Made by a program: the position numbers and the translations under genes. A stretch of DNA of 62,680 bases, counting the filler, from Nemertoderma westbladi (Eukaryota; Animalia; Xenacoelomorpha): NCBI GenBank assembly GCA_032718475.1. It is 3 parts of 3 records of this genome, joined end to end, with 100 filler letters (N's around TTAATTAATTAA, not from the genome) between each part and the next. Parts side by side here need not be neighbours in the genome. Positions count along the whole stretch, not along the records: positions 21,600 to 48,768 come from JAUCBJ010003469.1; 2 more parts are not named here. One strand, given 5' to 3'. Below are positions 1-62,680 of the stretch, piece after piece. The notes under the pieces were generated by a model that did not search any database, was not told where the DNA came from, and saw nothing but the letters and a program-made list of their open reading frames with translations. Positions within the stretch are counted from its first letter, which is position 1, and each line of letters opens with the position of its first letter.

Positions 1-555
1 AAAATAATTATCTGGGTAGGTCTCTGTTTCAACTCTTAGAGATTATTTTACCCATTAACTTAACTTAGTGCAGGTGAACCCCTTTAGGTAAGGAGAAAAA
101 TATACTGAATCATGAAATAATACAACCAGCCAAAAAGATACAAAAGGTATATTTTAGTAGCTTAATATATTAATTAACAAATATATTTAACTAGTTCCCT
201 CCCCACTATTAAATACTATATATATTTATACTTGTTTTCCACACTGTTTATTCCACACTGTACCGTTTCTAGGTTAATTGTATTTCTTTGTTTTATATAA
301 AACACTTAAATCCCTATTTATTTTATTATTAATAAACAGGGTTGGTTTTTTATTTGATTTATTTCTAGTTGTATGAGTAATTAATTAATTATGTTGATCT
401 TTTGAAAATTAGCTAAGATTAAATTATTATTAAGACATCTACATTAGCAATCTATATTTTTTCTCATCTCAACACCATTTTCATGTAGTTGTTAGTTAAA
501 AGCACCGACATGTGCTTTACTGCGCACGTAGTTGAATCCAATTGAAAGTGGTTTT

Positions 556-1191
556 TGTGACGGGATCAAGGGATCCCGACCGGATTTGCCTATTACGCGT
601 CACCGAGTTTACCTTTGGGTGATACCTAGGCCGAGGCCGTTGCAGTAAAACGATAAGAGTTAATTGATGTTTCTTGATGTTCGGATAATGAATATATATG
701 TGATAACACAGTAAGAGTTACAGTTAGGCAGCATTGATATATGATGGATGCTGTACCGGTAAATATATGTATTGGTGACAGTGACGGTATAGAATATCAC
801 CGGTCTGCACTGAACTGACGACTGAGTAACTGAACCGGTAATGTTATGCATTGACAATATATATGTAATCATTTCTACACTACTGTGGCCTTTCGTCCAG
901 TGGATGCTCTCCCCCGCCCCTATTGGCTGATAATCTACTTCACGCCTCTCACCTCTCTGAGAGTGCTTCCCCCCCCCCCCCCCCCCCCCCCTGTTGGCCC
1001 CTGTTGGTTATTTTCCCTCCCGAGGTGGTTTGACCTCTAACCTCCCTTTGTGTGGCTTTGGGTTCGTGTTATCCCCGGTTATTGGTTGTGATACGAGATT
1101 GATTATTACCAATCTCGACTCCAATATTGCTGAAAAGGCGCCACTGTCCTAACTTTGTGAGGGTAATGCAGCGGAATTGAATCCGCTCACA
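556..1191. mobile_element. Solo LTR (BEL/Pao-related family)
   Basis: Starts TGTGACGGGATC and ends ATCCGCTCACA. Flanked by exact 5-bp TSD GTTTT (551-555, 1192-1196). Both termini resemble the LTRs at 2985-3574 and 7705-8283. Confidence 0.85.
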
Positions 1192-1694
1192 GTTTTCACT
1201 GCGTAATCTTCGCAATTTTATGCTATAATTGAAACCACAATAAAAATAGAATTATTTAATACACCGGGGAAACTTTAGTTGTTTTTTTTACGCCCGTGAG
1301 ATTGTGGATATTTCACGAGGGCGTCAACTTGGAAAAGTAACTAATGGCGTAATGGAAAAATGGAATAAACAAGTTATTTTCTGGTGGATTGCTACGGTGT
1401 TGATTTACCGCCATTTTCCTTTTTTCATTTCTAATTAATATTTACTTTACTTTTCATTTCTCTTCTCTTAAAATTTACTTTACTTTTGATTCCTATTTTA
1501 TAGATTCGATTCAACGCTGTGATGATAGATTTGTTATGTGTGTTCTTACAGCTAACCCTAAGTTAGGTGAGAACTTGGTTATTGGTTAGGCATTGGGTTG
1601 CTTATCCGAGGATTTCTAATAATAAAGAAAAATCAATACGCAAATCAGCCTGTAGGCCATGGAACATAAATTGAAATAATTGACACGTAATCAG

Positions 1695-2553
1695 AAATAA
1701 AAAGTAAAGTTAATAAAATAGGAATAAAAGTAAAGTAAAGTTTATAAAATAGGAATAAAAAGTAAAGTTAATAAAATAGGAATAAAAGTAAAGTAAAGTT
1801 AATAAAATAGGAATAAAAAGTAAAGTTAATAAAATAGGAATAAAAAGTAAAGTAAAGTTAATAAAATAGGAATAAAAGTAAAGTAAAGTTAATAAAATAG
1901 GAATAAAAGTAAAGTAAAGTTAATAAAATAGGAATAAAAGTAAAGTAAAGTTAATAAAATAGGAATAAAAGTAAAGTAAAGTTAATAAAATAGGAATAAA
2001 AGTAAAGTAAAGTTAATAAAATAGGAATAAAAGTAAAGTAAAGTTAATAAAATAGGAATAAAAGTAAAGTAAAGTTAATAAAATAGGAATAAAAAGTAAA
2101 GTAAAGTTAATAAAATAGGAATAAAAGTAAAGTAAAGTTAATAAAATAGGAATAAAAGTAAAGTAAAGGTAATAAAATAGGAATAAAAGTAAAGAAAAGT
2201 TGATAAAATAGGAATAAAAGGAAAATAAAGTTAATAAAATAGGAATAAAAGTAAAGTAAAGTTAATAAAATAGGAATAAAAGTAAAGTAAAGTTAATAAA
2301 ATAGGAATAAAAGTTAATAAAATAGGAATAAAAATAAAGTAAAGTTAATAAAATAGGAATAAAAGTAAAGTAAAGTTAATAAAATAGGAATAAAAGTAAA
2401 GTAAAGTTAATAAAATAGGAATAAAAGTAAAGTAAAGTTAATAAAATAGGAATAAAAAGTAAAGTTAATAAAATAGGAATAAAAAGTAAAGTAAAGTTAA
2501 TAAAATAGGAATAAAAAGTAATGAAAAGTTAATAAAACAGGAATGAAAAGTAA
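1695..2553. repeat. AT-rich 31-bp tandem repeat (AAAATAGGAATAAAAGTAAAGTAAAGTTAAT)
   Basis: 31-nt period read directly (ATAAAATAGG at 1861 and 1892), with some shorter variant units. Confidence 0.95.
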
Positions 2554-5259
2554 ATCGTCATCGTCAGATAAATTTTTTGTTAATAAAATTTAATACTATT
2601 TATAACAAACCTAAAAAATTAACATAAATTTGCAGCGCCACCTAGCGGTGCAGAAATATTTTCACAAAATTTCGCCTGATAGTTATGTTGCCCCATCTTT
2701 GATCTATCATATAAAAAACTTCCATGTGATTAGATTCCAAACTGGAGAAGCCTTAAGGTTTTAAGCGCAACCAAGGTTTTTTTTATGTTAACTAGTATTA
2801 ACTAATATTAAATAGCGAAAAATAAAATTTTTCTGACCTGTCATGTAGAATAGCATCTTAGGTACCTATATTCCAAATTGTAGCCAAAACCAAACAAAAT
2901 TGAAACGCTGAGAGTGATAAATCGAAGAGTTGTCCGAAAATTGTCTTGTCTCGTCTTAACACAACACAATGATGGCACTATGAATGTGACGGGATCCGAG
3001 TTGGCGAGGATCCTGACTGGATTTTGTGTAGTGGTTCATAAGCGTCACCGCGTGCTAATGGCTGAAGGCTTGGGGCTGAAAGGCCGAAGGCCGATATAAT
3101 AAACTGAGTTAATAACTGAGTCCGTGATTATTAGTAATGTCAGATATATGAGCATCAGTAATGCAGCACAATAATAGCAGTAATGGCGACGGTTGAAAAC
3201 CGGTTGACTTCTACACTCTACATAGCCAACTGAAGCACAATTAACAGAGTAACGGTTATATATATTACATGGGATACAAATTCCTACCTATGTTTGGCCT
3301 ACCAATGCTTGCGTGATAATTAATGGTAAACCACCCCATCATTGGTTTAACTGTTCCCTGGCCAATCCCATTTTCCCCTGGCCCTATGCTAGCTTCCCCC
3401 TGAGATGAGCTAATGTGCTGGCATCTCTCTCTCTCTAGCCGGCAATGTATATTGCCCTGGTGTCTTCGGTATGCGATATTATATTGGTAATATCGCATAT
3501 CCCCAATTATTATTCGTAAATTATACCTTTCTCCATTTTACACTGGGTGGTGCAGCAAATTGGATCCGCTAACACCCCTCCCCACCATGCTATCTTCCCG
3601 GTGAGAACATAGCATCAACTTAAAGTGCGCTCCAATTCCGCTGGAATCCAATCTAACATTGGATGTGGGGTGGAGTTCTTTTCTTGGGGCCAGTTTTCCA
3701 GACTGACCCCTCTGGGTCTGTTCTCACTACCCACCCTTGGTACATCTGCGAGCTACAGTAAGTTGTACCAAGGCATCTGGCGTCTCTGTTTAGACGATCG
3801 CCCTTCTTCCTCACCCTATTTTCTAACCCGGACACCATCGTCCAATCTCCTCACCCCTCACCTCGTTACTCCCATAGGACTCATCCTCCATTCTGCTCGC
3901 TCCCCACACTTGAATCTCGCGCCCTTCACCTTTCCTCAAACCCCCTATTCTCAACATCGCTACCATACCATACTAATCACTCAACCCCGTTTCATTCTCA
4001 CTCTCCATACTCCTGTTGGGTTCCCACAGTCTTGCATACATGCACTGTATATGTGGTAAGTGGGTCCTTGTCTCGTCCTCGTGTTTCAGTCAATTAGTCC
4101 CCAGTCGCAGTAGCTAATAGGAAAAGGTTATATGTGACTATAGTACATATGTGGTGGTTTTGCACTACGATTGATTATTTTATAAATCTTATTTATATTA
4201 TTTATAATTAGGGCGGGAATATTTTACTTTAGTTTACAATTCCGGCGCTGCCTTCCAGGCATCCTGATGCTTTCTCGTCATTAAATGACGTCAGCGGACA
4301 ACATCCGGAGCGTTGGTCTAGAATTTTATCCCATCCTTCCAGTTCATCGCAGTTCTTATCTTTTATCCTCGTCCTGGCTTGGACGCTCGCTGCCATCCCG
4401 TTTGTTCTTAGTCGCGGATGTACTTGCCGCCACGGCTTTACTAATCCCTGTTGTCAGTTCCCTGGGTGCGGTTGTTATCATCTCTAGATATTGCTTCACT
4501 GGTGGTCCCATCAAGTGTCCCTCCTACCCATACCCCAGGTTGTGCCCCTCGGGACGTTTCTTATCTCACAGGATATGAGCTCTCATAATAAATCCTAAAC
4601 TCTGCCCTGTTGTTCAATGACCACACATCCAGGTGTCGCTGGGTATTGGTGACCCCTCCGTGCGGCGCGATTGTCGTTACCTCCCGGCAGCCTGGCGGGC
4701 GAACAGTAATTTCCTCCCGGTCGACCCAGGTTTTCCTTTACATGGAACATTCCACCACTTTACGACACAGTGGAGGAGCCTGCTGATCGTTTTATCCACC
4801 TTTATCCAGTGTCCCATGGATCCCCACTAGCCAGTACCTTTGTAACCGTTTCTCCACTATCCCACTCTCTCACCAAAGGTAAGGCTCAGTATGAAAAGAG
4901 ACGACCAATTCTACCTGAATAAGTGTTAAAATCTGGGATTGCCTACCCCTTTCTCCTCTTCCTCCCTATGTGTTGATATTCTCTCTAACCCATGTGACTT
5001 GTCCGTTACCCTTTAATCATGACTCTAGGCTATATATGGTCCCATTGACCCGGCATTAGTACTTTAGCATATAGTGCTCATCAGATGTACATAATGTGTA
5101 CTCATCTAATCCTAAATGTGGTATTTATGTACCCTTATAATCCTAAATAATCTAATCCTAAATGTGGTACTACATACCCTTCTAATCCTAAATATAGTAC
5201 GTATTATGTACTACTATTGGTCCCATTGACACGGCATTAGTGCGTATGTAATTATATAC

Positions 5260-5745
5260 ATTAGTACAGGTGTACTCTTCAGACGTATGTATTGTATATA
5301 CGTTTGTACTCATCAAGCGTACGTAATTGTGTCTACCTACTCCTAAATATTATGTACGTTAGTACAGGTGTACTCATCAGATGTATGTATTGTATATATG
5401 TTAGTACATTTGTACCCATCGGACGTACGTAATATTCATCTAGACCTAAATAACATGTACATTGGTACAGGTGTACTCTTCAGACATATGTATTGTATAT
5501 ATGTTAGTACATTTGTACCCATCGGACGTACGTAATATTCATCTAGACCTAAATAACATGTACATTGGTACAGGTGTACTCTTCAGACAGATGTATTGTA
5601 TGTATGTTAGTACGTTTGTACCCATCGGACGTACGTAATGTTCATCTAGACCTAAATAACATGTACGTTGGTACAGGTGTACTCATCAGACGTATGTATT
5701 GTATATACGTTAGTACGTTTGTACCCATCGGACGTACGTAATTGT
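5260..5745. repeat. ~103-bp tandem repeat inside the LTR element
   Basis: TACAGGTGTACTC...GTACCCATCGGACGTACGTAAT recurs 4-5 times at roughly 100-104 nt spacing. Confidence 0.85.
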
Positions 5746-6749
5746 ATTTTTATTTTGTTATTTTTATATTTTATTTTTGTGGGAAGGGTGTATCACCCTC
5801 ATTCCCACCCCCCTCAGTCCAATTTATTGGACGACTCATCAACCTAGGGGCGATTCTTCCAGCAGGCAACTTTCCCACTGCCCTCTTGTAGGTCTTCTTA
5901 TTATTCGCCCCACTCTCCTTGTCTATCCTAGCTCCCTCGGATCTGACCATTACATCACCCCACAGAACTCCTCATCGTCCCCTGGTGGCAGAATGCCACC
6001 CTTCATCTTGTCATCACTTGGCGGAAGAATGCCACCCTTCATCTCATCGTCACTGGTACATTCCACCTCTGCTGGCCTCCCCCTCAATATGTGCGCTGGC
6101 ATTAAAGCCCCCCATGACCCTTGGTCATCCTTCAGTACGCATTATGGCTTACCATTTAATGCCCCCTCGCATTCTGCCAGCCCCGTGTTCAACACATCTC
6201 ATTTAACTTCCCCGTTCCCGTCACCCTTCATCATCGACTCCTCTCCCTTTGGATCAACCTTCTTATGTTTCTTCCTTTTCCTACTTATCTTCTTATTCGA
6301 TCCCCCTGGTATCTGTACACTCTTTAATTGGATCGGCGTCTCTTCCGGATATCTCTCCGGATATCTTGCCGTCCACTCTTCCCCATCCTTGTACCAGACT
6401 GGCGTCTCTTCCGGACATTTCCCTGGATATCTCAATGTCCACTCTTCCCCATCCTCGTATCAGACCAGCATCTCTTCTGGACATCTCTCCGGATATCTCG
6501 TCATTCACTCTCTTGCTGTTGCTTCTCGTCCTATCTCTTCTACCAACGGCATTTCTCTGGACTCATTCTCCACCCTTTCCACTATGCGCGGTTCCAGATC
6601 CATACCCGCCCTTGACTCCTGATATCCTTCCCCGTGCCGCTTCTCATATGGGATCTCCCCATTGCCTGTCTTTGACTTCTGCTCTACTTCCCCAATGGTA
6701 CCAGACAGCATGCATCCAGATGTTTCGGGTATGTGAAATGGAATGCTGG

Positions 6750-7260
6750 ATTTAATAGGCCCAGTAAGCGTCCATCCAAATGGTGTTAGGATCGCCACTG
6801 GGTCCCGCTCCTTATCATTCCCAAATATCGTCTCTAGCCTCTCATGGGCTGTCGGGCAATCCATCCCAACTATCAGAGACACTGTTGGCACGTCGACGTC
6901 TGGTGTCGACAGGTCAATCGGCGCTCGACTTCAATCTTCGTCAGCCGCCTGGCATTGATGTTTATGAATTGAGTAATACGTATAGGGTCTGTAGTCACTC
7001 GATAGTTGGAATCGGGAGTAACAGCCCCTATCCGACACCTTCCTGTTCTCATTGGAAGAATTTCATCCTTGGCAGATATGGCGGTGACCGCCATCTTACT
7101 CGACCTCGTCTTTAGTTGTAGCCTATCTGCTATCCAGCTTTCCATCAACGTGAATGCTGCCCTACAGTCGATCAACATCAGTGTAGTTACTGATCACCCG
7201 TTCTCTCCCATCATCCTTACTGGCACGACTCCCAGTAACACTGTTCCTTGCTTCTTAAAT
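6750..7260 (-). pseudogene. BEL/Pao aspartic protease remnant (frameshifted)
   Basis: VLLGVVPV...MLIDCRAAFTLM (degenerate D-S/T-G site), then in another frame LIVGMDC...PVAILTPFGWTLTGP, the motif that follows BEL/Pao proteases. Confidence 0.75.
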
Positions 7261-8288
7261 TTCCCAGTACTCGTCACCATTGTTTGGCCTCCTATCTTAG
7301 CGTCTTTGAGGATCCTTCTCGTGGCATTGTACCCGCGTCGTAGGCGATCGCTCGTCCCGACATCCCACTCCTAAATTCCTTGGCCTCCTCTCCTCGTCCA
7401 GCGTGGAAACGTCGCCCCACCGTTGCCGTTCTGGTGGACCGCTCGCTGTCTGTAGCCACTGGTTGGCTGACAACTCCAGTACTCATCTCGCCGCTCCCGT
7501 CCCATGTCAACTCGCGTCCCTCTTTTCGTACCCATCCGTCCTCCTCGACAACCGAACCGTCTTTCCTCGGCGAATCCGGTGTGGCGGGCCAGTACCGCCT
7601 CCCGAATTGTCGCATCTCTATCGCTCGGGGTGCATGGCAGACTCTCTCCCTTCTCCGAACTCTGGGGTGTTCGTTCGCTCATTGTGTTGTCGTTGGGTTT
7701 CAACTGTGACAGGATCCGAGTTGGTGAGGATCCCGACCGGATTTTGTGTCATGGTTCATACGCATCGCCATGTGCTAATGGCTGAAGGCTTGGGGTGAAA
7801 TGCCGAAGGCCGATATAATAAACTGAGTTAATAACTGAGTCCGTGATTATTAGTAATGTCAGATATATGAGCATCCACAATAATAGCAGTAATGGCGACG
7901 GTTGAAAACCGTTTGACTTCTACACTCTACATAGCTAACTGAAGCACAATTAACAGAGTAATGGTTATATATATTACATGGGATACTCATTCCTACCTAT
8001 GTTTAGCCTACCAATGAATGCGCGATAATTAATGGTAAACCACCCCATCATTGGTTGATCTGTTCTCTAGCCAATCCCATTTCCCCCTGGCCTTAAGCTA
8101 GCTTCCCCCTGAGATGAGCTATTGTGCTGGCATCTCTCTCTCTCTCTAGCCAGCAATGTATATTGCCTTGGTGTCTTCGGTATGCGATATTATATTGGTA
8201 ATATTGCATATCCAATTATGATTCATAAATCATACCTTTCCCCATTTTCCGCTGGGTGGAACAGCGAATTAGATCCGCTAACAATGAA

Positions 8289-8720
8289 TCTGTCTGACCA
8301 CTGAGCCCTTGTCGCGACTTTTTGTATTCCGCCATCATCGCATACAAGACAACTGTAAGCAGTAACAATGCTCAAAGAAAAACTCACCAGGTTCAATTGG
8401 AACCAAGCCACACCACTTCAGATTTCTCAATACCGATCTCTAATTTATGATTACATCATGACTATACTAAATCCAGACCACAGATATATCCCATGGGATA
8501 ATGCTAAACTTAATTTCATTTCAAAGGAACTACAGGATATCCTCCTTACATCAGTTTTAAAATTAATTCCATTACAAATGCCTGCAAAAAGACAAAGAAT
8601 ATCAGAATCAGGAATAACAGGCTAAAGAATTAAAATGGAGCTATACAAATTCTGGATATCTAGTGGGAAAGATAACAAAGCAACCTGGGGAAAGCTTTTA
8701 AATCTTCAAAACAGGGCCAT
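8289..8720 (+). pseudogene. CR1/L2-type LINE remnant (end of endonuclease plus linker)
   Basis: NLSDH motif followed by FNWNQAT...Y and YKFWISSGK segments, with stops. Confidence 0.5.
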
Positions 8721-9240
8721 AGACAACTCAAAAACGGTGCAACCTGTTCAACATTGAATAAAATAAATATACCAGGACATTTGATGATTATCATATAAAC
8801 AATATATCTCTATCCTTGACTCCCCACATAAATAAATTATAGATATAATAATTTAGCTGAGTATATTTATATTACAACCTTTAAATAAGTATAAATAACT
8901 ACATAAGATAACTTTATATTGTTATGATTTTCACTTACACAACTTAATTTGTACTAAATAAGATATAATATCAACACTGAATGTAGTTTAGAGTTACTGT
9001 CTTAATTACTAAATTAATATTATATAATAGAGTAGAAAATTATACAGGATTGCGATGGACAAACAGACAAGAAATTCAGCACAATTATAAAATGTAAATA
9101 ATTGGAGCAGCGCAAATCGAGTACAATGGCTAATTATGTTAGGTGTTAGTAAACCTGAGTAAATATTAATTATATTTATTGTCAGGGACAGGATACGATA
9201 CGATATGGAAATGATACAATTCAAACCAATTTACCATAAC

Positions 9241-9465
9241 GGATGTAGGACAATTCGGTCCCGGACAATTCGGCCCCAAAACACTAAATAAATGGGACCG
9301 AATTGTCCGGGACCGAATTGTCCGGGACCGAATTGTCCGGGACCGAATTGTCCGGGACCGAATTGTCCGGGACCGAATTGTACGGGACCGAATTGTCCGG
9401 GACCGAATTGTCCGGGACCGAATTGTACGGGACCGAATTGTCCGGGACCGAATTGTTCTGCTTCC
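9241..9465. mobile_element. Foldback-type MITE with 15-bp internal repeats (GGGACCGAATTGTCC)
   Basis: Inverted termini GGATGTAGGACAATTCGG / CCGAATTGTTCTGCTTCC and exact 8-bp TSD ACCATAAC (9233-9240, 9466-9473). GG ends plus an 8-bp TSD fit Mutator- or Merlin-type elements. Confidence 0.85.
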
Positions 9466-10291
9466 ACCATAACCATGGTAAGATACGAATGCGACTTCGA
9501 TAAAATAAAATTCGAATGCGAAAGCAGAATATAGTGTAGTATTGAAACGGGGATACAAAAAATACTAAATGAAAATTCTATTTAGAATCGTCTCGTCTCC
9601 TGTCCTTGTTTTATCGCAATATTTACTTCTTTCTTAATGTCCCCAGTAAAAAGACATACAAAGTTACAATGTCATATTTGTAAAGAAACCGCGAATTAAT
9701 TATCTTAGTTAATTTAATGCAGTTTCTCAAAGTTGAGATTGAAAATATTAAAAATATAAAATAATGTCTAGGAAAACCAATTCAGAGCTAATAAGGCCAG
9801 ATGTTTGTTCTAGAACAGTAAATCCGAGAGTAACAACTACACTGTCACTAAACTCTCCGACTATAATAATAATATAATAACAAAAACATTTAAAATATTA
9901 ATTATTACTCACAATTATTATTGAGAACAATTTTCGATCTTTCTCTAAACCGAATTAACTTTTAGTGCATTTTAAACAACTTATTGCATAAAACCAAGCA
10001 TCACCCTGCCATATAAACCCAACCCGTTAAACACCGAAAAATAATTAAAACTTCAATAATTTATCGGCGAAAAATCTCGAGGACAATAAGTTATAGAGTT
10101 TAAGTAAATCTAGAATCACTGAAACTAATTAGAAGTTCTAATTAGAGATATATTTGCACAAATACTATAAGAAACAGTAATTATAAATAGTATAGCCAAC
10201 TAAACTGCATCGTAATAAATTAATAATAACAATTTATAGAAACTTATTATTTCGATTTCTATTATAAAGGGATAATATTTAACGAATCAAG

Positions 10292-11035
10292 TTAGAATTT
10301 TGTATCGACGGAAGAGTTTGAAGAGTATTTAGAGGAATCGTGACTGCGGCGTTTGGGGTCGGGTATAGTCTGCAGCGGGGGTTTAGTCGCCGAGTCTGTC
10401 CGCGGTGGACCGGCTGTCCTCGGTAGACTTGTAGTCTTTGTTTTTCCTGCTTCAGAGGATTTCGCCTGATTAATCTTCTCTTCGATGGATTCTTTGTTGA
10501 CTGTTTTAGTTCCCTGAACGTGAACCGTTCGGAGTTTAGGATTGGTTGCACCCCCTACTGAGTCGGGGATGTCCTGAAGGATCTGTAGACCATCTCCGGG
10601 TCCCATATGGGCGATATGGTTAAAGTTACTCGGCATTGAGATCAATTTACTCTTCCGATCAGGGTCTGATTTAAGTGATTTGACCAGCAAGGCGCGCTCT
10701 TCTTCCTTCGTCTTAAAGGAGAACCGTTGTTTACGGATTCCGCTGGAATCAGATTTATAATACTTGCCGATCTCAGAGACAGCCACGCTGTCTTCCTTCT
10801 CGGCTCTGTCGTGTAGGTATACCAGTTGGAGTGGCTCTGTCTCATTGATACACAAGAGAGCCATGTTGTGAGCCGGTTTGAATCCCCGGAGTTGGAGGGT
10901 CTGGATCCACTCGCTGCGTTCGATGTTGAACACAAATAGACCCGAGGCGGTGAACGCGAGGAGGTGGGGGGAACGGAAGGCCACTGATTCCAGAGGGGAG
11001 GGCCACATTAATTCCGACATTCTAGAACGCCGACC
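10292..11035 (-). CDS. gek: MRCK/genghis khan kinase, last exon (end of CNH, CRIB)
   Basis: Acceptor cccag|GGTCGG; GRRSRMSELMW...EWIQTL...; CRIB motif ISMPSNFNHIAHMGPG; ends in a stop codon. Confidence 0.9.
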   Translation of the reverse strand, partial: GRRSRMSELMWPSPLESVAFRSPHLLAFTASGLFVFNIERSEWIQTLQLRGFKPAHNMALLCINETEPLQLVYLHDRAEKEDSVAVSEIGKYYKSDSSGIRKQRFSFKTKEEERALLVKSLKSDPDRKSKLISMPSNFNHIAHMGPGDGLQILQDIPDSVGGATNPKLRTVHVQGTKTVNKESIEEKINQAKSSEAGKTKTTSLPRTAGPPRTDSATKPPLQTIPDPKRRSHDSSKYSSNSSVDTKF

Positions 11036-11740
11036 CTGGGAGTTGGAAACATAACAAATAAAATAAAAATGATATCAGGAAGGCAACAAGATTGTTAATA
11101 ATAATTATAAAAATATCACCATAATTTGTGATTAATTATTAGTTGACTAAGTTTAACTGGTTTGGGTATTAAAGTTCTTCAATATCTACAGTATATGGAT
11201 TAAGATATCTCAAATCATTGCATGTCCCGCGAGTAGTAGGGTCTTGGCCGGCTCGGCGACAGTTGAACCTAACTCATGACTCATCACTTAGGAATGTGAC
11301 ACCTAGGGTGTCATTGATGCCAGACTGTCTAGGTGACACCCAGACAGGGTATGTCCAACTGTCGCCTAGAGGCCTAAGAGGGTGTCCTAAGTGACACCTC
11401 TGCTCTTTTATTTATTAATACTTATTTATTTGTATTTAATTTTAAATTAATTATTTGTATTTAATTTTAAATTAATTAATTGTATTACTTTTACTTTATT
11501 TAATTGTATTACTTTTAATTTATAAATTGATTTCTATTTTTAGAATTACCAATAATTAGTTTTATATATTACTTTCCAAATGAAGTAATTTTGGAAAACT
11601 TTGTCGACAACAACGTAAAGTTGAGTTCACAACTCCGTTATAGAGGTAATGAAATATGGTGTTTTGTTCTTCTTTTAGAAACTAGATTTTTTGGTGTTTT
11701 TTTTTGTGATAAAGAAATTTGATAAAAAATTAATTATTAC

Positions 11741-12379
11741 CTGAGAGTCAACGTAGAGGCCAACCGAAGCGAAACACAAGAGATGCTCATTATCGTTGCC
11801 ATTGGGAACTATGAATGCACCCAGAGGGGCGCTGGGCGCCGCCATAAATACTGTCAATGTGGAATCGTGAGGGTTCACCAGATCTGTCTCACTGAAGTTC
11901 TGCAGGTTGTAGTGAGTGAAACCGCAGTAGTAGCCGGCGATAAGTCGGAACCCAGAAGCGGACATCCAGACAACCGGTCTGGGTGTTCGGAACTCTTTCA
12001 CTTTCCGGTAGCGACCGGTAGCAGACAGCTCGCAGACAGACAGCTGCTGTTTGGCGGCGTAGCAGAGAATATCGGAAGGGGGTTGATCGTGGGAGAGCGA
12101 GACGGAACCGACGGCTATGAGAGAACATCCGCGAGTTTCTACCACTTTAATAGAACCTGTTTCCGCTTCAGGGCCATCTAGCAGTGACGTCATCGGGTAT
12201 AGTTTTACCATGCGGGTTTTTCCCGAGAGTATCACCACCATACGGTTGCTCTCAGCACCCACTATCAGCACCTGGATGACCTTCTTGTTATCACCGACCT
12301 TGAGGATGGATTCCTTGGAGAGATTGACGAGGAATAGTCCATCCTCGCCGCCACAGAGAAGGGAAGAAGAGTCAACAAC
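11741..12379 (-). CDS. gek: MRCK exon (CNH domain)
   Basis: tttaag|GTTGTT acceptor and CAG|gtaat donor. LLCGGEDGLF...ILSGKTRMVKLYP...EHLLCFASVGLYVDSQ is CNH-like. Confidence 0.9.
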
Positions 12380-12699
12380 CTTAAATATATCAAAGTAGTT
12401 TATAGCAGAGTTAATATTGTTAATTCAGTTTGTTAAATACCGAATAATAAAATATCTCCCTAGTAATATTACATTCAAACAACACGTAATATAATATTCA
12501 CCAAAAAATCTCACAAAATATTTATTTAACCTGCAGTCAATATTATTCTCACTAAATATTTGTGAGTGAATAATACCAAACCTGAGTGATGAGTAACAGT
12601 AAATAGACAGTGAGAGAGTAATATAGACTGCCAAACACATTAATCACTGCATATTAGTAAAGCCAAATGTTTAGTAGTTATTGGTAATTATTTGGCAGA

Positions 12700-12730
<31 letters not shown>

Positions 12731-13502
12731 TGGACGCAATAATAATTCATCCCTCTCCAGGGAGGGGAAATTGGACGCAAATAACAGCTGATAATTCTCA
12801 AACATAAAAACTGTAACCTGATCTATTGTGCTTAGTTTATTGTTTTGGTTAAAATATCGCGCCTCTGTAAGCTGCTCCTTTCCCTAAATTGAGAATTTAA
12901 CATTGAGGCGCGCGGGATAGTAATTCGCCAAGGCGGGTTTTGCGTCGAGTCCCCCCCCCCCCCCTGTCTCTTATTTGGTGTATTTAACATTATACTGTAT
13001 ATTTCCAAGGTTTTTTATTTATTTTACGAGTTACTTACCCGGGGCGAAGGCGAGGGCAAGCATCTACTCTATAACTCGTTAAATAACTTAAAACCTTGGT
13101 AATATGTGTGTTATTTATTAGCCATTTCACACTTATAAGCCCTACTCAGATTCTAAAAAGGGTTTTGTTTGCGTTTGTTTTGTTTGTTTGTTAAAAAATG
13201 GGGTTTGGTTTATTGGGGGTTCTTATTAAACTTGGATATAAACAAATAAACTCAGTTTAACACTACAGGTAATATCACATTATTTCCCGGGGGGAAAATA
13301 TATGTGATATTACCCGCATTATTATTGATACTCCCGCTCGCAGCATACAGACATCGGTACTGATACCAGTGCTTCTAAATTTAATATTCTGTACATAAAT
13401 AACTTATGGACTATCTTTGGGTTAGTTTTGGTGATTTTATCTTAACTGCACGCACTACTATATATAAACTCCTCATAAACATTTAATGATAATTAATCTC
13501 AC

Positions 13503-13843
13503 CTCCCAACAATGCGAATTCTTTATAATCGGCATCGAGGCATCGTAAACTTCCTTCGCAGTAAATCTCGGTGAGTAGAAGAGGGAAGATTTCGAGTATT
13601 CCCGATTCAACTGCTTGAGGGCGCCCATGAACCAATCCCGTCTGTCCTGGGACTCGGACAGACAGAGTAGCTGGTACTCGGGGCTGGGGGCAGCCAACGC
13701 GGTGCATTTAACGCGGAATATCGAGCTGATCTGGTTCGCGTTCGCGTGGATAACATCGGCGCGGAACACACCGGATACATCGAAGGATTCGTCGCGCATA
13801 TCGATAACCTCCGAGACACGGATCGCAGGTTGGGATGTTTTAC
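13503..13843 (-). CDS. gek: MRCK exon (PH domain)
   Basis: Splice phases match both neighbours. VIDMRDESFDVSGVFRADVIHA...IFRV is the MRCK PH signature. Confidence 0.9.
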
Positions 13844-14790
13844 CTTAAAATAGAAAGATTTATTAATATTCTAGAACATATATAAAATTTATTAATTAAT
13901 TAACAAAGTAAAATAATCTACAATACAAAACTAATTAACTAACTTTAGTAAGTATTCTAGAATACATACTTCTAATAAATTAACAAACTAGAAAGTTAAC
14001 TAATTCATTTACGGACCAATAATTAATTAAATTAAAGGAAGCTTGAACATATTGATGTTGCATAATATTAACTATAAAGCTAACAAGCTGGCTATAAGAA
14101 GACCGTCAGTCTATAAGACAACAAAACCGAAAAAACTAAATCATAAACTTCCGTTTCTGTGTTAGCCCAGTATCAATATAAGTCTGCCCGATTATAGATG
14201 TCTGAACTTTTAGTGGAATATTGGAACTAACATTGAACGGATATAGAGTTAAGTTAAAGCGGCACATATACTTGACCTCCCAACAAGTCGAGCAAACTCA
14301 TATAATTGGCAATTATCACATGCTCCTAAAAGCTTGGTGACTTATTAAGAAGCTCTTATCTTCTTTCAAATCTCATCAATATTTCCGCTGATTTTTGGAC
14401 ATGAAGAAGATCTGGCATTTAGCTCCCTGATTGGCTTGAGCTACAATATATAGGCCTACAACTATTTATATACTACAATAAATAAATATACAAATAATAT
14501 GTGCATAATTTTCTGCAGTTTGGGCCTATCCATACAATAAATAGTAGTAGTTTACTAGGCCCACATGAGTACCAGCAGCTGGTGTTTCTATCGTTGAGTT
14601 GATGGCAATTTTCGTCTTTATGGGGCTGTTTTTCGAAATAAAAAAAAGAATCTTTAATATTTTTTTTCGAAACTTTTTTTCCACATCCTGGGGTTGAGCT
14701 GCGACGATTGGTATAACTTTCATTGAAGGACGAGCTATAGTTTCGGAGGAGTTAACCCGATATAAAAACACATACATTATTACATATACA

Positions 14791-15608
14791 TACTACATTA
14801 CCCACCCAAAATGGGACCAGTGGCATTTTACCAATACAGTTGGCGATGCGAGATTACCAATAATAATCTCGCCTCATAACCAACTGGGGGGGGGGGGGGG
14901 GGGGGGGATACACGCCATAAGCCACAGAGAGAGGTGAGAGGTCAAAACACCTCGGTGGGAGAACCCAGCTAGCCGAGGCTAGCGGCAGGGGGTAACACCT
15001 ACAGGGAGTGCCAAAGTGACAATTAGTATAAGCCAATAGCGGGCAGGGGAGCACGTGGGGAAAGATAGGAAACCATCCATGGGCACGCACTGTTCATAAG
15101 TATGTTCCCTCCCATTACCCATTCCCAGTTGCTCGAACCAGAGCCTCGCCCCCTCTCTCTTTGTCTGGTGCTTTTACTATATATATATATATGCATTTTA
15201 TTCTAGCCATGGTGCTATTTTACTTAATTTTAACTAATATAATACCGGTTCGCCCGGGCGTTCTGTTGAATGTTGAATGTTGGTAGCAAAAAGCCGAAGT
15301 AGAGTAGAGGTGAAACCAATATCTATGTGTATCAATCATATAGTTATCTTGATTACTGATTTACCGGTCAGTTCATTAATCACAGAGTTGCAGACCGGTT
15401 ATAGTTTCAACCGTTCTGTATTGCAATTTCTTCTGCTATTATTTGTTATACATTCTGTGCTATTATCATTGGAACATTAACAACCAGAAACACAAACTCT
15501 GTTATTTTCCCAACGGCCTTCGGCCAAAGATATCAGTTCAGCAGACCAGCAGCAAAGTGACGCGTACAACCTAACCCGGTCGGGATCATTGAACTCAATC
15601 CCGTCACA
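14791..15608 (-). mobile_element. Truncated LTR, related to the LTR at 556, in an MRCK intron
   Basis: Reverse complement begins TGTGACGGGATTGAG...GATCCCGACCGG and shares GAGATT...AATCTCG...GCCACTG...GGGTAATG with the 556 LTR. The last ~25 bp of the LTR are missing. Confidence 0.7.
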
Positions 15609-17965
15609 ATAGGAGTAGCGCCCACCCCTACCCTCGGGTAGCAGATAGGAGTAGCGCCAACCCCTACCTTCGTGTAGCATATAGGAGCAGCGCCCACCTT
15701 TGCCTTCGGGTAGCAGATAGGAGTAGCGACCACCCCTACCTTCGGGTAGCAGATAGGAGTAGCGCCCACCCCTACCTTCGGGTAGCAGATAGGAGTAGCG
15801 ACCACCCCTACCCTCGGGTACCAGATAGGAGTAGCGCCCACCCCTACCTTATGGTAGCAGATAGTAGTAGCGCCCACCCCTACCTTTACCTTCGTGTAGC
15901 AGATAGGAGTAGCGACCACCCCTACCCCTACCTTCGGGTAGCAGATAGGAGTAGCGCCCACCCCTACCCTCGGGTACCAGATAGGAGTAGCGCCCACCCC
16001 TACCTTATGGTAGCAGATAGTAGTAGCGCCCACCCCTACCTTCGGGTAGCAGATCGGAGTAGCGCCCACCCCTACCCTCGGTTACCAGATAGGAGTAGCG
16101 CCCACCCCTACCTTCGGGTAGCAGATAGGAGTAGCGCCCACCCCTACCTTCGGGTAGCAGATAGGAGTAGCACCCACCCCTACCTTCGGGTAGCAGATAG
16201 GAGTAGCGACCACCCCCACCTTCGGGTAGCAGATAGGAGTAGCGCCCACCCCTCCCTTATGGTAGCAGATAGTAGTAGCGCCCACCCCTACCTTTACCTT
16301 CGTGTAGCAGATAGGAGTAGCGACCACCCTTACCCCTACCTTCGGGTAGCAGATAGGAGTAGCACCCACCCCTACCTTCGGGTAGCAGATAGGAGTAGCG
16401 ACCACCCCCACCTTCGGGTAGCAGATAGGAGTAGCGCCCACCCCTCCCTTATGGTAGCAGATAGGAGTAGCACCCACCCCTACCTTCGGGTAGCAGATAG
16501 GAGTAGCACCCACCCCTACCTTCGGGTAGCAGATAGGAGTAGCGACCACCCCCACCTTCGGGTAGCAGATAGGAGTAGCGCCCACCCCTCCCTTATGGTA
16601 GCAGATAGTAGTAGCGCCCACCCCTACCTTTACCTTCGTGTAGCAGATAGGAGTAGCGACCACCCTTACCCCTACCTTCGGGTAGCAGATAGGAGTAGCG
16701 CCCACCCCTACCCTCGGGTACCAGATAGGAGTAGCGCCCACCCCTACCTTAGGGTAGCAGATAGGAGTAGCGCCCACCCCTACCCTCGGGTACCAGATAG
16801 GAGTAGCGCCCACCCCTACCTTATGGTAGCAGATAGTAGTAGCGCCCACCCCTACCTTCGGGTAGCAGATCGGAGTAGCGCCCACCCCTACCCTCGGGTA
16901 CCAGATAGGAGTAGCGCCCACCCCTACCTTCGGTTAGCAGATAGGAGTAGCGCCCACCCCTACCCTCGGGTACCAGATAGGAGTAGCGCCCACCCCTACC
17001 TTATGGTAGCAGATAGTAGTAGCGCCCACCCCTACCTTCGGGTAGCAGATCGGAGTAGCGCCCACCCCTACCCTCGGGTACCAGATAGGAGTAGCGCCCA
17101 CCCCTACCTTCGGGTAGCAGATAGGAGTAGCGCCCACCCCTACCTTCGGGTAGCAGATAGGAGTAGCACCCACCCCTACCTTCGGGTAGCAGATAGGAGT
17201 AGCGACCACCCCCACCTTCGGGTAGCAGATAGGAGTAGCACCAACCCCTACCTTCGGGTACCAGATAGGAGTAGCGCCCACCCCTACCTTCGGGTAGCAG
17301 ATAGGAGTAGCGACCACCCCTACCTTCGGGTAGCAGATAGGAGTAGCGCCCACCCCTACCTTCGTGTAGAAGATAGGAGTAGCACCCACCCCTACCCTCG
17401 GGTAGCAGATAGGAGTAGCGCCCACCCCTACCTTCGGGTAGCAGATAGGAGTAGAGCCCATCCCTACCTTCGAGTAGCAGATAGGAGTAGCGACCACCCC
17501 TACCTTCGGGTATCAGATAGGAGTAGCTCCCCCACCCCTACCTTCGGGTACCAGATAGGAATAGCGCCCACCCCTACCTTCGGGTAGCAGATAGGAGTTG
17601 CGCCCACCCCTACTTTCGGGTAGCAGATAGGAGTAGCACCCACCCCTACCTTCGGGTAGCAGATAGGAGTAGCGCCCACCCCTACCTTCAGGTAGCAGAT
17701 AGGAGTAGCGACCACCCCTACCTTCGGGTAGCAGATAGGAGTAGCGCCCACCCCTACCTTCGGGTAGCAGATAGGAGTAGCGCCCACCCCTACCTTCGGG
17801 TACCAGATAGGAGTAGAGCCCACCCCTACCTTCGGGTAGCAGATAGGAGTAACGCCCATCCCGACCTTCGGGTAGCAGATAGGAGTAGCGCCCACCCCTA
17901 CCTTCGGGTAGCAGATAGGAGTAGCGCCCACCCCTACCTTCGGGTAGCAGATATGAGTAGCGCCC
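15609..17965. repeat. 36-bp GC-rich minisatellite (GTAGCAGATAGGAGTAGCGCCCACCCCTACCTTCGG), ~65 units, intronic
   Basis: Tandem units read directly; they translate as VADRSSAHPYLR or ATPICYPKVGVG repeats. Confidence 0.97.
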
Positions 17966-18045
17966 CTAGATCTATAGTTCTTTCTTCCTTTAGTTTTTTA
18001 ATGAATTACCTAAATTAATTGAGTTCTAGAACACTACTAACTAAC

Positions 18046-18796
18046 CTTCTGGGTAGTCGAACAGGTATATCTTAAAGTCTGCGACGACCATTTTCATTCT
18101 CATCCAGCCCTTTTTAACCCCCCCGGGTCTGGGTATCCGGATGACACCTTCCCAGGCTGTGCCGACACCTGTGGCGATGTTAATCCCGGTTACGCCTCTA
18201 GTGGAATCCACGTGAACCGGGCACCCGGTGGGGGCTGCCCCGGCGCAGCCGACGTGACAGACGAACCGACAGCCGTGGCACAGGAGACCCTGTCTGGTGG
18301 TGCCCAGCATGGGTGAGGTGCAGGAGTTACAGGGGGTGGGAGTGGCGAACGTGTGGGAATGGAACTGGTGCGACTTGGTGTGGACGGAGCCGGAGCCGGA
18401 ACGGCCGACCCGGAGCGAGTCCGGGGTGCTCAACGACTTACTGCGGGATTGTTTGGTCTGGCCGCCGCTAGGGGGCGCAGTAGGGGGCGTCGGCGGGGGG
18501 ACCCCGAGTACAGGGTGGTTGGGACGCGTGTTGGCGGTGGTTGGAGGCGCGGTGTCTGTCTCCTGATCGGTGGATGTGTGCGTGGGAGGAGTGTTAGCGC
18601 TCTCTTGCGGCGATGTAAGGAAGTTAAAGAAACTCAACTGGCTACCAGACCTGCCTCCAATCTCTTCTCTTAATTTTAATTCGCTTTTTAGATCCTCAAT
18701 CTGTTGGAGATTATCTTTACTGTTCTCTTGTAGTTCGTTAACAAGAACCTCCAATTTAACGTTCTCCACCTTCACCTTATGAAGTTCCGCATCGAT
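18046..18796 (-). CDS. gek: MRCK exon (coiled-coil end, C1 zinc finger, start of PH)
   Basis: C1 domain HQFHSHTFATPTPCNSCTSPMLGTTRQGLLCHGCRFVCHVGC...CP, then GVGTAWEGVIRIPRPGGVKKGW; canonical splice sites. Confidence 0.92.
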
Positions 18797-19690
18797 CTGC
18801 ATATAATTGTTATATTAATAATTATATGTTTAAAGTGGAATGATAATTAATTAGGACTTGGAGTAATTACAATTATTTAAAGCGAGACAGAGACGCTCAG
18901 ACTGTCACTAAATATAACAAAATATATAGCTAGTTTAATATCGTTGTTTAACTTAATTCGTAAAAGTAGTAAAATCGATGTCATTTAATGTCTGAGAATG
19001 GCAAACAGGGAGAGCAACCTTCCTTGCTTCCTTGCCCATATTTATTCGAGACAGGGGGGGGGGGGGGGTGGAAATAGTCGCAAATCCCATATAGGCAAAT
19101 TAATATCTCATCTCAATGTTAAATTATCAATTTAAGAAAATGAGAAGGTTACTGCGGCGCGTTATTATAACCAAAACAACAAACTAAAGTCTATAGAACA
19201 GGTTACAGATTAATATGTTGGTAATCAGGTGTTATTTGCAACGATAAGTTTTGGTTGTTTCTGGAAATTCCAATAGTTTTCATGAAAAGCAAAACTACAA
19301 GTAAAAATGTATGTAATAAGCGTTACCTGTACCGGTACCGTGATACCTGTAGGACTTTAGCACAAACTACACTAAATCATTTTTGGGCCTATGGTAATGC
19401 ATGCAATTTCAATATTTACTATTTTATGTAATTAATAGGAAATATCATGTTATAATCCATAATTACCAGCTCTACAGTGCATTAATACGAAGGAACTTGC
19501 GAGTGAAACTAATTGATGTCCCGAAGATTAGAAAACTGTTAAATTGTTTCGAAAATAATAGCCAGGAAAAACACTTGATAATACTAATCTTGTGGTGTTT
19601 GTTTCAGCTGTTATATAATATAAAACACACATCATACAATATAGTTTTTCTTTTTTACAATGACGTTATGTACTATTTCTATTAACCCAC

Positions 19691-20236
19691 CTGTTGTTTC
19701 GCCTCTATCTCTTTCTGCAGACTGCTCTGTAACTCCAGCAGGGCGTGTTTCTCAGCCTTAGCAGACCGACGTGTCTGCCAGGTCTGGTCGCCAGGGGGCG
19801 CCACAACCCTCAACCCCCCGCCCCCCTTCAACACATCGAAATCCGACTGTATCTTCCCGGCCATCTGATGAAGGAACTTCCTCGCTTCGCTCTCCGCCGT
19901 CACCCAATCGCGAATCTCCTTCACCTGGGCCTCCCAATCAGCGGCGGGCGCGCTCTGCCTAACTTCCGACATCTGCCTAACCTCGGCGTCCAGCCTGCGT
20001 TCCCTAACCTCCAACCGCTCCACCACACCGTTCAGTCTCCCCACCTCAACTCGCAACATTTTATTCTCGTCCACCAACATGGCTCGCTCCCGTACAGACG
20101 AGGTATCCGGTTCCACCACGGCTCGACTCTCCAACCTACTTCGATCCAACTTCGTACGAAGATTCGCTATTTCCTTCTTAAACTGCGTATTACTCGACTC
20201 TAAGTCGCCTATTTGTTCTTGCCATCGAATTTTCTC
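19691..20236 (-). CDS. gek: MRCK exon (coiled coil / DMPK coil)
   Basis: WEAQVKEIRDWV...ARKFL...WQTRRSAK...LLELQSSLQKEIEAKQ is the conserved MRCK segment; canonical splice sites. Confidence 0.92.
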
Positions 20237-21015
20237 CTGAAATATAAATGTTAAACATTTTTTTACCTTATTAATCCCCATAAACATAATTAAACAATCA
20301 AAGTTCAGTGAACTTTGATATTTTGGTCGTTAAATGAATCAGGAATTTCATTTGGTAAACCTTTGCCTCCACTAATGCACCTCCACTAGACACGACTGGG
20401 TTTAAAACATCCTTTTAGCAGAGAAAATGTCCACGAAAAAATGTTTTATTCTCATAATACAATCAGATAATTCCACAAAAAATTAAAACGTATTTGACGA
20501 ATTAATTAACAATATAATTAGGTTAAGGGGCGCCGTATACATGAATTTTATACTAACTATTTGGTTAGTAACTTTTTAGTTAACTTAATAGTACTTTAAT
20601 ACTATTAATTCAGAATTTAACATTTAACGGGCTTTCTGGTGAACCAATTGGGTTTTCATAATTTTAAATTTTTTTTCATATATTTATTTAGCTTATTTTT
20701 TCGCCCTAATTAAAAAAAAATCCTAGATGAAAAGGTTCCAAGAAAAAAGCTCCACAACAACTGAGAAACCTGTACCGAAAAAATTGTAAAAACTCAGTTT
20801 GAGAAAAATACAGTTAAAATTTGAAACCTCCCGCGCAAAAACTGTCTGTTAATATGTTAGAATGTCTGTCAATCTAGCAAAAAGAAATAACAAAACCAAG
20901 CTAAGGTTTTTGATAAGGGGGTTTTCCTGGTCACAGAATTCATTTCGTGTGTCAGTTTTAACATTTAATTACTTCCAAATTGTATGTTTGCCTGTCAGTG
21001 TTTAGTTACACCAAC

Positions 21016-21355
21016 CTGACTTCTCCCCTGCCTAGCCACCGCTAACTCCTCCGTATGACTCCTCCCCTGTTCCTCCAGTTTCCCTTTCAACCTCGCGACT
21101 TCCTCCAGTAGACCCCCCTCGTTGGCTCTAGAAGGCAACCTCCCAACCTTGGCCACCTCCAACTCATCCTCCAGCTGTTTACTGTAATCCTCCACTTTCA
21201 TCCTCAGCTTCCTCTCCCGTTGATGGTCGCTACTCAGATCGTCCACTTGGTTCTGTAACTCCCGCTTCGCTTTATCAACCTTTCTAATATCGTTTCTCAA
21301 CTCGTCTACCTTCACTAACAACGAATCGTTGTCTTCGTCTTTCTCCTTCAAATAC
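21016..21355 (-). CDS. gek: MRCK exon (coiled coil)
   Basis: KEKDEDNDSLLVKVDELRNDIRKVDKAKREL...RERKLR...YSKQLEDE; AG/GT boundaries. Upstream kinase exons are not seen. Confidence 0.88.
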
Positions 21356-21499
21356 CTAAAAAACAAAATAAACAAATATTTCTACAAATCAAACATTTAA
21401 AATAAATGGACACACATTTATAGTTTAATACTAAAAGTTTAATGTGCTGCTCCATTTAGCTAGAAAATCATTTTCAAATAGTCAAATAAAACATTTAGT

Positions 21500-21599
21500 N
21501 NNNNNNNNNNNNNNNNNNNNNNNNNNNNNNNNNNNNNNNNNNNTTAATTAATTAANNNNNNNNNNNNNNNNNNNNNNNNNNNNNNNNNNNNNNNNNNNN
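21500..21599. other. Artificial contig linker (N44-TTAATTAATTAA-N44)
   Basis: 100-nt spacer whose 12-mer has stop codons in all six frames; identical to 48769-48868. Confidence 0.95.
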
Positions 21600-21887
21600 T
21601 ATATAAAAAAAGTTGAAAAAGTTTGGTTGAGTTCCAAATCCTAATCTGTCCATTAAATTATATTATGTGAAGAAATAATTAAATAAATAACACAAATTAA
21701 TGTATGTTCAGTATATTAATGTAAAATTTATAATTGTAAAAAAACAGCCAGTTAATTAATGCATTTCGGCCTCTTCAGAATAGCTGAGTCAAACATATAA
21801 ACATAACAAACAAATTATATATATATATACATTAGCATTCGAATTAGCATTAGGCATTAGCAGCTCAGCAATAGCAAGAGGTTAAAC

Positions 21888-23053
21888 ATGACCACTATAA
21901 ACTCATCCCGACTAAAAGGACTTCAACAAATACTAGGTGCATTCAGAGAGGACCCCTCCCTTTATGATGTGAAACTAGATGAAGTCCGGTTAATAAACTC
22001 CGTTGGCTCTGTTAAGACATCCACTCAGCCAGGCTTAGAATTAATGTCGAAGATGTCAAGGAAAAGGCCAATATCGGCCAAAACATCAAATCTCGAACAT
22101 GTCCCAGCAATATGGAATGAGATAGAGTTCAAATGCCCAGCTGAAAAGGTATCATGGGGCAACCTGTATAGCGAGGATACGCAATGGGCACCTTTCGCAG
22201 TCGCTGATTGGAGCTGATTAACGGAGCCATAATTCAGACTGCCCAAGGAGCCCTGACCCTGGAGGACATTGACCAGGCTACTGGGGCAAAAGATCCGTTT
22301 GGTGTCATGGACGCCGCCACTCACAACACCCAACCTTTACGAGCAGCCCGACTGGCGGATCCTGCCATAGTCTTACGGATGTCCCGGAGAGTGGGGTTAG
22401 CTGCATGCTTGTGCATTGCGTCTTGCGGATCTATTGCTGAGGCGAGATGCACAAAGTTTATAGAGGCATGCCAGGCATCAGGATTACGAATCACTATCTC
22501 GCCGGGGGATGTGGCTGAATTTGCCACCATCTGTGGAGATCATATAGCTGCTCACCTGTCTCAAATCATGAACTGCCTAACCCTTATGACCAAACCTGAG
22601 TGCCCAGCTATAAAGAATGTGGTGGAACAAATGCAATACAAAGGCCTTGCATCCTTTGGCATTATCTGCGATGCGATGAGCGAGCTGGGAGTCCTAAGGT
22701 GGGGGCAATTGGCCACTATCCTTCCTGGAGAGTTCACCGGGATTTAGAACGAATGCAAGGCATTAATCGAACATGGCCCCTTCATAGGTTATATGACTGA
22801 ACATGCTCATGAGGTTCGGTCCACCATGTATCCACAAATCCTGACAATCTGTCGAGCCCTGTCCTCTAGCGAGTTGCAGGAGAGATATAGAGGGTGGAAG
22901 AACGATAGATTATCCCCTGCAGCATGGGCCTGGCTAACAGCTACCAAGGATATGTTAAGGAATGCGGGCGATCAGCTACCTGAAGCCTCATAAGAGGGTG
23001 CAGATATGGCCCAGAGAGTAATGGCGTTCGCTCGAGATTACTTTCAAAAGTAA
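21888..23053 (+). pseudogene. Endogenous viral element: chuvirus/Jingchuvirales-like nucleoprotein
   Basis: Intronless, ~388 codons, with a frameshift near 22205 and in-frame stops at 22745-22747 and 22991-22993. The motif run QMQYKGLASFGII-W-PGEF-PFIGY-STMY-RYRGW matches the chuviral N core as I remember it. Confidence 0.72.
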
Positions 23054-26000
23054 TTTCTATACCTGCCATTCTACCTATGCAACTCATCAGTATACACATC
23101 TATATTTAGTTATAAACCAGATTCGCATGATAGCTAGAAGGGTCCATCTCCGTAAATCGAAAGATCCCATACATAGAGGGGGGAGATGGACCTAGGTATC
23201 TGTAAGTCACGCCCATCAGTGATCCCGGGTTACGGGAGGTACCGTTGCCAGTAGGAAATTTCCTTGTATTATTGTGTTGTTCCATATATACCTACATATA
23301 ATTATATATAATCGCATAATCCTCTACATACTCTTACTTAATCATACGTAAACGGATTGGCTTTTTGGAGAGCATAATTAGTATATGTACTGTACATATT
23401 ATAATATGATCTTTGTATAAAATAATCTTTGTATAATAATCTAATCTAAATAATTGTTCAGATTATGACTTAGCTATGACTTAGCACTAACACCATTAGA
23501 GCATGCACCATACCTGGAATATAGTGTATTTATTTAGTCCGGTACTAGAACCAGATCCTTAAATAAAAAGAAAATTAACGGCAGCACCTGCGATTGACAT
23601 GATCATAGATAATAACCTGCATAACTCCATGGTCATTACTTTTTATCCCCTCCTCCCTGCCACACGCAAAGCATAGCTGCAACTTCCATATCACTTCCCA
23701 CTTCCACTTATCTTGGGAAGGAAAAGTTGGTTTTCAGCATTTTTCTTGAGGAATTTAATTTTTAATTTATGGTATGTCACCAACATGTTGCTTTTGGCTC
23801 TGTGACCTGTCAGTCAGTGCATTTGCATTACAAAACTGCAGGAATGTGGATGAGCGTTGTTGGTGAGGGTGCAGTACACAAATAACAACATAATTGATTT
23901 TGGGAAATTCTAAGTTGGAGACTTTCTTATCTTGGAGAGATTAATGTTAGAGACTATTTATTCTCCATCGCTCAATCTTCCTTTGTTTTATTTATGGTAT
24001 ATAAGATATAAAATTTGGACCTCAGTAAATAAATTCATACCAGCTAAATGCCAGCGAAAAATCGTCTTAAATTACCCAAAAATTTGTCTTATGTAGAGTC
24101 AAAATAGTTGGTCATTAGCCAAATTTCAACCTGCAATACTAGCCGGCACTTTTTGGGCTATCCAATTACTATACAATACATTGCTGGGCAAACATTAATT
24201 ACATGATCAGTCAACCCAGAAGGAATTTATTTTAGATTACTCTACTGAGCCGTTCTACTGAATGAAATTGAGCAATTATCTAGGTTGAGTTACAAGCTAC
24301 TACTACAATCGTCATGCTGCATTGCAGCTGCAGTATAGTTACAGCAAGCAACCATAAGGTGGTTTGGGGGGGAGGGGGTAATAGAAGGAATGCTGATGGT
24401 GGGGAAGTATTTTTTTTTTGCCAACAGTCTTAGCTCTAGAAAAGATAGTTGATATTATTTTTTCATATATGTAATCAGCTTTTACGTGTTTACTTTTAAC
24501 TTTTCATAGCATTTTATATACTTTTTTTATATATACAGTACCTAATCAATTTATGTTTTACTTGCCCTTGTTTATATCATGTTTAACTTGCCATCATTAC
24601 CTTTGTGCTTTGATTTTTACCAAATTCCCATGAACAGTATTTATATCTGGACCATTGCTAGACAATACATAAACTTGGGTTAGTAAGTGCATGAATTGTC
24701 CCAATATGCCTCAGGTATCCAAGCCAAGAATTGATTTAATACTTAAATTGTTAAAACAATCAGTATAATAACTTCCACATCATATTCAGTTAATAGGGAC
24801 AATGTTACTTCTCTGTATGAGTCTCAAGAGCCACATAATGAATGTCATTAACTCTGTTGTACTCTGTTAACTCCGGTGCATGTTACTTAAATGTTTACAT
24901 GTTTTCACTTAAATAACCAAATTTGCTAAATCAGGCACTTCACTGCACTAAAACAAATGAAATGTGCTAATGTAGGACAGGACCTACTTTGCTGTATTGC
25001 TATCCATCTTGCTTCACCCCACATCGTCCCATAAACCTGGATGGCCTGGACCTCTTGAACGCGAAAGGTGCATGGCACAAATTAAGTGTAAGACGAACAA
25101 TATTACGCAATAATTTAGTATGTGCAAATCTTAAATTGTTACCTAGCTTCTGCGAATAAAACTCGTATTAGTAATGAGGCTAATTTATTTGCTTCAGGTT
25201 TTATAATCTTACAATCAACTTCTGCAACAGGGGGTTAGTGAACAGTAGTCCTATTGAAAATAATGACTGGGTGTGTAATGTGCCTATAACTAAACCATAT
25301 TTGACTTATTTAAGGAGTACCGGTAATAGAATATTTGGGCCAAAACACCAGACAAGCAAATATTATATTTCACTCATTGGGCCGAAACGTCTTTGTCCAA
25401 AACGTCTAAGGCCGAAACGTCTGTTAACTAACAGCTTGTATCTAAAATAAAACATAACGATAAGAGATTATTACTCACTAACTGATTAAAAAAATATATA
25501 TGTATAATATAAATAAAGCAAGCTGGATATCCCATGGGAATAGCAATAAAAATTGCAAACAATAGACAGACGGTAGGTCAGCTACTCCTACTATAGGCCT
25601 ACTAATATATTAACAGTATACCTACACCCTACACTATATAAATTAAAAGCTCCCTTCAGCCCTTGTAACAGTGATAATGTTTGAACTTCTTAGACACACA
25701 GCACCATATTCATGCATAAAACAATTTCAAAATATTACATAGCACAATAAAGTATATAAATAATTGGTTATGGCCTAAGGGATGGGGAGTCCTCTTGTAT
25801 ATAAAACTATCTCAGTATCTGCAGATCTAAGCTGATTACAGTTTCAGGCTAATATCTGAATATTGCCTGTGTAACAACACTGAAGTACTGCAACCCAGAG
25901 AAACAAATTGAATAGTAGCCAATGGCAGATTGGCTTTTGAATGTTTTATCCATCATGTAAGTGGAATGTAGGCAGGGTGGCATATTGTATTTGGAAGAGC

Positions 26001-26789
26001 CTACAACAACCAATATAACTATAATCAGAACCACACCTAGTGGATCACCATGTTGATTGGGTAGAATGGCCTAATATTACATACACATCAACCCAAGTAG
26101 TCTTTGCCTCAGCTTTCATTTTGTTATTGAATAATTTATTTTATGGAGGTTTGTTTGTGCAGCAAGTTGGAGGCAGAGGGAATGTAGTGTCTAACTCTAA
26201 TATCAAGATTGCTAGGGCTGATATGATAGGTGGTAGGTTGAGTGGTCTAAGAGATCACAGAGAGGGAGTGAGAAAGTAGGAGGTGGGTGTGGGCTGTGGG
26301 GGAATATTATTTTTATATATAATATATATAATAAATTGATGTGGCAAGTTGCAAAGAGGGGGGGGGGGGGGGGGGGGGGGGGTAGAGTGGGTAAGAGTTT
26401 GATACTTCAGGGGGGGTAAACGCTATCGTAATATAATAAATAATAATAATAATTGAGGCACAATAATTGAGATTAATGATTGCACCAGGGTGCCCAGTGT
26501 TACAATTTTAAATCTATGAATATGTGAACATTTTTTGTTTCAATTTTGGTGCAGAATTTAATTGTGTATCCGAATATGTAGGTTATTTCTTCTCATCATG
26601 TTTACTTTTAGAGATATAACTAGATTTAACTATGTCATGTTTTCATTTCAATCAAATTAACATTCTTAGGTGACTGTTGGAGTCAAGAACACACTTCCCT
26701 TCTCCTACAACCCACAGCACCTACAAATGGATTCGTGATGCTGGGCCGTGCTGTACTGTAACACCAGTAGGCCTACTGGTTGGCCGGCC

Positions 26790-26960
26790 TAGACAGTGAT
26801 GTCAGTTGATCGCTTTGTTTCATCCTAGCATTTCGTATTTTATTTTTGTCAATGACATCCGAGTTTACATTCAAATCAGCAATAGTGGCAGAACAAATAG
26901 CAGCTGTAGCCCGATCACTAACCTCATAACGATCAGCAATTTTGGAAATACTTGGTTACA
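26790..26960 (-). pseudogene. DNA transposase fragment (hAT/hATm-like N-terminal region)
   Basis: Minus strand reads KIADRYEVSDRATAAICSATIADL...VIDKNKIRNAR, a DRYxVSDRAxAAI motif seen in invertebrate hAT-like transposases. Confidence 0.5.
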
Positions 26961-28497
26961 AACATGAACTCGTACTCTTCTTCCGTGTTTCTATTTCTAC
27001 TGATGTAATATCATGTTGCGGGGTTATGGGAATGTGTTAGTACAACTACTGTACATTTAAATGTTTAGAGGTTCTCATATGTGGGACGCCCAAGTGTGTC
27101 TTTGGTGCGTCCAAGTTTACCTACCGGTACCTCGGCCACTGTGATTAAATAATGGGAGGTTTAATAACGGAATTGTTTTGGTTTAAATACAAAGCCACTT
27201 GGCCACTGCGACCTGCTCCTTTCCTTTTTTATATTTAAATTAGCGAAATTGAATTACTGTTTTTAAACTCATGAACACATATCCCGTGTTAGCAATATAC
27301 AGTATTTGCACCTTTAAATATTTTTCACTATTTCCTCAATTATTTTTGCCTGAACGTTGTAGCACTGTTACTTACGATAATTATATATACAACGACACAT
27401 ACTCATTATTTTTTGTCAAAATTGCATATAAAAAACACGCGTTTTAATAACTGGAAATCGTAATAAACATACAGAATTCCCATGATACTCGGTTTACTGC
27501 TTAACATACAAAGGGAATTAATTTACACATAATCAATATACTACTGTGTATGATGTACTACGCCTGTACTACATCACAACAGAATTAGACAGGCAAATCT
27601 TTCAGAGATTCCGACATAGGCATAGGCCTAGCTAGCTACACGTAGTTTGTAACTTCCATTCCTGTCATTTACCAGTAGGGCCAGCCCCAGGCTTAGGCTT
27701 ACTGCCTTTTTGACAACTACGCGTATGCAAGTGTTTGAGTACACCTAGCACTTCTCGTGGGTCCTATCGGTAGCAGCTGCAGTCCTGAAAATAAAGATTT
27801 TATTTTCCAGGTCCAGTATAGGGCTTGAGTTATTATGCAACTATCGGTAGGCCTTTACTGTATGTCAGGACATGTCAGGTGTCTGATTTTCAGACAAGTT
27901 AAGAAAATATAAAATTTTGAAGGAAATTAATAATTTATAAGAAGTAGAACAGGAACAAGAATATGTTGACCAGCACCATGATATACCTACCACTGCCTAC
28001 CTACAGACCTATTATGTCTGTTAATTCCATGTATTTTCTGATCTTCTTAGGATTTTTACTGCCCTAGTAACTGTAGAAAAAATGAGTGCTTTACAGCTTT
28101 TTAACAATTAATTATTAAGATGAATGCCTTAAAATCACCTTGCCGCGGACTCATGAATTCCACATATATCATTAAGGATAAGTTTCCGTTTCTGGAATTG
28201 GTTGGAACCGTTCTCACTATCGGTGTAATGGTTAATCAGATGGGAGCTGACGAGGTTTCTCTTTGACTCTGGTTCTGCCGAATGATAATCGATTGAAGGC
28301 ACTTAGGCGTACAGTACATGAAGGATGTATACCGTAGTCGGGTTGCAGTTAATGAGAAGCCCACAGTCCAGAAGTCGCTGCTGACCGAGCGAGGTAATGT
28401 TTGGTTTACTAAGCACTAGGGACACAATATTTTTCCATTGTTTGTAATGTCGTCGCCAAATGTCTAGTGATTAAGAAATACAAAAAATTATTATGGT

Positions 28498-29783
28498 CAG
28501 TGCCGGATTAAGCCTCTGGTGGCCCTAAGGCATATTTTAGTAATTTCCAAAAATGGCCCGAAAATTGATATTTTTCCGCAAACCCTTTCAAAAGAAAAGC
28601 TGCTAAAAACAACTGAAATTGTGAAAATTGTTGCGAAGGAAATATAAAGTATTTTCGTTGGATGACTGACTGCTATAAAGTATTTTCGTTGGATGACTGA
28701 CTGCAAATAAATACTACTGTAAGTACTTTAATAATAAGTAGGCCTACTTTGCAAAAATAGTTTTCATCAAGAATTGTAACATTACTAAACGGCATATAAA
28801 ACCTTTGCTATAAAAAAGTGTAATGGTTTTGGTAGAATTTCTCAAGCTTTAATTGTTTAATATATTAATGGGACCATTACTGCCTTACCCAAAATCTATT
28901 TGTTTAATTTATAAAGCTACTATAAAACTAACTTTAACACAATGATCTGTGATCTTTTATATACTACAGTATGAAAACTGAGTATAGGTAGATTCATAAA
29001 CCGTTTGTTCGAAAAATATGGCACTTTTTGAGCGGGTCGGTTTTTTCAAAATTAGGTGCAAAAAAAATTGTTACAAAATCGGCTCTAGAATATCCAAATG
29101 GACATGTTTTACAAAACCAACGATAGTAGTCATAAAGCTGCTGAACATTTTGGTATATGTTTGATGGCAATTGAGTAAAAAATAAAATAGTAGTAGGGAA
29201 TTTAGTGATGAAAAAAGTCAAAATCGACAAACTGATAAAAAGGTTGTTTTATACAGAGAGTCATAAATATCAGCAATATATTATGTTGTTGAAAAGAGCA
29301 GTTTTGAGGTCAAAAAATAATTCAATGTTGAATACCGATATCACCTTATGCAAGCCCTTCTATCAAAATACAAAAAATTGTGCAAATTTTAAAAATTTCA
29401 TTTCTGTGGTGGTTAGAGTTGGCCCCCTTAAGGATGACTAGGCTCCTGTTGGTATTTAGCAATTTTGATCGGATCGTGGGAATGTGTTATTTATATTCTG
29501 TAGGGTAGGTGTTGCACGGTATGCTTACTTATCTTTACTTATCTTATCTTTTGTGCAAAGATATAATATTTCTGATCTAGATTTGGACTTGCTGAGAAAG
29601 TAATGTTCTCCGATAGAATGCACTTTCGTGCTCTGTTTTCTATTAATTTTAGTGAGAAAAAATGTGGACTTTTCAGATAAAAATATTTTTTTCACAAGAA
29701 TGACTCGCTGAGAAAAAATGGCCCGTATTTTCGGCTGGCCCTAAGGCACGTGCCTTATATGCCTTAAGGTTAATCCGGCACTG
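28498..29783. mobile_element. Non-autonomous hAT transposon
   Basis: TIRs CAGTGCCGGATTAA / TTAATCCGGCACTG and exact 8-bp TSD ATTATGGT (28490-28497, 29784-29791). GGCCCTAAGGCA occurs near both ends. Confidence 0.9.
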
Positions 29784-30270
29784 ATTATGGTAGGCTATTA
29801 ATGTAATATTCACTGTTATTTTTTAAAGATTTATGTCTGTTCGATAATGAATTGTGATTTGACTTTACATGAATTCTATTGCAGATGCTATATGATTGTG
29901 CTGAATATGTGTTTCTTAACTCTGTCACATAATGCATGTTGAAACAACACTCTAACAATGATTACCTCAACAACAAACGAAAACAAACTGGTGTTGTTTG
30001 AAGACTGACAATGTTGTACGTCATATTATGAGTGAAGATACCCCACCCCCCCCCCCCCTCCCAAACGTACTTTGACGATTAACTAGATTTTAATTGAAAA
30101 CGGGTCAGTAATAATAATTATTATATTCATTATATAATCCATATTAAACAATACTACCGGTAATAAGTATGTATATATATATATATGTACTCAATGTCTA
30201 TAGCGGCGATCTGGAGGTCAATGCGTGGGACCCTCACGAGGAACATTGCGGGCGCGGGCTGCCTTTTGGG

Positions 30271-30661
30271 GAGCACCCTGGGCGACCTTGCGGTGTGCAC
30301 CCTGACCCTGGGCGACGTTGAGTGGAGCACCCTGACCCTGGGCGACCTTCAATGGAGCACCCTGACTCTGGGCGACGTTGAGTGGAGCACCCTGACCCTG
30401 GGCGATGTTGAGTGGAGCACCCTGACCCTGGGCGACGTTGAGTGGTGCACCCTGACCCTGGGCGACGTTGAGTGGAGCATCCTGACCCTGGGCGACGTTG
30501 AGTGGAGCACCCTGACCCTGGGCGATGTTGAGTGGAGCACCCTGACTCTGGGCGACGTTGAGTGGACCACCCTGACCCTGGGCGATGTTGAGTGGAGCAC
30601 CCTGACCCTGGGCGACGTTGAATGGAGCACCCTGACCCTGGGCGACATTGAGTGGTGCACC
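30271..30661. repeat. 30-bp minisatellite (GAGCACCCTGACCCTGGGCGACGTTGAGTG), ~13 units
   Basis: Tandem units read directly. Confidence 0.95.
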
Positions 30662-31489
30662 TGTCGTAGCCTTATACTATAAGTAATAGAACCCGTATCA
30701 GCCAACACTTTGGTATGCATGGCTCGCCCCTTTTATAGGACTGTCAGACTGTATGTTAGTACAGTACACCACGGCCTATAAGAAGCCGTGGCCCCATACC
30801 AGTATACAGTAGGCCTATGATATATATATGTTTACTTGCTTATATTATATATATGATTGGTATTAACAATAACATTATTGGATGAATTATACTACATTAG
30901 CATGGTGACGGAGCGTCATTCTTTCGTCCATAACATGGCGCAGTGTGTAGCAGCGTAGCTGGAATTTCGAACAACGAACGAAATATGGCGACGCCATCCA
31001 ACATACGCGAGGAGGACTAGCTTGACCTCAACTCGGATGATATCGAACGCCTAGAATGTCCCGCACTGAAAATACATTGCTCACATGCAGGAATAGCGTT
31101 TGACCCGAAAATGCCGTCGGCAACCCTCCGTAAACGTCTCACGAAAGCCATCCATGAACAGGATGAGTCGGGAGACGATGAGAAACCACTCAACTTAACC
31201 AAACTTATCATCCACTTCGAAGAACGGCAACTCGCTGAGGAGGAGCGGGTCAGGTCAGGTATTCTAGGTCATTGATCAAGAAAACTTGCCACCTCCATGC
31301 AGCATAAAGGAGGTGCCACATGTAGCTGCATAGACCCTCTTACTAGGGCAAATAGAATGGCTTTGAAACGCATAGCCCAATGTGGAAATATACCAAACCT
31401 TAACCTCACTCATGCATTATCAAATAACCACATTTCATTTAAGTACAGGATGCATTGGCTATCTGGCGCGAATTTAAAAAGCCTGATGG

Positions 31490-32343
31490 ATTTATAACCA
31501 TGACGTGCAACACCAACTGGCCAGATATCCAGCCTTCGCTTTTTGAAGGAGTGGTGCTGAAGATCATCCTGACCTGGTCACCCATGTCTTCAGAATGAAA
31601 CTCAAACAACTCATTGATGAAGTGTGGGATAAGAAAATATTAGGGAGTCTGAATGCCCGCATTCATATTGTTGAGTTTTAGAAACGTGGTCTACCCCATG
31701 CCCACAACATTCATGTTGAACACATTTATTTATTATTTATAGTCAAGCGACTTTCAGTAAAAAACCTTACCGGTAGGTATGCACTAAAAACCAGTAACAG
31801 TACAGCAGTAAAAACACAATATATATTGTGTTTTTACTGCTGTACTGATTTAGATTGTCTAGATGTCTAGATTTTTGGGGGTGATCACCTCATGCTTGAT
31901 GCCACGGATGTCAACGTGATCACCAGCTACCAGAATATGCATTACATTGGCGCCCCCGAGGCTGCATGGCGCACCCTGAGCTTCGAAATCACGCAGCAGA
32001 TTCCCCCATTCAGGTTCTCCGAATTTATCTGGAGAATGATCAAATGGTCATATTATGCCAGGGGGCTGATCTTCAAAATGTTCTTTCAGAGAAGTCGCAC
32101 AACACTGAATTAACAGCCTTCTTTAACTATAACGCCACCAATCCTGGGACTGATGTTTCCTACGTAGATTTTCCAAAGAAAGTTACGTTTAACCACTCTA
32201 CGAAGAAGTGGTACAAACGTAAGTGCGGTTTTACAGTCAGGCGTGTTCATACTGTCCATCCTTTGTCCGGTTATGAATTTTACCTGCGACTGTTACTCCA
32301 TCAGAACCATTGCAAGGGGAAAACCAGCTTTCAGGTCAACTGA
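31490..32343 (+). pseudogene. Helitron Rep/helicase remnant
   Basis: MTCNTNWPDI, DHPDLVTHVFRMKL, VEF*KRGLPHAH (HUH motif), YIGAPEAAWR, TELTAFF and FYLRLLLH..CKGKTSF, broken by stops, frameshifts and an internal deletion. Confidence 0.9.
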
Positions 32344-32634
32344 GAAACACATCAAGGCATAGCAGTCTGTGCCATTTAAATGTGCTATACATTGGAACTA
32401 AAAAGTAAGTGTTGCTTATTTCTTTTTAAAATTTACTTATTATAATATTCATTACATTTTTGTACCATTATGTAGGGTAGGTATCTACTATCTAGGCACT
32501 CTTTCGTTCTTTATCTGCAATTTTATAATTTTTATTTTTACATTTTTATATTAAAATAATGTTGCTGGCAGGTAAATGACGAAAAACGTCAATAATAATT
32601 TGTTAAACGTTTTTAGTGGGTAAAATAAAAAAGT

Positions 32635-33220
32635 AAGTGGGAAGGTGGGTTTAGATACATGCAGTAATGTATATGGGTGGAGAGTGGGTTTATAGATAAT
32701 GCAGTAATGTACAGTATATAGGTGGAGGGTGGGTTTAGAAACATGCTGTAATGTATATGGGTGGAGGGTGGGTTTATAGATAATGCAGTAATGTACAGTA
32801 TATAGGTGGAGGGTGGGTTTAGATACATGCAGTAATGTATATGGGTGGAGGGTGGGTTTATAGATAATGCAGTAATGTACAGTATATAGGTGGAGGGTGG
32901 GTTTAGCCTGGGAATACCAACACGACGCAGCCTCTCGTATCGTCTCTCGAAGGAAGCGGCGGCCGCTAGTCGTCTATTGGGGCCAAATCCATTATAAGTA
33001 TGTAGTTCGCGTCGGAATCAATTCCGGTAATTGTGTAGCGAATTGTTGGGAACATTCGTCTGAAAATAATTGTTTACTGAATATTTGGGAAAATTCGTCT
33101 GAATGTAATAAATTGTAGCGAAAGAACAACAGTCTTTGTAATTATTATTATTATTTAGATACATGCTGTAATGTATATGGGTGGAGGGTGGGTTTATAGA
33201 TAATGCAGTAATGTACAGTA
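32635..33220. repeat. ~81-bp dimeric tandem repeat (GGTGGAGGGTGGGTTT core), interrupted by a ~250-bp insertion
   Basis: Alternating ~40-bp subunits; the array stops at ~32906 and resumes at ~33155. Confidence 0.8.
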
Positions 33221-33772
33221 GACCAGTTCATATATCGGATTGAGATTCGGATTTGGATTGAGGTTCAGACTAGGAAGGATGGTTCTGTGGTATTAATAAT
33301 AAATACAGTAATTTATTAATGTATCTTACTAAACTATACTGTATCTTACTATATAAAAATTTGAATTTATAATTTTATGTGTTACTTTGACTTCAACCTC
33401 AACAGTTAGTTATCTGAGAGTCGGTATCGGTTCTTACTGGAAAAACATTTGTTTGTTTGTTATTTTACTACTCATTGTAAGAGTCAATAAAAGTGTATAT
33501 TGCTTTAATCCTTAATTATATTGGAATGTAATTAACACTGGAAAAATACCGTATATAAATGACTATAATGGGATAATCAAATCTTGATACATTGACTCTT
33601 ACACCATCCAGTAATATGACCTTTACTTAGATTATACAACGTAGTACAGCTGTTTGTAGGATATAATATTTATTATTCGGTTAGATCAATCTAGAAAATA
33701 TACTACTTAGTCAGATAAAAGTTTACAATTTATTTTGATTCATATCGGACCCTAACATATTGGTGACCCAGA
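33218..33772 (+). mobile_element. Gypsy 5' LTR end and primer-binding site
   Basis: ...CCTAACA (33757), then TAT and TGGTGACCC (PBS at 33761) just before the gag ATG. The left LTR boundary is uncertain. Confidence 0.6.
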
Positions 33773-33773
33773 C

Positions 33774-34670
33774 ATGTCTTTAAACACTTACCGTAAGAGC
33801 CAACTGCAAGAAGTTCTCAGTCAATTACGAGCTGAAAATGACGATTTCAAAATGCCAGCAACGAAAAAGGAAATCATTGAAGAACTTGATAAAGAGAACC
33901 TAACTGTTATTAAAATTCTGCTCAGCCACGCGCAATCAGCTAACCAACAACAACCAATGGCGTCTGGAGGTGAGATCAAACAAAAGGTAAGGTTACCTGA
34001 ATTCTATCCAAAAGACGCACGTGTTTGGTTCCAGCAGGTTGAAGCGGTATTGCTGGGACACAGTCATTCATCTATGAAATCGAATCTATTAGCAGCATTA
34101 CCTACAGAGATAATATTAGATGCAGGTGTCAATGTAACGGATTCTTTTGACATCATTCGGAGCAACATCATCACTCACCTCGCCGATAGTGATGACAGAC
34201 GCTTAAGGAGACTCCTGGCAGAACAGGAGCTCGGCGATCGAAAACCGTCAGCGGCTTTGCGACAGATGTTGCGTCTTGCACCTGGCAACGAGCAGGTTGT
34301 TAGATTGCGATTTCTTGAAATTCTTCCTCCCACTATTAGTATCGTGTTATCAACTTTAGATGACCTTAACCTGGAAAGATTGTCAGAAACAGCAGACAAG
34401 ATGATGGAGCAGCATCAGTCGAAAACAGATCAATCATCTTTATTTCCAGTTGCTCACGTTACCGAACTTGGTGCCCTGCAAGAATCTCAAAGACTCTTAG
34501 TACAATCGCAACAGATGCTTTCTGATCAGATTAACCAAATCAACACACAGCTACGAGCTATGTCATCTAATCGAGAAGATGGTAGAGGTCGTTCATGGCA
34601 ACAACGATCACTAAGTCGGCAAAGAACTCCCAGCCGACGACGTTCTGAATCTCGCTCATATAATCCAACC
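33774..34670 (+). CDS. Ty3/gypsy (Mag-like) gag, interrupted
   Basis: RLPEFYPKDARVWFQQVE and ELGDRKPSAALRQMLRLA motifs with an RS-rich tail. No intact CCHC and no pol follow. Confidence 0.85.
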
Positions 34671-35877
34671 TGTTCGCGCTTTCAGACCTTTGGCAGTTTA
34701 ACCCGCCAAATTAAGATGTCTTCTAGATATTAAATCGTTTTTAGTCTATGACAAGTATTTGATTCACTACACTAGTCGAAACCAATCTGTGCGCGACCAT
34801 TCACCCGCTGGAGATTCCCGGGAGATTGGGTTCGACGGTTTAATTTTATTGCTATGTAAGCCTAATGTATTATTCGACTGACAGTATTATATAATCTCTG
34901 ACAATATTATTCACCTTCGGGAATATTAACAGTTCCTTTAGGACGTGGCGCTTTATCTATATAAACAGAGTTATGACTTAAACTACTCACAACGATATGG
35001 CTTAATTATAATTCACATATATGGCGCATTCTTTAGGCATTGCTTCTTTAACAGACTCACTCATACACAATGCTGCACAATACTGCACACTAATCTGCCA
35101 ATCTTCACTGATTTTAGTCACATATAAAAGGAACACAGGCTGACTCATGTAGGGTCTATCAAATAACATTAGATTCACTTCAAACCACTTTAACATAAGT
35201 CACAATCGTTATTGGTAACCTTTCTCTCTTACCTTCGGTATATCAAGAATATTGGGTTTCGGGGTTATTTATCGTTATTCCAAATATAATAATTCATCAA
35301 CCATATTATGAAGAACTGACAGTAAATAGCAGTATAAAACAACAACTGAACACTGATTGTTATGAGTTTGCAATGTTTCAGCAGTCAGGATGTATGATCA
35401 GTTATCAAGTAGTCGTTAGGTGCGTTAAAGGATATATGTCCTTATAATTAAACCTACTAGTGTAAAACTAAAAACTGAAAACACGGAGGTGCCAAAAGCC
35501 GGTTCTTAGGCTCTGGGCAAAAACATAACACTGCACTACTGAGTTTCTGTATATACCTCCAACACAGAGACAACAAACGCTCTGATTGGTCAACCTGAAC
35601 AACGAGAGAACAAAGAAACAAAGAAACGTCGACGTGGCAATATCAGCTGCTAGCCGTCGTCATGGTAGCGACACTGTTTTCAAGAGTATCGAGCTTTTAC
35701 GTCACAGAATTACGGATTATGTCCTCTAAAGTACAAATACAGAAGAAATAGCGTTTATGTCCGCTAAAATACCAGTACAGCAAGGACACGGCCTTTTTAT
35801 GCCTGGTAAACCAACTACAGAGTATTTTACGGGAAAATAAGGAAAAATAACCGGACAATTCAGCAAAAGCTTTTACA
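34671..35877 (-). mobile_element. 3' LTR (~1.2 kb) of the cargo-bearing BEL/Pao element
   Basis: Minus strand reads GGGAGCGG|TGTAAAAGC at 35885-35869 (BEL-like PPT/LTR junction) and ends ...GCGCGAACA at 34671, with AATAAA near 34845-34850. No second LTR is present to confirm the ends. Confidence 0.65.
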
Positions 35878-35955
35878 CCGCTCCCAGAGAATGGGATTTA
35901 AGTCTATAAAATATACAAAATCACAGTTTCTAAAATATAAAAATACTCTAAACAG

Positions 35956-38900
35956 TTAGTCTTTCTTACGCGGACGGCGTTTACGCAGTTTCTTGAGGTT
36001 AATAAGAGTCCTTTTCTCTTTGGGGCGAGCCACTTTACGAGGAGGGCTGTAGCTCCTAGGCGAAGGGTGCAATATAATTGCATCAGAAGGTGCAGGGTTA
36101 CGATCGGTATACCCGCCGGTCGAAGTACCTGGTTGATTAATATCAACCTCAGTGGAGTGAGGTCTAACGGCCTTTAGAGCGCGTCTTAGGACAGCAGCTC
36201 CTACGGGTCCTTGACGGGTCGTCTGGACACTAGCGGTGGGTGGACCGTGAGTGGTGAGGAACTTTCTCGGTTTAATGGTTCTCTCCAGCTCGCGTTCTCG
36301 GGTTCGATATTCATATGGGCGCCGAGATACTTCCTGGAGTTCAGGATGCGAGTTCACGAAAATGTCACCATACTCAGGGTCCTGACGGATAAAATTGATC
36401 AGGTGATACGTGGTTATATCATTGGGGTTAACGTTTCTAAGGTATTTCCTGACAAACTTGGTGGAAATACACTCACCAACACGCTTGATTAACTCGTAAC
36501 TTGGTACGCGTGTTTTCTGTTCAATCGACGCGAATAGGTAAGGATGGAACGCGTAAACTCCCTCGTAAGCTCGTCCAGGGTAATAGCGATGTCTGGATTC
36601 GCAATGTAAATCTGCGTTCGCTTCCCAAGCTCGGATGTATCGCAGGGTGATCATCTCGTCTACGCTCTCTAAATCGCGATTAAAGGGACAATTGTAACTT
36701 TCGTGTCCTTTAAGTTGGCAGTAGTGACATTGAGTCATAAATTGTGGGCAGACGGCGAATATATGAGAGTTATTAAGCCGGCAATAAGCACAATATATTT
36801 CCATCATCGGTTGTTCGAGGAAATAGGAACAAGGTACGCTCGAGTCGAGAGGAGTGAAGTGGTCTCTCGATGCGCATAATCGACAACGTTTTCGGGAAAC
36901 GTAGTTGGCGTGTCGATAATCGTACGCTGTGAGACGCTGTGGACCTTGATACCATTCTATGACATAATCATTGTCACTGCTCCGAGAAGCCGTAGGTTGA
37001 ATCGCTTCTGATTCCAAGCATACTGGTTCATCCTCCAGCTGCATAGACGAAGTGGGTGTGTCGGTTTCCGTAAGTGGACCCACTGTCTGTATTTCCACGA
37101 CAGAATAACCTGTAGGTATTCGGGGTCTTTGTATAACAGATGAATGTGAATTCTGTATACAAACGTCTTGAAACACGGCAAATCCAGCGCTACTCAGTTT
37201 CTCCGCAGCTGAGTCTCTAAGACTGAGTTTGGTCAGCGCGCGATCCTTGAACTGACTATCGACGTTACGGAACGGAGTCAGAAAGCGCCGGAAACATTCG
37301 AAACGTATGAACTTATTGTGTTCGTCTAACTTGGCGAGTTTAGTTCCAAGTATTAACGGATGAGCGCGTATGGTACGACTGCACACATCGGCTAGCCAAC
37401 CGGCAAGTGCTGCGTTTTCAAAGATCGTGTATATAGCTAAGGAAGGGCGAAGTGGAACACTCATAAAGCTATATACGGCACCAGGCGCAGTTAATGGTCC
37501 ATCAAAATATAAACGAGAGTAATGATCTCCATATACTTGCTGGTAATTTATAGGATTTCCAACTTTGAAATTCCAACCATATTCTTGAAAGGCAAGATGT
37601 CCGATGGATGTCCGTTGTACTTTAGTAATGCCGCTGGGTGTATTGGCATACATAGTGCGAAAGAAACCTCGGCCTTCGGCCCAAGGAGCAATCAGCTGAG
37701 TATCAATGAAAGGGTATGGAATGTTCTCCATATTCCGGAAGTCGTTTTGGAGATCTCCATAAACAGCTGAGCCGATTTTTAGAATTCTTTCGTTAAACAA
37801 CATTGCGAGTACAGGTTGGGGTAACATTGATCCATCGATACCCATGGCCGGTTTGCGTTCGGTGTCGGTGACGTAACGCTGCGCGAGTTCGAATTGTCCA
37901 TGTCGAAGTTTCTTTTGTATCTCCGTAAGAGTTTCAAAAGAATAATCAATCACGTCAGAACACGCTCGAGTGAATACGTGGGTAGAACCAGCGAGTCCTC
38001 GTATATGTATCATTCGCGTAGTTCCTAATTCTCCCACCGGAACGCTACCTTCGTTGTCGTAAGTAACAACGCCATACATCTCGATAACGTTAAGAGTCTC
38101 GTTCCATTCTTTAGTGGCGTTTTCGAGAGTCATTCCCACTGGATGCCACAAAGTAGCGCACTCGTTAGCATTGGGTAAATCTCCATACTTTAAGCATTGT
38201 GTAGTATAGGTTTCCACATCTCCATATCGTTTTATTCTTTCTTCCTCGAATAACACGTCGAGATTCCAGTGCACCAATCGAGTTTTAATAAATCCATCAA
38301 GATTGTACGGAGGTGCTATTTCTTTCTCTATTCTAGAAATATTATACGGTTTTCTAAATGAGTTTAGTTTAACTAGCTGATCTAGGTGTTTTTGTAGTTG
38401 TTCGAGTTCGACAAGGTCGAGAGGATTGATCAATGGTAGAAACTTCAGACTATGCGTAGGATCTTCGGGTTTCACCATGTAATATTGCTTTAAATTGACG
38501 TAATAAGGATGATCCTTAATTCCATAAAATGAGTCCGGCAAAGGTCTAGCGCGTATGTTAATATCGTGCACCATGCGACGGACAAGATCCGCTCTATTGT
38601 CCGGAGGCTCAACAAGTACGCCATCGACACGAGCAGCCTCGACGGGTGGACGTTGTAGCATGGGAGCGTCAGCAACGAGCTCTTGAGATCTGAGATCAGT
38701 ATTAACCGGTTGAGGCTGTACCGTAGCAAAGAGCTTGTCTTTAAAATGAGGAACCATCGAGGGGTGAAGAATCGTTTTGGAATAGAGATCCGTTACGAGA
38801 ATTTGAGCTTCTGGTTGGGCTAAAGCTGCTTCTTCCCTCTCAGTCAGCTCTATATGTCTCTCCTCGAGCTGATTTTCCTCCGCTTGTTGCTGCAAGCGCT

Positions 38901-39378
38901 CGTCCAGGAATTCCTGTAAAGAGTAGGTTCGTCCACGTTCGATGTCCTCCTCTAGATTTTGTATTTCTCTATCGAACTGGGGTAAAGCCAGTTCCTTCAC
39001 CGCTTGGACTTGTTGCTGCAATTTACGTTTCTCCAAGCAATCGTAAGTTCCTTTCCCGATTTTCTGCCGAATAGCGTCCAATGCATTTCGTATCACGCTC
39101 TCTTCGACTTCTGTAACAGGTTGGATCGGAGGAAGGCCAGGACGGTTGTAGGGGTTAAACGGTGATATTAAATGACCGCGTCCTAGTCCAGCGAGGTAAG
39201 GTTGGCGAATATCCAACGAACCCACTACCGGAGCGCCACCAATCAACTGTTCAGGTAACACTAGATCTTTGAACAGTGAGTACAGTTCGGGAGGATCCGT
39301 AATACTATTAGGATCTAGAGTTTGAGGTATCACTGGTGAATGGGGAGGTCTGACCGAGTATTCCGGAACTCTGATCAT
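35956..39378 (-). CDS. BEL accessory ORF3, ~1140 aa: coiled coil, DEDDy 3'-5' exonuclease (WRN/Mut-7/EXD-like), zinc knuckles, basic tail
   Basis: Uninterrupted and intronless; first ATG at 39378. ExoI VTYDNEG, ExoII LPQPVLAMLFNERILKIGSAVYGDL, FIDTQ, SIGHLAFQEYG, ExoIII-like PLRPSLAIYTIFE. Cys/His units CRLCASRDH, CAYC-H-C and CHYCQLKGHESYNC. Ends LKKLRKRRPRKK. Confidence 0.8.
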   Translation of the reverse strand: MIRVPEYSVRPPHSPVIPQTLDPNSITDPPELYSLFKDLVLPEQLIGGAPVVGSLDIRQPYLAGLGRGHLISPFNPYNRPGLPPIQPVTEVEESVIRNALDAIRQKIGKGTYDCLEKRKLQQQVQAVKELALPQFDREIQNLEEDIERGRTYSLQEFLDERLQQQAEENQLEERHIELTEREEAALAQPEAQILVTDLYSKTILHPSMVPHFKDKLFATVQPQPVNTDLRSQELVADAPMLQRPPVEAARVDGVLVEPPDNRADLVRRMVHDINIRARPLPDSFYGIKDHPYYVNLKQYYMVKPEDPTHSLKFLPLINPLDLVELEQLQKHLDQLVKLNSFRKPYNISRIEKEIAPPYNLDGFIKTRLVHWNLDVLFEEERIKRYGDVETYTTQCLKYGDLPNANECATLWHPVGMTLENATKEWNETLNVIEMYGVVTYDNEGSVPVGELGTTRMIHIRGLAGSTHVFTRACSDVIDYSFETLTEIQKKLRHGQFELAQRYVTDTERKPAMGIDGSMLPQPVLAMLFNERILKIGSAVYGDLQNDFRNMENIPYPFIDTQLIAPWAEGRGFFRTMYANTPSGITKVQRTSIGHLAFQEYGWNFKVGNPINYQQVYGDHYSRLYFDGPLTAPGAVYSFMSVPLRPSLAIYTIFENAALAGWLADVCSRTIRAHPLILGTKLAKLDEHNKFIRFECFRRFLTPFRNVDSQFKDRALTKLSLRDSAAEKLSSAGFAVFQDVCIQNSHSSVIQRPRIPTGYSVVEIQTVGPLTETDTPTSSMQLEDEPVCLESEAIQPTASRSSDNDYVIEWYQGPQRLTAYDYRHANYVSRKRCRLCASRDHFTPLDSSVPCSYFLEQPMMEIYCAYCRLNNSHIFAVCPQFMTQCHYCQLKGHESYNCPFNRDLESVDEMITLRYIRAWEANADLHCESRHRYYPGRAYEGVYAFHPYLFASIEQKTRVPSYELIKRVGECISTKFVRKYLRNVNPNDITTYHLINFIRQDPEYGDIFVNSHPELQEVSRRPYEYRTRERELERTIKPRKFLTTHGPPTASVQTTRQGPVGAAVLRRALKAVRPHSTEVDINQPGTSTGGYTDRNPAPSDAIILHPSPRSYSPPRKVARPKEKRTLINLKKLRKRRPRKKD

Positions 39379-39386
39379 GGGTTTAT

Positions 39387-40211
39387 TCAATGATCGCTTA
39401 AGGGTCGCGCGACCGTAGGCGATACGTCGAAAAGGTTACGCTCGAAACTCCCATAAGTATATCGCGTAAAACTGTGTTTAGCGCAACGTCTCCGAGGATG
39501 TTTATGCCTTTCGATTTGCTGGTTAGGTCTAGGGCATTCGTCACAGTAATACCAAAGACGCACGTCTTGAAGGGGAAACGCGGGTGATCGCTCTCCAGTT
39601 TTACAATATTCCTCCATCTGTTCGAAGCTATCTGGAACGACAGGTAGCGGTCGATCGGCGGTAAGATACATCATCGTAAAATAGAGCCGTTTGAGTTCCA
39701 TTATAGGATCTGGATGTATACCTTGGGGATATCGAGTTTCGAGGTTTTGTTGACTGGCAACATTGAGATAGGTCTCTCGTAAGAATTCTAGATAATCGTT
39801 GAAACCGTTACGTTTATCAGGTTCTTCAACGTCTTCTCTTTCGAGTTTGTTTCGAATAGAGTTCTCGTGTTCTATTCTCGATTTATCGTTTCGACTCCGC
39901 TGGGTATGATATTTAAATAAAACCATTTCCCGTTCGGTGTCTACATCGTCCGTATCGTGTAAATCAATAGGATGACCAGTGGTCAAGAAGTCCATATACG
40001 TACCATTACGATGAGTGTAGCGAGCAGTGAACTTTCTATAATCCAATTCACGCGTAAGTTGCTCCTGGGACATTGGCGGTTCGATATAACGACCATCGTC
40101 CTCTGTAGGAGTTGGATCAGCGTCGCCGCGTATTAAGCTATCGACAAATGCTTGTAAAGGTAGAGTATATCTCTCCCTGATACCAAGATCATCTTCTATT
40201 AATTCAGTCAT
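39387..40211 (-). CDS. BEL accessory ORF2, 274 aa, unknown function, C-terminal Cys/His cluster
   Basis: Intact ATG-to-TGA non-repetitive ORF with an acidic N-terminus and YYCDECPRP...HKHPRRRCAKH. Confidence 0.75.
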   Translation of the reverse strand: MTELIEDDLGIRERYTLPLQAFVDSLIRGDADPTPTEDDGRYIEPPMSQEQLTRELDYRKFTARYTHRNGTYMDFLTTGHPIDLHDTDDVDTEREMVLFKYHTQRSRNDKSRIEHENSIRNKLEREDVEEPDKRNGFNDYLEFLRETYLNVASQQNLETRYPQGIHPDPIMELKRLYFTMMYLTADRPLPVVPDSFEQMEEYCKTGERSPAFPLQDVRLWYYCDECPRPNQQIERHKHPRRRCAKHSFTRYTYGSFERNLFDVSPTVARPLSDH

Positions 40212-41019
40212 ATCTGCTATACAAGTTCACCAATATTATAATGAGTTTATATATCGTTAGGCGAGCGGGCGTCGCTGCCTATTTCTCCCTTGCCCCCGGA
40301 CAGTAAGAGATTCTCAGCGCCGATGTACCGCTGTAGCTGTACTTTCGCCAACGACGTAGCCGTACAACGACAACGATAACCGGCACAAGTCACTCCACTG
40401 TCCGTCCCAAAGGCTTAGATGTACTTCAGGTATTCCTTGGAGAGTTAGGTTACTTTACGATTGCGACTAGCTACTGTAAACACACTTTAGCAGTAACATT
40501 CACCTATAAACTCACAAATACCACACAACTGGTCACAACTACGCACATTCGGGCCATTTGTCCGTTAGTCAATGCCTTCCAGAATGTCACTATATTATTA
40601 TGTATCCTTGGATACTAGCAGTGCGCTATTTATTCCCTATGCTATTCAATGGGACAAGCTTTCTATTGTTAGTTTAACTCAATTCTAATTCTAGCGTGGT
40701 TGTTGCTATGGTGACATTATGCAAAGCTAGCGGTAGAATTAGGGTGATTCCAATGCATACAGATCTGGGATGTTATTTAATAGTAATTCTTTAATAGTCA
40801 ATGTCCTGTTTATACATGACTTTACGAATTTTATCGGCTATTAACTATGTTTGGGAGACTTTCGTACACGCATACGCATAATAATATAAATCTCCGCTCC
40901 CTTGATCTATTAATTAATGGAATTTTGGGAATGTTATAAATCGCGTAAAATGGCAATTTATTAAATTCATTAAAAGAAATGAATTTAAATTTATTCCCTG
41001 AAATTTTATTATTTGATAA

Positions 41020-41345
41020 TTAAATGGACATATTTTGATTCTAGAACTTGTCTAGGGACACAAGATCCTTAATTCTAAGAAAATTGTCTCTTTAAGAATA
41101 TCGGTAAATGCTACGATATCTTAATTGACTAGAATTGTTGAAGGATCTGAATTTTACAGATTTTGACTTATTTGATTTGCAAACATTAACTAATTAATAT
41201 TTGAGATGGGCACCGATTTATTCCAGAACTTGTCTGGGGACGTTAACCACTGATTCTATAATTTGTCTTTCAAGTATATCGGTGGGTGCCACGATATCTT
41301 AATCGACTAGAATTACAGATGGTCAAAGGGTTTAACAGATTTATT
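41020..41345 (-). ncRNA. Tandemly duplicated structured RNA element (two ~145-nt copies)
   Basis: Copies at ~41020-41165 and ~41203-41345 form the same hairpins with compensatory substitutions (see findings). Confidence 0.55.
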
Positions 41346-41861
41346 CTGCGTTATACGCTACTGTTAAATGGACATCACGCTACTATATGTATTATTTAAT
41401 ATACGGTATGAGAGCAATATCGCACGAAGCAATGTCAGTGTGAAGAGGCAAGTCGTTTCCAAGGTCTACCCAGAGCTTGGTTTAGCCGAGACACGAGGAT
41501 CTGAACTTTGCATTCCTAATACTCTGCCTACCAATAATACTTAAATACAGTAGTGGCTTTATTGTACTTTAATAAGTACAGACATTTCATCTTACCGTAG
41601 TTACATATTTATAATATAATACGGACAGTAAGGAAAGAGAAAAAATAATTATTTCTTCGCCGTCTCACTAAATATAATATAAGTAATTACGTACGTAATA
41701 AACACGAATATATTACACTATTCTACAAAATAATCGCCAAAATAATATTCTACTAAATTAAATAAAACGATTGTAATAAAATTACATAGTAATACATACA
41801 TAAATATAAAAATGATAAAATAATATAAAATAATAGAGCCACACGCCCACTCCGAACGATA

Positions 41862-43510
41862 TTAAGTTGGGGAGTCCCTAGATGTCGGTTGGATTAGGGA
41901 AGTGGTCGTGGGAAGAGTTTCTTGCCTTCCATAGTTTCCGGAGAGCTCTCTGTCTCTTTCTAGTAAACATAAACGTCCCACTGGGCGATTGAGCTGTTGA
42001 GTCTCAAAGACTATCCCTGGTTTCTTAAAGTTCCGCCGCATGACGATGAGCTCTACTGATCGCACCAAACCATCGCTCGAGATATAAGTCTCGATGATAC
42101 GTCCTGTTTGCCATCGCTTACGTGGGAGATCGGGGTCCACAATAAGCACCATGTCTCCAGCGCTGACGTTTTCTTGCTGCGCAAACCACTTAGTTCGAAG
42201 TTGTAGAGTGGGCAGGTAATGTTTCTCGAAATGGTCAGCGAAACGACGGGATAGCAACTGCATAAGTTGCCAGGTTCGACGGCAGTACTCGTCTCCGTCT
42301 GTAATCTCCGATCGTGGGAGCATGGCTACGGGTTTCTTCAGTAGAAAGTGCGCGGGTGTTAACGCTTCCAGGGAATCAGGGTTTGAAGAGACTGGCATAA
42401 GCGGTCTTTCGTTGAGATAGGCGGCGATTTCCTCCATTAACGTCCGCAATAGTTCGTCGGTGAGATAAGCGCGACAAGGCACAATAAAGTGGAACGCAGT
42501 CTTCACGCTCCTAATCAATCTCTCCCAACTTCCTCCCCACCAAGGGGCGTCGGCGGCGTTGAAGGTCCAACTAGACGCTGTTATCCTTAGCTGATCGTCC
42601 ACCTGTCTTTTGTTCCAGTCCTTTACGTAAGCTTGAATTTCATTGTTGGCGCCAATGAAGTTCGTTCCCTTATCCGATCTCATCGTGTTACTGGTTCCGA
42701 AGCGAGCGATCTGTCGTCGTAAACTCAACACGAAGCTGTTGGTGGATAGATCGTTTACCATATCGAGATGGATAGCTCTACAAGTCATACAAACGAAGAT
42801 GACACACCATCTCTTGACTATAGTCCGGGCACGATATACTTCAATAGGGCCAAATAAATCCACACCGGTATTAGTAAAGGGTGGTTCATAGAAGCTTACT
42901 CTTTCCCTAGGTAATTCTGCCTCTCGCTGTGTTAAAGGCCTACTGAATGCTTTCCTACAGGGTATGCAGTTCCTAAGAACTTGGTTCAGAGCCCTACGGG
43001 GTTTATAAAAATAGTAGCGAGTTCGAATTTCGCTCAGAACTCGTTCTCTACCAGCATGGTACAGTTTGCTATGAACATCTACAATCATCTTGATTTGTAT
43101 GTCAAGATTTCTAATGAGGATGGGAAACTTAGTGTCAAAGGATAATGGAGCGTTGGTCAATCTACCTCCAACACGTATTAACCCATCTATCATGGTACTA
43201 GAGAAGCGATCCCTTAAGCGCATCTGTGGATTTCTTAACAACAGGAAATACTTATCGGAATCCTCATAGCATTGTAGGAGTCTCAGCATCTGTTTGTTGG
43301 TTTCATCATGCTCTTGGTAACTGATCTTTTCCTTTAGAAACCTGTCGGGTATCTTGTATTTAGGAAGATCTTTAATAACATGGACTCGTGCAGATGTTGA
43401 TGGAGCATCATCACTATTGGTCTTTGTTCCGGAGTAACGATGATGAAAACATCGTTTCAAATAGGTAACAGCCTTACAGAGCCGATTCCAGGAACTGTAG
43501 TGACGTATCG
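41862..43510 (-). CDS. BEL/Pao pol C-terminal part (integrase), 5'-truncated
   Basis: YSSWNRL; DGLIRVGGRL..APLSFDTKFPIL; zinc finger H..LYHAG...CIPC; core TGVDLFGP, RSDKGTNF, APWWGGSWERLIRSVK, NERPL, LTPAHFL; C-terminal WQTGRI...DGLVRSV. Confidence 0.95.
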
Positions 43511-43848
43511 CTAACAGTGTCAATTCGCTAAGGCTCCGCCAACTTCGTGGCTCGCCCCACATAGACATAAAGACATGTAATAAATACCACTGGCAGCGAC
43601 CTGACCAGAGGTAAAACGTCTGCATGAGAAGTAATCTCTGCAGAGCTCCAAAGCTACTAGTTGGAATAAACAGGTAACAAATATTATATACTCAGGGAAG
43701 GCTAATGCAATTATTATGAGCCAATGTGAGATCACTCACTCCATTGATGTTCCCTAACGACAAATAAGTTCAAATACAGGTATGAAAGCACCGAAAAATA
43801 CAAGTTTGATACGCTTGGTGCAACTCGTATATTGCGTTTTTCCTTTCT

Positions 43849-44200
43849 CCCCGGCCCCACCCACAGCACAAGCCCCGACCCCTGCCCCTGCAATGCCTTC
43901 ACCCCCAGGCACTCCCCCAGCCCCAGCCCCGACCACGTAAACATTAAAGTTGTAGAGAGGGTCTGCGGGAACAATGCGGGCGATGTGAAGGCGAGCGGCT
44001 TCTGGCACACCCTCGACGTTTCCCACTTTCGTCACCCTGACTTTCCCCAGCCGAGGATGTACCACCCTCTATCTCCATACTGTTGAACCTCCCTGTTTAT
44101 GTGGTCCTGGGCCTCAAGATGTGGGACCACCTTTTGTTGCGTCTGAAAATATTAAACATAAGTTCATTATAAAGTTAACCCTTTGAGAACGTAGGCCCTA
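43849..44200. repeat. ~350-bp near-identical duplicate of 45829-46180
   Basis: CCCCGGCCCCACC...TAGGCCCTA is present twice in direct orientation with only a few differences. Confidence 0.9.
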
Positions 44201-44222
44201 TAAAGCTAGTGAGCAGTTTGTT

Positions 44223-44746
44223 TGTGGGGCGAGCCACGAAGTTGGCGGAGCCTTAGCGAATTGACACTGTTAGGGGGTGGGTCAATTTATGCAAATAGTT
44301 GTCGTCGTCGTCGTCGTCGTCGTTGTCGTCGTCGTCGTCGTCGTTGTCGTCGTCGTCGTTACGATTTTGACATGCTAATAACTTTGTCGGATTTAAAGCT
44401 GCCAAGTTGAAAATTTGTAGGTATCAATATGAGCAAAAGTTGAGATTTTTGAGAGACTTTCAGACACCATCAGTGCAATGGTCTCCCGCTAGAGGGCCAC
44501 ATGTCTAAACATTAAATGCCCTCCCATTTCTTTGCTTTTAATCCGTTTAAGCTGAAACTTGGCAGATATGTATTAGACCATTAGGTGTGACTTTCAAAGG
44601 AGGCGAATCCATCTGCAGTTCTCCAGTCTGCCGCTAGAGGGCCAACGTGACAACGACAACTATTTGCATAAATTGACCCTCCCCCTAACAGTGTCAATTC
44701 GCTAAGGCTTCGCCAACTTCGTGCTGCGCGAAGTCCCCACTTCGTG
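44223..44746 (+). mobile_element. HINE/DINE-1-like non-autonomous Helentron element
   Basis: Subterminal inverted repeats (44235-44305 and ~44650-44723), an internal (GTC)n microsatellite, and a 3' hairpin CGAAGT-CCCC-ACTTCG. Confidence 0.65.
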
Positions 44747-45712
44747 TAATGCCTCGTATGCCATATGTGTGCAGTTTGTTTAGAAGAATATTGTGTTGTA
44801 AAGTATCAAATGCCTTTTTAAGATCTAATGATATCAAAAAGGCCGATTCTTGCAGTTCTAGAATATTTTGTTGTCTTTCAGTTACAGTCAGTAGGGCGTC
44901 TGTTGTTGTGGAGTGTTTTCTGAATCCGTATTGATACTGTGAGAGTATAGAGTACTTGTCTAAATAAGAAATTAATTGGGAATTTATTACGCGTTCAAAT
45001 ATTTTGCTGAAAACAGACAGTAATGATATTGGCCTGTAATTATTTTTATCAGATGGGTCGCCGGACTTTGATTGGTGTAATTTTGGCTGATTTAAGAGTG
45101 GTGGGGAATGAACCGGTTTTAATAGAGAAATTTATAAGATATGTTAGATGGGGTTCGATATCGTGCTGCTACTTTAACTATGGTTATAGGAAAGCTATCC
45201 TATGTTGCGGTTGAGGAGTTAAGATCTAATATATTGTAAATGGTTTAAGCGTTTGAGGTTTGAACAACTGAGAACGAGTTGGGTTTTTTATGATTTATGT
45301 AACGTGTTGGGTTATTGGTTGTAGTAGGTATGTCTCATGCAAATCGAGATCCTATTGTAGCAAAGTGGTTATTAAATACACTGCAAATCTCCTTGGTATC
45401 AGTAGTCTCATGTTCATTACCGTTATTGTCCGTTAAAATTAGTTTCTTAGGTGACGCTTTTCTTTTTGTTCGGTGTAACGCTGAGTTTATAGTAGTCCAT
45501 GTTTTTCGCATGTTGTTCTTGTTTTTCTCAAATTAATTTGCATAATATGTTCTTTCGGCTAATTTTATGATTTTTGTGAATTTATTACAGTATTTGTTAT
45601 ATTCGTTAAGTTTTTCATCAGTTTGGTTTTTTGATAGAGCTGCGTACATACTATTTTTTTATATTCATGATTTAATTATTCCAGAGGTCATCCATGGCTT
45701 TTTATCATCCAT
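44747..45712 (-). pseudogene. CR1/L2-type LINE reverse transcriptase remnant
   Basis: Minus strand reads KKPWMTSGIIKS...NYRPISL...QYGFRKHSTT...DLKKAFDTLQHNILLNKLHTYGIRG with disruptions. Confidence 0.85.
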
Positions 45713-47109
45713 TTTCATCCATGGCTCCGCCCCCGGCTCCACCACTGGCCCCGCCCCCGTCCCTGCCTCTGGCCCCACCCCGGCCCTGCTGGCCCCACCC
45801 CTGCCCCGCCCCCCGGCCATGGCCCCAGCCCCGGCCCCACCCCCAGCACAAGCCCCGACCCATGCCCCTGCAATGCCTTCACCCCCAGGCACTCCCCCAG
45901 CCCCAGCCCCGACCACGTAAACATTAAAGTTGTAGAGAGGGTCTGCGGGAACAATGCGGGCGATGTGAAGGCGAGCGGCTTCTGGCACACCCTCGACGTT
46001 TCCCACTTTCGTCACCCTGACTTTCCCCAGTCGAGGATGTACCACCCTCTATCTCCATACTGTTGAACCTCCCTGTTTATGTGGTCCTGGGCCTCAAGAT
46101 GTGGGACCACCTGTTGTTGCGTCTGAAAATATTAAACATAAGTTCATTATAAAGTTAACCCTTTGAGAACATAGGCCCTATCCTATACGGGCCTGCCACA
46201 TTTAGAGGGTACTGTGGAAAAGCAATATTATATTTATATACTGCCATCTGACATGTCCAGTAAGCCATATAAAGGCAGCCAATAACATGTCCATTTTTAG
46301 TGTGTACATGCTACGCCGACAAGCGACAACCACTGCCAACAACAGCAAATATTAAAATGTAACCTAAGTTCGTTACTCTCGTGTATTGTTTTTGGTTAGA
46401 ATAAACTTCCACTGTAACCTGTTTCTTTCCCTCAATTAATAAATAACACAAGCTGGCAAGCCTGGAGGGTTCACGGTCCTCCTACTTAATCAGTACAATA
46501 ATAATACGTTTTCGTTCGAGTAGGCCTATGTTTCCTTTCACTTGTTCCCATCGTAGGCGACCTCATGCTCATCCCACCACGACCACGACCACCAGTTACG
46601 AGTTGGGTAGGCGTCTACCGGCAACCGGTAAGTAATTACGCGCCACACGACGTCATCCCGCCATCCGCCAACATTTATACCGGTACGGTAAGCCTACCAC
46701 CTACCGGCTGGCTACCATCGCACCGTAGGTCTACCGCCTACGCGTACCGGTCAACCGGTAACGGTAGGCTACCGCGTACCGGTACAGCGGTACTCAAAGT
46801 CGTACCGGTATTGTCGTAATTGACAAATTCAGGATTAAACCGTAACCCGCTCCGGTACCGGTACCATATGCATCTGAACGACTGGACGGTTAATCTCATA
46901 GCATAGCTGCATAGGCCTACCGGTAGTCAGTGCGAAGTCGCCTGCGAACATGGCGAAATATTATATTTACTGCTAGGGCTAGGCTAGGACCTACTGCTGT
47001 ACTGACCTATGACAGTATGAAGATAGGCAGATAGGCCTACAGTGGTCAGGTAGTACCGGTCCGGTATGCCTACTACAGGCAGACAATCAGACAGTACTAG
47101 CAGTGCTAA

Positions 47110-47415
47110 TTAATTACCTTAATTAAATCTTCAATTAGGTCATAATGTAGGTCCAAATTTAAAAATCGGCCTCCGTTAATCGATTTAGAAATAATTCAGG
47201 TACCTCCATGCCAAATATCAGAATCATTCATTGCGTTCCCTATGACAAGATAGCTTTTTCCTAAACCAATGCGAAAACACGCAAATATAGCGCTCACATC
47301 GCATAAATACCATCTCGACACCCAATTTTTTGTATGAGCCTTCGCCATCCCTATATCTAACTTTTGTCCAAATTTTGTTTCGATTGATTAATAAATAACT
47401 GAGATATCGCTCTGG

Positions 47416-47446
<31 letters not shown>

Positions 47447-47525
47447 TTACGGTAATAATGGTCACTTATGTCAAAGACCGTGAACCAATAAATTGGTTGA
47501 AGGCGTAGCGTTTACGCCCCATTTT
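47110..47525 (-). mobile_element. HINE/DINE-like short element with (CA)n
   Basis: (CA)n tract next to CCAAATTTTG / CCAAATTT motifs typical of DINE-like repeats; ends not resolved. Confidence 0.4.
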
Positions 47526-48768
47526 TTATGATTTTCTCACGTTAGATGCTGCCCGATTACTTCAATTTCTATAACAGGACGCAATTTTGTTGAGTCTATG
47601 GCTGTGTTGTCTGTATGAAACCGAAAAGGTCGAACCTTACCGTGCCACTTGGTACATAATTATTACATAGATTTAAATTTAAAACAAAAGATAAATGCTA
47701 ATTAGGTACCTATAAATATTTATTTGCAATAATCCTCACTCTTTGATACCCTGTGGCCAATACAACACATGCGGCAATTCAATGTGGTAGTGAAACTAAA
47801 GTAAAAAGTTCGAATAAATTTCACCTTTAACAAATTATGTTATTTAAATCTAAAATAACCTGTTAAAAACCAAAAATATTTTTGCTAATGATGGGAACCT
47901 AATTCGAGTCTCATAGCGTTAGTGAATTTTTTTATCTCATTTTTGAATAGGTTTAATTATTGTTTTAAACTATAAATTAAAAAACTTACTTTTCGTTGCT
48001 CTCCTGTGAAGAAGAGCGACGTGGAGACTGCCACGCATGTGGACCCAGTACACGTTGCCCGTCTCCACCGAAGACGTCCGGCAGGAAAGCGTCACCCTCA
48101 ATGGCCCAGACGGCCGGGCCTGGTTGTCGAAAACAGGGGCCTCTGGGCCCCTTTAACCCATGGCAAACCGCCCCCGCATACTTTCTTCATTGTTGTCTAG
48201 AATACAAAATGTATAATAAGTGTCAATTGATATGGGAATATTCATAAGTGAGTGTAGCCCGTGTACGTACTGTAATGCATTACGTATTTTATCAATTTAT
48301 CAATCCCCCCCCCCCCCCCCCCCCCCCCCCTGTCAGAAACTACAGTATAACAAACTCTCTCTTTCTCCTTCACTCATGCTGCATTACATAATTAAAAATA
48401 AATAAAATTGTAAGTTGACGTAATAAGTTCTACAACCTACCCCCGTAAGTTGTAGATTTGCCATGTGGAGGCAAAAGACTTGCAATTCTGGGGCCTGGAA
48501 TGTGATCATATGCTGCGGGGAGGCAGCTGGCCGTGGTCGGTGAACGGGGGGGGGGGGGGGGGGGGAGTCTTGAGCTAATGACGAGGAGACGGGTCGACCG
48601 GAGGAGTGACTGCAAATACGGAAATACGAAAAAATCAACACAATATTAATGATTATTTGTTATTATTATAATATAATTTGTTGTTATTATCTGACATCAG
48701 GATATAATATCCTGCTTGAATTATTTTAGTTGGTGGCTGTGATGTCTTATTGGTCCCCTTTTTCTTGT

Positions 48769-48868
48769 NNNNNNNNNNNNNNNNNNNNNNNNNNNNNNNN
48801 NNNNNNNNNNNNTTAATTAATTAANNNNNNNNNNNNNNNNNNNNNNNNNNNNNNNNNNNNNNNNNNNN
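48769..48868. other. Artificial contig linker (N44-TTAATTAATTAA-N44)
   Basis: Identical to the linker at 21500-21599. Confidence 0.95.
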
Positions 48869-50040
48869 TTCCTTCGGTGTCTGGGGTTGGTGAGTCGGTT
48901 CCTTCAGTGTCTGGAGTCGGCGAGTCGGTTCCTCGAGTGTCTGGGGGCGGTGAGTCAGTCAGTTCAGTGTCTAGAGTCGGTGAGTCGGTTTCTCAAGTGT
49001 ATGGAATCGGTGAGTCGGTTCCTCAAGTGCCTGGGGTTGGTGAGTCGGTTCCTCAGCTGTCTGGAGTAGGTGAGTCGGTTCCTTCGGTGTACGGGGTCGG
49101 TGAGTCAGTTCCTTCACTGTCTGGAGTAGGTGAGTCGGTTCCTTCGGTGTCCGGAGTTGTGTCTGGAGTAGGTGAGTCGGTTCCTTCAGTATCTGGATTC
49201 GGTGAATCTGTCCGTTCAGTGTCTGGAGTCGGTGAGTCGGCTCTTCAAATGTCTCGTGTCGGTGAGTCGGTTCCTCAGGCCTCCGGGGTCGGTGAGTCAT
49301 TCCGCTCAGTGTCTGGAGTCGATGAGTCGGTTCCTCCAGTGTCTGGAGTAGGTGAGTCGGTTCCTTCAGTATCTGGATTCGGTGAATCTGTCCGTTCAGT
49401 GTCTGGAGTCGGTGAGTCGGCTCCTCAAATGTCTCGTGTCGGTGAGTCGGTTTCTCAGGGGTCTCGGGTCGGTGAGTCATTCCGCTCAGTGTCTGGAGTC
49501 GATGAGTCGGTTCCTCGAGTTTCTGGAGTCGGTGAGTCAGTTCCTTCGGTGTTAGGGGTTGGTGAGTCTGTCCGTTTAGTCTCTGGAGTCGGTGAGTCGG
49601 CCCCTCAAGTGTCTGGAATCGGCGGGTCGGTTCCTTCATTGTCTGGAGTCGGTGAGTCGGTTCCTCAAGTGTCTAGGGTTGGTGAGTCGGTTCCTGAAGA
49701 GTATGGCGTCGGTGAGTTGGTTCCTTATGTGTCTGGAGTCGGTGAGTCAGTCCCTTCGGTGTCTGGAGTCGGTGGGTCGGCCCCTCGGGTGTCTGGAGTC
49801 CGTGGGTCGGTTCCTTCATTCTCTGGAGTCGGTGATTCGGTCCCTCGAGTGTCTGGGGTTGGTGAGTCGGTTCCTCAAGAGTATGGTGTCGGTGAGTTGG
49901 TTCCTTCAGTGTCTGGAGTCGGTGAGTCAGTCCCTTCAGTATCTGGAGTCGATGAGTCGGCCCCTCAAGTGTCTGGAGTCGGTGGGTCACTTCCCTCGGT
50001 GTCTGTTATCAGTGTGTCGGTCCCTTCGGTGTCTGTTGGT
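48869..50040 (+). repeat. Degenerate 30-bp minisatellite (VSGVGESVPS units), in frame with the CRE ORF
   Basis: GTGTCTGGAGTCGGTGAGTCGGTTCCTTCA-like units, about 38 copies. Confidence 0.9.
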
Positions 50041-50975
50041 ATTGGTGTGTCGGGCACTCAAGGGTCTGGGGTCGGCTCGTCAGGGCCTCCAATGTCTGGA
50101 GCTGGCACGTGTCCAGTATGTTTGAGGGTCTTTGGAATAAAAGCCAATGGGACTCTGCGCACACATGGCCCACCTGCCAACCGGTGCCTGGGATCTAGTG
50201 TCCAGCCAGATGCTTCAGCCTCCTTGCAAGGTCCCCCCGTGCCCATATTCCTCTCACAACCTCCACAACATTCATCAATAATAGACCATCCACTACCTTC
50301 TGGCTCTCTCACAAGTCACCACCGGTTAGACCCTCCCTCGACTAATGACTCTTACGTCAGTGACATTTTCTGCGGCAGTTTACTGGACGAAACCGTTATT
50401 GCACAGAACATCACTTCCAGTACGACTCTGATTGCCCCATCATCCCCGCCGGAGGTCCCCACCCCGGCACTCCCAGACTTCCACTCATGCACGCTCGCGT
50501 TTAACTGGAACGGTATTCCCGGTGAGGTTTACCTGGGTCGCCTCAAACTAGCATACGACGAGATAGCTCATTGGAACTCCAGTTTGTTCGAGATTCCTCG
50601 ATCTCAGGCGGGTAAAGAGTTTATATCGGCGATGACTAAACTGCTAAATGCGTTTGGCGAGGGTTCCAGTATGGAGGGCTTGGCGATGTATGCAGTCATG
50701 GTAATGCCCAAATTAATGCTGCAAGCTGCGACGAGACCGGTTGAACCTGGTGGCAGTGTGAGTAAGACTCTGCAGAGGAGGTTGGAACTATGGCGGGAAG
50801 GAAACATTGAGGAACTCTTACTTGAAGGGCGCGCTCTGGTTGCTCGCAGGAAGGGCCTCGGGAATAAAATACACCCGGACCATTCCCGGAAGCGGTTTAT
50901 TCACGCCATGAACAAAGGCCGAGTTGGCGCCGCGGTAGATATCGTTGAAGATGGCACTGGTTCCAGAGTCCTTAT
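48877..50975 (+). mobile_element. CRE-clade non-LTR retrotransposon, N-terminal ORF portion, truncated before RT
   Basis: Zinc finger CPVC...LRTHGP..NRC.GS, then AYDEIAHW..LFEIP...AGKEFI...MVMPKLMLQ...RRLELWREGNIEELLLEGR, as in CRE-like elements. The ORF runs into unrelated repeat DNA after ~50975. Confidence 0.72.
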
Positions 50976-51540
50976 ATTGGTTTTTTTTATTACATCGCTG
51001 TTGAGCGTTGAGCGAAGTTTAAACGTCTCAGCGAGATCTTTAGTAGTTCTTGAGTTTTCGATGTCTTTCATTCTACCAGTCTATCCGTCGAAATTTAAAA
51101 AGTTAGACAAACAGACGAACCATCAAACGGACAGATTACATACAACCAACCATTAAAACTGAAGTCGGAAATGATATCACCGACCCCGAATTCCCCCAGC
51201 CCAGCTTTAGTGCCAACTCCAAATATTACTAACCAATTGACAGATCTCAGACAATCAAAGTGGGAACTTTGAAAAAAGGTTCGAACTTTAAAGGAAATTA
51301 TCCCGGAATTACATATTTCGATTTTTCAAAATACTACTCCACCGCCAATTTTCACCTCAATTCTATAATTTATGGCTCGTTTGAAAGGTTTTTTGAAGAT
51401 CTTGAAAAATTCTCAGCACCTTTTAAAAAACGTTTTGTCCAAATATTATTACGAATTTGAAATAAATAATTAAAAATTTATAATTTTACAACTCTGATTG
51501 AGAGTTTAAAAAAGTTGATATCAAACATTTGGGATAAATA

Positions 51541-52846
51541 TCAAGTGACTACCATTCAAGTGACTAGCATTCAAGGGACTAGTATTCAAGTGACTAGCAT
51601 TCAAGGGACTAGTATCCAAGTGACTAGTATTCAAGTGACTAGTATTCAAGTGACTAGTATTCAAGTGACTACCATTCAAGTGACTAGTATTCAAGTGACT
51701 AGCATTCAAGTGACTAGTATTCAAGTGATTAGTATTCAAGTAACTAGTATTCAAGTGACTAGTATTCAAGTGACTACCATTCAAGTGACTAGTATTCAAA
51801 GTATTCAAGTGACTAGCATTCAAGTGACTAGTATTCAAGTGATTAGTATTCAAGTGACTATTATTCAAATGACTAGTATTCAAGTGATTAGTATTCAAGT
51901 GACTAGCATTCAAGTGACTAGTATTCAAGTGCTTAGTATTCAAGTGACTAGTATTCAAGTGACTAATATTCAAGTGATTAGTATTCAAGTGACTAGTATT
52001 CAAGTGACTAGTATTCAAGTGACTAGTATTCAAGTGACTAGTATTCAAGTGACTAGCATTCAAGTGACTAGTATTCAAGTGATTAGTATTCAAGTGACTA
52101 GTATTCAAGTGACTAATATTCAAGTGATTAGTATTCAAATGACTAGTATTCAAGTGACAAGAATTCAAGTGCCTAGTATTCAAGTGATTAGTATTCAAGT
52201 AACTAGTATTCAAGTGACTAGTATTCAAGTGACTACCATTCAAGTGACTAGTATTCAAAGTATTCAAGTGACTAGCATTCAAGTGACTAGTATTCAAGTG
52301 ATTAGTATTCAAGTGACTATTATTCAAATGACTAGTATTCAAGTGATTAGTATTCAAGTGACTAGCATTCAAGTGACTAGTATTCAAGTGCTTAGTATTC
52401 AAGTGACTAGTATTCAAGTGACTAATATTCAAGTGATTAGTATTCAAGTGACTAGTATTCAAGTGACTAGTATTCAAGTGACTAGTATTCAAGTGACTAG
52501 TATTCAAGTGACTAGCATTCAAGTGACTAGTATTCAAGTGATTAGTATTCAAGTTACTATTATTCAAGTGACTAGTATTCAAGTGACTAGTATTCAAGTG
52601 ACTAGTATGCAAATGATTAGTGTTCAAGCGACTTGCATTCGAGTCACTAGTATTCAAGTTACTAGTATTCAAGTGACTAGTATTCAAGTGACTAGTTTTC
52701 AAGTGACTAGTATGCAAGTGATTAGTTTTCAAGTGACTAGCATTCAAGTGACTAGTATTCAAGTGACTAGTATTCAAGTGACTAGTATTCAAGTGACTAG
52801 TATTCAAGTGACTAGTATTCAAGTGACTAGTATTCAAGTGACTAGT
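51541..52846. repeat. 15-bp minisatellite (CAAGTGACTAGTATT), ~87 units
   Basis: Tandem units read directly; they translate as QVTSI or NTSHL repeats. Confidence 0.97.
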
Positions 52847-53006
52847 GATGTTTCTAGTGAAATAGAATTACCACTCGACTAGAGGGTGGCAATACATTTT
52901 CAAATTTCCATTTGTGTTGTCTCCCCACTTTGGCTGAACACAACATAACATATCTTTTTGACCTACACCACACTGACGGAGCTGTTTTGAAACTAACATC
53001 TCCTGA

Positions 53007-53216
53007 GGGTTGGGTGAATTCTTAGCCCGCGAGTAGTCTTAGAGCGCGGGTAATCTTAGCCCGCGAGTATTCTTAACCCGCGAGTTAGTGAAGGAGTATG
53101 TTAGTAAAGGAGCAGGTTTCAGAGGCGTATTGGGGGAACCAAAACAATAAACGATATTGTTTTGCGAGAATACTCGCGGGCTAAGAATACTCGCGGTTTA
53201 AGAATTCCTGAGACCC
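53007..53216. mobile_element. Small MITE with inverted TCTTAGCCCGCGAG subrepeats
   Basis: GGGT...GAATTCTTA / TAAGAATTC...ACCC inverted ends with TCCTGA on both flanks; TSD length is ambiguous (2, 4 or 6 bp). Confidence 0.65.
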
Positions 53217-53436
53217 TCCTGAGGGGGTAACCACACTTAATTCCGGACCAGTAATTTTTTGCGTCTGTGGGATGAAATTACGAAATCTCCGGGGGGTGGT
53301 ATTTTATCCCTTAGACAATGAGAGATCGGTCCAGTGATATCTCACTACACACTGCAATATTGAGAGCCCATATCATCAGTACAAATAATTTTGCGCTAAA
53401 ATTAATTAGGCCTACTTGTATTATTTTTTCATTAAG

Positions 53437-53610
53437 GATGAATGGTTCTCAACTTTGTGGTCCGACTACCGGTGCCGCACCGACTACCAACAGATCATTC
53501 CTTCTAAACATTCCGTTTTACGGATTCTATCAATAATAGAACAATTCTACGCCTTCCTTATAGGCCGTCAGCGGGAGATTATTAACTACCAGGACATTCC
53601 CTCAACAATA
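53437..53610 (+). CDS. Uncharacterised TSNAXIP1-like gene, exon a
   Basis: cattaag|GAT...ATA|gtaagt, phase 0-0; DEWFSTLWSDYRCRT...ILSIIEQFYAFL. Confidence 0.75.
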
Positions 53611-53704
53611 GTAAGTAAATATATCTGCTTTTTCTCCCTGCGTTTGTTTATATGTATTACATATTTACCTGAAATTACTTATTTATATTTTGTTTCCCTT
53701 CTAG

Positions 53705-53812
53705 GATACCTTCTATGATTTCCTTAAACAAAGGTATACAATTGATGACGTCATATACTCAGCTGCCCACGATCTGATATACTCCTTAGAGCAACACTGT
53801 AAAAGCGAGCAG
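53705..53812 (+). CDS. Uncharacterised TSNAXIP1-like gene, exon b
   Basis: ttctag|GAT...CAG|gtagga; DTFYDFLKQRYTIDDVIYSAAHDLIYSLEQHCKSEQ. Confidence 0.75.
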
Positions 53813-54436
53813 GTAGGATAATCAATTATCATGGTAATAAAAAGTAATTACATCGTAATTTTCAATGTGAATAAGAATTAATTGTTCGTGTTTTGGTTTT
53901 CTCGATTTAAGATAACTTAGCTTAGCTTTCCTTCATTCCAATGTCCTTCAATCACATTAATTACACTTTATCTCATAAAGGACATTCCTTTATTTCTTAG
54001 AAATTTCACTTCGCATATAAATGCCACCATTATCATATTGATGCCAATTTTTTAAACCCCAGAATACCCCATAGTTACCATAGAAACCCCATAGTTAAAT
54101 TCTAAAATACATATTATTGAGCTTTGGTTGGACCACTTGCTGTTTCATGTTTCCAAAATACCAAGATATCTTTATTATGTTATATAATTATTAATGGTCT
54201 TTTTAAAATGTCCGCAGATATTATGAGTGAAAATGATGCTGACAGCAGAAACGCGCGAGAAATAAGGGGAAATAGGTGCTTTACTAACCTGCGTGCTCTT
54301 GTTAACTTTCGTTTGTTGTTTTGGTTCCTTCTAACTGTATTGGTAACCCGATAACTAAAAACGAATAGAGTTAAGTATCGACTCCTCCTCCTCCCTCCAA
54401 CCAACGTATATTTATCTTGTTTGTTTTATCTTGTAG

Positions 54437-54589
54437 ATGATCCTCATGTTTGTTGGCTGTCTCGTCGGTTTCTATGAGATCTCCAGTGTCCAGTATCTGC
54501 ATCACGTAGCTGACTTGGTGTGCCTCGTCGAATGGCAGGAGGTAGACGATATGCGGATTTTTCTAAGTGTATTTTACCCCTTTAATAAT
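54437..54589 (+). CDS. Uncharacterised TSNAXIP1-like gene, exon c
   Basis: cttgtag|ATG...AAT|gttagt; MILMFVGCLVG...VEWQEVDDMRIFLSVFYPFNN. An alternative donor exists after 54607. Confidence 0.7.
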
Positions 54590-55088
54590 GTTAGTGACAG
54601 TATCAAGGTGATACATTAATACACTACCGTATTACAGTAATACTCGAAAATTTAGACTTGCTATAAACCTATAAACTTGCTGGGGGCAATAATTCCCCCC
54701 CCCCCCCCCTCCTCCTGCCCCCCCCCCCCCCTTCCCGTGCGCCTATGACTTTGTATGTATAAATAGCAGCTTTTTTTTCATCCGTAACTTCAACTTTAAA
54801 TAATTCAACAGAATGAGTTGTTATATTAATTAGCCAATAGCGGCTGATTTAAATATTTGCTTCCCCACTACTTACCGTTTAGCCGTGCTCTTCTGCAATT
54901 CCTTGCGTTTTAACACCCACCAGACTTATAACTTGTTATTGTTTCAGTCGTTACTTTTTCTTGCACCAACCCTCCTACTATTCCTATTCCTTATTGCGCC
55001 CTGCCTAAATATTGCGTCAGGTAATTTGCACTTTAAACTGAAACCATATGAAGTAAACTGTTGATAATCATGTGTACACCACCCACAG

Positions 55089-55214
55089 GAAGATGATATC
55101 GATACATTGATGCTGGACTACACAGCCTTCAGCGAGAATAAGATCAGTACAGCCCTTGTTATGGATTACATGATATATATGGAACTGATGCAAAAGGAAC
55201 CGCGATCGCAGGAG
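55089..55214 (+). CDS. Uncharacterised TSNAXIP1-like gene, exon d
   Basis: ccacag|GAA...GAG|gttagt; EDDIDTLMLDYTAFSENKISTALVMDYMIYMELMQKEPRSQE. Confidence 0.72.
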
Positions 55215-56185
55215 GTTAGTTAACATAGATCAGAAATGGGCCGAATACAAATGATGTCACGGTCAAAGGAGGGGGGTTGCAATTTTGTGACAATGTGTGA
55301 CATGGGGGAAGGTAGGTTTATTTAACGTTTATTTAGGCTATTTAACGCTGCCCATGCCTTCCCCTTAGGTCTTCACCTGACTTTCTGATCCAATAAGATC
55401 CCAAGTAGCAGAAGTCATCCACGTGCTCAAGCGTGCCATCCCTGGAGCTTATGCCTTCACGATCAGACATTTCTTGAGGGGTGTCTAGGTTGACTGCCAT
55501 GATTTTGGTCATCTTGGAATTTACAAAAAGACCAGCACTAGAAGCAACCTGCTCCAATGAGCAGAGGAGCCTTTGGGCTCCCTCTAGTGATTCTGACAGT
55601 ACCCCTATGTCATCAGCAAAGTCTAGATCAGTAAGTTACTTTGCCGGATTTCCCCTACTTCTTGTGCCAGTAGGGGGTGTTACCATAACCCATTCTTAAT
55701 TAGATGGTCTAAGGACATGCGTAGAACATAGTCAACCACAATAATGAACAAGAATGGTGCAAGTGTGTCTCCCTGGAGGACGCCCCATAACACTTCAAAT
55801 GGTTCTGTGTCACCGTCAACAGTAGACACAAATGTTGTCGAACCATCGTATACTGATCTGATTGCTGCAATAATTTCATCAGGAATCTCATATAATGAAA
55901 GTATGCTGAACATACGTGAGCGAGAGACTGAATCAAAGGCCTGGAAGAAGTCAACAAAGATAACAGCCAGATGCCTGTCTTTCTTTTTTGATAACTCTTC
56001 CATTATCCTTCTAAGTGCCAAAATGGGCTCCATGGTCCCACGACCTTTACGGATCCCATTTTGGTTCCCACGTAACAGTCTCTCAACAGGATTCCTGATG
56101 CTATTTAATATAATTCTGTTGTATAGCTTTGCAGCTATCGAGATCAATGATATAAATATGTTGTATATGTCTTTTGTCTGTTGTA

Positions 56186-57379
56186 TATGGCATACTTTTA
56201 GTATTTTTATTCGACATTTTAATTCCCCTTGATATTTTTCTGAATTTAGTCGCGAGATAAATGATTAAACTCGCAAGAAAATTATTAAACTCGCGAGAAA
56301 ATTATTAAACTCGCGAGATAAATGATTAAACTCGCGAGAAAATTATTAATCTCGCGAGATAAATGATTAAACTCGCGAGAAATTTATTAAACTCGCGAGA
56401 AATGAATTAATCTCGCGAGATAAATGATTAAACTCGCGAGAAAATTATTAATCACGCGAGATAAATGATTAAACTCGCGAGAAATTTATTAAACTCGCGA
56501 GAAAATATTTAATCTCACGAGAACAATCGTGATTGGCGCTCTCTATGACAACACGAAACAAACATCCAATCACATTAGTTATTTAAGTAAGAGCTATATT
56601 TAAAACCGATTACAATGCCATTTCAGCATTATTGAATCTATTATGTTATATTTTATCGTAAGAAAATCATGTATTCTTATCACTTGTTGTATATTTTACT
56701 GGCCACTGCTACAACTGCTGTTTCATGTGAGGTCTTAGAAACACTAATTCAGAACTATTAGGCCTACTAATACATTTAACTGGTATGGATGGTGGATACG
56801 ATCCCGTCGAATTCTTTGTGAACCATTTGGAAGACTTAATTAAAGAATGCGTATTGTGAATTAAGAATGTGTATTTTTCTCGCGAGTTTAATAATTTATC
56901 TCGCGAGATTAATTATTTTCTCGCGAGGTTAATCGTTTATTTCGCGAGATTAATTATTTTCTCGCAAGTTTAATCATTTAACTCGCGAGTTTAATTATTT
57001 TCTCGCGAGTTTATTAATTTTCTCGCGAATTTAATCATTTATCTAGCGAGTTTATAAATTTTCTCGCGAATTTAATCATTTATCTCGCGAGATTAATTAT
57101 TTTCTCGCGAGTATAATCATTTATCTCGCGATATTAATTAATTTATCGCGAGTTTAATCATTTATCTCGCGAGATTAATTAATTTCTCGCGAGTTTAATA
57201 ATTTATCTCGCGAGATTAATTATTTTCTCGCGAGTTTAATCATTTAACTCGCGAGTTTAATAATTTTCTCGCGAGTTGAATAATTTTCTCGCGAGTTTAA
57301 TCATTTATCTCGCGACTAAATTCAGAAGAATATCAAGGGGAATTAAAATGTCGAATAAAAATACTAAAAGTATGCCATA
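56186..57379. mobile_element. Non-autonomous foldback element, IS3EU-like termini
   Basis: Long TIR TATGGCATACTTTTAG... / ...CTAAAAGTATGCCATA, 6-bp TSD GTTGTA (56180-56185, 57380-57385), and inverted arrays of 20-21-bp CTCGCGAG repeats. Confidence 0.8.
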
Positions 57380-57502
57380 GTTGTATAGCTTTGCAGCAAT
57401 CGAGATTAACGAGATTCCAAAAAAGATCCCGGGTTGTTAGGTTGCCCTTCTCTGGGACCAACGTATTTGTTTTCAAGCTTGAGGGACTCTCTTTGTACTA
57501 TA

Positions 57503-59998
57503 CTGCCGTTGTTTGGCAATACACCCTATCTCAAAATTTTCAAAAAAAATTTTATTTGACCAATTGGGGTAACTTGACACGCTCTTTTCAATGAAACTAA
57601 GAAAAGTGGGGTGTTCCTTTCACGAAATCGGACTTTTTCAATCTTAAAACACCCCATGGCAGCATCTTAAATCAACAGCTGCGAGGCAAAACACCCCATA
57701 ACTAAATTCGACCATATAGGGTGCTTTGCCTTGTTAACTCTGTCGACCAAATAACCCTATCCTTGAGTTAGGGTTTTTTGCCTTGCGCTTTACTTTTAAG
57801 CCAATCAATTATTTTCAGGAATTGACCAATCAGAAGTAATATCTTTTGTCATTTAATAATATTTATTTACACTAATTAAAGGTAACTCTGTCTGGCGGGA
57901 AATTAATTTTAGTTATTTTAATTTGACCTGGCGCAAATTAATTTACCCTATTTAGTTATATTGATTTTTGTTAGGAATTTACTCTTTATTACAACCAAGA
58001 ATGTACTAACAGTCTTGTAAGTTTTAAGGGGAAATGGAGTTTGACAATAATGACGAGGAAGATAATCTGGATACGTTTTTTGGATTTGTTATTGCATCAG
58101 AAGGAGAATAGGAACTGGGACAAATGAAGTAGTTGGACGCGGGCCTGGGATGGGTGATGTAGTGTTAGGTACTGGGGAAGCGGAAGGTGGAACTGGGGAA
58201 GGTGGAATGGTTGTTGGAACAGGGGAAGGTGGAATGGTTGTTGGAACTGGGGAAGGTGGAGTGGTTGTTGGAACTGGGGATGGTGGAATGGTTGTTGGAA
58301 CTGGGGAATGTGGAATGGTTGCTAGAACTGGAGAAGGTGGAATGGTTGCTGGAACTGGGGAAGGTGGAATGGTTGTTGGAACAGGGGAAGGTGGAATGGT
58401 TGCTAGAACTGGGGAAGGTGGAATGGTTGCTGGAACTGGGGAAGGTGGAATGGTTGCTGGAACTGGGGAAGGTGGAATGGTATGATGAAACTGGGGAAGG
58501 TGGAATGGTGGTTGGAACTGGGGAAGGTGGAATGGTAGTTCGAACTGGGGAAGGTGGAATGGTATGATGAAACTGGGGAAGGTGGAATGGTGGTTGGAAC
58601 TGGGGAAGGTGGAATGGTTGCGGAAACTGGGGGAGGTGGAATGGTTGCTGGAACTGGGGAAGGTGGAATGGTTGTTGGAACTGGGGAAGGTGGAATGGTT
58701 GTTGGAACTGGGGAAGGTGGAATGGTTGTTGGAACTGGGGATGGTGGAATGGTTGTTGGAACTGGGGAAGGTGGAATGGTAGTTGGAACTGGGGAAGGTG
58801 GAATGGTATGATGAAACTGGGGAAGGTGGAATGGTGGTTGGAACTGGGGAAGGTGGAATGGTATGATGAAACTGGGGAAGGTGGAATGGTTGTTGGAACT
58901 GGGGAAGGTGGAATGGTAGTTGGAACTGGGGAAGGTGGAATGGTATGATGAAACTGGGGAAGGTGGAATGGTAGTTGGAACTGGGGAAGGTGGAATGGTA
59001 TGATGAAACTGGGGAAGGTGGAATGGTGGTTGGAACTGGGGAAGGTGGAATGGTTGCTGGAACTGGGGAAGGTGGAATGGTTGTTGTAACTGGGGGAGGT
59101 GGAATGGTTGCTGGAACTGGGGAAGGTGGAATGGTTGTTGGAACTGGGGAAGGTGGAATGGTTGCGGAAACTGGGGGAGGTGGAATGGTTGCTGGAACTG
59201 GGGAAGGTGGAATGGTTGTTGGAACTGGGGAAGGTGGAATGGTTGTTGGAACAGGGGAAGGTGGAATGGTTGTTGGAACTGGGGAATGTGGAATGGTTGC
59301 TAGAACTGGAGAAGGTGGAATGGTTGCTGGAACTGGGGAAGGTGGAATGGTTGCTGGAACTGGGGAAGGTGGAATGGTTGTTGGAACTGGGGATGGTGGA
59401 ATGGTTGCTGGAACTGGGGAAGGTGGAACGGTTGTTGGAACTGGTAAAGGTGGAATCGTTGTTGGAACTGAGGAAGGTGGAGATGTAGTTGGAACTGGGG
59501 ATGATGGTTAAATAAATACCTTTCTTTACTTTTTGTATTTATTTGGGAAGGAATTAATTTTAGTCACCTCATCATTCATCATTATGTCTTCTTGTTGACA
59601 TGGCAATACACCCCAACTCCAGCAAGCTCTAAACTAATAATACGTGATATAAAATGCTCTACAAAACATGCTGGCAGAACAAAAAATCACTGTTTTATAG
59701 TAGTTTCTTTGAAACCAGAACCATTGGTTAAACACCCTATCTCCAACAAATCAGTTTACATTGAATGGCAAAACACCCTATAATTTTATTTCATCACTTT
59801 AATCCCCTTTTCGTCATCTCTCACACTCTATTCTATTAAAAAAATCTAAGTTAGCCTGTTAAGTTCCCTTAGGACCCAATATCAGCTATATCAGCCAATA
59901 TCAAATAATGTCTTCAATGTTGAATTAGGGGAAACGCGTTTAGGTTAATATCTCAAAATGTGTTTTTTAGGATAGGGTGTATTGCCAAACAACGGCAG
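57503..59998. mobile_element. Non-autonomous TIR element with TA(TA) target, carrying a minisatellite
   Basis: TIR CTGCCGTTGTTTGGCAATACACCCTATC / GATAGGGTGTATTGCCAAACAACGGCAG, flanked by TATA on both sides. The RTE reading rejoins across it (IIVDMY|STKRVP). Confidence 0.85.
58188..59508. repeat. 27-bp G-rich minisatellite (GGAACTGGGGAAGGTGGAATGGTTGTT)
   Basis: About 48 tandem units, with occasional 28-bp variants. Confidence 0.97.
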
Positions 59999-61090
59999 TA
60001 TACATGTCCACAATAATGGGGTGAATGAGCTCCAAACACTCAGGGATTTTAAAGACATCAGGGGGCACGCCATCTACTTGCTGCAGTCTCGATTTCAGCA
60101 ACGGAGATGTCACCAATTCGGATATCTGTGAGCACAGACTCAGATACATGACTTACCTCAACGTTATCAGGCAATACCCTGTCATTGTTTGTTTAGAAGC
60201 TTCTCAAAGTTGTCTTTCCAACCATTGAGGGGTTCAGCTGGAGATTCATTCCTTAACCTAGGTTGGCTTTTCCTCCCAGTTAGCAGGTTTTGGGATTTCC
60301 ATGCCTGGGCTGCTATCATCAGCGATGTTAATGCCATCAACCTGTTTATTGATGAGCTCCTTCAGATTAACCTTCAGTACTGCCTGTTCAGAGACCTAGA
60401 TGCAGCCTTAACTGCATCCTTGGCTGTCCTCGTGTGCGCGAGTCGGCACTCATTCTGTGCCTTAGAGATGTCACTTCGGCACTTCCGAATTCTGTGTTGC
60501 ATCCACGGGGCCCTTTTCCTGTTTCGAGGGTATACAGGAACTGTTTCTGCAGCTGCTAACTTAACTGCTTCTGTAAAGGCAGTATAGCCCTCGCAGTGAT
60601 CTGTTGCCTCAGAGGCGAGAACCTCGTACCTGTTGCTCAGCTGTAGTGTGAAGATGGATCTCACACTTGGCTGTTGCAACAGAGAGGACCAGTCGTGACG
60701 TGGTAAGGCAGAATTCGTAATTCTGCTAGCGCGGATACTAAGTCTTACCTTGGTCACAATAAGGCGGTGATCAATGGAGAAGGGTCGAAGTATAAATGCT
60801 ATACAGTCTTGTAGAGAGCTCCTGTATTTCCTACGAAACAGAATGTGGTCTATCTGGGATTTGTGGCCACTGGGTCCAGTGAGTTCCAGCCTAATACAGT
60901 CCATTTCCATTTTCATGAAATCCTGAAGATGGACAGAATTTCGGTTAACACTATTGCTATAGACCCAGGGCGATGTAGGTGATTGATGCAGACTTGCATT
61001 TAAAGTCATCCGGGAAAGTTAAGAATGCATGCTGATCCACTCCTGATCCACTACTTGTAGATTGTGGTAGAAAGTTTCCACCTCCTCTAC

Positions 61091-61122
<32 letters not shown>

Positions 61123-61348
61123 ACACTAGTTGGAGAATAGCACACAATCATAACCACCTTAGGAAACTTCTTAGCCATTCTTCCAGAACATGAGAGGTGG
61201 CAGCGGATGATGCGGTGGGAAATTTGGTATTGAAATTGACTGTGCTGAGTAGCAATGGGGCGAACATATATCATGTTCTAGAATATTGGGCATATTACAG
61301 GTGCACGGCCACCATAATGTAGTCTATATTCAATTGTTTTTTATCTAG

Positions 61349-61535
61349 ATGGAAATGAAACTTATCCAGCTTCCATCTAAGGAATTCGGAGTCATGACTT
61401 ACGATGAATATTGTTCAGCGGTAGACCAATTAGCACCTTTAGCTAGCACGTCATTGCGTTGCTATTACTATGGTTCGTCTCTTAAAAACCCGTTCCGAGG
61501 GAACAAAGATTCATTACCCTTGGAGGTAATTCTTC
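61349..61535 (+). CDS. Uncharacterised TSNAXIP1-like gene, exon e
   Basis: ttatctag|ATG; MEMKLIQLPSKEFGVMTYDEYCSAVDQLAPL... The donor is either 61525|gtaatt (strong) or 61535|gtatcc (weak, but phase-compatible with the next exon). Confidence 0.65.
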
Positions 61536-62181
61536 GTATCCTTTACCACAAAAGTATTTAAAGTTTTGAACATATTTTAGTGCCACAGAACGCCAATTTC
61601 GTAATGAGAGATGTTTAAAATGTTTGAATAGTGCTAAAGCATTATTATATGATATTATATACTTGTGGTAATATCTGGTCAATTAATGCTGTGCTGCTTT
61701 GTGAGATTGTACCTCCTTCAAATATTAAAATTTTAATTTGTTCAAATTAAATTTTAAATTAGTGAGAAATCATACTATACTATGGCGCAATTTTTATTTT
61801 GCTGCACATTATATTGGATTGATTATATTATTATTATTATTATTATTATTATATTAGATTTGGATTACAAGCAGAATCTTATGGGTCCAAGTCGGCCGAA
61901 AGTTTCGGTGGTGAAATCAAAATACGTTGAAGAATGCTATTGATTGTGTAATTGTATATGATATATCAGTATGTACAATGGGTCTCGACCCGATAACCCA
62001 AATAAATAATAATAGTAATATTGAATCAGTAGTTCATCCAGAATAAAAATAAAGCATAATTAATACAGTAGTGCTTGGACGTGGATTAGAACAGGTGTAT
62101 GACCTTCGCATCAATGTTGTCACTTTTTAAAAGTTATTAACTGTATAATAAATTCCTTAACTTCTGCTAAAACTCCTCCAG

Positions 62182-62295
62182 ATATTATAGCTTACGTGGA
62201 ATTTTTAGACTCAGAGTCGGCTATTAGAACGCATATGTTGAGAGCCTTCGATGGAAATCGTACCCATATAGGAAAGACAGACGTTTCAAGGCCAG
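62182..62295 (+). CDS. Uncharacterised TSNAXIP1-like gene, exon f
   Basis: ctccag|AT...CCAG|gttcgt, phase 1-1; IIAYVEFLDSESAIRTHMLRAFDGNRTHIGKTDVSRP. Confidence 0.55.
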
Positions 62296-62415
62296 GTTCG
62301 TGGAATTACTTGAAACAAAAAACATACTAATATAATAACTTGGTTGGAAATATCTTCGCTAAATCCCTAGGAACCCAGTTGGACTGAGGTATTAAATTAC
62401 TATTATTTGTTTCAG

Positions 62416-62582
62416 TGACTGCTACGAGTTCACAATTTCTCGCGGAGGACACTAGACCCATCCTGGGATTCCAAAAACTCATGAAAATGTCGCGAAACAT
62501 CAGCTTAAGAGACAGCAGGTCTACGATAGATTGCACAGACGCAACTGACAGCGCTAGCGACTTAATATCATCCGATGGATGA
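62416..62582 (+). CDS. Uncharacterised TSNAXIP1-like gene, terminal exon
   Basis: tttgtttcag|TG, phase 1, open to TGA at 62580-62582; AATAAA at 62650-62655. Confidence 0.55.
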
Positions 62583-62680
62583 TACTGTAGGTGAAAAATG
62601 AAGTGACAAACTTCGAAAGTAGATCGAATATAATATCAACTTAATGTATAATAAACTTTGTAACACGTAACTTTGACCGG

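What the first reader, a model, noticed from the sequence alone, without database searches (positions are those of the whole stretch)
34671..43510. BEL/Pao retrotransposon with a two-gene cargo (zinc-finger ORF and exonuclease/zinc-knuckle ORF) where env would sit
Seen: on the minus strand, integrase (ends 41862) is followed by a 1.65-kb spacer, an intact 274-aa ORF, an intact ~1140-aa ORF, a PPT-like GGGAGCGG about 70 nt after the stop, and a TGT...ACA LTR. All are co-oriented and intronless, so the ORFs appear to lie inside the element. Known: BEL elements usually end soon after integrase or carry a captured envelope gene. By eye, neither ORF has a signal peptide or transmembrane anchor. Inference: this is an accessory RNA-processing module, for example a counter-defence against piRNA/siRNA silencing or an RNP/cDNA maturation factor. 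From memory (unverified), an RNase D-like domain has been reported in some nematode Cer BEL elements, so novelty must be tested against those.
Basis: partly seen in the sequence, partly recalled or inferred. Interest (0 to 1): 0.92.

Follow-up and report, generated by a model that had tools for sequence, protein, structure and literature searches.

The report
BEL retrotransposon with its own exonuclease
A very abundant jumping gene of an animal carries, where an envelope gene would sit, a large extra gene kept under purifying selection, with an RNase D-like nuclease domain and zinc knuckles, which likely trims RNA ends to blunt the host's RNA-based silencing; we found such cargo in print only for a different retrotransposon group, in rotifers.

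Summary
Observation mostly confirmed. 34671-43510 (-) is the 3' part of a high-copy BEL/Pao LTR retrotransposon: BEL-type integrase, 1,650-nt spacer, 274-aa and 1,140-aa frames, PPT, 1,207-bp LTR. A TIR fragment cuts off its 5' half, so LTR pairing and TSD are untested. The site is empty in two other samples.

Main correction: the two frames are likely one gene of about 1,400 aa. The window copy has a frameshift near 39400, where most spanning contig depth in 4 of 4 covering runs puts the frames in register.

Residues ~430-665 are RNase D/DEDDy-like on several weak but concordant tests (likely D-E-D-E plus Tyr), followed by nucleocapsid-like CCHC knuckles. No signal peptide or membrane anchor. 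Both frames show purifying selection (25 of 38 and 7 of 9 listed variants synonymous; about 30% expected). Copies lacking the nuclease also exist. 'Zinc-finger ORF' is unsupported beyond a Cys/His cluster.

DEDDy ORF3s are published for rotifer Juno/Vesta elements, and this scan noted Rrp6-like ones in other genomes; ten literature searches found none in BEL/Pao. The recalled nematode precedent stays unchecked. Function is inferred: counter-silencing (0.45). New variant of a known kind.

The parts
34671..35877 (-). 3' LTR, 1,207 bp, TGT...CGAACA (its partner LTR is not in the window)
   Evidence: Sequence. Depth rises from about 120 to above 1e5 in the bin holding 34671, and flank contigs stop matching at 34670 in X1 and X3.
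35878..35885 (-). PPT-like GGGAGCGG abutting the LTR
35956..39378 (-). 1,140-aa frame (P0001); likely the distal part of one ~1,400-aa accessory gene
   Evidence: 25 of 38 listed variants synonymous against 30% expected
37339..38136 (-). RNase D/DEDDy-like 3'-5' exonuclease domain (residues 415-680). Likely ExoI D441/E443, ExoII D542, D559, ExoIII Y650/E654
   Evidence: the ExoI register is the least secure
36688..36885 (-). Three Cys/His knuckles: CX2CX4HX9C (832-850), CX2CX5HX4C (863-877), canonical CX2CX4HX4C (884-897)
   Evidence: zf-CCHC_3 E 0.005, below the cut-off; retroviral nucleocapsid E 0.003 with the two-sequence profile
35959..36288 (-). Basic, proline-rich C-terminal tail (26 K+R against 7 D+E in residues 1031-1140) ending in an NLS-like basic run
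   Evidence: NLS function is inferred
39379..39435 (-). Junction of the two frames: frameshift in the window copy at about 39400; the downstream frame is already open from 39435
39387..40211 (-). 274-aa frame (P0002) with a C-terminal Cys/His cluster; likely the N-terminal part of the accessory gene
   Evidence: 7 of 9 listed variants synonymous; no family match
40212..41861 (-). 1,650-nt non-coding spacer, 35% GC, with a diverged ~100-nt direct repeat (41035-41136 / 41217-41314), a TATA-like word at 40253 and an AG just before the ATG
   Evidence: promoter or splice use is not shown
41862..43510 (-). 3' end of pol: H2C2 zinc domain, integrase core and DUF5641 C-terminal domain, BEL/Pao type
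   Evidence: DUF5641 E 1.7e-19, Integrase_H2C2 E 1.2e-7; motifs shared with BEL/Pao integrase consensus records
43511..43561 (.). 51-bp copy of a terminal inverted repeat of a small TIR element; it marks where the retrotransposon is cut off
   Evidence: 100% to 44223-44273; 27 contigs in X1 and 10 in X3 continue with other letters at 43512
33756..34670 (+). Target of the insertion: DUF7041 gag-like frame of another element, interrupted by the LTR end

Best explanation
This is the 3' half of an abundant BEL/Pao LTR retrotransposon whose third-gene slot holds what is likely one large accessory gene, broken by a frameshift in this copy, encoding an RNase D-like domain with zinc knuckles that is predicted to be a 3'-5' RNA exonuclease and likely acts in trans to blunt host RNA silencing or surveillance. 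Shown: position between integrase and PPT/LTR, multicopy state of every part, purifying selection, sequence likeness to RNase D-type exonucleases, nucleocapsid-like knuckles, no membrane anchor, and copies that lack the nuclease segment. Inferred: (1) the gene is expressed apart from Gag-Pol, from a spliced or internally started RNA; (2) D441, E443, D542 and E654 with Y650 bind two metals and cut; (3) the knuckles hold single-stranded RNA and the basic tail takes the protein to the nucleus; (4) the substrate is host guide RNA, its precursors or element-derived trigger RNA. Odds: anatomy about 0.9, exonuclease fold about 0.9, one gene in most copies about 0.8, catalytically active about 0.6, counter-silencing as the role about 0.45.
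For: Inside the element: co-oriented between a BEL integrase and PPT-LTR. Summed contig depth in X1 is 1.2e5 to 1.5e6 in all 21 bins touching 34671-43510, against 120-380 in the three left-flank bins (not a copy number).

Selection: among listed variants 25 of 38 are synonymous in the long frame (expected 0.30, p 7e-6), 7 of 9 in the short frame (0.30, p 0.004) and 6 of 7 in pol (0.35, p 0.009), with no stops.

One gene: the junction length difference holds 12,010 of 13,246 depth (X1, 3 contigs), 18,543 of 20,697 (X3, 6 contigs) and 864 of 864 (X5, 1 contig), and 5.35 of 5.35 (X4, 1 contig). It brings the frames into register.

Exonuclease: 24 of 30 Atlas feature hits carry PF01612, score 0.93. 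NCBIfam RNase D E 0.005. A blind search of 151 bacterial genomes gave 14 weak matches, 10 of them on RNase D-type domains. hhalign probability 92%, score 48.5 against a maximum of 17.2 in 60 column shuffles. K534, D542, L643 and Y650 are invariant across 24 aligned sequences. The one database homologue has the same nuclease-then-knuckles layout and the same Y-x3-E.

Role (circumstantial): env is optional and no such gene is part of the BEL/Pao description (PMC8742986), so it is accessory. DEDDy genes were acquired repeatedly by unrelated retroelements, and cellular relatives (mut-7, EXD1, Maelstrom) work in small-RNA silencing (PMC5408684). An RNA-virus exonuclease serves immune suppression in arenaviruses (PMC7968707). 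Nuclease-less copies (joints 36090/36092/36102/36302 to ~38852) are what a shared, trans-acting benefit would allow.
Against: No expression, localisation, activity or small-RNA data were obtained.

Each exonuclease test is weak alone: no Pfam hit for the window domain, and the HMM-HMM local match covers only 46 columns around ExoII. ExoI is ambiguous: MAFFT with RNase D proteins put it at D478, which lacks the Glu; pairwise scores were 10 against 7, and an ungapped ExoI profile ranked the D441 site 6th in the protein. ExoIII has Glu in place of Asp and ranked only 3rd in an ungapped scan. Selection within the nuclease domain alone is not significant (6 of 9 synonymous, p 0.065).

Only 11 contigs over four runs show the junction variant, at much lower depth than neighbouring bins. 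Variants used are the 40 best-supported rows of about 1,370 and of 450. No single contig spans pol to LTR. Nuclease-less copies fit any trans-acting or dispensable function equally well.
Confidence: 0.45

Rival explanations
1. The protein is an active nuclease that serves the element's own replication. The knuckles bring it to element RNA or the virus-like particle, and it trims RNA 3' ends, primers or cDNA ends, or proofreads for an unusually long element.
For: The knuckles most resemble retroviral nucleocapsid. 3'-end processing is the first role suggested for rotifer DEDDy ORF3s (PMC5408684) and for Dada transposon DEDDy domains (PMC3706591). The remnant alone is 8.84 kb without gag, protease or RT, against 4.2-10 kb for whole belpaovirids (PMC8742986), which recalls ExoN and genome growth in nidoviruses (PMC7968707).
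Against: Described BEL/Pao elements replicate without it (PMC8742986). It is separated from pol by 1,650 non-coding nt, not fused. Nuclease-less copies have multiplied.
Confidence: 0.28
2. The domain has the nuclease fold but no activity. The protein is an RNA-binding adaptor or decoy (as Egalitarian, EXD1 or metazoan Maelstrom are) that carries element RNA to the germline or titrates host silencing factors.
For: ExoIII Asp is replaced by Glu, ExoI is uncertain, and there are long insertions (about 29 aa after the third strand and about 40 aa before ExoIII). EXD1 and Maelstrom are inactive derivatives (PMC5408684). Egalitarian and EXD1 appear among the tied weak fold matches.
Against: Acidic residues are kept at all four likely positions, with the Tyr, and the same pattern is in a homologue only 30% identical. 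None of the 9 listed variants in the domain touches these codons (small sample).
Confidence: 0.2
3. The cargo is a captured host gene or a nested element that rides along without benefit to the retrotransposon, or the two frames are truly separate genes.
For: No contig spans the whole element. The region is full of nested insertions. About a tenth of the spanning depth in X1 and X3 reads like the window at the junction, and a stop followed 8 nt later by ATG could allow re-initiation.
Against: Synonymous excess among element copies in both frames. No internal LTR, TIR or poly(A) border among the repeats found. Intronless. No close relative in the protein searches.
Confidence: 0.07

Closest known systems
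DEDDy exonuclease ORF3 of bdelloid rotifer LTR retrotransposons Juno and Vesta, shared with Athena/Terminon elements (Rodriguez, Kenefick, Arkhipova 2017, PMC5408684; main text read, supplement not read)
   Same: An RNase D-like DEDDy ORF downstream of pol in the env position; no TM domain; altered acidic signature; function untested.
   Different: Here the element is BEL/Pao, not a rotifer-specific Juno/Vesta lineage. The signature is likely D-E-D-E (there DEED). The gene is very large (about 1,400 aa) with nucleocapsid-like CCHC knuckles and a basic tail. The family is highly multicopy and shows synonymous excess, whereas the env and GDSL ORF3s sequenced in that paper looked neutral. Homology to the rotifer ORF3s was not tested (sequences not available here).
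Belpaoviridae (BEL/Pao; ICTV profile PMC8742986, whole text read; de la Chaux and Wagner 2011, PMC3118150, passages and supplement searches)
   Same: BEL-type integrase at the end of pol, PPT, TG...CA LTR of 1.2 kb, animal host.
   Different: The third gene is a nuclease-knuckle protein, not env. The remnant alone nearly fills the stated 4.2-10 kb range. Neither text mentions an exonuclease (0 occurrences in PMC3118150).
Cellular DEDDy exonucleases: RNase D, Rrp6, WRN/EXD2, Nibbler/Mut-7, EXD1, Egalitarian
   Same: Motif order and spacing: DxE strand, K..D (ExoII), DTQ, PL-x6-Y-x3-acid.
   Different: ExoIII Glu; long insertions; no HRDC detected; CCHC knuckles fused. No subfamily could be assigned (fold matches tied at Z 3.0-3.9 on a model seeded with RNase D).
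P0004, an unnamed 648-aa protein from a public assembly
   Same: DxE, D, DTQ and Y-x3-E nuclease followed by three CCHC-type knuckles; 30% identity over 150 aa.
   Different: Lacks the long N-terminal part; genomic context not obtainable, so whether it is element-borne is unknown.
Dada DNA transposons with a DEDDy domain (PMC3706591, passages) and ExoN of nidoviruses and arenaviruses (PMC7968707, passages)
   Same: Mobile or viral genomes carrying a DnaQ-like 3'-5' exonuclease.
   Different: Different element classes. The Dada domain is inside the transposase; the viral ExoNs are DEDDh.

Membership tests
Belpaoviridae (BEL/Pao) | BEL/Pao-type integrase at the C-terminus of pol | tested here: met
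   DUF5641 E 1.7e-19 and Integrase_H2C2 E 1.2e-7. Window motifs WERLIRSVK, RAIHL and GTNFIGA occur 13, 105 and 50 times in the BEL/Pao consensus file of PMC3118150; no non-BEL control file was searched and no tree was built.
Belpaoviridae (BEL/Pao) | LTR with TG...CA ends, 0.2-1.2 kb, preceded by a PPT of about 10 nt | tested here: met
   1,207 bp, TGT...ACA, 8-nt PPT-like word abutting; boundary at 34670/34671 matched by empty-site contigs
Belpaoviridae (BEL/Pao) | Two LTRs, PBS and target-site duplication | not testable with these tools
   5' half absent from the window; no genome held; run contigs too short
Belpaoviridae (BEL/Pao) | gag and pol order PR-RT-RH-IN; RT phylogeny | not testable with these tools
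   Only the last ~550 codons of pol are present
env-bearing BEL/Pao elements | Third gene with signal peptide and membrane anchor | tested here: not met
   Maximum 19-residue hydropathy 1.21 and 0.46; polar N-termini; no glycoprotein family hit
DEDDy 3'-5' exonucleases | ExoI D-x-E on the first strand | tested here: inconclusive
   D441/E443 favoured by pairwise and global HMM alignment and by strands predicted at 432-440 and 453-461 without N-terminal alignment rows (pLDDT under 50). An alternative register at D478 arose; scores 10 against 7.
DEDDy 3'-5' exonucleases | ExoII Asp with flanking K and DTQ motifs | tested here: met
   K534, D542 and D559 align with RNase D; probability 92%, score 48.5 against shuffle maximum 17.2
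DEDDy 3'-5' exonucleases | ExoIII Y-x3-D | tested here: not met
   Y650 is in register but the fourth acid is Glu (E654), as in P0004. Filed therefore as DEDDy-like, not canonical DEDDy.
DEDDy 3'-5' exonucleases | DnaQ-like fold | tested here: inconclusive
   Unseeded model pLDDT 32. Seeded model pLDDT 51 with best Z 3.9, rmsd 4.4, 103 aligned; circular because RNase D rows were in the alignment.
DEDDy 3'-5' exonucleases | Metal-dependent 3'-5' exonuclease activity | not testable with these tools
   needs an assay
Rrp6 / RNase D subfamily | HRDC domain after the nuclease | tested here: inconclusive
   Not detected with a 27-sequence bacterial RNase D HRDC profile or Pfam; a divergent one is not excluded
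Juno/Vesta-type DEDDy ORF3 | Common ancestry with the rotifer retroelement DEDDy pool | not tested

The most novel reading that the evidence does not exclude
A BEL/Pao lineage has replaced env with a ~1,400-aa dedicated anti-silencing enzyme that fuses an RNase D/Rrp6-like nuclease to Air2/nucleocapsid-like zinc knuckles, a one-protein mimic of the host's nuclear RNA surveillance module. It works as a public good that let the family reach very high copy number and spawned nuclease-less cheater copies. It would be a directly testable retrotransposon-encoded suppressor of piRNA/siRNA defence, and the first exonuclease cargo in this family that we could find.
Probability: 0.3. Interest if true: 0.85.

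Novelty: new variant of a known kind. Interest (0 to 1): 0.58.

Why it matters
Whether animal retrotransposons encode active counter-defences against small-RNA silencing is an open question, and the function of DEDDy ORF3s has stayed untested since their description in low-copy rotifer elements. This family offers a high-copy, insertion-polymorphic case under purifying selection, with natural copies that have and lack the nuclease, in a different LTR superfamily. That extends the convergent capture of DEDDy nucleases to BEL/Pao and gives a concrete protein to assay.

Tried and rejected
Homologue searches: three word-index searches found nothing beyond P0004; the exhaustive search of 1.84 billion representatives gave one hit. 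Related loci were not found in metagenome or viral contigs, and plasmids gave one chance match. PDB sequence searches gave no nuclease hit and no hit for the integrase at E 0.01.

The second is weak and seeded with RNase D rows, so its fold matches are not counted as independent evidence. Atlas hits for the 274-aa frame are unnamed and below the recognition threshold.

Runs: no RNA holder listed (X4 is only guessed to be RNA). X7 (organism C) gave one low-depth contig over 37379-37584 and says nothing on other species.

Other scans: the sigma-70 promoter scan is irrelevant to an animal and matched chance. Rfam gave nothing inside the element. No second LTR in the window. D505-T-E507 was considered as ExoI because it tops an ungapped scan; it was rejected because it lies only 37 residues before ExoII (57 in RNase D) and aligns after the third strand in P0004.

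Dropped rows: the two variant rows at 39397 and 39408 (junction zone, frame ambiguous) and all non-coding rows were left out of the synonymous count.

Literature: searches found no exonuclease in a BEL/Pao element. Repbase, Dfam and GyDB could not be searched, and PMID 10984449 is not held.
Full report
1. Observation. The spacer is 1,650 nt. GGGAGCGG lies 70 nt after the last stop and abuts TGT at 35877, and the repeat ends CGAACA at 34671. Base shuffles of the cargo region never gave a stop-free frame of 274 aa (0 of 300; maximum 264). The host is an animal: exons of an MRCK-type kinase gene (C1, PH_MRCK, CNH) lie at 10295-18802. No whole genome is held.

2. The element. The pol remnant carries Integrase_H2C2 (E 1.2e-7) and DUF5641 (E 1.7e-19). 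Its core motifs recur in the BEL/Pao integrase consensus file of PMC3118150 (no non-BEL control searched). At 43511 the element is cut off by a 51-bp copy of a TIR also found at 44223-44273, and 27 contigs in X1 and 10 in X3 continue there with other letters. So gag, protease, RT, the 5' LTR, PBS and TSD cannot be examined. The LTR end interrupts a DUF7041 gag-like frame at 33756-34733. In X1 a 2,091-nt contig matches the flank over 34068-34670 and runs on for 1,488 other letters; in X3 a 686-nt contig does the same. This fixes the boundary and suggests that the insertion is absent in those samples (inference: recent and polymorphic; the flank could also belong to another copy of the target element). 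Summed contig depth in X1 is 1.2e5 to 1.5e6 in all 21 bins touching 34671-43510, against 120-380 in the three left-flank bins. It is not a copy number, but every part, cargo included, is highly repeated. No contig spans the element, so linkage rests on the window itself and on tiling; an X5 contig bridges the spacer and the start of the short frame (40077-40489).

3. One gene rather than two. Over 37300-39560 only three indel rows reached 20%: a compensating pair at 38842-38844 and one at about 39400. The latter holds 12,010 of 13,246 spanning depth in X1 (3 contigs), 18,543 of 20,697 in X3 (6 contigs) and all of it in X5 (1 contig); it also holds all of it in X4 (1 contig). X7 does not cover the site. 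The downstream frame is open from 39435, and by frame arithmetic the majority reading runs from the short frame into the long one, giving about 1,400 codons. The window copy is thus most likely broken by a frameshift there. About a tenth of the spanning depth in X1 and X3 reads like the window, so the split form may be a real minor variant. Caveat: only 11 contigs show the variant, at far lower depth than neighbouring bins.

4. Selection. Of the coding variants listed (40 rows of about 1,370; 40 of 450), with two junction rows dropped, 25 of 38 in the long frame are synonymous against 0.30 expected from the same base changes at random sites (p 7e-6). The counts are 7 of 9 in the short frame (p 0.004) and 6 of 7 in pol (p 0.009), and none makes a stop. 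The nuclease domain alone gives 6 of 9 (p 0.065). The cargo is therefore kept as protein about as pol is. Joints from 36090, 36092, 36102 or 36302 to about 38852-38859 (X1, X3) and from 36986 to 39837 (X5) show copies lacking the nuclease segment; their reading frame was not established.

5. The protein. Pfam does not recognise the window domain. Five weak lines agree on RNase D/DEDDy. (a) 24 of 30 Atlas feature hits for residues 400-680 carry PF01612 at score 0.93. (b) NCBIfam RNase D scores E 0.005. (c) A blind search of 151 proteobacterial genomes gave 14 matches at E 0.017-0.09 in 13 genomes, 10 of which fall on RNase D-type domains. (d) A profile of the window domain with its one homologue matches a 30-sequence RNase D/Pol I exonuclease profile at probability 92%, score 48.5 against at most 17.2 in 60 shuffles, over 46 columns. 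(e) That homologue, P0004 (E 5.5e-7 among 1.84 billion representatives), has clearer motifs, gives the same Atlas family and has the same nuclease-then-knuckles layout. Lines (b)-(d) all rest on the ExoII region.

The likely catalytic set is D441, E443, D542, Y650 and E654, that is D-E-D-E with Tyr. ExoII is secure. ExoIII is in register in two alignments but has Glu. ExoI is the weak point: one search placed it at D478, while and the low-confidence strands favour D441. Folding did not help: pLDDT 32 unseeded, 51 when seeded with RNase D C-terminal halves, best Z 3.9 with rmsd 4.4 over 103 residues, no Foldseek match at E 0.001. Three Cys/His knuckles follow at 832-897; the profile hits retroviral nucleocapsid at E 0.003 and Lin28 and Air2 more weakly. 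No HRDC was detected. The tail is basic. There is no signal peptide or membrane segment by hydropathy. The 274-aa frame has no family match.

6. Mechanism. Shown: an accessory, selected, soluble nuclease-fold protein with knuckles in the env slot. Inferred: expression from a subgenomic RNA (a TATA-like word at 40253 and an AG just before the ATG are present, neither tested), RNA binding by the knuckles, nuclear import and 3'-5' trimming. I commit to counter-silencing in trans (0.45) because the gene is dispensable in described BEL/Pao elements, such nucleases were captured repeatedly by unrelated retroelements, their cellular relatives act in small-RNA pathways, and nuclease-less copies have multiplied. 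Rivals: processing of the element's own RNA or cDNA (0.28), a catalytically dead RNA adaptor or decoy (0.20), neutral passenger or separate genes (0.07). None of these was tested directly.

7. Comparison with what is known. PMC5408684 (parts 1-3 of 5 read, covering the main text, plus legend passages; supplement not read) describes DEDDy ORF3s in rotifer Juno and Vesta elements with a DEED signature, states that DEDDy exonucleases had not been reported in retrotransposons before, and does not treat BEL. The ICTV Belpaoviridae profile (PMC8742986, whole text) lists gag, pol and optional env, 4.2-10 kb. PMC3118150 (passages; supplements searched for motifs, file 9 gave only a header row; the element sequences in file 1 were not screened) has no mention of exonuclease. 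Passages only were seen of PMC6431247, PMC6338049, PMC5718144, PMC2774666, PMC11662393, PMC3706591, PMC11599104 and PMC7968707. Ten searches found no BEL/Pao exonuclease. The library lacks most subscription papers and all repeat databases. Earlier notes of this scan report Rrp6-like ORF3s in LTR elements of other genomes (e1-7470661, e1-7392337, e1-9570289; unchecked). They prompted the HRDC test, and none shares short words with this protein.

8. Verdict. A real feature and a new variant of a known kind: DEDDy-like cargo in the env slot, here in a BEL/Pao family, as one very large knuckle-bearing protein under selection. Interest 0.58. The most novel reading, a dedicated anti-silencing nuclease, has probability 0.3 and would merit 0.85.

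Noticed in passing
window 10295-20287 (-): Exons of a host MRCK-type kinase gene (C1_1, PH_MRCK and CNH matches). Its 5' exons would lie at higher coordinates, so the retrotransposon may sit in or upstream of this gene.
   Followed up: partly
window 33756-34733 (+): DUF7041 gag-like frame of another element, used as the insertion target; uninterrupted in contigs of X1 and X3.
   Followed up: partly
window 44235-44723 and 43511-43561: Small element with 75-bp terminal inverted repeats; a lone TIR piece marks the cut in the retrotransposon, as an adjacent deletion by a DNA transposon would leave.
   Followed up: partly
window 36090-38859 and 36986-39837: Several distinct joints in other copies skip the nuclease segment; they may be deletion derivatives or a related subfamily that never had the nuclease.
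   Followed up: partly
window 35877 to 35066: One X5 contig joins the LTR start back to an inner LTR position with 9 letters between, suggesting LTR-in-LTR or tandem LTR copies.
   Followed up: no
window 43849-44201 and 45829-46181: 353-bp direct repeat, 98.6% identical, flanking the TIR element and a LINE RT fragment.
   Followed up: no
window 44694-45131 (-), 55680-56264 (-), 60374-61018 (-): Decayed non-LTR retrotransposon pieces: RVT_1 matches at the first two; the third has no Pfam match.
   Followed up: no
window 1691-2552, 15501-17500, 30215-30724, 48817-50100, 51436-52880, 56186-57379, 58029-59500: Many minisatellite arrays (units 15-41 nt), some giving long repetitive frames; 56186-57379 is an inverted array forming a large foldback.
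   Followed up: no
window 31787-31858: Near-perfect hairpin giving sub-threshold miRNA-family matches on both strands; probably a palindromic repeat.
   Followed up: no
P0004 (unnamed assembly, contig 9,449 bp): Only database relative: DEDDy-like nuclease with Y-x3-E and three CCHC knuckles. Its context would show whether this is a wider element-borne family. Both it and the window domain have an unnamed 213-aa eukaryotic Atlas cluster as first hit.
   Followed up: partly
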